From Anthoceros angustus (taxonomy: Eukaryota; Plantae; Anthocerotophyta), in assembly GCA_010909165.1 (NCBI GenBank), contig MU008192.1, positions 310,001 through 374,000 on the forward strand: 64,000 bases of DNA, given 5' to 3'. Both the position numbers and the translations under genes were made by a program. The notes under the pieces are model-generated. The model did not search any database. It was not told the DNA's origin and saw nothing but the letters and a program-made list of their open reading frames with translations. Of this stretch, positions 1-64,000 are shown one piece after another; the first letter of the stretch is position 1; each line of letters begins with the position of its first letter.

Positions 1-2161
1 AGTTGCCCAACAGTACGTCATCCAGCAGTCCTCTTTCAACGATCTGTGAGTGCAGCTGCCCTTCTGTAAGGCACCAGTGGCTCCACATGCCTTCAGAAGG
101 CAAGCAAAAGTAACATGGTTAGCCAAAATCAGGCCCTCCTGCTCCATTTGTCCATACAGAACAAGCGCCTCTTGGCCGAGTCCTTGCTGTGCATACCCAG
201 CAATCAGGGCATTCCATGTCACCACATCCTTTGGCCAAGCTGTCAAAACCTGGCGTGCATCTTCCAGTTCACCACATTTTGCATACATGTCCACCAGGCA
301 GTTGCCCACCACATTATCCAGCAGTCTTTCCACAATCTGTGAGTGCAGCTGCCTGCCCTTCTGTAAGGCACCAGTGCTTGCACAGGCCTTCAGAAGGCAA
401 GCAAAATGGTCAGCCAAAATGAGGCCTCCTCCATTTGTCCATACACAACAAGCGCCTCTTGGCGAGTCCTTGCTGCATACCCAGCAATCAGGGCATTCCA
501 TGTCACCACATCCTTTGTGGCCAAGCTGTCAAAACCTGGCGTGCATCTTCCAGTTCACCATTTTGCATACATATCCACCAGGCAGGTGCCCAACACTACA
601 TTATCCAGCAGTCCTCTTTCCACAATCAGTGAGTGCAGCTGCCTGCCCTTCTGTAAGGCACCAGTGCTTGCACAGGCCTTCAGAAGGCAAGCAAAAGTAA
701 CATGGTTAGCCAAAATCAGGCCCTCCTGCTCCATTTGTCCATACACAACAAGCGCCTCTTGGCCGAGTCCTTGCTGTGCATACCCAGCTATCAGGGCATT
801 CCATGTCACCACATTCTTTGTGCCATGCTGTCAAAACCTGGCGTGCATCTCAGTTCACCACATTTTGCATACCCAGATATCAGGGCATTCCATGTCACAT
901 CCTTTGGCCATGTCAAAAACCGTGCATCTTTCAATTTGCCACATTTTGCATACATGTCCACCAGGCAGTTCCCAACAAACAAGTTAGTGGAAATGCCACT
1001 GTGCAACACATCATAGTGCACTTTTCTGCCTGATTCCAAGTCGGCAGCTATTGCACAAGCTTGAAGGACAGCTACAAAGACGTGACCATCCGCCTTCACT
1101 CCTGATCGACGCATCTCATGGTACAGTTGGACAGCCTCAATAGGTTTCCCATGCTTAGCATATGCAGAGATTATGGAAGACCACATGAAGGCATTCGGTT
1201 TGCCGACCCTGGTGAGCACATCCCTAGCCTCTTGTAGCCTACCTCCACAGGCATACATGCGCAAGATATGGTTCCCCAAGTATGCATTCGAATCGTACCC
1301 AAGTTTGACAGTGAGATCATGAACTCTTCGCCCCACAACCAAATCCTTCTTAGCTGTGCACAGTTTGAGCACATTGTAAAACAGAGACTGAGAAATAGCA
1401 GAGTCTGTCTGCGCCAGAGATTCCAGGGCTCCAACGGCCTCAGAAAGCTTCCCTGCTGACATAACATGCTCACGGTTCCAGCCGTTACGACGCCCATTTC
1501 CGATCCTGCACCTGCAGGTTCAGGCTTATCCGGAGCTCGACTTGGAAGGAGGCACCATGACCCATCTGCATATCCAAGGAAACAGCTGCTCATCAACCCA
1601 AGCTGGCTTAACATGTTGTTTAACCACAGGACCTCGCCGGACCCTTACGCCGGAAGTCAGGCGAACGGGAGCTCTTCTTATCTCGTCTGTTGTCCACCAC
1701 ATGGTAGGGTCCAGAAAAATTGTTGCCACAAGTGCTCCTGCTCCTGCACGCCTGCAGGTTCAGGCTTATCCGGAGCTCGACTTGGAAGGAGAGGCACCAT
1801 GACCCATCTGCATATCCAAGGAAACGCTCATCAACCCAAGCTGGCTTAAAACGTTGTTTAACCACAGGACCTCGCCGGACCCTTACGCCGGAAGTCAGGC
1901 GAACGGGAGCTCTTCTTATCTCGTCTGTTGTCCACCACATGGTAGGGTCCAGAAAAATTGTTGCCACAAGTGCTCCTGCTCCTGGCGACGACCATCGCTG
2001 GAACTGTCCCCCCCATTTCTCGGAAGTGGAAGTGCTGGGTTCCTTACACTGTTGCACCTGGAGGATTGATTGTTTGCCCCGGATTGACTCCCAAGCTGGG
2101 GTGAGCGGCAGGTCCTCGTAGAACACCAATTTGTTGGGTCCACGACGGCTCCGATTGCCAT
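1..2161 (-). CDS. PLS-class PPR gene copy 1 (5' part; C-terminus runs off the window), with 2 N-terminal PDF-like motifs; frameshifted as assembled
   Basis: ORFs 806-1462 and 555-812 give PLS motifs (VTWNALIAGYAQQG, VTFACLLKACAS, CLVDMYAKCG). 1916-2161 gives the N-terminus MAIGAVVDP...EHLWQQFF. Colinear with copies 2-4. Confidence 0.85.
1505..1984. repeat. Near-identical ~238-bp tandem duplication encoding the PDF-like motif in PPR copy 1
   Basis: 1505-1745 and 1742-1984 are almost identical; TGTTGCCACAAGTGCTCCTG recurs at 1721 and 1959. Confidence 0.9.
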
Positions 2162-2532
2162 AGTGTGCCCATCTCCGGCGTCGGAAGATGACGAGTCTAA
2201 GAACAGACTGTGACGAGATGCCCCGATGCCAACATGCAGTACATGCCCGCACCTCCCGGAGGAGCTACAGACGGTTGTGGATTGGGTACCCAGAGAAACC
2301 TGTATGGTTCAATTTTGAAGTTGACAGAACCTGGTCAGTCTGAAGTTTTCCTACTTCCACTTTATATTCAGAAAAAATCTGATTCTCAGCGGAATGACGT
2401 GATGAGAAGTAGATCAGCGTTCCCCGTCCATGTCCATGTCGCAGTTTGGACAGGATCGATTGGTGGCTTCAGCTCCAGAACAAGCACATTCTCCCAGCAC
2501 AAACTTGACACTGGCTACTTATTTATTTATCC

Positions 2533-5500
2533 TCACGAACGACCTCTACAACTGCAACAGCCAGCTGCGAATCGATGCACACGGTACCCATCCCTCACAA
2601 CGATGTCCCGCTGTTCAAGCCTTGACATGATCTCCGTGGAAGTGTGACAGTCACTGCACATGCGTAGATTCTTCATTACCACCAGAGGGGCCCCACTCGG
2701 AGTGTTCAAGAGACCAAACGCAAGAGCCAGCTTCTCAGCATGCCCACAAAGCACATCTTCCTTCTCCTTCTCACACATCGGCTTCAACACCAACTTTGTG
2801 TGAGGCACGTGGCCGCCTTCCTCCTTCAGACGTGCATTCGTGCTCTCTACCTTCAGCGCAATATCCTCTCTCCTTTCTCCCACCAGAAATCTATGTACCT
2901 GCTTATTCACCTCAATGGTAGCCACTGCAGGCTTCTTATTAGCTCCCGCTCCCCTTCGCCGTGTTTCAATCCTGTCTACATCGGTCCACCTACCCGCATC
3001 GGCGTAGGCATTGGCCATGAGCACGTATGCAGGCGCCTCCTGGGGGTCCAGCTTAACAATGCTTTCAAAACACCACGACGCCCTCTCTATATCCCCGTGA
3101 CTTTTGCAGGCATTCAACAAAGACGTCAACCCCACAACATTACTTCGGGCCTCACATGACAATAGCATCTTCTCTGCCTCATCTAAATGGCCTGCACGAC
3201 CAAGAAGATCGATCATGCTAACGTAATGCTCAATAGTAGGTTTGATGCCATGCTGTTCAGCCATGGAATCGAAGTGCTTGCGGCCCTCCTGCACCAGCTC
3301 CTCATGGCTGCATGCTACTAGAAGGCAAGTAAAAGTAGCACCATCAGGCTGAATACCAGCAATTAACATCTCCTCAAAACAAGCTAGTGCCTTGTGACCT
3401 TCATCACAAGTGCCATACCCAGATATCAGGGCAGTCCATGTCACCACATCCTTTCTGTCCATGCAGTCGAAAACCTGGCGTGCATCTTCCAGTTCACCAT
3501 ATTTTGCATACATGTCCACCAGGCAGGTGCCCAACAGTACGTTATTCAGCAGTCCTCTTTCGACAATCTGTGAGTGCAGCTGCCTGCCCTTCTGTAAGGC
3601 ACCAGTGCTTGCACAGGCCTTCAGAAGGCAAGCAAAAGTAACATGGTCAGCCAAAATGGCCTGCTCCATTTGTCCATACAGAACAAGTGCCTCTTGGCCG
3701 AGTCCTTGCTGTGCATACCCAGATATCAGGGCATTCCATGTTACCACATTCTTTGTGGCCAAGCTATCAAACACCCTGCGTGCATATTCCAATTCACCAC
3801 ATTTCGCATACATGTCCACCAGGCAATTGCCCAACACTACATTGTCGAGCAGTCCTCTCTCGACAATCTGTGAGTGCAGCTGCCTGCCCTTCTGTAAGGC
3901 ACCAGTGCTTGCACAGGCCTTTAGAAGGCAAGCAAAAGTAACATCGTCAGCCAGAACGAGGCCCTCCTGCTCCATTTGTCCATACAACAAGCGCCTCACG
4001 AGACCTTGCTCAGCATACCCAGCTATCAGGGCATTCCATGTCACCACATCCTTTGTTCATGCTGTCAAAAACCTGGCGTGCATCTTCAGTTCACCACATT
4101 TTGCATACAGACATCAGCATTCCATGTCACCACATCCTTTGGCCATGCTATCAAAAACCTGGCGTGCATCTTCCAGTTGGCCACATTTCGCATACATGTC
4201 CACCAGGGAAGTGCCCACAAACAAATTAGTACGAATGCCGCTGTGCAACACATCACAGTGCACTTTTCTGCCAGATTCCAAGTCGGCAGCTAGTGCACAA
4301 GCTTGAAGGACAGCTACAAAGACGTGACCATCCGCCTTCACTCCTGATCGACGCATCTCATGGTACAGTTGGATGGCCTCATTCGGTTTCCTGTGCTTTG
4401 CATGTGCAGAGATTATGGAAGACCACATGAAGGCATCTGGTTTGCCGACCCTGGTAAGCACATCCTTGGCCTCCTTCAGACTACCTCCACATGCATACAT
4501 GCGCAAGATATGATTCCCCAAGTATGCATTCGAATCGTACCCAAGTTTGACAGCGAGATCATGAACTCTTCGCCCCATAACCAAATCCTTCTTAGCTGTG
4601 CACAGTTTGAGCACAGTGTAAAACAGAGACTCAGAAATATCAGAGTCTGTCTGCGCCAGAGATTCCAGGGCCTCTACGGCCTCACAAAGCTTCCCCTGCT
4701 GACATAACATGCTCACGGTTCCAGCCGTTACGACGCCCATTCCCGATCCTTCACGCCTGCCAGGTTCAGGCTTATCCGGAGAGCTCCACTTGGAAGGAGA
4801 GGCACCATGACCGATCTGCATATCCAACAAAACCAGCCGCTTATCAACCCAAGCTGGCTGAAACAGGCTGTTTAACCACAGGACCTCCCCGGACCCCTTA
4901 TGCCGGAAGTGAGGCGAATTCGTACCGCGTCTGTTGTCCCACCACATGGTAGGCTCCACAAACAATTGTTGCCACAAGTGCTCCTGCTGCTGTCGACTAC
5001 CATCGCTGGATAATTCGTCCCCACCCACACATTGTCTGGGAAGAGGAAGTGCTGGGCTCCTTAGACTGCTGTATATGGACCCTATTCGCCATCCTTCACG
5101 CCTGCCAGGTTCAGGCTTATCCGGAGAGCTCGACTTGGAAGGAGAAGCACCATGACCCAGCTGTATGTCCAAGGAAAGCAGCTGCTCATCAACCCAAGCT
5201 GGCTTGAACATGTTGTTTAACCACAGGACCTCGCCGGACCCCTTACGCCGGAAGTCAGGAGAACGGGAGCTCTTCGCTCCTCGTCTGTTGTCCCACCACA
5301 TGGTAGGCTCCAGAAAGAATTGTTGCCACAACTGCTCCTGCTCCTGGCGACGATCGTCGCTGGATAACTGGTCCCCACCTACACATTTTCTCGGAAGTGG
5401 AAGTGCTGGGCTCCTTACACTTCTGCACCTGGAGGCCTGATTGTTTGCCAGGGGATGAAGCCCTAAGGTGAGGTGAGCGGGAGCTCCTGGTAGAAACCCT

Positions 5501-5556
5501 GTACCCACACCAATTTGTTTGGTCCACAATGGTTCCGGTTGCCATACTGTGGCCAT
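2533..5556 (-). CDS. PPR copy 2: 2xPDF-PLS-E1-E2-DYW:KP protein ending GRS; putative U-to-C editing factor, frame break near 4050-4140
   Basis: ORF 4114-5556 has an S/R-rich leader, two WWDNR..P(D/H)F..KGSGEVLWL motifs, then PPRs. ORF 2533-4047 has PLS triplets, P2L2S2, E1E2, KKPAVATIEV, GHAEKLA, LRMCSDCH, HRF..GCCSCRGRS. Confidence 0.92.
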
Positions 5557-8500
5557 CGTTCAGGGACCACTCGGCTGTCGAAACAAGAGTCTAACAACAG
5601 ACTTGCCCACTTGTGGCAGGATGCCAGGAGGTGCTGTGTATAAAGAATGGTGCAGACCCTTTTTCGTGAAGCATCCCTCCCTCCCTCCTTGCCTTTCTTC
5701 ACTCAAACATATCATTCCTCAAAGATTCCCGGGTATCCAGTTGATAGTGGCTCCGTTCTCACTTACAATCATCTCCTTCTCTGGAATGGATCTCCAGTCC
5801 TCCCTTCCGTAAGGGGCTCGAGCTAAAGAGTAAAGTGGCCAGAAACGTAGCCACTACTGTGTCTGCATGGTTGGATATGCCCTTCACGCTCTTGCAGGAC
5901 CCCGTACGGTCTCCCTCCCACTGGCTACCGGCGTTATCCTGCACCTTCTAAGTTGTAGTGTCTAGAGCTTGGGACAGCAATCACACTCCACCTCTGAACA
6001 GTTCAGTCTCTCACCTTCATCAGGGTGGATTCACACCGAACGCATACGTCAGGAGCCCAACTGTCAAGAATGGTCGAGTTATCTCGTTCTCCCACCGACA
6101 GAACGGCGGCCATGGCGACCCTGCTCCCTTTTCTAGATCCAGCCTCTACTGCCCAACAACTTCCTAGGAGGTAGCTGCGAAGAGGTGGAGGGCCGGTTTC
6201 AGACCGGGAGCTCTGCGGCGCTGCTACTCCACGGATTGGTCGCCCAAGTTCTGCAGCGACGTAGGAAGGCAGATGGTGGCGCGGACTCTTTCGGCTCGAT
6301 ATGGGATAATCGGGAGTGACGATGAGGATATGGTGTGGGCAGGTGGTGGAGGCTGCGAATGTGCTGGGTCCGCATTTTGTGGCTGTGGACGGGATGGTTG
6401 GAGTGAACGTCAACCTAGTGCTCAAAGCCTATGCAAATGCGCGCGTAGTGCCTCATGTGAGGGTGCCGCTCTGGCTGCTTGGGGTCTGGATTTTGGATTC
6501 GCTGCGTTTCTTAACCAGCAGCTGTGTTGCAGCATTTTGCAGGCACCACAGGGTACGGGCACAGCGATGCGGGGGCCGCTGGAAGCCCTGGACAGGGCTT
6601 ATGCTGAGGTTGTGGGCGTAGAAGCTGCTCTAGTCCGTTCTAAGGTCAGTACTGCGGTGTGCCGTCTTTTCTGCTTCTCCTGAATCATGGAAGTAAGTGT
6701 ATCCGCTGATGGGTGGCTTTCTTCTTCGACTTTGCTGCTCTTCGACCTGACGGCGAGGTAGACATGTCTGCTCAGCGGTTTGCCTCTTGTTGGAACGGGC
6801 TTGCTTGCCGGATTAGATTGGATTGAGATTTTATGGTCTGTTCAGCTGCTGTCAGTTGCAGGTGCACCGTATGACTCTTTCGAGGAAGTGATCGGCTTGC
6901 GCGGCTCTCTAAGGCAAAGGTCGCTGAGAGAGTTTGGGGTTTCCTACAGAGAGATCCGGCCAGCCATCAGGTCCGCTCCCTGATGTTAGGAGACCGACCA
7001 TCAGCATTCAAGCATTTGAAACCAGAGCATGGAGAGAGCAAGGCAACCAGAATGGGAACGAGGGGACAGCTTTTACCACAGCAGTGGGCTCCAAGGTCTC
7101 TATCAACTCGCCATAGCATTTATAAAAACTTGAGTACATCTAGTTATCAACAACAACCACACACTTGGGATTCTGCGCCTGAACGAGAGGAAGTACATCC
7201 ACGTTTCATGGCTCACAAAACATGAACCTATTCGTATCCGATGATCAAATCAGGTGGTCAGATACGAGCAGCAAAGGACGACGATGGACAGAGCTCCATA
7301 TAAACCTGGCTGCAGTTTCGGGGACGGTACACAACTCGCCTCGACGATCTCGATGCATATGGCACGCTTGATCTCCGACACACTCAGCATCTGCCGCCAC
7401 GAATATCCACAGGATCGCTGAACCAAGGCACACTGCGTCTCAGACCTCACTCCAACAGAGAGGGCCTGCAGTTCAATCCAGTTCCCCGTCTGCAGCAGGC
7501 TACAGCAGCAGGAACTGTTGACACACACTTTGCCAGGCACAGCAGATAACAACAATGATGTGCAAACAGAGGCACTGCCTTATCAAGAATCCGGGGGCAC
7601 CTTTGCGCCTACAGGGGGCTACGTAGCAGGCAAGGCTGAGAAGGTTGCAGGAGCAGCCGCCCGCCTCTCAGACCCCGGCATAGCATGGACTCTGGCTCAA
7701 CTTCTGGAGAGGTGATGCGGCTCTTGTTCCAAGGCCCGTTCCTTGCTCCTCAGATGGTGGGAGAAGCTATCAAGGCGACCAACGTTTTCCCCTGAAACTA
7801 AAACACGGTACAGTAGTAGTATGTGTTCTTATAGATCGGACTGTTGCTCCCTCTCTTCCAGAGCTCCTTGGTAGTAGCAGAGGTGATGGCAGCTGAGACG
7901 AGGTACACCTGCCCCCATAGCGTCGTGATATCATCAGGTACCCCAATTGGGATGCTTCTGCAACTTTCTTCCATCCTTGACCAACTCTGCGTCAAGCTCC
8001 TACCCAGCTCCATCTCCACCTGCTGGGCAATCTGGCAGCGCCTGCTCGCCTTCTGCGCTGCAGTACAAAAGCGTTGTCCTGTCAGAAGCGGTGCCTACAT
8101 CCAACCAATGGCAGGGGCCACTGCAGGTGACGAGTCTGAGGTATGCTGCAGCTACACAGTGAGATATGCAGGCTGCAGAGAGCCATGGCTAACTCTGCTG
8201 CTGTTGCATGGTGAATCCAACCAGGTTTGATTTTTGCAGACGGCACATTTGTGGACGGCAGCACAAGTGAGCTGTCGTGCGACGGGCCCTTGAGGGAACC
8301 CTTTGTTGTCTTCTGGCAAGGTACGTTTTCGTGCCCTGCGTTGAAATGCAACCTGGCTTGCTACTGTCACGTTTGCTCCCGAAAAAGGCCTGAACAGTCA
8401 AATCCAATTCTTGCCTGCAGGGGGGCACTCACTGGACCCACTGGGCCTTGGCCTTGGACGATGTGCTGAGCTCGTTGCGGAAGCTTGAGGTTGGTTATGG

Positions 8501-8825
8501 TACTTGTTCTCCTGCTTAGGCACTCTAAGGGCTTTCGAGTTCCCAATGGCTGTCCAAGATGTTTAGATGAGGTGGTCGGGCCATCTACGTACTTCTTTAG
8601 ATACTCCACGAAGGTAGCTTCTAAAAAGGAAAGGCATGTGAGGGCACGAACAAAAAGGCTAAACTCCATGCCGAGTACCTCCAAAGAGGCTCAACGAGTG
8701 TAGACAAAACACCAAATGAAAAACAGAACCGAGATGTATGAGGATCGCCTCCTGAATGACTTCGAGGTCGATGGGAGGAGAGGAGGTTGGCATCCCCCTT
8801 GATGGGGACGACGTCCCGGTCTTGT

Positions 8826-8975
8826 TTTCGCCAGGGAATGAGCAAAGCAAGCACATCCACCCCCGAGACGCTCAACGTCCCAGTCCAAGTTTCGCTAGGG
8901 ATGGAATAGAGCAAGCACATCCACGTCCATGTCTCTGTTTCGCCAGGGATTGAGTAAGGCAAGCACATGCACCCC
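8826..8975. repeat. Three imperfect ~50-60 bp repeats (GCAAGCACATCCAC core) downstream of PPR copy 3
   Basis: TTTCGC(C/T)AGGGA...GCAAGCACAT(C/G)CAC seen three times. Confidence 0.6.
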
Positions 8976-9047
8976 CAAAGAAAACAAAAAAGCAATTTCC
9001 TCTGGCGCAAATCCATACTTAAGCACTAGGTTACCTAGATCATTCTC

Positions 9048-12000
9048 TCACGGTCGACCCTTACAACTGCAACAACCATTTGCGAATCGATGCACCCGAT
9101 ACCCGTCCCTTACAACAATGTCTCTGTGTTCAAGTCTTGACATGATCTCCGTGGAACTGTGGCAGTCACTGCACATGCGTAGATTCTTCGTTACCACCAG
9201 AGGCGTCCCACTCGGAGTGTTCAGAAGACCAAACGCCAGAGCCAGTTTCTCAGCATGCCCACAAAGCACATCTTCTTTTTCCTTCTCAGACAGGGGCTTC
9301 AACACCAATTTTGTGTGAGGTACGTGGCCTCCTTCTTGCTTCAGACGTGCATTCGTGCTCTCTACCTTCAGCGCAACACCCTCTTCTCTTTCTCCCACCA
9401 AAAATCGATGCACCTGCTTATCCACCTCAATGGTCGCCACTGCAGGTTTCTTGTTAGCTCCTGCTACCCTTCTCTGTGTTTCAATCCTGTCTACATCTGT
9501 CCACCTCCCAGCATCTGCATAGGCATTCGCCATGAGCACATATGCAGACGCCCTTTCAGGGTCCTGTTTAACAATGCTTTCAAAACACCACATCGCCCTC
9601 TCTATATCCCCATGACTTTTGCAGGCATTCAGCAAACACCTCAAGCCCACTACATTACTTTGGCCCTCACATGACAACAGCATCTTCTCAGCCTCATCTA
9701 AATGGCCTGCACGCCCAAGAAGATCAATCATGCATTGTAATGCTCAATAGTAGGTTTGATGCCATGCTGTTCAGCCATGGAATCAAAGTGCGGACCCTCC
9801 TGGACCAGTCCCTCATGACTGCATGCTACTAAAAGGCAAGTAAAAGTAGCATCATTAGGCTGAACCCAACTAACATCTCCTCAAAACAAGCTAGTGCCTT
9901 GTGACCTTCATCACAAGTACCATACCCAGATATGAGGGCCGTCCATGTCACTACATCCTTTGTGGCCATGCTGTCAAAAACCTGGCGTGCAGCGTCCAGT
10001 TCACCACATTTTGCATACATGTCCACCAAGCAGGTGCCCAACACCACGTAATCCAGCAGTCCTCTTTCCACAACCTGTGAGTGCAGCTGCCTGCCCCTCT
10101 GCAAGGCACCAGAGCTTCCACAGGCCTTCAGCAGGCAAGCAAAAGTAACATCATCAGCCAGATTGAGGCCCGCCTCCTCCATTTGTCCGTACACAGCAAG
10201 CGCCTCTTTGTCAAGTCCTTGCTGTACATACCCAGCAATCAGGGCATTCCATGTCACCACATCCTTTGCCATGCTGTCAAAAACCTGGCGTGCATCTTCC
10301 AGTTCACCACATTTTGCATACATGTCCACCAGGCAGTTGCCCACACTACGTTATCCAGCAGTCCTCTCAATCTGTGAGTGCAGCTGCCTGCCCTTCTGTA
10401 AGGCACCAGTGCTTGCACAGGCCTTCAGAAGGCAAGCAAAAGTAACATGGTCAGCCAAAATGAGGCCCGCCTCCTCCATTTGTCCATACAAGCGCCTCTT
10501 GCCAAGTCCTTGCTGTCATACCCAGCTATCAGGGCATTCCATGTCACCACATCCTTTGTTCATGCTCTCAAAAACCTGGCGTGCATCTTTCAGTTCACCA
10601 CATTTTGCATACCCAGATATCAGAGCATTCCATGTCAACACATCCTTCGTGGCCATGCTGTCAAAGACCTGCCGTGCATCTTTCAGTTCGCCACATTTTG
10701 CATACATGTCCACCAGGGAGTTGCCAACGAACAAGTTAGAAGGAATGCCACTATGCAACACATCACAGTGAACTTTTCTTCCAGAGCGGCAAAAGCACAA
10801 GCCTGAAGGGCAGCTACAAAAACGTGACCATTCGCCTTCATTCCTGCCCTTCGCATCGCAGTCGTATGGCCTCATTAGGTTTCCCGTGCTTAGCATGTAG
10901 AGAGATTATCGAAAACCACAGGAAGACATTTGGTTTGCCTACCCTGGTGAACACATCCATGGCCTCCTGCAGACTACCTCCAGATGCATACATGCGCAAG
11001 ATATGATTCCCCAAGTACGAATTTGTTTGGTACCCAAGTTTGACAGTGAGATCATGAACTCGTCGCCCCACCACCAAGTCCTTGTGAGCTGTACACAGTT
11101 TGAGCACAGTGTAGAACAGAGTCTGAGAAATACCAGAGTCTGTCTGCGCCAGGGATTCCAACGGCCTCAGAAAGCTTCCCCTGCTGACATAACCTGCGCA
11201 CGATTCCAGCCGTCACGACGCCCATTGCCGGTCCTGCACGCCTGCCAGGCTCGGGCTTATCCGGAGAGCTGGACCCGGAAGGAGAGGCAGCAAGACCCAT
11301 CTGGATATCCAAGGAAAGCAGCTGCTCATCTACCCAAGCTGGCTTGAACAGGTTGTTTAACCACAGGACCTCTCCGGATCCCTTACGCCGGAAGTCGGGC
11401 GACCGGGAGCTCTTGGCATCCCCTCGGTTGTCCCACCACATGGTAGGATCCAGAAAAAATTGTTGCCACAAGTGCTCCTGCTCTTGCTCCTGGCGACGAT
11501 CATCGCTGCATAAGTCGTCCCCAGCCACACATTTTCTGGGAAGTTGAAGAGCTGGGCTCTTCACCCTGCTGCACTTGGAGCCTATTCCCGATCCTGTACG
11601 CCTGCCAGGTTGAGGCTCATCCGGAGAGCTGGACTCGGAAGGAGAAGGACAGGCACCATGACCCATGTGCATATCCAAGGAAAGCAGCTGCTCATCTACC
11701 CAAGCCGGCTTGAGCATGTTGTTTAACCAGAGGACCTCGCCGGACCCCTTACGCCGGAAGTGAGGCGGACGGGAGCTCTTTGTATCTGTTGTGTTGTCCC
11801 ACCACATGGTCGGGTCCAGGAAGAATTGTTGCCACAAGTGCTGCTGCTGCTGCTGCTGCTGCTGCTCCTGCTGCTCCTGCCAACGGGCTGGGCGGGAAAA
11901 TCCGTCCGCAGCCGCACATTTTGTCGGAAGTGGGAGTGCTGGGCTCCTTACACTGCTGCACCTAGAGGCTTGGTTGTTTGCCAGGAATTGACTCCCTGAG

Positions 12001-12119
12001 GTGACGTGAGGTGAGCGGGAGCTCCTCGTAAGATCCCTGTACACACACCGTTTGATCGGGTCCACAACAAGTCCGGTTGCGATACCGTGTCCATCGCTCA
12101 AGGACCGCTGTGGTACCAT
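9048..12119 (-). CDS. PPR copy 3: 2xPDF-PLS-E1-E2-DYW:KP protein ending GRP; several frameshifts as assembled, start uncertain
   Basis: ORFs 11052-12314 (two PDF-like motifs, polyQ), 10838-11161, 10516-10896, 9829-10344 and 9048-9731 (KKPAVATIEV, HAEKLA, CSDCH, SCKGRP). Confidence 0.9.
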
Positions 12120-12363
12120 GGGTCTAACCACAGGCTGCGGGGAGGATGCTCTTTCACTTTCACCATGCATGAGCACACCACCCTGACGAACAAGCCTTCC
12201 ACATGGACCCGTCTCGAGGAATCGAGTCCTCAGAATGCGTTCACGTATTTCAGCCAATTCTACGAACATAGGTAGCGTGTGAAATATTGGGAAAATTATT
12301 TCAGTATTTTTCATTTTTCATAACTTCCTTACAAAAATAGGCATGACAATTATGTGCCACCGC

Positions 12364-12668
12364 AGGGCATCACAAACCTATGGAGGGCATCACAAACCTA
12401 TGGAATACCGATCTCGTCAGGAAGCCCTTTAGGGTTTTTTTCCATTGTGACCAAAGAAGTTTTCCGCCAGACACGGCGGAAAACTTCCTGCACACACTTG
12501 ACGACATCCCGCCGCCTGCCCCTCGTGTCCCGATCCCACTAAGCATGTGTATGGAATACCTGCTTCCCAGGGTTTTCCATTGTGACCAAAGAGTTTTCGT
12601 GACACTACAAACTGCCACACACTTGATCCACGGTCGCGCCTGCCCCTCGTGTCCCGATCTCTACTAAG
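12364..12668. repeat. Local direct repeats between divergent PPR copies 3 and 4 (20 bp x2; ~110 bp x2)
   Basis: AGGGCATCACAAACCTATGG twice at 12364-12403; TTCCATTGTGACCAAAGA...GCCTGCCCCTCGTGTCCCGATC twice at about 12430-12545 and 12569-12668. Confidence 0.75.
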
Positions 12669-13416
12669 GTGGGTGTCTGGAATCTTTGTGGTTGGACACA
12701 CAATGTTTTCGTTTTTAGGGCTGTGAGGGCATGGGCCATCGGACATCCATTCGCATGACCCATCTGCCCGCCAGTTTGCCATCACGAAACCGTCACCAGG
12801 GCTTTATGGGAGATAGCGTGGAGAGAAGGGGCATGCCTGCCTTCGCAGGCATACAGGCTGTGCTGATAGGCAGGCGCCATGTACGCCTCGCGCGCCTGGC
12901 TATCGCAGCCATCCAGGCGTCGCGCACAAGGGTGGTGGGAAACCTAAACATGAGTATGTGTGCGCCAAACATAAACCTAAATGGCAGAAAGAAAAGTGGA
13001 TGACAAGATCAACACCAGCCAAGTTCCGAGACAAAAACTTTGTGCCGCCTACGGCCCGTCGTCCGCGATGTGGCGTATGTGAGGAAGCATCTTGAAGATG
13101 CCTGCGCATCTTCCTGTAGAATACCAAGACTCACACAGGTTTAGTGACGAGATCGGTATTCCATACAAACCGCCACCAAAACGTTTTGGTGTTTTTTTCA
13201 TCCTATATTTTCGTACAAAACTGCATCCATACGGTATACCATTTCGTATGTTACCTACACATGATGCTGGCGGCATCCTTGCACCAAACCGGCCACTGAC
13301 AAACAGTGACTTGTACGCCCATTTGGTGTGCTCATACATACAGTGCAGTACCTGGGCATCCTGCCATGAGTCTGTCGTTAGCCTCATGTTCCGGTTCCGA
13401 TTCCGGTTCCTGAACG

Positions 13417-16004
13417 ATGGCCACTGTATGGCAGCCGGACCCGTTGTGGACCCAACAAACTGCAATCGGTGTGTGTATGGGGATCATACGGGGAGCTCCC
13501 TCTCACGTCATCTTAGGGAGTGAACCTCTGGCAAACAAAGCCTCCAGGTGCAGCAGTGTATGGAGCCCGGCGATTCCACTTCCGAGAAAATGTGTGGGTG
13601 GGGACGGGTTTTCCAGCGATGGTCGTCCCCAGGAGCAGGAGCACTTGTGGCATCAATTTTTCCTGGACCCTACCATGTGGTGGGACAACAGACGAGATAA
13701 AGACCAGCTCTCGTTCGCCTGACTTCCGGCGTAAGGGGTCCGGTGCTGTGGTTAAACAACATGTTAAGCCAGCTTGGGTTGATGAGCAGCTCTGTTTCCT
13801 TGGATATGCAGATGGGTCATGGTGCCTCTCCTTCCAGTCCAGCTCTCCGGATAAGCCTGAACCTGGCGTGCAGGATCGGAAATGGGCGTCGTAACGGCTG
13901 GAACCGTGAGCATGTTATGTCAGCAGGGAAGCTTGAGGCCGTTGGAGCCCTGGAATCTCTGGCAGACAGACTCTGCTTTCTCAGTCTCTGTTTACACTGT
14001 GCTGAAACTGTGTACAGCTAAGAAGGATTTGGTTGTGGGGCGACGAGTTCATGATCTCACTGTCAAACTTGGGTATGAGTCGAATGCATGGGGAACCATA
14101 TCTTGCGCATGTATGCATGTGGAGGCTAGAGGAGGCCATGGATGTGTTCACCAGGGTGGGCAAACCAGATGCCTTCATGTGGTTTCCATAATCTCGCATA
14201 CGCTAAGCATGGGAAACCTAATGAGGCCATACAACTGTACCATGAGATGCGTAGGTCAGGAGTGAAGGCGAATGGTCACGTCTTTGTAGCTGCCTTCAAG
14301 CTTGTGCATTGCCGACTTGGAATCTGGCAGAAAAGTGCACTGTGATGTGTTGCACAGTGGCATTCCTCCTAACTTGTTTGTTGGCAACTGCCTGGTGGAC
14401 ATGTATGCAAAATGTGGCGAACTGAAGATGCACGCCAGGTTTTGACAGCATGAGAAAGGATGTGGTGACATGGAACTGATATCTGGGTATGCAAAATGTG
14501 GTGAACTGAAGATGCACGCCAGGTTTTGACAGCATACAAAGGATGTGGTGACATGGACGGCCTGATTGCTGGGTATGCACAGCAAGGGCTGAGGCGCTTG
14601 TGTATGGACAAATGGAGCAGGAGTGATTTTGGCTAACCATGTTACTTTGCTTGCCTTCTGAAGGCCTGTGCAAGCACTGGTGCCTTACAGAAGGGCAGGC
14701 AGCTGCACTCACAGATTGGAAAGAGGACTGCTGGATAACGTGTGGCAACTGCCTGGTGGACATGTATGCAAAATGTGGTGAACTGGAAGATGCACGCCAG
14801 GTTTTGACAGCTTGCCACAAAGGATGTGGTGACATGGACCGCCCTGATTGCTGGGTATGCAGCAAGGACTCGCCAAGAGGCGCTTGTTGTATGGACAAAT
14901 GGAGGAGGCGGGCCTCTTGGCTGACCATGTTACTTTGCTTGCCTTCTGTGCAAGCACTGGTGCCTTACAGAAGGGCAGGCAGCAGCTGCACTCACAGATT
15001 GTCGAAAGAGGACTGCTGGATAACGTGGGCACCCTGGTGGACATGTATGCAAAATGTGGTGAACTGGAAGATGCACGCCAGGTTTTGACAGCATGAACAC
15101 AAAGGATGTGGTGACATGGACCGCCCTGATATCTGGGTATGGTACTTGTGATGAAGGTCAGAAGGCACTAGCTTGTTTTGAGGAGATGTTAGTTGCCGGT
15201 ATTCAGCCTAATGATGCTACTTTTACTTGCCTTTAGTAGCATGCAGTCATGAGGGACTGGTCCACGAGGGTCGCACTTTGATTCCATGGCTGAACAGCAT
15301 GGCATCAAACCTACTATGAGCATTACACCTGCATGATTGATCTTCTTGGGCAGGCCATTTAGATGAGGCAGAGAAGATGCTATTATCATGTGAGGGCCAA
15401 AGTAATGTTGTGGCTTGACGTCTTTGTTGAATGCCTGCAAAAGTCACGGGGATATAGAGAGGGCGATGTGGTGTTTTGAAAGCATTGTTAGGCTGGACCC
15501 CAGGAGGCCCTGCCTATGTGCTCATGGCCAATGCCTATGCAGATGCAGGTAGGTGGACCGATGTAGACAGGATTGAAACACAGAGAGGGTAGCAGGAGCT
15601 AACAAGAAACCTGCAGTGGCGACCATTGAGGTGAGAAGCAGGTACATACATTTGTGGGAGAAAGGAGAGAGGATATTTGCTCAAGGTGGAGAGAGCACGA
15701 ATGCACGTCTGAAGCAGGAAGGAGGCCACGTACCTCACACAAGTTGGTGTTGAAGCCACTGTGTGAGAAGGAAAAGGAAGATGCGCTTTGTGGGCATGCG
15801 GAGAAACTAGCTCTGGCGTTTGGTCTTTTGAATACTCCGAGTGGAACACCTCTGGTGGTGACGAAGAATCTCCGCATGTGCAGTGACTGCCACAGTTCCA
15901 CGGAGATCATGTCAAGGCTTGAACAGAGAGACATTGTTGTAAGGGATGGGTACCGTCTGCATCGATTTGCAGCTGGTTGTTGCAGTTGTAAGGGTCGACC
16001 ATGA
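13417..16004 (+). CDS. PPR copy 4: 1xPDF-PLS-E1-E2-DYW:KP protein ending GRP; heavily frameshifted as assembled
   Basis: 13417-13722 HLWHQFFLDPTMWWDNRR; 13520-13894 SPDFRRKGSG..KPAWVDEQL; PLS fragments; 15654-16004 HAEKLA, CSDCH, SCKGRP. Confidence 0.88.
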
Positions 16005-16904
16005 GAATACGGCTTTCGGGGTAAATTTGCTTGCATAACTCTGGAGATACCTGTCCGAACTTGAGACATGGATGGCCAACCACTGATCCTGGCACCTCTC
16101 ATCATCGTAACAGAAAGAATCAGAGTGGAGGGGGGGAGGACGGTGGGATTCACGCCCGGCGTGTGCCTCGTCCGGACTTGCTTGCGATCTTGGTGGAACA
16201 CGGGCTCAAGAGCTTGGGGCTCCGGTGCAGGCCCGTAAGTTGGCTCGATGCTGATCTCGGTATCTCCAGTTTATTCCGTGGGAGAGTGGATCAAGGGTGA
16301 TCCTGCCTGCGAGCAAGTGTGGATGCATGGTGTCTTCAGACAGGACAACTCCAACATCCCTGTCACTAGTTGGAACTTGACAAGCAGAGACTTGAGGGCT
16401 ATTGAACCCAGTACACAAGCTGCTTTAGACGGCCATTCTGGAGTCTGGACAGCCAGGGCAGAGGACACGCGCTTTCCAGGTAAAAAGCCCAGTTCTTACT
16501 TATTTCCTTTCCCGCAAAAGGCCGCCACCTTATACTGCTTCATGAAGTAAGCGCCTAGTGTATATGATGCTGAAAATTGCCATGCGAAAAAGGTGCCGGG
16601 TCTGCACAATCACAGCAAGTCGGTACACCTCGGTCTACAGACCGTACCTCGAGGGGTGGTTCAACAGGGTAATGGCGAAATGATTACTTTTTGAAAAAAT
16701 AAGGTTCAGCAGAATTATTTACATTTATAAAATTTTTGATATTTATAAAAAATAATTTTATTAAATTTTAAATTTTATTACAATACATAGGTATCTATAT
16801 AGAACTAATAGATATGTATAGATCTCCCAAAAACAGGTCCTAATTTTCCACACAAAATCTACTTTCCTTGTTTTTGGCATCTTAAACTTGTAAATGTTTA
16901 CACA

Positions 16905-17400
16905 TTGAGTAACACCCCCTCAACGGGGTGGGGAAAACCACGCAGTTAGAAGCAAAAACCAGAGTAATAATCAACACCAGACACAGCACTAGGCCTCCAA
17001 GTAGCCCGCCCTCCTCTTCTAGGAGGACTCGCAGACAGCACCCTTGCTGCTGCTCTTTATTCTTAAATCACGAGTCAACAAGAACATACAATTTGGAGAG
17101 GGCTAGAGAGAACTCCCATCTTTGCCTAAGCTGGAGCTTAGCTCTCTCTTCACTTGACCTCCTCCACAAAGCTCCTTCACAAGACTCTTCCGGCAGTGCT
17201 CTGAAGCAACAAGTGCTCTCAAGGCACAACCCAAGCAACAAGTGCTCTCAAGGCACAACTGAATTGTCTTTAGCCCAGGGCGAGGTCTCCTTTTATACTC
17301 AAGCCCTAGCTACAATCTTAATAACTACTTACTTAAGCTTTAAGCTATTATTTACTACCACACTTCCTAGGGCTGCATGCTTAACATGCTCTTAGTAAGC
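16905..17400 (-). mobile_element. Probable solo LTR / LTR remnant
   Basis: Non-coding and CT-rich, TATAAAAGG on the minus strand near 17290, and diverged similarity to 18070-18500 (CACTAGG..TCCAAGT, GAGTCAACAAGA, CCATCTTT). Confidence 0.4.
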
Positions 17401-18069
17401 TGCTCTTCTAAACATGCCTCTGCATGGAGCTTTCTTGCAAAGCACTCAAGCCAGCTTTGTTACTCATTGGGTATTTTAAGTATAATAATTTTCAAATTTT
17501 ACTAATTTTATTTAATTAATGCCGAATCATCCTTCGGGGTACGGTAATCATTGACTTGGAACGACTTGGAACCACAGTTCCGAAGTGGATCAGCAGCCTC
17601 TCAAATTTTGTAAAACGAAAAAAATACCGTAGTCATGAAAATTTGATAAAACGAAAAAAATGCCGTAGTCATAAATTGATTTCAAGAACAATGTGTAGGA
17701 CGTCTTGGTATTAGGCAGTTCAACTTATCGCACATGAGAAAGAAAGCGCATCAATATGAAAAGAGTTGCAATGGTTTCGCGGAGTTGCAAAGATTGTTAG
17801 TCGGAGACACAGACTTGATATTTAGGTCTAGGATTTAGGGTTTTCTGAACCCTAAAACAGACGGTTATATAGCTCCACACCTCTACATATAAATGGCTAA
17901 GTGGAAAGAGCTTGCCAATGTCCACAAATATTGGTATGCCTAGATAGGTATGCTAATATGACACATAAATCAAAGCAGGAAATACATTTTTTTGGTAGAT
18001 TTTCGTGTCCACCAAACAAAATTGGTAAAAAATATTAAAAGTAACCTTACTAGGAGGTTAGGGGAGGAC

Positions 18070-18500
18070 GGCGTTAAGAGCAATAACACACAGCAAACAC
18101 CAACACTAGGTGTCCAAGTCGCTCACCCTCCTTTGAAAGGACGACTAGCAGACAACATGTCTACTTCCGCTGTTTATTATAGTAAGAGTCAACAAGAGTA
18201 CATGAGAGATTGATGAGCTCTCCATCTTTATCTGAGCTAGGTGCATAGCTCTCTCCCCACAATCTGCTCCTCACATAGTTCTCTCCTGACAATCTCCTCC
18301 TCACAACTCTCTTTCAGATACACACTCGAGGTTCCCATAGCCTCTAGGAACCCCAGTCCTATCCTCTACAAAAGTGTGGGCACAAGTGCTAGGAATTATT
18401 CCCTAGAGCTAGCCTCATCGCTTTCATCGTGGCTTATTTCACCTTCCAAGTACGCCTAAGATATACTAGCTTACTTAAGCCCTGAGCTAAGCCTCACTAT
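18070..18500 (-). mobile_element. Diverged relative of the 16.9-kb LTR-like remnant
   Basis: Shares blocks with 16975-17170 in the same order. Confidence 0.35.
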
Positions 18501-19070
18501 CATTAACCACATATTGCATATCTTGTTCTTGACATTAGGTCCGTTGACATGACTGAACTGCTTAATCAACTAATCTCGCGGTAGTCTGACCATAGGCTTT
18601 TTAACTATAATTCCTTCCTAACCCGAGACTCAATGCAGGAGCACCCTAACGCTATGTTTGATTGCAATTCGGTCTCAACTTCCAGCCCCCCTAGCCACAT
18701 ATCGAGTGGCAATCAACACTCTGTCCATCGAGCTCAGACATACGGCTCATCCAATCATGGCTAGCTACAAGCTACTATGACATAAGATTTGCACAATGAT
18801 CAAGCTCGGATTTTGGTACTTCACTGACAAAAAAAGCTATCGAGTTTTTTGGGGCAAGTTTATTGAACGACAAGGTTTTGGCTTCAAAGCCCCATACTCT
18901 TTAAGTTAAAAACATATAGCATTTTGTTTTTTATTTTGATATCTCAAATATGCCCAATTTATAATAACATTGGGCCTATTCACGTGACTTTCTCGTTCTC
19001 GACCCTCATGTGCCCATTTTTTGGGCATATGAGGCTCCCTCATGTGAGTTGTCGGTCTAAAACCACCCAC

Positions 19071-19466
19071 TTTGAATTGATTTGAGTTGAGTTGAGTTGA
19101 GTTGAGTTGAGTTGAGTTGAGTTGAGTTGAGTTGAGTTGAGTTGAGTTGAGTTGAGTTGAGTTGAGTTGAGTTGAGTTGAGTTGAGTTGAGTTGAGTTGA
19201 GTTGAGTTGAGGTTGAGTTGAGTTGAGTTGAGTTGAGTTGAGTTGAGTTGAGTTGAGTTGAGTTGAGTTGAGTTGAGTTAGGTTGAGAGTTGAGTTGAGT
19301 TGAGTTGAGTTGAGTTGAGTTGAGTTGAGTTGAGTTGAGTTGAGTTGAGTTAGGTTGGAGTTGAGTTGAGTTGAGTTGAGTTGAGTTGAGTTGAGTTGAG
19401 TTGAGTTGAGTTGAGTTGAGTTGAGTTGAGTTGAGTTGAGTTGAGTTGAGTTGAGTTGAGTTGAGG
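19071..19466. repeat. (GAGTT)n pentanucleotide microsatellite, about 390 bp
   Basis: Directly visible, with a few interruptions (GAGGTT, TAGGTT). Confidence 0.98.
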
Positions 19467-20656
19467 TGAGGTGAACGAAAGAAACATAATTGCATTAAAG
19501 TCCATTAGAGTCCACCCTTTTAAAACATTAGGTCAATGAGTTTCCTTTCCTACTTTCCATTTTTTACAGCGAATTACATGTTTTACATTTGTTTCATCCT
19601 CTGTGAAACCTATGAGAAACTCTATGTGAAATAAATATGTTCCACCCTTTTTTTGTTTTCGAGTTGAATTTTTTATATTTTAACTGATTCTCTATATATG
19701 TATACTTCTTCCAAGGTTCTGATCCTCATTTTGAGAGAAAGGTGGATTTCATTTCTAGTGTTAAAATCTTTCAATTCAATTATGACATCATGGTTGGCAC
19801 CAGTCACTACTTCGTTTGTCGTATTATCAGTATTGTTGTTGATTCTATTTTTCAATGCTCATGATGAGAACAATTTTAAGAGTTCAAGGAAACTCGTTTC
19901 ATCTACTGAGAAAATTCCAAAGCCTATGCATGCCATCAATCGCCCATTTGTGAAGTCCTATAAAGTACGTACATCTTGATGGTAGTAGGGTACACCGAAA
20001 TGGCCTCACCGTAATAGAGGTAATAAAGGCCCACCTTCGCGAGTATAAGAGGGCCAAGGCCCAATAAATCATCTTCTTGGTGTTGATGCCGCTCTGCACC
20101 TTTGTGTGTCTTCTTGCTAACGTGAGTCCCGAGTCACCGAAAGGTGCACGTACCCGGGAGATTGATCGGTCCCGTGACGACCTAACGGTGTGTGTGGAAG
20201 GGTGATCGGTGACGCCCGAGCCGCCCAAGACCGAACGGATCGAACGGTGAGCCGGAGGAACTCCGGAGGGCGGCAGAGCCCGGACGAGAGGCCCGCGAAC
20301 GACGAGGAGGTCCGGACTGTAACCCGCAAGGCCTTTTCTAAGACCGAGGAGTGTAGCGTGAGGGGAGAGAGGAAAAGGACCGATGTGAGGACGGATGTGA
20401 ACGATACGGACGCGAAACGCTGGCCATACCGGCCTGTGACGGTGAACGCTAGAGTAGTTAGAGTATGTGTGTGGAGGTCAACGAGCGCTATGAGGTAAGA
20501 ATCACCAAACGGTAAACGGAGCCTATCATTCCCTTGGGAACGGACTTCTTCCTACAACGACACGGATTGTGCGCTACCTACCGCCATCAAAAGTCGCCAC
20601 ACGTAATCTCGAGCTGCCCTGAATTGCTTTCCCTGACAGTAGCCAAGGCTAATGCN

Positions 20657-20960
20657 GTCTAGGCCTTCCACTTGCGTAAATCCCACAGCCACAAGGCGTG
20701 CCTTAAACTCGCAACTTCTCCTTTGCATTGAGTTTTAATTTAAAGACCCCATTTGGTGGATATAGCCTTGCGCCCTGGTGGAAGATCCGCAAGCACCCAG
20801 GTCTTGTTCTTAACGAGGGACTGGTACTCATCCTCCACATCGGCCTTCCACTGCACATGTTCAGGGCCATTGAAAGCTTGAGACAAGCTGGTAGGTTCGC
20901 CCCGCGTAATCTGTACACGCTGGCTTGGAACAAGGTGGGTTCTAAAGTCCACAGACTGAT
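20657..20960 (-). mobile_element. Ty1/copia reverse transcriptase N-terminal fragment, truncated at an assembly N (20656)
   Basis: EPTSLSQAF..W..EYQSLVKNKTWVLADLPPGRKAISTKW, VFKLK and FKARLVAVGFTQVEGLD. Confidence 0.88.
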
Positions 20961-21569
20961 ATCGAGGTTCTCTCCATTCTCGCAGTGGTGGCCTATGTCT
21001 GCCGGATCGCCTAGGAACAAAATCGGTTCAGTTCGCCGCTCAGCTCATAGTCGGGATCAAGGGGATCAGCCGAGCTAGGTGAACAGCTGACCTAAGTCAG
21101 GTCGCGAACATCCGCAACATCTAGGTCCGTGCACCCCTCTCGCATCCGGAATTACCTCCTCGCCTTCCGGCAAGGGTGGAATGGCAAAACAGGGGTTGAC
21201 CGGAGTCGGATTGAGGCCTCTGGTGGAGCCCGAGCTTGTGGATTGACAACAAGCAGGAGCAGCTAGTTCCAAATCATCCAGGATATTGTAGCCTTGAAAT
21301 CGTTAACCCACGAGGGCTTTGGACAATGAGTGACTAAGCACAATGATTGTTTTTCAAACGTAAAGGATTCCACGGTGACCTTGAACCTTGACACCTTACG
21401 AGGGCTTGTCCAATGTTTATGAATATATGTAAGTCGCATCCCTCATTTATATACCCAAGTTTTCCTTGGCCCTTGGGAATCTTACGTGGAATTTTGCATC
21501 CCGAAACCCCCTAATTACCATGGGCCAAGGAACAATCATCCTTGGATTTCGTCATCCCCTTTTTTTTTC

Positions 21570-22400
21570 CATCTACGCCTGGGGCAGCAGACTTTCGTAC
21601 TCCCATCAGGGTAAGGCAATGGCAAGCTTGCTGGTATATCATTAATGCCACATTCTTTCTCGCACAAGCTTGCACTGATGGCTTCCGGTGGCGAATGTGC
21701 GTCGGGCAGGTATTTACGTTGACAGAACCGAGGATAGCATGCGCTGGGTGATCCATTTTGTTGGAAGCACGACAAGGGTGGCATCGATGCAAAATGCCCG
21801 CAAAGGACAAGGTGCAGCTCAACGGCCGTTGTCGGCGTTCGAGTGTCAAGGACGTGCTTGGCCGAGGGTGATACGCCGTCGGCTTGGCGACAATGTCAGC
21901 GTTGAGTACCAATTTTTGAGGCGTGGAGGTAAGGAGTTTGTGTGGTAGTGGTGCGGCGATGGTGTCTTTTGACCGGGTTTATGTGTGTTTTGAAGAATCT
22001 GACAAGATGCATGTGTTTTGCTCCAGGAACATGCACGTCCTTGAAAGCAGATGAACCGAGAAACAATATTGTTGCGAGGGCATACGGTTCTGCGAGCAAT
22101 GGATTGGCGTTATGTCCCGATTTGCGGGCTTGAGAGCTTTGCCACATTACTGCGGCAAGGGAGGCGAGAGCACAACCAGCAACCACGTTCGTGGAATCAC
22201 GGCGATCATTGTTGTCCGCATGCTGCGTTGGTGGTGTTGAAGGCCATCTGAACTCGAGCACGAGAAGGAGGAAAAGGATGCTGAGTAGAGGAGGGAAGTG
22301 CCAGCTCGGGTCATTTAGGAGAGGAGAAGAGTTGATTTGCCGACAACTCGTACATCTGTGAAGTTGGGGACTATGTTATGCACACAATGTACTATACAGC
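21570..22400 (+). pseudogene. Degenerate paralog of the LRAT/NC-domain gene at 44341
   Basis: Colinear with 44398-45330 including both introns and 3' UTR (IYAW..YSHQG, GIYV..RWVIHF, GTCTSLKADE). The NCE motif region is disrupted and the 5' end differs. Confidence 0.85.
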
Positions 22401-22544
22401 ATGTTGTGTCAAAGCTAAAACCGAGTCTGGCTCTAGGTATATGATGTGATTAGGAATTTTTCAGTACTTCAGTTTTTCATGGTAGTAAATCAAGTTTGAT
22501 CATTCGTTTATGATAGTAAAGCAAGTTTGATCATCCGTTGATCC

Positions 22545-22838
22545 GTGTTTGAAGATTATTATCAACTAGTGTGGAAAAACACTTCACACAAGAATTCGGT
22601 ATAGCATATCACTATTAAATACTGTGCAAACTCTCTTTACATGAGAATTTGGCACAACTCTTCCATTAGCTGATGGTGTCCATGGTGTATGTCATCCCTC
22701 TCGGCCGCTACGCAACTCCCTTGCTTATCTTCATGTTTGAAGATTATTATCAACTAGTGTGGAAAAACACTTCACATGAGAATTCGGCATAGCATATCAC
22801 TATTAAATACTATGCAAACTCTCTTTTCATGAGAATTT
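22545..22838. repeat. ~105-bp direct repeat, two copies
   Basis: TGTTTGAAGATTATTATCAACTAGTGTGGAAAAACACTTCACA...CATGAGAATTT at about 22545 and 22734. Confidence 0.85.
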
Positions 22839-23199
22839 GATTTCTCACTTGAGAAAAACGCTCAGCAGATTATTATTCACTCATCAATTGTGGTATTGTT
22901 ATCTACTCATACTTGGCTGAGGAGGTTTATGGAGTCGTGCTGGAGCGGTGTTTAAGGAGTAGTGTTCTCAAGGGTTTTGGAGCGGTGAGCGGTGTTCTCA
23001 AGAGTCTTCTATACATGGTCTTTTCCAGGGTCTTCTCGGTCTTTTCTGAGGCTCCCCAAGTGTAGTCTCGGGCCACCCAATCGCCTATTAAGGACACCCC
23101 ACTGCCGGTCTACTCTCGCTTTGCTCTGGGGTCAAGGGGTGAAATGTCACGTGGGCACAAGCACAAGATTTCGACAAGACGACTTGGGAGGCACAAAGT

Positions 23200-25655
23200 C
23201 GGCTTGCTTCTTCTTCCGTATGCTCAATCCCTCTTAACCTCCTTGGGCTTGAGTCTTGAAATGGCGGAGGCAGTCCAACCACTTGCTGGCATTGTTTCAC
23301 ACTCGTTTCCCGAGCCCCCCGTCTTTTTCGGCGGCTCTTGAGGCATCTTCACGATGATGTTCGCCTTGCGTACCGCCTTCCATTGGATCGCCTTGCGCGG
23401 GACCCCGAGGATGAGGAGGCTTGGACTCTCTTTCTTTTCCTTCCTAGGTGGTGTCTTCGGCGCTCTAGGGGCGGTTCTTTGATAGGAGGTGGCTTCGCCT
23501 GCCGCTTCAGGAGGATTGGGAGGCTCTACAAGAGGAGGATCTTTTGGCGGCAAGATCTAGGTTAGGGTCGACCAGGTTTGTCCGGACCCTGGTAAGGTGC
23601 GTCTCCGAAGGTGTCATATGTTGGGTCGAAATGGTGAGTACGCGCGGGCCGCTAGGGCTCTCCGTCCAGAGCCGGTGGCGCCGGTCTCCGAGGACACCAT
23701 CGCCACGCTCCTTGCCCTTCATCCCCCAGTGACATTCCACATATACTTTCGACTTCATGCCCGAGGAGCTTTTTGTCTAGGCAGGGCAGTCTTTGGTCGG
23801 GCCCTCTCCATTGCCCCCCGACTCTCCTCGGGTGGTTTGTCAAGGACAGTTTATGACCACCTTCGAGATTATTTCTCCCGAGAGGATCCATCTAGTGGTT
23901 TTGAGCTTTCATTAAGGCTGGCTAGGGCGAGGTCCCTCGCAGGATCTCCCAAGTCTTGGGGGCTTGCAGGTTACTAGCTTTGGAGAAACTTATGTCGGGG
24001 GTGTGCCCTATTTTTGTCGGAGGTGTTCCTGCGCCTCGATGCCGGCATTGCGATTCAACCGGAGCACTTAACTGCCCCACCAATTTGGGATTGCCACTCT
24101 GTTGTGAGTCTGCGGCCTTTGGTATCCAGGCGGTCCTCGAGTCTCACCCACGTTGGGTTGCTCTACAGGTAGATGTCGAGAATGCCTTCAACACTGTGTC
24201 TAGGGCTGTCATTTTCTCCGAACTCAAGGACGTAGGTGGACACCTAGCGGACCTCATTCCATTTGTTCGCTCCTTCTACGGTTCTCCGTCCAATCTCTAC
24301 TATCAACATGGTCCAGCTACGGAAGGCGTTTCGGTTCTCCACTAGGCCACGGGCACAAGGCAAGGGGATCCATTGGGAGGCGCCCTCTTCGCCATGGCGC
24401 ACTTCAGGGCGCTGTCCTCCACAGCCTCTGCAGTTCGGGAGTGCCTTTTCCCATCCGTGGCTGACGAAACCCATATCCTCGGGCCGGGGGACAAGGTGAG
24501 GGCTGCCTTTGATCCCTTCTCCTTTGAGCTCTCCCGTATGGGATTAAGGGTCAAGATCGATAAGTGCAGGGTGTGGTCCCCTTCCGGTAATACACCCCCT
24601 CTTCACTATCTAGGGGCTTATTTCTCCGCAATGGCTTCGGATCCTCGAAGTTCCGCTGGGTCCCCCAAACTTTATTCAAGGGTTTGTGGACGTGGCTCTG
24701 GAAGAAGACGTGGCTCACATTGGGGATCTTTCACAAATTGGGGACCCTCAGGTTGCGTTTGATATTTTGTCTTCCTACTTCGCGCGTCGACCAGCTGTTA
24801 TCTTACCAGGACGGTTGCTCCATCCCCGGCCTTTTTATCAAGCTTGAGGCATTTTGATAGGTAGGTTATGCAGACGCTTGGGGACATTATAGGTCCACCT
24901 TGAATGCGCCTGACTTGGCGCTGAAAGTGCATCATTTACCGCCTTTGGAGGCACTGCTTGGCCATGGAGGCCTCGGCCCCAGCCTTTCCTCGGGAGTTGG
25001 GCCCTCTACGCCTTTAATTTTGGTCTCTCGATTCTTAATGCAGGACTCCCCCCTTCTGGAAGCCTTCATCTCGAGTGTTGAGGAGGGGGCCTTCCCCTTG
25101 CAAGTCTCTCTTAGGCGGGCTAGGGACTCCCTTTCCTCAGAGGCTAGGGAAGCCATGCCTCCTTTTTCCTCTTTCTCTAAGGAAGGGTTGCATGGCCTTT
25201 AAGCCTCTCTCCAGGAGAAGCAATATTTATAGGCGCAAAGGGCCCTCCTTCTGGACTCCTCCATTCCCTGTTCAGCAGGCCCACTGCGTGCTGTTTAGGA
25301 AGCGCGTGGCTCACAGCTTTTGGCTCGGCCTTGCATTCCAGCGTTCGCAATCGCACCTTCGTCCTTTTTTTCTGCGATGAGGGTCCGCCTCGGTTTGGCT
25401 CATCCTCTGGCCTCTTCTCTTTCCACGTGCAGTTGTGGAGCTGCCATCGACGATTCCGGATCCCATTTGGCCTGTTGTCCCGTGGGGGGGCGACATATTG
25501 CTACGTATGATGTCGTTCGCGACGTCATGTTTTCGATAACTATGGAGAGCGGATTTTTTCCGTACTGGGAGTGCCCATATACATTGCGTAATGGCGTGTC
25601 ACTCAGGGCAGACCTTTTTTATACTAGGGGGGAGCAAATTTATATCGCTGATCCT
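23200..25655 (+). mobile_element. Non-LTR retrotransposon, CRE-like (RT plus C-terminal CCHC/RLE), copy A, degenerate
   Basis: RLLALEK..GV.PI.VG; CES..FGIQAVLESHPRWVALQVDVENAFNTVSR; GTRQGDPLGGALF; SVADETHILG; CSCG..DDSGSHLACC..GGRH..YDVVRD; LRADL. Confidence 0.85.
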
Positions 25656-26700
25656 CATTGATATATAATTGATTTGTCCGTAATATAGACCTAGCCTTCA
25701 TAACCTGGAGGCGATCATCCATAGATTGAACAGTTATCATCAGTATGCGCTCCCTACCAGGGTCCTTTCCAAGCCAGAAGGCTCGAGGAACGACCACATC
25801 GATCTCTAGCCTACCGAGAAACTCCTTTGCAGCCACAAGTGGTGCAACAATGTCAATACCAAGACCGAAAATTCTAAAGTTTAAACACGGCGAACACGGT
25901 CCGCCGTCTTGGAAACAACTTCCTGTACTGCGTTGCCACCAGGACAAGAAGGAGCAGGGAATCATTAACCCTAGGAGGTTTTTACCAGTAAGCTTCTCCA
26001 AATATGTAGGTAAAAATTGTTCCGTGGAAGTAAAATGATTTTCCAAATTTATGGCTTTCTCCTCTATGGTCCGTGAAAAACCTTCATTTTGTAACCCTTG
26101 CTCCACCAACCTTTCAAGAGTCTTCCAACCAAATCGTCCAAACCCTGCAACTTTTTGGCCATATAACTATGCATTTCTTCCCTGTGTGCATGAATAAGCT
26201 CGAGAATAACCTTCTTGTAGCCTTCCAAACTAGGTGCCAGATCTGCCTTGGACAAGCAACCCACACAAGGAACAGAAATTTGTAAGGCATTGACTTGCAA
26301 AAGCAATGAATCAAACTTGACCTGGAAGACGCCTCAAAATCTTTAACCCATAAGCTTACCGATTCAAGATTCTGTTGCAATTTTCTAATGATAACATCCT
26401 GACTATTAAATCTCTTATCTATAAGATCATCCATTACGGAATTGAACTCATCCTCCTCATCCTCCTGGCCCTCCTCATCCCCCTCGTCCTCCGAGTCCCA
26501 TACCCAAGATTGGTGCTTAGCCAAAAGAGACTCATATTTTTTCCTTGAGGAAATATTCTTCGCCTAAATATTAAATACTCTAGTCTCGAATACAGATACT
26601 TGTTTTCTTCATATTTCTCCTCGATACTATGTAATATAGTCTCCAATATTGATACCCAATTGTCTACATATTTAAATGTTTTACACTTAATGACAATGAA
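25655..26700 (-). mobile_element. LINE ORF1-like fragment (acidic/coiled region plus RRM-type region)
   Basis: NFRIFGL...V.RAFWLGK..GRERILMITV...RLQVMKARSILR...LYINED resembles the ORF1 RRM-CTD pattern of APE-type LINEs; it truncates CRE copy A. Confidence 0.55.
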
Positions 26701-26771
26701 AGCCATAACCTCAAAAAATCAACAAAAATAAAAATAACTGCGACCTCCTCTATACCACCCACCACAGCCCT

Positions 26772-26930
26772 CGCACCAAAAACCCTAAATCACGTCCTTA
26801 TCGCGACCTCCGCACCAAGAACCCTAAATCATGTCCTCACCGCAACCTTCGCACCAAAAACCCTAAATCATATCCTCGCCACGACCTCCGCACCAAAAAT
26901 CCTAAATCATGTCCTCATCGCGACCTCCGC
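26772..26930. repeat. 4 x 39-bp tandem repeat containing a telobox-like motif (AACCCTAAA)
   Basis: Unit CGCACCAAAAACCCTAAATCA(C/T)GTCCT..CGCGACCTC. Confidence 0.92.
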
Positions 26931-27347
26931 GTAACCCAATTCTTATGGCTTACCGTCATTATCGTCAACTTGACCGAGTAGAGAAAACTAGCTTTAAGAC
27001 TGGCAATCAATAAGAGCTGATTGTAAATCCGAATGCGGGCAACATTTGAACACCTTTCATCTCGGACACTAAATAGATTTTTTTATCCCTAGTTATAATA
27101 TTGTAGGAACATTGGAATTTACTTGGTTGACTGTTTGAAGAACACAATTCTTCAATGCATCCGTAAGTATTGAGGATCGAAACCCGTAATACTTTCTTAT
27201 AGATGAGGTCATTCTATCCTTGTATATTATATACATTTTTTTTTGTTCTTGAACTAGGTACCCACTAGGTATACATGTAGGTATTAAAATATAAACTTAA
27301 TAACTAGGTACATATCCTATTTGTCTTCTCTATCTAAGTATACCTAG

Positions 27348-27750
27348 GTCGTATTCGTGGACACATTGCTTCCTCAAGAAACGGGAGATGACATTGACAC
27401 GAAGGCGCCCTTGCAGGTGGATATTCACATGCTCACCTACAACCTGGGAGGGAAGGAGCGGACGAAACATGAGTTTAGAAAGTTTGCGACAGCTGGGGGT
27501 TCAACAGGTTTCAAGTGGCTGAGGTGAGGGATGCGATGACTGCTATGATGGAGGCCTTCAAAGATGGTCACTGCTATGATGGAGGCCTTCAAAGATGGTC
27601 AACCTGGGAGGATGTAGGAGGATGCTGGAGGGAGCCATGGCACATGAAACATGAGTTTAGAAAGTTTGTGACAGCTGCGGGTTCAGTAGGTTTCAAGTGG
27701 CTGTGGTGAGGGATGCAATGACTGCTGTGATGGAGGCCTTCAAAGATGGT
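27348..27750 (+). pseudogene. Orphan C-terminal exon of a COMT-type O-methyltransferase, partly duplicated
   Basis: After an AG acceptor: VVFVDTLLP...LQVDIHMLTYNLGGKERTKHEFRKFATAGG..GFK, then MEAFK after a frameshift; matches the plant OMT motif D..ML..N.GGKERT..EF. Second partial copy at 27600-27750. Confidence 0.8.
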
Positions 27751-28045
27751 CAGGCCGGGAGGATGGAGGGAGCCATGGCACATGCACGAGTAGGAGAGTA
27801 ATATTGTCGCGGCAAAAATATGAGGGATCAATCCCAGGATTTGATGCATGTGGATAAAACGATTGAAGCGGAAGTTTGGAAGTTTAATAACGCTTGGGAT
27901 ACAATGTGGCCATGCTCTTTCTACTTCATATGGTCTATTTTTCCTCATTTTAATCATCATGTTTTCCATGCCGCGTAGTTGGGGGTGGCGCAGTAGCAGG
28001 GTCCAAGAGGTTGTGGCGGCGAGGCCGCAGTGAGCCGGGTTCCAG

Positions 28046-28700
28046 GTTTAGGGTTTCACAAGTCTAGGGTTTCACAGGTTTAGGGTTTTGCGGCAGCTGA
28101 TCTAGTTTAGGGTTTCACAAGTTTAGGATTTCATAGGTTTAGGGTTTTGCGGCAGTTGATCTGGTTTAGGGTTTCACAAGTTTAGGATTTCATAGGTTTA
28201 GGGTTTTGCGGCAGCTGATCTGGTTTAGGGTTTCACAAGTTTAGGATTTCATAGGTTTAAGGTTTTGCGGCAGCTGATCTGGTTTAAGGTTTCACAAGTT
28301 TAGGATTTCATAGAAGAAGAAGAAGAAGAAGAAGAAGAATTTTATTTAAGTCCACTAAGGACGGATTTCCATCGTGGGACTTGGTACTTAACAACTTGTA
28401 CCATGGTGTGCCTGGTACTTGCACCAACGTGTACCATGGTGTGCCTGCTACTTGCACCAAGGGCATCCACTCCCTTTAGGCACCCCATCTAAGTACCGAT
28501 CCAAGCTCAGGACCCATCTAAGTACCGATCCAAGCTCAGGATGCTTAATCACGGCGTTCTTATAAATGTGTGTCCATTTGGCCTAGGCCATTTGGACACA
28601 TAGGCTTAGGGTTTAGTGGCAGCTGATCTTCTAAGTTTAGGGTTTTAGGGTTCCACATGTTTAGGGTTTCACAAGTTTAGGGTTTTACAGGTTCCAGGTT
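28046..28700. repeat. Interstitial telomere-like array (59-bp unit with TTTAGGG motifs), interrupted by a ~290-bp insertion
   Basis: Unit TAGGGTTTTGCGGCAGCTGATCTGGTTTAGGGTTTCACAAGTTTAGGATTTCATAGGTT about four times; resumes at about 28600. Confidence 0.9.
28313..28598 (-). mobile_element. Short retroposed insertion (SINE or 5'-truncated LINE) with a (TTC)9 tail
   Basis: Minus strand ends AATAAAA then (TTC)9; flanked by CATAG at 28309-28313 and 28599-28603. Confidence 0.5.
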
Positions 28701-28929
28701 CAAGGTTCAAATCTTCCAGGTTCAAGGACAAATACCAATATTTGACAAACAAATTGGAGAGTGGAGCACCTAGTTTTGGATAAGGTTCCTTCATATTATT
28801 TTCCTTCATATTATCCATTTTCCTTCTTCTGCTTTTGGAAAGGACACTCCTTACCCCATCTGCGGAATTTTATATAAGGGTGTTGTTGGTGCAAAGAGAC
28901 ACATGGGCTTGATGCACAAGAACTTAAAC

Positions 28930-29435
28930 CGATTGCATGGGAGGCTCAAGTGAGGGCTACATCTTCCAGCGTTGCTGCCCCTTCGTCCTCACGTCCAGCT
29001 GCTCCGCTGGAGCCTCCGCCAGAGTCTTGGTAATGGTTGCGGGCGCAATCTGATCATCTTCTGGCTCTTTAAGATACACTTCTCACGGGACCTTCATCGT
29101 CTGCAAGACGATATCCGCTTGCAGACAAGGGAAGCCTGTGGTTTTTCGGAGCTCTTTATCGTGGCGGCAGCTATAGCATAGGGTGAGAGCCCCCATCAAA
29201 TTTCACAAGTGTTGGGGGCCAGGAGGCTTTTGGCTACGAAGAAGCCCCCACTAGGGGTACACCCTATCGCTGTGGGAGAGGCATTCCTACGTCTTATTAG
29301 CCGCAGCCTTGCCCTCCATCTGAGGGAGCAATTCCGGGCTCATTTTAGCCCCCATCAATTTGGCATTGCCACCCCGGAAGGTTGCGAGATGGTGAGTTTT
29401 AGAGTTGAGGTGGTTCTCCCTACATCGTGATTAGT
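28930..29435 (+). mobile_element. CRE-like LINE copy B, 5' part
   Basis: LGARRLLATKKPPLGVHPIAVGEAFLRLISR...FSPHQFGIATPEGCE. Confidence 0.85.
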
Positions 29436-31351
29436 TGTGGAGGATTAGGTGTCAGACACCGTGGAGGTCCACATTTGCACCCTCAATGTCGTTGTAGGCT
29501 TAGGATTCGCTCCCAAGGGAATGGTTTGTGCCAAGAGACGCTAACTTCTATCGCCATCGACCTTCACCTAAGTCGGACTTACCGCTATTACTCCTCTTAC
29601 CTATCTACTCAACTACTACTACCTCCCGACTTGTCTAACTACCATGATCTTATTCCACAACCACGAATCTTATTCCACGACCACAAATCTTATTCCACGA
29701 CAAAATCTTATTCCACGACCGGTGGCTCTCACCACTACCGGTAGTTGCTTGACCACCGAGGTGGGTCCCACGCCAAACCCTAGCGACTTATTTCAAGACG
29801 GCGCCATGGATCTCGCCACGGCGTCTACCACGGCAGACGGACTTTATTCGCACTCCACACTTCATGCACACACACACCGATTCCTAGGGACCAAAGTTCC
29901 ACAAATCCCTCACCGCTCACACACACACAAAGGGCGCCACACACACAATTTTACAAGGAACGTTTTCTTGTGCACACTTCCACCAACAAGACCGGTTTGG
30001 ATTCTTTTGGATCCACACAAATCTCCACCGTTAGTCTCAATTAGTTCCCTTCTCAACTCCTCTTACACCTCGATCACGTGTCGATCACCCTTCACCCAAT
30101 CTTCTCCTCTCTCTCTCTCTCAATCCCCTGGCTTCCAACCATCCACTCAACACTTCTCTCTCAATTTGAACACAACTACAGAACAAGGGTGAAGGAGAAG
30201 AACCCCACGGCGCAAGCAAGCTGCACCGCGCCAATCCCTTGGTTTCCTCCTCCTTTGTCGCCAAGATTGCTCTATCACCCTCCTCCCCGCGGAGCAAGCT
30301 CTCGACCACCCCTAGGAGCGTCCGCACACCACCTCTCAATCGGACGTCTCCAACCAGCCACAGCGTGGGGATCTCAACCAGAGTTATCCGATGTGAGGGC
30401 ACAACCAAGCCCCTTTATACAATTGTTGGCGTCATAGCCACCACTTTCCAGTCCTAAAAGCAACGCCAAGAGGCGCCTACAATTTCGGACGGCCTTAGGT
30501 CCAAGATGGCATCCTATCCAAAGTTCTATTCCTAGGATGCCACTACCCCTGCCCATGTTATCTCCGCCCTCCGAACGCCTCGCCTTCGCCCTTTGCCGCT
30601 GAATTTATGGGTCCTCCTTCCTTCGATCCGGAAAATCCTCCCATAAACTCTCCTGCTTTTCCATGATCCCAAGTCCCAGCTCCCTCACCAATCCTCCACC
30701 TCGGACCCTCCAATGGTCCATATTTGGCCATTTAAATTTCGGCTGCAACCTTGGGCGCCATGCTCTGCAAAACCCTCACACAAATTGCTGATAACTCGCC
30801 TCAATCAACTTAATCAATCCCCTGTGGTTTCTTCCTTCCAGAATCGCGAGCTCGCCACTGTGGCTCGCCTTCTGTGCCTCGCGAGCTCGTGCTGTGATCG
30901 TCTGAGCTACCGCCCGGTTTCCGAGTTCCCTTAGGGTTATATTTCCCGAAACTCTACGACGCCAACCGGCTACCACTTCTTCTTCCGACCGCTCCTTCCT
31001 TCCACGACCCCGGGCCCAACCTTGAAACATAGTCCCCGACACCACCACCACACGTTCAACTACCGCTGGTTCGACCTCTAGCCTACGGACCTGCCAAATA
31101 TGGGGACCCCCCATATAGGCCTTTTATTAAATATTCCAAGACCAAAGGCCAAGGAGTATCGAGTTCATAGTCCAAGGACCGATTATTATTTAACCCGAAA
31201 CAACCCAAAACTCATAGGCCAAGGACACTTTCTACTATAAATATCCCTTCCTACTCATAACCTAGCTCTTCTTGACACCAAACTTAAAAAAAAAAACAAA
31301 AATCACTCAAAGACACAATCCAACAGGAGTTTCCAATACGGATCGTTTACA
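29436..31351 (-). repeat. 3' LTR of the Gypsy element, with internal TCTTATTCCACGAC tandem repeats at 29647-29720
   Basis: Matches 34936-36947 along its length. Confidence 0.92.
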
Positions 31352-34300
31352 TACTCCCTTCTCATTTGTTGGCCTCGCCAACTCATGTGTAATATTTCTT
31401 GACTCTCCAACCGCTGACCTTGGTAGGGGTCGCCTCTAATCTTGGGGTATGGAGCCATTTGCGAAAACTTCAAGGACTTTATATGGCCCCATCCATCGAA
31501 GGTGAAGCTTACGGAAAGTGCATATCTGTCATATGGTAGGTCCAAGTCACGAGGTACCACCCACAACCTTTCTTCCGTCCGGTCCCTCCGATATAAGCCG
31601 CCTCGGACAAATGGACTCGAATAATGCCGAGGCATCTTGTTGCCTTGAAAGGTCCGAGGATGCTGCCCGATTCTGTGAACTCAAATATTTACGAATAAGT
31701 AGGCCTGGTGTATCCGGATCTCCCCTTCTCATTTACTGCCGTACCACCATCACTTGCCGTCTTCCGATTCTGCCAGGCCGCTTCCCCCTCCATCTCTGCC
31801 GCGAACAACGCTTCATCGGGAACAGCAACTTCCACATCCGTCCCACCACCTTCCACAACTGTCGTTCCACCTTCCACTACCGCAGTAGTACCTTCCACAC
31901 CAGTGCAGTCAACTGTCACTCCATAACAACCCACCAGGCTGATGGAGTGGGGAATGTCTCTTCGATAGTCCCGCTCTTCATCCGACCAAGAAATGTGGGC
32001 AAACGGGAACTTCTCTTTCTCATCCTCCTCCCCAAATGTGTCTTCTACAGAGGTATAGCCATCTCTTCCGTGGCCTGCATTTATCTCGACTCCAAGATAA
32101 ACATATCCTCCCTTCCTTAACCTTGGGGTCCCACCGAGGTTTGAAGCCCACTTCCTTCCTTGCCCACTTGAAGGTACAGCGCGCCCCATACATCCACGTC
32201 CGCCAATCAAAACGTCATATCCAGGAGCTTTCTGTTTGATGACCACATAGTCCATAAGGTACGGAATGGTACCAATATGGGTTAGAACTCCAGTCAGCTC
32301 CCCCACCGGTGTCATCCTGGACATGTCCGCAAGACGCAGCACCTTGGATGTGTGTTCTATCTCCAGCCCCAACTTCCGAGCTGTGTCCTCCGTCATGATG
32401 TTGACCCCAGACCCAGAATCCAGAGGTACTTTCTTGATAACGCATCCCGAGATTTCTATCTGCAGCTCCGCGGGACCTTGGTCAGCCATGGCCACCATGT
32501 TCACGGCAAGGGGCCTCGGCCTTGTTTTGGGAAGGGTCCGCCTCTTCTTGGGTTGTGCTGCCTTCAATGCCCACCGGATCTGCTGGCGGTACCTCGGATT
32601 GTCCCTGAGAAGCTGTCCAAATGTTATCATGAATTTTTGGTCCATGATGGCCTCCGCCAGATTGAAAGGGCCATTCAGTGTTCTCCCTCTCGCCTCCCCC
32701 GTTTCAACAACCCGTAGCTCCCAGTGTCGCGGAAGCAGGATGGCCGAGGCGGGTGACCAGAGTGAGGTGTGTGGTCGGTCTCGGTTCCTCTCGGATCATC
32801 TCCATGACTTTCTCGACATCCGGCGGAAACGCCTAACTCATCCTTTTTCTCCTTTCGCCGATCTCGATTCCCCCCCTCCGGCTCCTTTCGCACGTCATCC
32901 CGTCCCTGTTGAAGGAGTCATAGTCGTGACGCCCCAAAATCGCGTGTGGTGCGCCGCCATGTGCATTTGCGCCTCCTCCAGCCTGCAGCCCCTCCTCGCC
33001 TCATCGTTGGTATTTCCTCCCTTCCTTCGCCCGATGAAGACGACTTCCTCCTCACCTCCGATGTTATGGAGGCTCCAATCTTCCTTCTTCTTCTTCCCGT
33101 CCCCTTAGGGTGTCCGCCTTCCTCATCCCGCTGTTCGAATGGCGGCGGTGGAGTCTTCATAGTACCTATCCATGTCCTCCAATCCCTCCAAACTTCTCAA
33201 CATGTTGGCCTCGGAATCCTCCCACACCGCCATGAACGCGTCTTCGACGTGCATCACTGGTAACGGATTTTGCTCCATGGGTGGGTGGGTTGCCGTAACC
33301 GGGGGTTGAGCAATCCTCACATGTTTTTTCGGCATCTGACAGAGGACACTGCCAGCCACGTGCCCCGATTGCTTGCAATCCACACACAGCCTCTCAAAAT
33401 CACCATTCCTGGCGAGATGCGAGGGCAGCTGCAAGATGCCCGAATCCCTCAGAAATCGAATGGCACTCATTTGCCCGGGTTCCTTGCCATCGATTGCGAA
33501 CACCCATGTTTGGGGAGTTTCGTAAACTTGAGGGTACAAAGTCTTGGTACCAAATTGGTGTCGCCTCTTGAATTTGGTATGTATCTTCCAAGCACATCTC
33601 CTCCTCCTCTTCCTCGTAGCCGGTTGCGTTTTGTGGACGTTCGACTGAGTGCCCTCGCCTGCTGCGAGAAGAGATTAGCGCTCCGTAGCACCCTTCTCGT
33701 GGTCTTTTATGGCATTGAGATGAAGTTTCTCCAGTTTGGCCATCATTTCCTCCATCTTGTTCCCTTGTTGCTCCACCTTTTTGGCTGTTGATTCCACCTC
33801 TCTTCTCACCTGCTCCGCGTCCTTCTTTGCATATACCGGCTCCTTTCCTCTGGCGCGGCGTCTTCGTTCCCACTCATTTTTCGTTTCCTTCTTTCTCTCC
33901 CTTCGGCCGCGCTCATCTCCTGACGAATCTTCCTCTGAGCTATCACTGGTCTCTTCTTCCGTGGAACTCTCCGAGGAGCCTGCTGAAGAGTTATCTCCCT
34001 CCATGGAACTTTCATCGGAGGATGAGGAGTACTTTTTCTTCTTCTTGGATTTCTTCTTGTCTCCGCGCCTTCTTGATTTCTTCTTCCGCATTGGACTCCT
34101 CGTAGTTCGGCCTTGATCGCCCGATCCAAGTCTTTTCTCACTTGAGACGACGTGCTTCCCATCTCCGCCCAGACCTCTCGCGAACCAGATTGCCATTCGG
34201 ACCAGGATCCGTAGGTGGAACCTTTCCACATAAGCTGCGGTCTCCTTCTTCCTCTCCGCAATCCCTCGAGTTTGGACAAGACATATCCTTCCACATCAAC

Positions 34301-34935
34301 TCCTAACCTTTCACAAAAGCTCTTCAAGGCCCCAAAGGTAGGGGTGTGGAAGAAGCTACTCTCGCTTGTACCACTTGGCCGCTCCGAAGACTCCATAAAC
34401 AGGGCACGTTGCGCATCCTCCTCTGGCAAGCGCCACCGCTCAAAACGCCGACAAACTCGTCGGGATCCTCATGGCCCTTCTTTCTCCATACAACGGGTAA
34501 GATTGCTTAGTGGTAACACCGAGTATCGCCATAGCTACCGTGGTAGTACTTTCAACGATCGCGGTAGTTGACGATACCACGCCCGACCGACCTCTACATT
34601 CACGAAGTTTGAGGAGCACGATCTGGCAACTGGAGCGAGATCAAAGACAAGGTGGATCGGGTACCGGCCCTTGTACCGCTTCCGTAGTCGAGAGTTGGGA
34701 ATGAATGCTAAGATCCGATCCCGATTCCAGACTCCCTCTTCCTCGTCCGGTGTGATCCTGCTCCTCCTCGTAACTCTCGCAATCCTTTCCGCTGCTTGGC
34801 GTTGTGCCGAGCGTTTCCCCAGTCGATCCAGTCGCTTGTCTCCACCCGAGGCATCCATCTATCATCTAGTAATGCTAGACTCTACTTAGGCTATGGTTAG
34901 TTCCTCGTCCTTGATTTCATTCCCGCAGGCCAAAA

Positions 34936-36947
34936 TGTGGAGTGTGAATTTGTGTCTAGGGACACCGTGAGGTCCACATTCACCCTCAATGTCGTTGTAG
35001 GCTTAGGATTCGCTCCCAAGGGAATGGTTTGTGCCAAGAGACGCTAACTTCTATCGCCATCGACCTTCACCTAAGTCGACTTACTGCTATTACTCCTCTT
35101 ACCTATCTACTCAACTACTACTACCTCCCGACTTGTCTAACTACCAGATCTTATTCCACAACCACGATCTTATTCCACGACAAATCTTATTCCACGACCA
35201 CAAATCTTATTCCACGACCGCGGTGGCTCACCACTACCGGGTAGTTGCTTGACTACCGAGGTGGGTCCCACGCCAAACCCTAGCGACTTATTTCGGCGGC
35301 GCCATGGATCCCGCGGCCACCATGCTGCAGATCGACTTTATTGCACTCCACACTTCATGCACACACACACCGATTCCTAGGGACCAAAGTTCCACAAATC
35401 CCTCACCGCTTCACACACACACAAAGGGCGCCACACTCACACAATTTTACAAGGGAACGCTGTTTCCTCTTGTGCACACTTCCACCAACAGCACCGGTTT
35501 GGATTCTTTTGGATTCACACAAATCTCCACTGTTAGTCTCTCAATTAGTTCCCTTCTCAACTCCTCTTACACCTCGCATCGCGTACAGTGTTTAGTCACT
35601 CCTTCACCCAATCTTCTCCCTCTCTCCCTCCTCAGGCTTCCAACCATCCACTCAACACTTCTCTCTCAATTTGAACACAACAGGAACAAGGGTGAAGGAA
35701 AGAAGAACCCCAGGCCACGGGCATGAGCAAGCTCCACCCGCCCGCGCCAATCCCTTGGTTTCCTCCTCCTTTGTCGAAGATTGCTCTATCACCCTCCTCC
35801 CCGGGCGGAGCCTCGACCACCCCTAGGAGCGTCGCGCACACCACCTCCGTAATCGGACGTCTCCAACCAGCCACAGTGGGGATCTCAACCAGAGTTATCT
35901 CGATGTGAGGGGCACAACCAAGCCCCTTTATACAATTCGGGCGCCATAGCCACCGACTTTCCAGTCCTAAAACGGCCGAACGCCAAGAGGCGCCTACAAT
36001 TTCGGACGGCCTTAGGTCCAGGATGGCATCCTATCCAAAGTTCTATTCCTAGGATGCCACTACTCCCTGCCCATGTTATCTCCGCACCCCCCTCCGATTT
36101 GGTCGCCTGGCCCTTCGTCCTTTGCTGCTGAATTTATGGGTCCTCCTTCCTCGTTGCTGATCTGGAAAATCCTCCCATAAACTCTCCACTGTTTTTCCAT
36201 GATCCCAAGTCCCAGCTCCCTCACCAATCCTCCACCTCGGACCCTCCAATGGTCCATATTTGGCCATTGGGCAGTCGAAATTTCTGCTGCAACCTTGGGC
36301 GCCATGCTCCTGCAAAACCCTCACGCCCAGCCTAAATTGCTGATAACTCTCGAATCTCCAACTTGGTCAATCCCCCCAGGGTTTCTTCCTTCCAGGAATC
36401 GCGAGCTCCCTGCCGCCACTGTGGCCCGCCTTCTGACCTCGTGCAGCTCGTGCCTGTCAGTGATCGTCTGAGCTACCTCCCTTGCCTTTCCGAGTTCCCT
36501 TAGGGTTATATTTCCCCGGAAACTCTACGACCGCCAACCGGCTTCCGCTACCACTTCTTCTTCCGCGACCGCTCCTTCCTTCCACGACCGCCGCCCGCCA
36601 ACCGTCAAACATAGTCCCTGACACCGACCACACACCGCTCAACTACTGGCTATTGGTTCGACCTCTAGCCTACGGACCTCCAAATATGGGGACCCCCCCC
36701 ATATATAGGCCTTTTATTAAATATTCCAAGACCAAAGGCCAAGGAGTATCGAGTTCATAGTCCAAGGACCGATTATTATTTAACCCGAAACAACCCCAAA
36801 ACTCATAGGCCAAGGACACTTTCTACTATAAATATCCCTTCCTACTCATAACCTAGCTCTTCTTGACACCAAACTTAACAAAAAAAAAACAAAAAATCAC
36901 TCAAAGACACAATCCAACAGGGAGTTTCCAATACCAGATCGTTTACA
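34936..36947 (-). repeat. 5' LTR of the Gypsy element
   Basis: Matches 29436-31351. Confidence 0.92.
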
Positions 36948-38870
36948 GGTTGCCCTTCAGGTCGATATTGAGAATGCTTTCAACACTGTATCCAGGGCGG
37001 TCATCTTCCAAGAGCTTAAAGACGCGGGTGGGCAACTGGCAATTCTTATTCCTATGGTTCCCCGTCTAAGCTATATTATCAGCATGGCCCCTTGGTGGAG
37101 GAAGTCTCCGTGCTTGACTCCACAACGTGAACCAGGCAGGGAGATCCCTCAGGGGGAGCTCTCTTTGTTATGGCTTATTTCATGGCCCTATCAATAGCTG
37201 CCTCCTGGGTGTGGGAGTGCCTCTTTCCATCGGTGGCCGACGACACCCACATCCTTGGGCCGGTGGACAAAGTCAAAGATGCTTTCGACCTCTTCTTCTT
37301 GTACCTCTCAAGATCTCGAAGTGCAATGTTTGGTCCCCTCAGTCAGACCCGCCCCTCTTCATTATCCGGAAGGATATTGATTCTCCATAGTGCGGATCAT
37401 AGTCCCATCGGGCCACAGGCTTTATATGGGAATTTGTGGATGCTGCGCACTTTGAAAGAGGATCTTGCACATATCAACGACCTCTAGGTGGGCACGGAGA
37501 TGGCCTTGGCATCCTCTCTCCGCCCGCATCACGCCCGGGTATATCATTCGCATTGTCCCCCCCTCCCCAGTTTTTCTTTCTCAACTTGGAGATTTCGACA
37601 AGCAGGTTATGTAGTCTCAACGAGACATTATCGGTCCAGGTTCCTTCGAATGTACGGCCGAGGACCTGTCGCGGTGACATGCATCCCTCCCTGTCGCTTT
37701 TGGTAGCGCAGGTCTTTTGATATGAGGGCCTCGGGCGCTAGCGGCTTTTCTAGAAAGCTGGGCCCTCTCGACCCCGATTTTGGCCTCTCGCTTCCTCATC
37801 TGAGATAGCAGTATTTTGAAGAATTTCGTCGCAGGAGTTGAGGAGGGGTGCTTCCCCCTCTAAGTGTCTCTAAGGTCGGCTAGGGAGTTCTTACCCCTTT
37901 TGGCCAGGGAGGCCATAGCTTCTTTTACCTCGTTTCTTGCAGACGGGCTTCGGGGGTTGCAGGCTTCTCTCTAGGAGAAGCATTATGGGCAGGTGCTTCT
38001 TCTCGATTCATCTATTGCTCGTCCCGCTGGGATTCTACTTCCGGCCTGTAAGTAAGGGGTGTTCCCTGGCCAGCCCGCCCATCAGCGTTCCAATCAGTAG
38101 GCCTTCTCTCTTGTGATGAGGTTTCGCCCTGGAGTCCTGGTCTACCACCAGTCTGCTTCCCCTCTTCCTACGCTCGGGCCTCCATCGACAACCCTAGAGC
38201 CTCCACTTCATCAAGCGTTGTCCAATAAGTGGAATGATATTGCTACCTGGCCCGTCCGAGACATCATGTTCTCGATGGCCAAGGAGAGAGATTTCTTCCC
38301 TTTCAAGAGCTTCTACTTTTACTCAATGGCGCCTCGATGGTGACCTTTTTGACGCGGGGTGGTGTCACTGACCCAACCAGAGATTTATTAATGCGACCAT
38401 AACATCAACCACCGGTTGGCAAAGTGGAAGGAGCATAACTAAGAAAATTTACAAGTACAAGCCCATGCAACTTCATCCCCCTTGCCATTGAAACCCATGG
38501 GGCCTTGGGTAAGGTTTTTTCTCGTTTCACCAAGGAGTGCACAAGAGCCTACCACAACGCGTCGAGGCGGGGTTGGCCTCCCTTCAAATGCCGTGGCTTA
38601 TTTCCCAGAACGCTCATCGCCTGTACAGGACGCTTGCCATCTTTAGGATGATCACGAGTGCTGGAGACGCAACATCGATGGCACTAATGGTAAGTTGGCC
38701 CTTCCCTATCTCGACCAGCAACATCTTGGGGGCCGTTGAGGGTTGTAGGGTAGATTAGTGTGGGGGCACGCCCCCCTAGCCTGGTGCCCCCTTGGCCTCA
38801 TGGTAGATGGGATTTTCCATCTCGTTCTTTTCGTTATAAAGTCTCCACATTTCTTCTTTTTGTTTTATCA
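36948..38870 (+). mobile_element. CRE-like LINE copy B, 3' part
   Basis: Resumes at VALQVDIENAFNTVSRAVIF; QAGRSLRG region corresponding to QGDP; CLFPSVADDTHILGP; RLE C-terminal FIPLAIETHGALG near 38471. Confidence 0.85.
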
Positions 38871-39215
38871 AAAGGTAGAGATAAGTTCTTCACATTGTGT
38901 CATTTGCGTTCACACGTAGGCAAATAGTCCCTACCTCGGAAATGCCTGGGCAGTGAACACGTCTGGCCGCGGAACACGTCGCTTAACGATCGAGTCGGCC
39001 GCGTTCGCTTTCAACACCACGCAAGCGCCGCTTTGGCCCTGGATGCTCCAATGCAAGGAAGGTGAAGGGTTTGGCGTTGCCCTCAACGCCATGGTTTGGT
39101 TGTGTTGTGATGCTAGAATTTTCAATGCAGTACGGGTAATCCGTATCGCGCGAGGCGCCAGCCGGGCAGCTTGGCGAAAGTGGGATGAGGCCGTGAGCGA
39201 GGCAAGACCGCACCT

Positions 39216-40170
39216 TGGCGCGGCGCCGGGCGGGCGGCGGAGGCCGTGCCGACAGGACGGCGGCCGCGGGCGCTGAGCGCGCCGCTGGGCGCCAGCGCGG
39301 CGCCGCGCAGCGCTGGCGCGGGCGCGCGCGGCGCCAGCCGCCAGCGCGGGCGCGCGCGGGCGCGCAGCCGCGGCGGGCGCGGGCGCGGCGCCAGCCAAGG
39401 GCTGGCGCGGCCGCTGGGCCCGGCGCGGCGCGGGCGCCTGGGCCTGTGAAGCCTGCCGCGGGCGCTGGCGGCGCCGCAGCCGCAAACTGCGGCGGTGGCG
39501 CCCGCAGCCGCGCGCCAGGCGCGGCAGCGCCGCCAGCCGGGCAGCGCAGAGCCCGCTGGCCGCGCAGCGCGGCGCGCCGGGCGGCGCGCGCAGCCGCGCG
39601 CGCCCGCAGCCGCGCGCTGGCGCTTGCGCCAGCCTGGGCGCTGGCGCGGGCGCCAGCCAGGCGCGCAGCGCGCGGGCGCCTGGAGCTGGGCGGGCGCGGG
39701 CGCTACCATGGCGCGCGAGGCGCCAGGCGCCGCAGCGCGGGCGCTGGGCGCAAGGCCGCAGGGCGCGGCGCGCAGGCGCGCCGCAGTGGCGCCGCAGCCG
39801 CGGGCGCTGGGCGCCGCAGCCGCGGGCGCGGCGGCGCCGCTGGGCGCGGCGGCGGCCGCGGCGGGCGCGCAGCCAGGCCTGCAGGCGCGCCGCTGGCGCG
39901 CGGCGCCAGGGCGGCGCGCGAGGCGCGCGCGGCGCCGCAGCGCTGGCGCGGCGCGGCGCCGGGCGGGCGCCGCAGGCGCGCGGGCGCGGCGCCAGCAGGC
40001 GCGCGGGCGCTGACGCGCCAGAAGCTGCAGGGCGCGGGCGCGCCGCAGTGGCGGCTACCGCCGCGGGCGCTGGCGCGGCCGCGGCGGGCGCGTGGCGCGC
40101 GGGCGCGCGAGGCGCCGGCGGTGGCCGCGGCGCGCGATGGTCGACAGCGCCGCGTGACGCGGGCGTCGAC
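39216..40170. repeat. Extremely GC-rich low-complexity tract (GGCGC/GCGCG/GCCGCA motifs)
   Basis: About 950 bp made almost only of G and C. Confidence 0.9.
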
Positions 40171-40330
40171 GGGCAAAGACATTGAGGGTGCCAAACACGG
40201 GCGCGAGCGTAAAATTCGCCGAACGATTCGGATTATCAGTGGAATACCAAAATACGACCGCATTTCGGATCGCTTTCTTTGACTTTTCTAACAAGGCGAG
40301 TTGAGTGTTTAATCAGACGATTTTTGAGTC

Positions 40331-43300
40331 ATGATGTCTTCATCGCCGAAAACGCTCATGTTCAATATCGAGAAGTTAGATGGTACTAACTTCCCGCTCG
40401 AAAGAACAAGTGTATAATGTTCTAGTGCGTAAAAGCGATCAAGCCCATAAAGTTGTTAGGCCAAACCGTATAGTATGACTGTGATGAGTGGACTCGGATG
40501 AGCTTGCTAGATCTACTATCATGCTAACATTGTCAAAAACAGTGTACTTCAATGTGAAAGATAAGACCACGAGTTACTGCGGGTGGACTGTATGAGAAGC
40601 AAAGTGCGGCTTCTCGTGTATTGGTTGAAACAAATGGTGGACTTGAAGATGAAGGAAGGGACGAGGATGTCCGATCATCCGAATGATTTCAATACCATTT
40701 TCAGCCTCATCTCAAGGTATCACGCCCCATTCCGTGAGAGCTATGTTTCATGGTCACATTACGAGAGTTGGGACACTTTGCATACCTGAGTACGCCTCGC
40801 TAGTGGTCTTACCATTGTAAATGTAGAAGGTAGCCTGTTAACCGAGGAGGTGAACAGGAAAAACATGGAACCTTCCAAAGGTTCCAAAGGCCCTCATAGT
40901 GAGAGGGAGGTCCACCGCGAAGGGAAGCAACCGGATGTAAGCTTCTCTCGTAGCAAATCTCGTAGTCGTAATAAGAATGTGGAGTGTCACTATTGTCACA
41001 AAAGGGGTCACTTCAAAGAGAGTGCGAGAAGTTCAAAAGGACCAAGGAAAAGAGAAGAAGCGGACGACAAGAAGGCGATCACAGTTGGAAGAGTTAAACT
41101 CGTTGAGGACGGAGATGTCCTTATCTCTTCTTACTTGAATGCCGCACAATGTACCGTGGATAGTCATTTATTCGCAATTGGATAATTGATTCTGCATCTT
41201 TCCATGTTACTCCGCAGAGAGTGGTTTAGCACGTATGATGCTACAAGGAAAGGATGCGTTAGGCTTGGAAATAACTATGCATGCGATCGCAGTGGTGATG
41301 TGCAACTCAAGTTTGACAACGGATCTTCATTCATGTCAAGGACGTTAGGCATGGAAGTTGACAAAGAGCATGATTAGCGCAGATGCTTGGATGATCTGGT
41401 TACCACCGCTGGTTTTGGGGATCACTCTTGGAAGATCTCCAAAGGTTCTCTTGTGTTAGCTCGTGGATCAAGTGTGGCACTTTGTACTCACTTGTAAACA
41501 TGCCAAAGATCATGTGATCATGACAGAGCAAATGTTTCCTTGTGGCATTGCGTTAGGACATATGTCTCAAGGGAATGAAGGTTTTATCTCGCTCGTTATA
41601 TCCTCGTTTAACTTCTCGATCTCTCGATGTGTGAGCACTGCTTATATGGGAAAGACAAAATCATCACATCGAACACGAAAAAAGTAGAGTAAACCTCTTG
41701 AGTTGGTTCACGTGATGTATGTGGACCTATGCTCATCGCATCATTAGGCGGTGCCTCCTATTTTGTCACTTTCATAGATGATTTCTCACGCAAGGTGTGG
41801 GTTTATCCTTTGAGGAAAAAGGATGAAGTTCGACGGTGTTTAAATTTGTCACCCTTGTAGAGAATCACCGCCACCGATTGAAGTGTCTAAGGACGATAAT
41901 GGTGGCGAGTATGTAAAGCTTTGGCCATTCCGTGATTCCAAGGGAATCAAAAGAGAATTGATCGCCAGATACTCCTCCACAAAATGGTGTGGCGAGCGGA
42001 TGAAGAACCATTCGTGAGAGGATGCGTAGTTTGTTGTCAAACTCGGATTGCCTAATGGGTTTTGGGCGTATGTTTCATCGCAGTTCATCTTATTAACAGA
42101 TCTCCTAATAAGGCTGTTGATGAGCAGGTTCCAGAGGAGCTATGGTCTGGAAAGAAACCATCCTACAAGCATCTGCGAGTGTTTGGCCGTGAGGCATACT
42201 GCCATGTTCCAAAAGAGTTTCGGGACAAGTTGGCACCTAAGTCCAAGAAATGTATTTTTCTTGGCTATGGTGATTACGGTGAGATGGGATACCGCTTTGT
42301 GGGATCCGAGGCTAGAAAGGTTGTTCGTACTAACGACGTGTTCTTCAATGAGAACAAGATGCACAGGAAGCCTACTCCAAGTGGTGGAGGTGCGAAGGGT
42401 GATCTTCCAAGAAGATGGACATGATCATCATGGGGTTGAAAACGTGGTAATGTGGAGCACATTCCTCCACCCAGATGAACCAAGAGTCGAACAAGCTCCT
42501 ATAGAGGTGCTCGTGCGAGGGTCGTGCAGATTACACGACCTCCCGATGTATGATCCATCTGGATTATGTTATCCGACAGATTGTGGGGAACCCTCTTCTT
42601 ACAAAGAGGCCATGTCAACGAGTAACAAAGAGAAGTGGGAGAAGGCCATGAAATGAATTACGCATAAGAACCAAACTTGGGAGTTGGTTCTGCTAAGGAT
42701 AAGAAGGCACTACTGCAAATGGGTGTACAAGATGAAGGTCATACCGCTTGATGGCAAACCAAAGTACAAGGCACGATTGGTTGCTAAGGGTTTCAAGCAA
42801 CAACCGTGCATTGACTTTGATGAGATTTTCTCACCGAGTCAAAATGACAACTTTGCGATGTGTTCTTGCTTTGGTTGCTGTGGATGATATGGAACTTGTA
42901 TGATGGATGTCAAGACGGCATTCTTGCATGGTGACCTTCAAGAGGACGTCTACATGCAAAGAACCGTAAGGTTTTGTTGAGAAGGGCAAAGAGCATCCGT
43001 GCGTGTTGAGGAAGAGCCTTTATGGTTTGAAACAGCACCCGAGAGTGGTATCACAAGTTCCACTCATTTATGCTTTCTCAAGGCTACAAACGAGCGATGA
43101 GGATCATTGCCTCTATACGAAGCAAGCTAAGGATCAAAGCTTGCTCATTTTGATCCTCTATGTGGATGATATGCTAATTCCGGGAAAGACTTGATGAGAT
43201 TTCTTGAAGTCAAAGTTGAATGCTCACTTTGAAATGACAGACTTGGGAGAGGCGAGCCATATACTATGCATATTTAATGTATAAAGCCCCGCTTTATTTG

Positions 43301-44330
43301 TCTCGACAATACATTAACAGGTGCTTCAACGCTTCAACATGGAGAAGGGAAGCCATTGGGTACTCCATTGCCTCCATATGTGAAACTTTGCGCGGATTGC
43401 CCAAGCTCGAGGAGGACAAAGCGAAATGGAGAAGGTCCCATACTCATCACCGTAGGGAGTTTGATGTATGCAATGATTGCTACACGCCCGACATTGCCTT
43501 TGCGGTGGGAGTGGTTAGCGTTTATGTCAAACCGCAAGAAGCATTGGGAGGCGAAAAGGAGTTATGAGGTATCCGAATGGTACAAAAGCTTTGTGCATAT
43601 GTTTTGGTAGTGAAGATGCATGTGGTTGGGTACATGATGCGATTATGCAGGATATGGACAAAGGAGGTCCACATCGTTATGTCTTCACGCACGGAGGGGC
43701 GCCTCATGGCGATCTCGCTTCGTGCATTACGCTATCTACCAGAGGCCGAGTATGTTGCAAAGAATCGAGGCTTGCAAGGAAGCCATATGGCTTGCTGCTT
43801 AGTGGGAGACTTGGGGATCAAGGTTGAGTCGCTGTTGTGATAGCAGTGCTATCCAATTGGCAAAGAATCGATGTTTCATGCGAAGACTAAACATGTGGAT
43901 GTGAAGTATCACTTCATTCGAGAGGTGTTGGACGACAAGAGGGTACAACTTGTCAAGGTTCACACCACCCGAACCCCAGATATTCTTACCAAGGGACTCT
44001 CTGGAGCAATTTGCACAAGCTCGGATAATCGATGGGCATGAGATAGTCCATTCTCCAAGGTAAATTGGCCTTTAAGTGGGAGGTTGTAAGGGTATTAAAG
44101 CCCAATGTACTTAGACTAATACACTTAGTCTAAGTTAGGTGTCGCTTAAGTATCATTAGTTTAGCTTAAGCTAATCACTAGGAAGCTTCTTGTGCTCCTT
44201 ACTAGAGCTTCTTGTGGAGCTTCCTAGGAGCTATTGGAGGGTATAAATACCCTCCAAGCCTATCACAAGGTGAGAGAGCTACTCTTGCCTCCTCCTCTCC
44301 TCTCCTCTTGGCTGCCCCACGATCCTTCAC
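40331..44330 (+). mobile_element. Ty1/copia retrotransposon (gag-PR-IN-RT-RH, frameshifted) with PPT and 3' LTR start; no matching 5' LTR in the window
   Basis: FNIEKLDGTNF; CHYCHKRGH; WIIDSASFH; [12 protein letters not shown]; HLRVFG..AYCHVPK..R.KL.PKSKKCIFLGY; YKARLVAKGF; YVDDML; KTKHVDVKYHFIRE; PPT AAGTGGGAGG at 44074 then TG at 44085. Confidence 0.93.
44234..44257 (+). promoter_or_regulatory. TATA box within a 10-bp perfect inverted repeat, in the putative copia 3' LTR
   Basis: TTGGAGGGTA-TAAA-TACCCTCCAA; TATAAATA at 44242-44249, about 95 bp before ATG 44341. Confidence 0.6.
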
Positions 44331-44340
44331 TGGGAGCAAC

Positions 44341-45196
44341 ATGGACGCCGGCTTGAGTCACGCCATCTCGGAATCTCAATTGGTGGAAGGCGATCACATC
44401 TACGCCTGGCGCAGCGCATTTGTGTACTCCCATCAGGGTAAGGCAGCTTGCTGGTATGCCACTTTCTTTCTCGCACAAGCTTGCATTGATGGCTTACGGT
44501 GGCGGATGTGCGTCGGGCAGGTATTTACGTTGGCAGAAGCGAGGATGGCGTGCGCTGGGTGATCCATTTTCTTGGAGGGTTCAAGAACGACAAGGGTTGT
44601 GCGAAATGCCCGCTGAAGACAAGCTGCAGCTCCAACAGACACAGTCGAGCTTCGGGTGTGTCCAAGACGTGCTTGGCCTGCTTTCTGCAGGGTGCTACGC
44701 TGCGTCGGTACCAGTACGATGTGTCCGGTCTTGAGTATCAGTTTGTGAGGCGTGGAGGTAAGGAGTCTGTGTGGCATGGCGATGGCTGGTGCTGGTTGTG
44801 GCTGGCACGGGGCGTGTGTGACTGGATGTGTGATTTAAAGAATCTGACGTATGTTTAATTTTTGCTCCAGGAACCTGCACATCGTTGAAAGCGGATGAAT
44901 CGAAGAAGATTGTTGAAAGGGCATACAGTCTGCTGCAGAGCAATGGATTTGGGCATTATAATCTATTTGCCCGGAACTGTGAGAGCTTTGCCCTGTACTG
45001 CAGCACCGGGAAGCTGGAGAACACAACCAGCAACCAGGTTCGGCATGGAATCGCGGCAGCTGCTGCTGGTATCACAGTACTCACCTTTGGAATCCTGTAC
45101 GCGTTGAAGTCCATCTATTCGTACGCCACTCGAGAGCCTGAGGAGGATGACCAGGAAGGTAGGGAGAGGAGTCAAGTGCCAGCTCTTGCAACGTAG
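44341..45196 (+). CDS. LRAT/NC-domain (NlpC/P60-like) protein, 3 exons (44341-44437, 44521-44757, 44871-45196), 219 aa
   Basis: GDHIYAWR..YSHQGIYVG..VIHF, GTCT, GFGHYNLFARNCESFALYC.TG; GT-AG introns give a continuous frame. Confidence 0.92.
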
Positions 45197-45414
45197 AAAC
45201 CCTCGCAGATGCGTTTCTTAGGTTCACTTGGGAGGTTCCCTTAGGTAAGGTAAGGACACGAGAGGTTTATTTGCCGAAAAAATGTAGCATCTGTGAAGTT
45301 GGGGACTCTGTTATGTACAGCATGTGTCAAAACTTGAGGCCTAAGAAATGTGTGCCCAAGGCATAGGTAGTAGTGAATAGAGTGTGCTCCAACAGAAGCT
45401 TTGAGTGAGCTAGT

Positions 45415-47469
45415 CTATCGCGCCCAGGTGAGCTTTGACAGGATAGATACTGCTTGATCTCGGCCCAGCAGGAAGTAGGGGTGCCTTAATGCAGAGGCAG
45501 CAGAGAGCCTGCCCCGTCTAAAAATGCCTCGTTTACATACCAGCTTTGTGGCTAGGTCCCAGCCTTGACCTCCATCCAGATCCAAGATTTCTAAGTTGGG
45601 CCGAAGCTTTGTGGTTCGTCTCCATGCTTGTAAGTCATAGTCTACAGCTTCCAGCTCCTTTTTCATGACCTGGAGGTTGGCTGAGGACCGTAGATTGGGA
45701 GATGCCATTAATAGAAGGATGATGCCTGCTGAATAGAGGTCGAAGAGATCGGGGCTGTTTATCTGTCAAGAACATGCAAGACACAGGACTAATGTGAAGC
45801 TAACGCACAGTTACATCACCTTCGAAGTCGACCTTCATAGCAGCCGGAAATACATACCTGCCAGACGAAGGGAGAGAGAAGCGCAGCAATTGGCGCTGGC
45901 GGAGGCTTGGGTGTCTGCTCAGGTAGTACAAAAAGTTCTGGTGGGCAGTAGTCTGGGTCCAGCATCCCGCGATCTGGGACATAGTTCTTGCCAACACGAA
46001 GATCAGTGGCAGCTCCGAAGTCTATGAACTTGAGCTTGCCTTTGTTGGTCACCACCACATTCGACGGCTTCACATCCCTGTGCACAATGCCTGTGTCGTG
46101 CATCTGCTTCAGAGAGATGATAATTTGGCGGAAGATCTTCTTAATAATAAGGGCATCTCGTTTCAATGGGTCCTCCTCCTTCAGGCTTCTGCCAAACACT
46201 GCCTCCCCCAAATTCAGAGGAAAGTCGCGAAGCTGCATGAATTCCCCCAGATTTGAATCTCCCTGTCGTCAAATAAGAGATACCGTTGATCATCCAAGCT
46301 CAGCTAAAGCTTCACATAGCTCGTTGCCACCAGAACTGTCAAAAACGCCAGCACATACCTCGAACTTCCATACCAGCCATTTCCCTCCTTGAGTAAACTG
46401 GCCACGGGTAGAATCAGCCACAAAACTTCCCAGAAAAGTTGCACATGCATCTGGTGCTGCTCTACGCATTCGGTAGTTGAACCATTCTTCCATTTCGCCA
46501 CATTCCTCTGCTCCAACCACTCCAACTTTCACCTGGACATCAACCATTCACATTCATCAGTGGTCATGACTGAACGATGGATTCCATAAAACCTATGAAA
46601 AATGCTTGACACATCCATGCCCATCTGCGAAATCCGCAATGCTTATCATCTATTTAGCACAATCCATCCAGGAGTCCCGAAAGCAGATGCCAACTGACCT
46701 TCTTCAGCACAACCTTCTGGAAACTTTTGTACCCCGGCAGCTCTTCAATCCTCGAGCCCCTGCGGCCGAGCTCATCGTCCACTTGCACTCCTTTCGGAAG
46801 GAGCACTCCAGCATACACAGTCCCGAAGGATCCTTCCCCAAGTCTGTCGCCGACTACAAAATCACTACGGCTCCAACTCCTTCTTCCCTGGATCCCATCC
46901 AGAAACTTCTGCAACGGTGCAAAGAAGTACGCATCGATGGCCCCGCTCAAAACCCCTGGACGAGCAGTTAGGTAGAGCCAGCTTCCTACACTAATTCCTC
47001 CAATCCGCCATCTCTCCCCCTCCGGCAAACCATAGAACGCCTGAAAAGCGTCAACAGTTCCAGTCTGCAATAACGACACTGCACCATTGATCTGCGCAGA
47101 TCCAACGTCCTGAAACATCTCCCCGATCCCCTCAACCCGCAGATTGCCAATGAAATCCGCGACAACATCAGCAACAACAACGCCACCGCCTAGTAGAGCA
47201 TGCCCGAGCATTTCAAGTGGGCTATGAGTGACCAAGCCTGCCACCAGACTTCCATCCGGAACAAGACCGCAAACAATTGTGCTCCGTCCAGGAAAGGCAT
47301 TTCCGTGCAACGAGCCATGTCCTAACCTAAGACACCTTCCAAGAACCGAAGACCTCAGCTCCGCACAATGCCTGCTCTGAATCGTGAATGCAGGTCTGCC
47401 TCTCCTGTCCCCTGACACGCTGCAAGACGGCAACCCAGCTAAGGAGCTCCATGACAAAATTTCCGCCAT
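45415..47469 (-). CDS. STN8: Thylakoid Ser/Thr kinase STN8, 4 exons (47469-46699, 46532-46359, 46262-45858, 45762-45415), about 565 aa
   Basis: WLYLTARPGVL.GAIDAY, LGEGSFG, EEWFNYR..RAAP, HRDVKP, DFGAATDLRVGKNY, DPDYCPPEL, RGRLSAA.ALRHPYF; transit-peptide-like N-terminus. Confidence 0.95.
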
Positions 47470-48289
47470 TTAGTAGACCTCGCTACAAGGGTCCCTCCCT
47501 CGCTCCCCAGCTGGACACCAGCTGCTGCTCTATCATCAAGGCTCAGCAGGAGCAGCAGCAGGCTGAATTGCAGCCTAAAGCAAGCCACTCCACCATCCCG
47601 GCAAGGAATTCTCACCACATTCAGCAACACAGAAATTCCAGCTAACAACCACACGCCATCCCAGAATTGCCGGCATAGCCTCCCTCCACAGAGAATAGCC
47701 CCTCAAACACTCCAGCTGCCACTGCCCATGGCGTGGCAAGGCAGGGCCGGGCTGAAACCTGGCAGGAAAAACAGGTGGGCCTGCTGCCGTTCAGAATGCA
47801 AAACTGCAGCAGCTGGAATCCCTGCCTGCGTGCTCATGCCAGCAGCAGGCCCTCCAGCTCACAAGCCCACCACGCCATGGCATTCAACCTCGTTTGCTAT
47901 CCTCGCCACAGAAAGTAGGCCTATCCGGCAACTGCCAATGTGGCATGCTCTAAGATACCCATGTAAAACGACCCTCCTTCGTGGGTTACACACAATACAC
48001 GTAGGTAGTGTCAATAGTAAATGAACACGCCGAGAGCTGTTCTTGATTGAAAAGGCTGGAAGACGTTTTCCGTGGTTGTCAACATGGGATTCAGCCACAT
48101 TCGCTAAGATAATTGTGGTGAGCTTCCGCCGCAAGGGGGATGAGGTCCTGCGGTTCGTGTGCCTCCTGAACGCATGTGCTAAGGCTCCGAGGAATAAGAG
48201 ACCGGAATCTGTCCGTGAACATCTGTAGTGGCCACTGATAGCACATTTGTCAACAATTTGACAAACCTGTGGCATTCATATGGGGGAGT

Positions 48290-48510
48290 GAGCTACCCTG
48301 ATTGGGAATGTACCAACAAGCAGGGAGCAATCCTGAAGGGCAAGGGAGTTCAACCAAAGTAAGGAAGCGTTCCTGCAGCTGGGAGCAATCCTGGAGGGCA
48401 AGGGAATTCTACCAAAGTAAGGAAGCTTCCTACAGCTAGGAGCCATCCTGCCGGACCCAGGAGTTTCCACCAAAGTAGGAAGCTTCCCTAAGCTGGGAGC
48501 CATCCTGACA
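48290..48510. repeat. ~60-bp imperfect tandem repeat, 3-4 copies
   Basis: CCAAAGTA(A)GGAAGC.TCC..AGCT.GGAGC.ATCCTG recurs. Confidence 0.75.
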
Positions 48511-51500
48511 TGGGAGTCCATGGCGCGGATGAGGCAGAGAGAACGATGTATGGGCATGACCGGCGACAACCGGCGATAGGCACGGCATATTGGCGGTCAC
48601 CAGGCCAACTCCGGGGTATTTTCTGGTCTTAATGTGACCGACGTACCTCGAGTCCTCGACTGCCGCCCGGCCTTTACACGCTCCGCGTTCGGGCTCTTGG
48701 AAAAACCCTGGCGGCTTCCACCTTGTACGAAGGATGGGGTATGCTCTGACAGTCACATGGGAGCTTGTATAAAACTGAGTCTGTGAGGAGTAATGTCATA
48801 CTACATACAGTCTACAAGCCTGGAGATGAGAGGGCAACAGTCTTGATTAGTGGTTGCACCGCTAGGTGTACAAGCCTGGAGACGAGAGAACAAACTCTTG
48901 TTTACTGGGCTTGAACAGCTAGGTGCCTGGACAGTCTGTCTTGGGTGCTCTGACACGCATCACTTCTTGGACTGGAATGGGCCCGGGGGCTGCCCAGTGT
49001 GGATGTAGATCAGCGTCATTTGATCAGAGGTTTCACCCAAAGCTGCAGCTGGGTCCAAACATCTGACATGTACCTCGGCGTCAAAATCCACACCCACATA
49101 TATGTATGGGAACTGGCAAGGCATGTGAGTACCCGGTATACAGATCTGCTTCCCATTGGTCGAGGCTGCATCCTCGGGCTTCAATTACGGACAGGGACAA
49201 AACCACGGTTTTATTGCAGCATTCTATCCTTGGATGGTCGAATCCACGGCATGGACAAGCGCATTGCTCGCCGTTGACAGCCGAGGTGGTGCTGCAGCTG
49301 CTGGCACTACTGGCCATATGTGGCCGATTCCGATCCAAAAGCTCGTCCACAAAATGTCACTACGGTGGGTCTCGTCTGTCAAAGACCCACCACCTCCATC
49401 CACCTTCATCCATCCTTCCACCACTAGTCACCACGGCGCCATCGTGTACTAATCAAACAAGCATCATTACTGTAAAGCAGTCCAGCCTCGGCATGGCGTC
49501 ATAAAGAAGGTGGATGTGCCCACCCACTCAGCCCCTTTCTGGTAGCGTCCTTCCTAGCAGAGGTTTCTAGGCAGAATGCTCCAAGGACTGCCGGATAGGG
49601 GTTCATCCCAAGGCACTTATTAGGGCAGGAATGAAGTCCATCAAAGGCAGCTCATCTGGTCCTGATTGGTAGGTTGCTGCAAACTCATTACAGCCAGACG
49701 GTCGGCATTCTGATGAGGGGCTTGTAGCCCTAGGAACAAGTTCCTAACAGCCAATCAGTTGTGTGGCGCGTGGGACTTCCCTTCCTTCACATGCTCCTCG
49801 GCCCCAATCACATTAGGGCAGAGATAGCCCGGCTAATCGTAAATAGCCACAAGCTTCCTATGTAAGCCTTACTAAAAACAACAGAAGGCAGAATCTTCCG
49901 CCAAAACCGGCAAGCCTGTCACCCGATGCAAAGCATCAGCTAACTGGTGCCGACAAATCCGAAGCTCAAGACCAACGGCATTCGAAGTTAATCAGTTAAT
50001 CTGGGTCTGGGCGAGGTGAGTCCACTCAGGTCTCACTGTGACAGGACAACACTACGATACCCATCGTAAGAAGTGTGCTCAGAATGGATGGATATACATG
50101 ACAACAGGCAGTCAAAGCAGCGTGGACCTGCCTTTCATGACAGGAGGCGTGTAATGGACTGGAGGCCTAGAGTAGACGGTTGTTTGTTGTTCGTTTGCCT
50201 TCCCCTAAGTACTGTAACGTTGTTCTATCTTCAATCCCGGATGATGGAAAACAGCTGCACGGGATTCTTGCTTCATCATTGCTGCCATCACCCAACCACC
50301 AGCATGCTGGCATGGCAATTTGGTGGATGCTGGGAGTGTCCTTTTGGACGAGGTTCCAAATTTGATGAGGTTGTACTGGTGGTATGCTATGCTGTATGCA
50401 TGTACGCATGGAGCGCTGTAACGTGCTATGCTGTATGCATGAGAGCTGTAACGTACATACGACTGTGTACACACCCTTGTAACTGCTGCCCTGAAAAGCT
50501 TTTGGAAATATGGATGACGTGTGGGAGAGAGAAGGATGTGTTCATCTGTGGGCGTGTAGGTAATGAGAGGGTAAATGCCCAGAACGTAGACAGACTGCAA
50601 GCATGAAAGTGAAATCTTGGCGAGAAAGGCGGATGAAATGACAATCTTGGGATCAACCTCGTCTGCAGTGTGGAGTGAAGCAAGTGTGGCACTGTAGCAG
50701 CAGTCCTGAAGGATTGGATCCCGTCGTGGGGCCTGGTGCTTCCTACTTTACCCTTGGGCTATCCAGGCTCTGTTTCTCACAGCAGATGAGGCCTTGCGGG
50801 TGAGAGAAAGCTGCCAGAGTGTTGCTGGAAGTTGGTGTGTGGAGAGAATCGGAGAGAAGCAACCCTGTGGGCTCCTTGTGGAAGAAGGCTGCAGTTCTGC
50901 TAGCACCGCAACAGGAACCCCATTCTGCCTGTGGGGCTCGGTTTGTGCCGCGTCTCGGGAGTAGGGTGTGCTGGGCACTGCGTGCAGCTGGGAGTCTGGG
51001 ACTTGGGCGGGGCTCGGTGGCTGGAGAGGAGCCTCTCTCTCTTGCTTGGGCCTCGGCTGCTGTGACCGCTGTGTCGGCAGGCTGGGTCTGGGCTGCCCAC
51101 GGGCTTGAAGTCGTTTCTGGGTCTGGCGGGTGTTGCGACCCAGAATTACGGAGAGGCCGGCATTGGCGATGGAGGGTTCCCGTTGCTGCCGTCTCTCTTC
51201 CTCCGCCCGGCCGCCTGCCTCGCTGCTGCGTCTCCGCAGCTGCAATTCTCTACCGGGCCGCGCCGCGTCGCAGGGCAGGAATGCCGTGCATGTGCTGTGA
51301 GCTCGCCCAGCTTCCTGGCAGCTGCGGAGGAAATGGAGTGTCGGAGCTCTGGCAGGCCGGGTTCCCCATGCTGCAGGCAGTGCTTGAGCAGAGGGCCGTG
51401 AGGAAAGGGAGAAACAATTTTTGCCGAGGTCGTGGAATTATTGGAGGTGACAGGAAGGGAATGCGCAGGGCGGCAGCGGCGCTGTCTCCGCTTCTTGTGT

Positions 51501-51607
51501 GAAGGGGCGGAATCAGCGGAAGGAAGGAAGGCCAGCGGTCGGGTTCTGTTGGGAGCATGAAATGCTTGAACCTCTCCTGCGTTGCCGATAACCTCTGGGC
51601 TTGATCG

Positions 51608-54600
51608 ATGGGTTGTATCAATGGGAAGCCTTCTGCAGACGAAACTGGGCCGGGGTTCTGCTCCAATTTGGGCAGAGGAGGGTTTGGGCAGAAGCAGAGG
51701 AATGTGGGGAATGGAGCTGGGGCTGCGAGGAAGGAAGAGAAAGGGTTGAAGGTCCAGGGTTCGCGTGATGCTGCTTTGGGTGGTGAGAAGTTTGAATTGG
51801 GCGGTGGAAACCCGGACCTGGACTACCACCTCGGCCAGGGTGCCGCCCAGCTGGAGCCCTCGGACCTGGATCTGGGGCTGCCCCGTCTTTCACGACTGTC
51901 GGCACAGTACCTGCCTCCTACTGGATCCAGGGTAGTGCATGTGCCGTCGGGGAATTTCGAGCTGCGGTATTCGTATCTCTCGCAGCGGGGATACTACCCT
52001 GAGGCTCTGGACAAGGCCAATCAAGATAGCTTCTGTGTGCACACTCAGTTTGGGCAAGACCAGAATGACCACTTCTTCGGCGTGTTTGATGGGCATGGGG
52101 AATTTGGGACTCAGTGCTCGCAGTTTGCAAAGAAGCACCTGTGTGAGAATCTGCTCAGGAATAGGCACTTTCATACGGATGCGGTTCAAGCCTACCACAT
52201 GGCGTTTACTGCCACCAACACCCAGCTGCACCGGAATAGCATAGATGATTCAATGAGTGGTACGACAGGCGTGACTGTGCTGGTGAGGGGGAGCATGCTG
52301 TATGTCGCGAATGTAGGTGACTCCAGGGCTGTCCTAGCAGAGAAGAGGGGGAAAAAGCTGGTTGCGGTAGATCTGTCCAGTGATCAGACTCCATTTCGGC
52401 CGGACGAGTGCGCCAGAGTGAAGTCAGCTGGAGCTAGGGTTCTCACCTTGGATCAGTTGGAGGGCCTCAAGAATCCCAATGTACAGTGCTGGGGTGGGGA
52501 AGAGGATGATGATGGGGACCCTCCCCGCTTGTGGGTGCAGAATGGGATGTATCCTGGAACAGCTTTCACCAGAAGCATTGGTGATACGGTTGCGGAACGT
52601 ATTGGTGTTATTGCTGTGCCTGAAGTGCTGGTCATGGAGCTCACTTCGAAGCACCCGTTTCTGGTGGTTGCCAGTGATGGAGTGTTTGAATTTCTTTCAA
52701 GTCAAGCTGTTGTGGACATGGTGAGCGTGTGGCACTTGCCTGTGTCTGTCTTGGTGGTGTCTTCTGGCTTTCAATATTGAAATGCTTGTGCTGTCGAGAT
52801 TGCAATGTGCAATGTGCACATTGAATGTCTCCAGGATAGAAGTGCTGCTATGCACTGAGATTCTGGAGGCATCACTAGTGTGAAGTATGATGCCTATCTG
52901 TTCAGCTTCCAATTTGTGTCTTGCAGGTTGCAAAGTTTAAGGATCCTCGGGATGCTTGTGCGGCAATTGTAGCTGAGTCCTATCGCCTGTGGCTTCAATA
53001 CGAAACCCGTACCGATGACATTACCATTATCATTGTACATATCGATGGTCTTCAGGATGTAAGTGCAGGGAGGTGCAGAGGTTGAGAGCTAATGTGCAGT
53101 AAATTAGCATCTTTATTTTTTAAGCTTTCATAACCCCCTGGGCAACGTCTGGTAGGGGTTTTCTGAACTCTTGGGCATTTCATGCAGGCGGAAGGACCCC
53201 TGGGTATCAAAGACAGTGACATATTTTCGCTTACTGAGAAAATACAAGGTGGTAGCTCTCCTGGGTTGACCTTTGGAGGAAGGAAGTCGTCAGGGGTCCG
53301 CCCTGCTAGGCATGATCTGTCAAGAGCACGTCTGAGGGCAATTGAGACTTCCTTAGAGGCTGAAGAAGTTTGGTTGCCTCCAGCTAAAATACATGAGAAG
53401 ACTGCTGAAGAAAGGGTATGTCTTGATGCATCTTTGTCATTTTTCGTTTGTCTTCAGTACTTAGCTGCAACATTTTGAGGACGGTCTTCAAGATACGCTT
53501 CTTGCGATCTCTTTGTGTGGGTGACCATACCCGGCGTATGCGGAATCTGATGGCAACAGGCGCAAATTGAGAAGGCTCTGCAATCAAATTTTCTATTCCA
53601 CAACCTGACTGAGAAGCAGCTGGATACTCTTTATGGTTGTATGGAGCGAGTGCATGTGAATGCAGGGGATGTTATTATACGTCAGGTAAGTAATCTGGCA
53701 GCTACAACTTATGCCAGCCATGTGAACATTGATTGAATTGTTGGCTTGACTTTGTGTCATTGTCTTGTTTTTCATCTGTGATCATTGGAAACGTTGGCTT
53801 GTCTGTATAGGGTGCTGAAGGCGATCAATTTTACATTGCTGAAAGTGGTCGATTTGAAGCTCTGGTCTCCCAGGTTCTTGCTACAAATTTGTCTGGATCA
53901 TGTCTCCATTTCCTGTCATTCAAGGCTGCATGTGCTGAACTGGTTTTTGTTTGCAGTCGTCAACTGGAGACCAAGACATGGGCACTGTAGTTGCACAGTA
54001 CAGAGGAGAAGACAGCGCGTGTTTTGGCGAGCTTGCCTTAATGTATGATGCCGATAAAGAGTGTGAACTGTGTGTCCTAGACTGCTGTCAGGCTTTAACT
54101 TGCAGTGGGTATCTGGCAGGTACAATAAGCCTCGGCAAGCCTCTGTTCGAGCTGTTACCAATGGCACACTTTGGGCACTTTCTCGAGAAACATTTCGCAG
54201 TGTTCTCCTAACAAAGTTTACTCACCAGTCTGCACTGAAGATCATGAGGACACTAGATGTGCTCTCAAAGTTCAGTCTACATCAGCTGCATCGTCTTGCT
54301 GACTGCCTGGTGGAATTCAAGTTTCAGGATGGTGATGTCATCGTAGAGAAGGTACTGGCTATGTTGACAGCAAAGTGGTCGGACAAGAGTCATTGTGGAA
54401 AAGAAAAGTGGTCATACTGTCTAGTCCTAAGCATTCAAGCACCATGATGAAACTTGTGATATTGGGCTCTCAAAATTACTAGGAGAGGTGCTGTCAAGTT
54501 GTCTTTCCCTTGAAACAAAGAGCTGATGGTTTCTCGGCAACTGCAGGATGAAGAGGTCTCAACATTTTACATTGTGAACCGAGGAGATGTACAGGTAACA

Positions 54601-56693
54601 GATCATGGAGAGCTGATGAAGCAAATTCTGGGCTCGAAGAAAAGGCGAGACCTTCCTGCATTTGGGGATAAAGTGCGAAATGCACGAAGAGCTCATCAAT
54701 CTCCAATTCAAGCCTCAAAAGTATTTCATGCTCCAAAGGAACCTTTTCGGGAGACTCCATCTGCCTTGAGTTCACCAACATTGAGTTCTAGTTCTCCAAC
54801 AGTAGCACCTCAACCTGATGTTGAGATACGGAGAGGAGTGATGTACTTTGGGGAGTGGGTTGTGACTGGTGCTCCTCCGCGTTCTATCACAGCTGTAGCA
54901 GTTGGGGATGTGGAGGGTTGGTCCATGAGCAAGGAAGAATTTATTGATATCATTGGACCTCTCCAACGCACTGAAGCTGAAGAAAGGTGCAAGCAATGCT
55001 ACAAAACACTAGTGGACCTCCCTTTTGAGTTTTTACATTTACTTATTGTACAGTCGCTCATGCTGTGATGAGGAAATGTGAGTTGACACATGTGCTGTCT
55101 CTAATGTGCAGACTCAGGGACAAGATGTCCTTTTTGAGGAAGGAGCTCTCTGCTGAAGTAGATGTTCCTGGCTTTGAAAAAGTCCGCCTTACTGATCTGG
55201 TAGGGACATTGTGGAGACTGGGTGGATAAGTATTGTTCAGGTTGCAGCTTCTTGAGGGCGTTATGTTGACGTATCGTGTGGCAACCCTTTTGTGCTAGGA
55301 ATGGCAAGAGACTGTCTATTCTACAGACTGTTGTGAAGTTGGCGTAGTTCTGTGGAAAAAATCAGGTAGAGGTCGTCCCCTTGGCTGCTGATGTGGACTT
55401 GCAACTGTTCAATCACATCTGTTCGGAGAAGCACAGGATCAATGCTGAGGGCATGTTGTTCCCTTAACTCTTATTTTCAGGGAAGACAGAGCAGGTCATC
55501 AGCATGAAAAGATATCTGAGGCGAAAAGTAAAACTATTGAGCAGGGAAGCACAAATTTTGAATGAGAGGGCTCTCATCCAGAGTTTGAGTCCCTCGGTAT
55601 ATGTTCCCCAAGTTCTGTGCACTCGAGGAAACAAGGAATATGCTGCAGTGTTATTGAACACTCGGTTGGCTGGACCACTGGCTCTCATACTACTCTCACC
55701 ACTTGATGAAGCTGCAAGTCGATTCATCGCAGCCTCAGTTGTCTTGGCTCTGGACCTTCTCCACAAGGTGCTTATCTACAGATGGTCCACTGTGAGAAAA
55801 CATTCTGTCTTGCAGCATGCAGGAATGTCTAACCATCTAGTCTTAACCTCAGGATGGAGTAATATATCGTGGTGTCTCACCAGACGTGCTGATGCTTGAT
55901 CGAAGTGGCCGGCTCCAGGTAAGCTCCATTGTGAACAAGAAGCTTGTCGTTAAGAAACTTGCCCCAATGACCTAACCAGAGAGCTCTCTGATTGTCCAGT
56001 TGGTGGACTTCCGCTTTGCAAAGCGGCTTGACAATGCCCGCACCTTCACCATATGTGGAATGGCAGACTTCTTGGCACCTGAAGTAATCCAGGGCCAAGG
56101 ACACCATGAAGGCGCTGACTGGTACGGCTCTCTTGTTCCTTCAGAGGCACTAGTTGAAAGGTTCAAAAATTAACTGGAATATGTCTCCACTTGGACAGGT
56201 GGGCGCTTGGTGTCTTACTCTACTTCATGCTCCAAAATGACCTACCGTTTGGTTCATGGAGAGACAGCGAGTTGGACATCTACAACAAGATAGCCCAAAG
56301 GCAGTTATCGTTTCCTGCAAAGTCCAGTCCTGACGCAACTGATCTTATTGACAAGGTCTGTGCTCTGTTCAGGCCCCGTTCACAACATGTTTGTCTTTAA
56401 AACTCCATTGTCAGCCTTCTGACATCCTTTTTCTCAAGCAGTTGCTTCAAGTCGATGTGGAGGAAAGACTCGGTTGTGGAATCGATGGGGTTGATGCCAT
56501 TAAGAGGCATCCCTGGTTCCGTGGCCTTGATTGGGAAGGTCTCCTTGAGCACAGAACTGTGGTTCCCCCAGAGATATTATCGCGCCTGGCCTCAGCACTG
56601 GAGTTCTATCATGCGGAAGATCACTATCAGGTCTTTGATTTCCCAACAACCGACACAGAAGATGGATCTCCATTCTGGCTAGATGGCTGGTAG
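51608..56693 (+). CDS. PP2C + cyclic-nucleotide-binding + kinase domain protein (plant PKG-like), multi-exon
   Basis: [57 protein letters not shown]; cNMP motif [16 protein letters not shown]; kinase [31 protein letters not shown]; ends WLDGW. Internal exon boundaries not all resolved. Confidence 0.95.
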
Positions 56694-57523
56694 CGAGCTT
56701 TCTCGATCAAGAAAAGCAGTGTCAGCAGAAGCAACCTGGAGGGCTGACCAACAAGGGTACGCGTCTAGAACGTGGCAGAGGCTGGCAATTTTGAGCTTTT
56801 TCGTGTTCCATGCGAAACGTGTGTAATTGGACCTCTGATCCTGTTGCAGTGAGCAGATAACCTGCGAGATGGACTTGGCGGCAGCCGAGGAATCCCAACC
56901 TGCTCTCTTAAAAGTGTAGTGTAACTAGCGGCTAGAAGTTAAAGTCGAAATTCAGGAACTCAGTTCCTGAATCCAGGAGAGGGACGGACGTCATGGCAAC
57001 CTGGTCCCTTCCGTTACTCAGCAAAGTAGGATCCATTCTTTAACAGACTGTCATGACTGAGAAAACTTACGCTCTCACTATCCCCTTGTGACTCATCAAA
57101 TTTGTAACTATAAACTGCTCCGTGGAGCGGATGTATGTATTGTTGTCCTGTACAGATCTTCACCTCTTCTCCATAGCATACAGGTATAGAACCATGGTTA
57201 CAAAACTATGTTGATTCATCCTCGCTGAGACCAGCTGCGTAGGATTCGCAGCGCCTACGACCATGGACACGTGCCGGCGTACCTATGCTGAGACACATGA
57301 TGATACGAAAACAAGAGACGCTCGCTTCAGTTAAGCAGCACGGACATCGGTAAGAGGGCAGGGGAATGTACATCGTTCAAAACCATTACCTCTTCCACTA
57401 CCTGAGTTTCTCTCGGAGTCTATAATTCTGCAGGCTGGCTAAAGTGCTACCAAAAAAAAATCCTAATACCTTGTACATCAAAGTCCCAGCTGCGGCCTTC
57501 TCATCAGCTACCTAGGTTGGCTA

Positions 57524-58549
57524 TCAACAGACTTTGGCTTTGGAGAAGTCCATCTCAGGGTGCTGGGCCATGAACTTCTTTAAGATGTCGTTCTTCTGCT
57601 GCTCATCAGCTGTCGGCAGTCCCATAGCCTTCTGGCGTTGATCATACATCATTTTCTCCACAGTTTGGCGTGTCTCAGGGTCCAAATCTGCCAGCTTACT
57701 GTTCTCTGGTTCCACTTTCTGGGTGTTGATTTCGACATCACCCTTAATCACAGACTTCCACCACTCCATTTGATTGTGCTTGGTGAGTAGAACAGACACA
57801 ATCTTCCCATCCTCCAAACTCCAGAAACAGTCATCCGGTTTCACACGATTGAACAACTCACCCTCGACAATAGGAGCTTCCCCTTTGATGCCCACCTTGA
57901 TATGTGTCTTTTTTATGTCACACAGCACAGCTCGAGACCTGGTTCCTGGTGGCACAGGAACCTGCACCGACACCTCCGACAGTGTTTGAGTCCAAGAATA
58001 TTTATCCAAGTCGGCACCGTTCCCAGCATTAGGTTTGACCCCATCCTTCCCGTCATCCTTCTCCGGCTCATCCGGCAACTCTACAGAGCTGCTAGAGGTG
58101 ACAGTGCTGTCCTCCATAGTGGTATCTTCCGAAGCCTTCCCCTTCTCCTCATGCCCGTTGCCATTTGCAGCCTCCTCCTTTACCGCAGGCTTCTCCTGCT
58201 TCACCGACTTGCTGAAGCTCTGCGGAACTAACTTAATCGGACCGGTCCTCGTCTTGCTAGACGAAGCCCTGGCAGCGTCATAGTCCGCCTTGCCCTCCAC
58301 TCTCTGCCGCTTCACGGCCGTAACAATTTCTGCAACGCGGGCTTCAGCTCCGGCCTCCAAGAACAGGTCCGTCTTCCTCCTAAGAAAATCAAACACAGTT
58401 CGTAGAAGCTCAAAAGGTTGCTCCTCGTGCTCCTTCAACAGAGCTCCCAGAGCCTCATCCAGAGGGAAGCTGGGAGGAGTGGCACCGCTAGACCCTGCCA
58501 CCGGCTTCGCCTCCGGAGTTTCCTCGGTGTAGTCCGAAATAACCGCCAT
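57524..58549 (-). CDS. BOB1: BOBBER1 / NudC-family chaperone, intronless, 341 aa
   Basis: MAVISDY; [18 protein letters not shown]; [43 protein letters not shown]; HPEMDFS. Confidence 0.95.
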
Positions 58550-60145
58550 GCTCCAGTACCTGCAGCCGACTCAGCAAAGCGCAAGATCAAACAAAGACCC
58601 GTTACCAAGAACTACGACAAACCAAGGGTTTTAAACCACCAATGCTGCAGACCATCACAAATCTCACACGAAGAGAACCTGCAGGCCGAGCGAGAAGCAA
58701 GCAGCGTCGATCACAAGCCAACCAATCAGGTCGCCACTCACCGCGCGGATTAGTACACGCAGCGAGCTCGACTCCTCACCTCCTTTCCTCCCTCCCCGTT
58801 TCTAGGGCTTCAGTTCGATCGCATCCCCCAATTTCAAGTACTCGCAAGCCATTTACTTCACCCCCGGTGCCTTGATAAATAACAATAAAATAGATAGTCC
58901 GACTCGAATTCAGGCTTTCTTTCCCGGGCGTTCAATGGGATTGGAGACGTTTCCGAAATCGTCAACAAGGAGCTTGCTTGCAAACTGCACGGGCAACAAG
59001 TGTGAACTTCAGATCGACAAGAAGCATTCGGAGATTGACAGCTATGTGATTTCTCAAACTAACAAACACACTACAGAGTCGAGTCTTTGAGCCCCCGACC
59101 CGCTTTGCAGCATGTGCTCTCGCTCAGAGAAGAAGACGGCGCTTCAAGCACTGCTTCACTGCCCTTCCCTTCCCTTCCCATCCCATCCCATCCCATCCCA
59201 CACCAAGCGTCACGTTTGTGCGGTGGAGACGATGGCGAGAGGGAATCTATTAGGCCGAGAATCTAAACGGACTTGTCAATTGTTTTTACAATCCGGGATG
59301 GAGGCTAAGATGCCCCTTCAAGTCCACCATAGCCCGACCCCGGACCCACACACATCAATTATTTTGCTCATGCTTGTGTGGAATTCTTCTGATTGAATGT
59401 TCAATGCATATTCGCTTTTGCAAGTCTGCATCCGGGGCACACCGTAAGCCTAACGCCTAATGCGTACTTCTTCTGCGAACCTCACGGACCTGAGCAGCGT
59501 ATGTACCGTCCACGCGCCGGGTGCGCACCGGCACGACAATAGCTTCCTTCTCCTCCATCCAGCACCTCCCCCGGACCAAGTGAATGCCCTCGTTCAAAGA
59601 CCCAATTATTGTTTCCCTCCTTCCAGCAGGTCCTCCGGACTGGCAAGGGAAATATGTCCACGTCTCTGGTATCTGAGCTTTACAGGTGCCCCCTGATGTG
59701 CATGTGGCGCGTCGAGGACGCGGGGCCGCTACCAGCCACGCACCTCCCCACCCCCTTCCTTGAAAACGGCCCCTGCGCGACTTCTGCCCACTCGTGGCCG
59801 TCTTGACATAGTGCTACTCGTATAAGGTCTCGGCCTCTCCAAGAATTTTGATGGGCAGGGAAGAAGAGACCGAGACTGCTACTGGACTGCTGCGAGGTTG
59901 TTCGATCTTGAGACAGAGGCATAGAGGGAGGTCTACCTGCTGGGGCAGTGGGTTGATGACGCTGGGAGGAGAGAGTGCTTGTGATGGACTGTGGTTGGGA
60001 TGAGGACATGTTTGTGATTGATTGAGGCTGGGATGAGGAAATGTTTGTGGTGGATTGAGGCTGGGAGGAGGGGATTGTTGTGATCGATTTCAGTGGAACA
60101 TTTTTGAGGGCGGAAGGGAAGGAGCTGGTGCCGAATCAAGAAACA

Positions 60146-62343
60146 ATGGCAGGGAGGTGGTGGAGGAGCTGGGTGCTGTTGTTTTTGTGGGTGATGGCGG
60201 GGATGGCGGTTTTGGGGACGTGGGCGGCCCCGGTGAAGACTCCAGACTTCGCGCAATGCCGGAACATCACGCTGGAGTACACATTGGGGACGTACCGGTG
60301 TTGCCCGCCGGTGCCGCTCAGGGTGAAGGATTTCGAGTACCCGAAGGAGCTGCCGGTGCGGGTGCGGAGGCCAATCCACACGCTGGTGAAGGACACGGAG
60401 TTCTGGGAGAAGTACAACCGGGCGTACGAGCTGCTGCGGGCGCTGCCTCCGAATGATCCCAGGTCGCACAACGTGCAGGCCTGGATGCACTGCGCCTACT
60501 GCAACGACGCGCTCATCCAGCGGGACCTCAAGCCCGACACCTCGCTCCTGGTGCACAGGTCCTGGCTGTTTCTGCCCTGGCACCGCTGGTATGTGTATTT
60601 CCATGAGCGCATTCTGGCCAAGCTCATCGGCGACGACACCTTCGCTCTTCCCTACTGGAATTTCGACAATCAGAGCGTGGCCGACGGCCACCCTCGGGCC
60701 GACAAGTTGCCTCTGGAGTTCAGTCAGTGGCCCGCCCTCGGGGACCCCAAACGGAGCAAATTCCATCTCCCCCCCCACACCATGGACATCCCCTTCGACG
60801 TCCTCACTGATTTGGGTAAAGCGCTTGTCTTCCACTTCCCTGAGCATGATTTGGTGTATGCATATGCAGCTTCGGAAGAGACCCTACATGGAGTTGGTGA
60901 ATTGGGTGGTGGGTGGTGTGAGACTAAATGAATGTCGTCTTGGGTCGACGTCATTGCTTCTCCGCTTCATATGCCTGCATGAAATGTGATTGCTGAGCAC
61001 AAAGGTGTGCATTTTGTGGGTGTGATTTTTGTGGGTCTGTGTTTTTGCAATTTGTGTGGATGGTGTCATGTTTTCCAGCAAGGGATTGTTCCAGCTCTCT
61101 ATGGTATGGCATGGGGGCGTGCCAGGTTCCCCCCGTGTGAGACCATGAAGTGCTAAACCGTCCTTGCAACTCAGTCCTGTTGTCATGTCAGGGATGACAT
61201 GACCCGACGGTAACCAGCAGCAAAGCGGACTGACCACCCATCTCTGCTGTGCTGGTCGATCCTGCAGGGCCATCGCCTTACACAGAAGAAGAGCTGCTGG
61301 AGCGGAACCGCATCGCCATGAACAGGAACGTGTACATGGCGAACACAGCAGAAACCTTCTTCGGCCAGAAGTTCGTGGAAGGGACGCCGGCATCGCCAGG
61401 GGGCGGGGGGATCGAGTACGTGCCGCACAACAGCATCCACGACTGGGTGGGCGATCTGACATCGCCGGACCACGAAAACATGGGCAACTTCTACTCAGCA
61501 GCGCGGGACCCCATCTTCTTCGGCCTGCACACGAACCTGGACCGCCTCTGGACGGTCTGGCACACTCTTCCCGGGGGCCGCCGAGAGAACCCCACGGACT
61601 CAGACTGGCTGGACGCGGAGTTCATCTTCTTCGACGAGGACGGGGAAGCAGTGCGCGTCAACGTATCCGGCAGCCAGGAGATCGAGCGCCTCCGATACCG
61701 GTACGAGGAAGTCGCCAATTCCTGGGCTCAAGACTACGTCCCTCGCCCTCGAGGCAGCGCCATCCTCCAAGCCGCAGCATCCGCATCCACATCCCCGACC
61801 GCGCCATGGATCCAGACCAAGCCCAAGCTCGTCCTCGACCCGGCGGCGACCGCGGCGGTCGCCCGGCTGGCCAGCATCCCGGACGGCAGCGACCCGGTCG
61901 CCGTCCGCGGGTCGGCCGTACACGTGAAGGTGGGCAGGCCGGAGAAGTCTCTCTTCCGCCTGGCCGCGGAGAAGCTTGGGCTGGTGCCGGTGGGGGAGGA
62001 GGTGTTGGAGATGGAGTCGCTGGTGACGCCCACCAGGACTACCAACATCTTGGATGTGTTCCTGAACCTTCCGGAAGCGGACGGGAGCACGCCCATCACC
62101 ATCGCCGAGTACGCGGGAACGATGTACGAGATTCCCCACACTTCTGCTGCCGTTGCGAGCGACGGGAGCGTGGAGCGCAAGAATTGGCGCACCCAGAGCT
62201 TCCGCCTCGCCATCTCCGGCGTGCTCGCCCAGATCGGGGTCTCGCCGGGTAGCCGAGACCCCGTCGTCGTCTCCATCGTTCCCAGAGGACCCGACAGGAT
62301 GGAGACCAAGTTCGTCCAATCTGTTTCCATTCGCCTCGTCTGA
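60146..62343 (+). CDS. PPO: Polyphenol oxidase with an N-terminal signal peptide, 2 exons (60146-60815, 61268-62343), about 581 aa
   Basis: CuA HCAYC..H.SWLFLPWHRWY.YFHERIL; CuB PHNSIH..DPIFF.LH.NLDRLW; DWL motif; LDVFLN/EYAG C-terminal domain; a phase-1 GT-AG intron joins the frames. Confidence 0.93.
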
Positions 62344-62918
62344 TGCTGATTCTGATTTTGAATACCAGGTACTCTGCCAGCTAGGTCTTCAAACATCTCT
62401 GAATGGCTTCCGGCATCTAACTCTTTTGGCAGATTGGAACCCGCGTGATTAGCTAGCTTTAGACTGTAAGTTGAGTGCGGGATGCACAGAGGGCGTAGCT
62501 AATGTAAGAGAAACATCTAGCTGTGTACAGTATATGTGAGTAACATAATCAACATGTGGAAGATGTGAGGTACTTCAAACCTTCAATCAAATATTCAGTC
62601 AAAGAACTTGACAATAAAATTCACAAAGCTGCCTGCTGGCAACGACAATGGCCTCAGCCTGGAACACAGGTAAGAGGCACCTCGAGGTGAACGCAAACTC
62701 TTCCTGAAACAGTTGGAGCAGAGCACTCAAGAAAGTGCAGCATCATCTCTGGTGTTTGAGATGGACTTCTGACGGTCAAAGCAACCTCAAGACATTTGGT
62801 ATCATCATACACAATGGTGCATAAAGGTAAGGCATTCCTGCTGGAAATACAAATATTGTACTGCAACAGGTACCCTGCTCTCTTAAGATACTGCACAGAA
62901 GCAGAGGAGAATATTTAC

Positions 62919-62966
62919 AGACTATCTGGGGCACTAGAATATCTGGGGCACTAGACTATCTGGGGC
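62919..62966. repeat. 17-bp tandem repeat x3
   Basis: AGA(C/A)TATCTGGGGCACT repeated. Confidence 0.7.
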
Positions 62967-63133
62967 CTGCGCTTAGGAAAGCAAAGCCTACAGTCAGCGA
63001 CCAAAATCAGTACAACGGTATTGGTCAGAGCTGGAAGTCTGTAATTTAAAACTAGAACAGAACAAATAGTCAAGGGTCGTGGGGCAAAGCAAGGGAGCAG
63101 CAGCCGTTGTGCTATGGTTGCAATTGTGCTCAC

Positions 63134-63810
63134 CTGTATTCGGTCATCCAGTGATGCAAGAACACCTTGACTTCCATCATGACTAAATCTTTGCCCAGAC
63201 AGCTTCTAGGACCAGTCCAGAATGGCATGAATGTGTGACGCTTTGCGCGTTCCTAACATGCAACCAGCAGAGCATCCGGTTTGTAAAGTCTTGCCTGAAG
63301 TGGTTGAAAAAGTAACAACGGTTGGGGATGGATGGAACTCAAACGCAACAAGCTTACATCGAAACGCGAGGGCTTGAGGTCTTCTAGCTCAGGGTATAGC
63401 TGAGGGTTGTGATGTAAGTCGTGCCAATGTTCCAGACCTTGAAAATGTGCTATCCTGCACAGCATGATTTCAATCGTCCTAGTTAACATACATGAGACTT
63501 CCACCCTTAGTTGCCAGTACTGATAGAACAAGCAAGCTGCGAGGGGAGAAAAGCAGGCGAGTGGACCGTTGAATGTGAAGTCCTGCTTCACAGAACTGAG
63601 GTGCCAAAAAGCCAGAGATGCCACCCTGATCAGAGCGACTCTTCTATCGCCTATACAGCACCAATGGACTTGTTAATTCACCTTGCTGATGAACCTCAAC
63701 TCAGGGTAGAACAGCTAAGGGACAGGATCTCACTGCGGAAGTCGTTGTTGAGTTCTTCCATGTCAGCGGCTCTCCCTCTTGCTCTCTGCTTCTCATAGCC
63801 TGATGTTCAG
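63134..63810 (-). pseudogene. Cytochrome P450 (CYP85-clan-like) pseudogene, C-terminal exons
   Basis: GEPLTW; AIEESL* (TGA in place of the ExxR Arg at 63630-63632); QDFTFNG; LHHNPQLYPE..KPSRFD then intron; FMPFWTGPRSCLGKDL..MEVKVFLHH heme-binding exon. Confidence 0.8.
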
Positions 63811-64000
63811 CCTGCCAAACACGGAGGGCAGATTAGGTCTTGAACATCCACACAGGCAAGCTTGCATCTGAACTCAGTTGTCGCTGATGGTTCAGAAGGA
63901 CAGAAAACTGCATACGACGAGCTGCTGTTTGACATGAGGATGCTCGTGAATGAACTTTGCAACCAAAATGATGGAGTTTGTGAATGTCTCAAATGTTTAT

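What the first reader, a model, noticed from the sequence alone, without database searches (positions are those of the whole stretch)
4834..5331. OSB/PTAC9-type PDF ssDNA-binding motifs fused N-terminally to DYW:KP RNA-editing PPR proteins
Seen: between the leader and the PPR array of copy 2 are two ~50-aa motifs, LWQQFFLEPTMWWDNRRGAKSSRSPDFRRKGSGEVLWLNNMFKPAWVDEQL (5179-5331) and a second at 4834-4977, in one unbroken frame with the first PPR repeats. The motif also occurs in copy 1 (~1590-1969, x2), copy 3 (~11320-11837, x2) and copy 4 (~13645-13795, x1). Established: this pattern (W..FF..P..WWDNR..K...PDF..K..GE.LWL...P.W) is the PDF motif of plant organellar ssDNA-binding OSB/PTAC9 proteins, normally C-terminal to an SSB-like fold, and PLS editing factors usually have only a transit peptide before the PPRs. 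Inference: a PDF-PLS-E-DYW:KP chimera could tether editors to nucleoids or transcription bubbles, act as a built-in ssRNA chaperone in a lineage without MORF proteins, or reach ssDNA. I know of no description of it, but could not search the literature.
Basis: partly seen in the sequence, partly recalled or inferred. Interest (0 to 1): 0.93.

Follow-up and report, generated by a model that had tools for sequence, protein, structure and literature searches.

The report
OSB-derived PDF domains on PPR editors

Summary
Confirmed. ORF 4114-5556(-) holds two PDF domains in frame with a PLS-PPR array. The gene ends in a GRP-type DYW:KP domain with its catalytic residues intact. The motif matches OSB proteins (E 6e-13), folds on its own (pLDDT about 90) between disordered linkers, and is under purifying selection (pN/pS 0.30 vs 0.88 for leader and linkers). 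Intact PDF-PPR fusions occur in Sphagnum, Selaginella, Diphasiastrum and ferns, mostly without any DYW, so the fusion is not U-to-C-specific.

Added here: (1) an intron inside the PDF is at the same position in OSB genes and in moss and lycophyte PDF-PPR genes, so the domain came from a nuclear OSB gene; (2) the PDF is related to a zinc-ribbon/Zn-less tail on phage ERF/Rad52 annealing proteins; (3) the frame breaks here look like assembly errors (0 nonsense codons in 1,617); (4) both copy-2 PDFs deviate at near-invariant residues.

Best reading: an accessory, sequence-independent single-strand grip (0.55). No paper found. The scan reported this fusion at least eight times elsewhere in this genome.

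The parts
4114..5556 (-). Copy 2, N-terminal ORF (480 aa): leader, PDF, linker, PDF, linker, first PLS repeats
5332..5556 (-). Copy 2 leader, a putative organellar transit peptide (1 acidic vs 6 basic residues in the first 60 aa; disordered; near-neutral evolution). Its second half belongs to the duplicated unit
   Evidence: targeting is inferred
5179..5331 (-). Copy 2 PDF domain 1 (PDF tripeptide kept; the near-invariant Lys three residues after WDNR is Ala, with Lys one further on)
4978..5178 (-). Disordered linker 1 (67 aa)
4834..4977 (-). Copy 2 PDF domain 2 (3-aa deletion that removes the conserved Lys; PDF reads PHF)
4732..4833 (-). Disordered linker 2 (34 aa)
2938..4731 (-). Copy 2 PLS-P2L2S2-E1E2 PPR array, with canonical code pairs (ND, NN, TD, SD) in P and S motifs
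3983..4140 (-). Zone of short deletions that break the copy 2 frame; probable long-read consensus errors
2533..2937 (-). Copy 2 DYW:KP domain (KP box, HAE, Lys88, Met92, CxxC; ends GRS)
1..2172 (-). Copy 1: leader, two PDFs (1821-1970, 1583-1732, nearly identical to each other), PPR array running off the window start; many short deletions
9048..12094 (-). Copy 3: two PDFs (11685-11837, 11319-11471), PLS-E array, DYW:KP 9051-9452 ending GRP; frameshifted
13417..16004 (+). Copy 4 (inverted): one PDF (13645-13792), PLS-E array, DYW:KP 15604-16001 ending GRP; many short deletions

Best explanation
These are intronless, expanded hornwort GRP-type PLS-E-DYW:KP editing-factor genes. They inherited an old N-terminal accessory domain: a PDF domain copied at DNA level from a nuclear OSB gene onto a PLS-PPR gene. 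After import and loss of the leader, the PPR array reads its RNA target and the DYW:KP domain edits it. The PDF, on a flexible tether at the 5'-facing end of the array, acts as a sequence-independent grip on single-stranded nucleic acid. It holds the editor near nucleoid ssDNA or R-loops and nascent transcripts, and/or holds the RNA flank open, which raises local concentration and dwell time. It does not take part in catalysis. One, two or three PDFs arise by repeated local duplication of a unit of about 350 nt. SHOWN: architecture, homology, OSB-gene origin, independent folding, purifying selection, distribution. INFERRED: organelle targeting, nucleic-acid binding by these PDFs, which ligand (ssDNA or ssRNA), any effect on editing.
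For: OSB match E 6e-13. The profile's top 150 hits are 81 OSB-type and 11 PDF-PPR proteins. The phase-0 intron inside the PDF is shared by Marchantia and Ziziphus OSB genes and by Selaginella, Diphasiastrum and Sphagnum PDF-PPR genes. Stand-alone fold with pLDDT 89; disordered linkers and pTM 0.48 for the whole ORF. pN/pS 0.30 vs 0.88, Fisher p 0.007. The PDF alone is reported sufficient for ssDNA binding in OSB1 (PMC6963530, citing Zaegel 2006). The related phage module sits on ssDNA-annealing proteins of different folds, ERF and Rad52. Designer GRP editors, built from PLS and C-terminal consensus motifs only, work at 22-26% (PMC9478123), so the domain is accessory.
Against: No binding or localisation data exist for any PPR-attached PDF. 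The measured high affinity (Kd about 10 nM) is for tetrameric OSB2 (PMC6451138); one or two tethered copies may bind weakly. Both copy-2 PDFs lack the 96%-conserved Lys, and one has Asp-to-His in the PDF tripeptide. PPR arrays run N-to-C along RNA 5'-to-3' (established knowledge), so the PDF points away from the polymerase, which fits a transcription-bubble tether poorly. Transcription of copy 2 was not shown.
Confidence: 0.55

Rival explanations
1. The PDF is a protein-interaction module. It recruits a partner, such as a trans-acting DYW donor, an SSB/OSB coat or a nucleoid scaffold, rather than binding nucleic acid itself.
For: Most full-length fusions outside hornworts lack a DYW and would need one in trans (trans donors are proposed for ferns in PMC12548569). 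The phage relative is a C-terminal tail of annealing proteins; such tails bind partner proteins in lambda Red-beta (my knowledge). Several invariant Trp residues could form a docking surface.
Against: The only reported activity of a PDF is ssDNA binding (PMC6963530, PMC6451138), and OSB2 does not bind PolIB (PMC6451138). The hornwort GRP proteins carry their own DYW yet keep the PDF.
Confidence: 0.2
2. In this hornwort GRP clade the PDF is a decaying passenger, and the second copy is a by-product of unequal crossing-over.
For: Near-invariant residues are changed in copies 2 and 3 and in P0104. PDF1 vs PDF2 of copy 2 has dN/dS 0.52. The units do not sort into 'first' and 'second' clades, and copy 1's two PDF cores are nearly identical.
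Against: Pooled PDF pN/pS of 0.30 equals that of the PPR repeats, against 0.88 for flanking sequence. Core Trp, Pro and Phe residues are all kept, and both units fold. PDF segments occur in very many paralogous contigs in all four runs.
Confidence: 0.12
3. The PDF serves the U-to-C reaction specifically, for example by handling or releasing the protein-RNA crosslink product.
For: All four copies here and intact P0104 pair PDF with DYW:KP. Designer KP proteins crosslink to RNA through Lys88, and no natural KP protein has been shown active (PMC11845758).
Against: The fusion occurs in Selaginella, which has no DYW:KP (PMC12548569), in Sphagnum, and on PLS-E proteins without DYW. The domain sits at the far end from the active site.
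Confidence: 0.08
4. The PDF directs the deaminase-fold domain to ssDNA, so the protein edits organellar DNA.
For: An ssDNA-binding domain and a deaminase fold sit in one protein.
Against: The PPR code residues are canonical RNA-reading pairs. Most fusions have no DYW. DYW activity has been shown only on RNA (PMC9478123).
Confidence: 0.03
5. On gene status: the four copies are true pseudogenes rather than intact genes with assembly errors.
For: Every copy is frame-broken. Some deletions are shared between copies 1 and 4 and between copy 1's two PDF units. No contig in four runs spans copy 2.
Against: There are 0 nonsense codons in 1,617 aligned codons, and pN/pS is 0.13-0.30 in the domains, where about 25-50 stops would be expected at usual indel-to-substitution ratios (ratio from my knowledge). 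Indels are about 1 per 3 substitutions in copies 1 and 4, mostly 1-2 nt deletions, with about 60% of those in base runs. Single-copy genes in the window have long intact ORFs. Public contigs of paralogues carry extra bases at the copy 2 break points.
Confidence: 0.25

Closest known systems
Plant OSB proteins (OSB1-4; OSB2 = pTAC9)
   Same: PDF domain by sequence, by predicted fold (TM 0.91 to an SSB-PDF cluster) and by a shared intron in the moss and lycophyte fusion genes; 1 to several tandem copies; organellar leader.
   Different: No OB/SSB fold in the protein or found in the window. The PDF is N-terminal rather than C-terminal, and is followed by PPR-DYW.
Hornwort PLS-E-DYW:KP editing factors, GRP subgroup (designer KP2/KP3)
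   Same: PLS triplets, P2-L2-S2-E1-E2, KP box, HAE, Lys88, Met92, 133-aa domain, GRP/GRS end (PMC9478123, PMC11845758).
   Different: Descriptions and designer proteins cover only the PPR array and C-terminal domains. The N-terminal PDF is not mentioned in the passages I retrieved.
PPR fusions with RRM, MORF or RanBP2-Znf domains (PMC13386178)
   Same: An accessory nucleic-acid- or editosome-related domain fused to a PPR protein.
   Different: Those are rare fusions with known editing cofactors. The PDF comes from DNA maintenance, has no Pfam model, and that paper contains neither 'PDF' nor 'OSB'.
C-terminal zinc-ribbon / Zn-less module of phage ERF and Rad52/Sak single-strand annealing proteins
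   Same: The WDNR-x8-PD[FY]K core with identical spacing in 71 of 105 viral hits; Lys at +3 in 38 of 41 distinct motifs and a downstream Trp in 27 of 41, neither part of the search pattern; fold TM 0.77 and 0.70 to phage proteins.
   Different: Most phage versions have CxxC...C..C zinc ligands where plants have a helix and a Trp core. They lie at the C-terminus of DNA recombination proteins. Function of the phage module is untested.

Membership tests
PDF domain (OSB type) | Significant sequence match to OSB PDF motifs | tested here: met
   E 6.4e-13 to Salvia OSB2; OSB-type proteins are 81 of the top 150 profile hits
PDF domain (OSB type) | Conserved W/P/WDNR/K/PDF/LW/PW residues | tested here: inconclusive
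   Core kept, but the copy 2 PDFs lack Lys24 and PDF2 reads PHF with a 3-aa deletion; copies 1 and 4 keep Lys24
PDF domain (OSB type) | Same fold as the PDF of SSB-PDF proteins | tested here: met
   AF2 pLDDT 89; TM 0.91 over 61 aa to a Streptophyta SSB cluster, both sides predicted
PDF domain (OSB type) | Binds ssDNA | not testable with these tools
   Reported for OSB1/OSB2 only (PMC6963530, PMC6451138)
OSB protein family | OB/SSB-like fold N-terminal to C-terminal PDF domains | tested here: not met
   No SSB Pfam hit and no OB-fold match in the window. These are not OSB proteins.
PLS-class PPR | P-L-S triplets followed by P2-L2-S2-E1-E2 | tested here: met
DYW:KP, GRP subgroup | KP box, HAE, Lys88, CxxC, C-terminal GRP | tested here: met
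   All present; copy 2 ends GRS, copies 3 and 4 end GRP
DYW:KP, GRP subgroup | U-to-C editing activity on a target site | not testable with these tools
   Shown only for designer KP2/KP3/KP6 (PMC9478123)
DYW:KP, GRP subgroup | One open frame from leader to DYW, expressed | tested here: inconclusive
   Broken as assembled in all copies; an intact relative exists (P0104/L001); runs gave no spanning contig
MORF/RIP cofactors | MORF box (S8 propeptide/I9-like fold) | tested here: not met
   No Pfam hit for the PDF and no solved-structure match above Z 2.7
Phage SSAP C-terminal zinc ribbon | Four Cys zinc ligands around WDNR/PDFK | tested here: not met
   Window motifs have no Cys; they resemble the Zn-less phage versions in L057, L062, L065, L067 (47-50 bits to the PDF profile)

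The most novel reading that the evidence does not exclude
Seedless land plants (hornworts, mosses, lycophytes, ferns) use an undescribed, widespread class of PPR editing factors with a built-in single-strand-binding domain. The domain was recruited from organellar DNA-maintenance genes and is related to a phage recombination module. It couples editing to nucleoids or nascent RNA, and is the missing natural part that would make DYW:KP editors efficient or turn over; adding it would improve synthetic U-to-C editors.
Probability: 0.25. Interest if true: 0.85.

Novelty: new variant of a known kind. Interest (0 to 1): 0.6.

Why it matters
PPR editing factors are taken to have only a transit peptide before the repeats, and the PDF domain is described as the private ssDNA-binding part of OSB proteins. 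The domain has no Pfam model, and OSB surveys require an OB fold (PMC13393729), so the fusion is easily missed. It gives a direct test of whether organellar editing is coupled to the nucleoid. It may explain why designer GRP editors are inefficient and why natural DYW:KP proteins are still uncharacterised: constructs may omit a native domain. The shared intron and the phage relatives also give the PDF domain an evolutionary history.

Tried and rejected
Pfam and PHROGs have no model for the PDF. No solved structure matches by sequence or fold. tblastn of plant PDFs against annotated phages gave nothing meaningful, and the search for related loci could not use the alignment; the phage link came from the Atlas fold search and a DNA pattern scan. 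A pattern for the Zn-less plant-like form found a single 536-bp MAG contig among GTDB genomes, not examined further, so no bacterial donor was identified. The profile-profile match of phage and plant motifs (98.6%) is partly circular, because the phage set was selected by the motif; I rely on spacing and on positions outside the pattern. Six viral hits (the L021 group) are 5'-3' exonucleases with a chance-like match, and were set aside. The PDF tree (60 columns) cannot resolve one versus several fusion events: AU p 0.535 neither rejects nor shows one clade. Read-through from an adjacent OSB gene was rejected. Reads: only contigs were available; RNA status is a guess and paralogues fragment them, so transcription of copy 2 is neither shown nor excluded. 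RNA targets were not predicted (no organelle genome or editome at hand). Zaegel 2006 and Gerke 2020 are not held, and Gutmann 2020 was not read, so a passing mention there cannot be excluded.

Full report
Observation. The ORF at 4114-5556 on the minus strand (480 aa) reads: leader, motif 1 (5179-5331), a 67-aa linker, motif 2 (4834-4977), a 34-aa linker, then PPR repeats, with no stop. Downstream, after short deletions at about 3983-4140, a second ORF (2533-4047) carries further PPRs, E motifs and a DYW domain (Pfam E 2e-32). Three more copies lie in the first 16 kb: copy 1 with two motifs, copy 3 with two, and inverted copy 4 with one. The DYW has the KP box, HAE, Lys88, Met92 and a GRS/GRP end. 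GRP is a hornwort subgroup (PMC9478123), so the genome is probably a hornwort; this is inferred, as run names are coded.

Identity of the motif. Residues 60-260 retrieve OSB2/OSB3 and SSB-PDF proteins (best E 6.4e-13). A profile of the four intact window motifs finds 580 proteins among 1.84 billion; of the top 150, 81 carry an SSB domain and 11 carry PPR arrays. AlphaFold2 on a 144-row alignment gives a confident 61-aa domain (pLDDT 89) with no solved relative. In the ESM Atlas its best shape matches are three plant PPR clusters (127, 57 and 63 members, two named DYW), a plant SSB cluster (TM 0.91) and two phage clusters (TM 0.77, 0.70). In the 480-aa model both PDFs and the PPR array fold, the leader and linkers are disordered, and pTM is 0.48: beads on a string. 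No OB fold was found in the window, so these are not OSB genes.

Distribution. Intact PDF-PPR proteins occur in Adiantum, Ceratopteris, Pteridium (transcript assemblies), Selaginella, Diphasiastrum and four Sphagnum species. One intact single-exon PDF-PLS-E-DYW:KP(GRP) gene, P0104, sits on a Logan contig. Eleven full-length fusions end without a DYW, and Selaginella encodes no DYW:KP at all (PMC12548569). The fusion therefore extends well beyond U-to-C editors. None of the named fusions is from a seed plant, where MORF proteins are exclusive (PMC13386178), but my sample is only the top hits.

Origin. OSB genes of Marchantia and Ziziphus (both PDFs) have a phase-0 GT-AG intron five codons before the PDF tripeptide. 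The PDF-PPR genes of Selaginella, Diphasiastrum and Sphagnum have an intron at exactly this place. The domain was therefore copied from a nuclear OSB gene at DNA level. The copies here and the Adiantum gene (2,406 bp for 801 aa) have no intron, which fits expansion by retroposition as reported for PPR genes of early land plants (PMC13386178). The tree cannot tell one fusion from several. Further back, a DNA pattern for WDNR...PD[FY]K found 105 viral loci, 71 with exactly the plant spacing and 32 with one other in-frame spacing. Most are zinc ribbons at the C-terminus of ERF (58) or Rad52-like (2) single-strand annealing proteins or of phrog_11717 proteins (13). A few lack zinc ligands, look like plant PDFs (47-50 bits) and lie near nuclease, helicase and primase genes. 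Positions outside the pattern agree too (Lys at +3 in 38 of 41, downstream Trp in 27 of 41). The direction of transfer is not shown.

Selection and gene status. Comparing copies codon by codon, PDF pN/pS is 0.30, like the PPR repeats (0.24-0.30; DYW 0.13), against 0.88 for leader and linkers (Fisher p 0.007; the pairs share copy 2, so they are not fully independent). The tandem PDFs come from duplication of a unit of about 350 nt; the units do not group by position, so duplication or homogenisation was repeated. Both copy-2 PDFs deviate at near-invariant sites, so the doubling should not be read as simple doubling of affinity. All copies are frame-broken. However, the roughly 160 indels are mostly 1-2 nt deletions, often in base runs, at about one per three substitutions in copies 1 and 4. 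No nonsense codon occurs in 1,617 aligned codons (codons beside gaps excluded), where true decay would give some 25-50. Paralogous public contigs carry extra bases at the copy 2 breaks. I read most breaks as consensus errors in repeats (about 75%). This differs in emphasis from several earlier scan notes, which call the copies broken genes. Expression of copy 2 could not be shown: contigs are short and paralogous.

Mechanism. The PPR code residues are canonical, so RNA reading and editing should work as in other DYW:KP proteins. Designer GRP proteins without a PDF edit at 22-26%, and MORF does not help them (PMC9478123), so the PDF is accessory. Its only reported activity is ssDNA binding (PMC6963530, PMC6451138), and its phage relatives ride on ssDNA-annealing proteins. 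I favour a sequence-independent single-strand grip on a flexible tether (0.55), with the ligand open between nucleoid ssDNA and the RNA 5' flank. Rivals are a protein-docking module (0.2), a decaying passenger in this clade (0.12), a U-to-C-specific helper (0.08) and DNA editing (0.03).

Novelty. Nine working full-text searches found no paper joining PDF/OSB with PPR editing factors (notably). The 2026 OSB survey has no occurrence of PPR or phage, and the 2026 editing-factor survey has no occurrence of PDF or OSB. Three key subscription papers could not be read. The scan itself noted the fusion at least eight times on other pieces of this genome; those notes were leads, not evidence. A word search of them for the phage link returned nothing. 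Verdict: a real, apparently undescribed domain architecture built from two known parts, a new variant of a known kind, interest 0.6.

Noticed in passing
L003-L107 (IMG/VR loci), e.g. L003:12671-13483, L082:514-1281: A CxxC-x3-WDNR-x8-PD[FY]KC-x4-C zinc-ribbon module is the C-terminal tail of ERF-like (58), Rad52-like (2) and phrog_11717-type (13) phage proteins; it looks like the prokaryotic relative of the plant PDF domain.
   Followed up: yes
L057:1795-2520, L062:10254-11003, L065:5074-5628, L067:551-1099: Phage proteins with a Zn-less, plant-like PDF and an unannotated N-terminal domain, near PD-(D/E)XK nuclease, WhiB, DnaB-like helicase and primase genes. They may be an undescribed recombination/SSB family; the Atlas feature search pointed weakly to Phage_gp49 (PF25690).
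   Followed up: partly
P0020, P0024, P0189-P0193 (also P0015, P0017, P0027): Poly-PDF proteins with 7-11 tandem copies and no SSB domain detected, in dinoflagellates (Cladocopium, Effrenium voratum) and unlabelled assemblies. The domain is not plant-only.
   Followed up: no
P0016 (L002), P0168 (Pteridium aquilinum transcript): A conserved 1,370-aa protein with three PDFs before a long PLS-E array, 65% identical over the PDF region between two samples; one is a fern transcript.
   Followed up: partly
window 1583-1970: Copy 1's two PDF cores are almost identical and share the same 1-2 nt deletions: a very recent duplication, context-dependent sequencing error, or a mis-assembly.
   Followed up: partly
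window 5542-5900 and beyond: Run X1 (RNA guessed) holds a 1,117-nt contig identical to the window here, ending at the copy 2 start. It may be a 5' region or a neighbouring transcript.
   Followed up: no
window about 19070-19450: A long GAGTT pentanucleotide microsatellite.
   Followed up: no
window 31500-34500: Fragmented ORFs that look like LTR-retrotransposon gag/protease remnants, judged by eye; no Pfam hit for 31692-32645.
   Followed up: no
window 51608-52780, 57524-58549, 60080-62343: Single-copy genes with long intact ORFs (PP2C, NudC/CS-domain protein, polyphenol oxidase), used as a control for assembly quality.
   Followed up: partly
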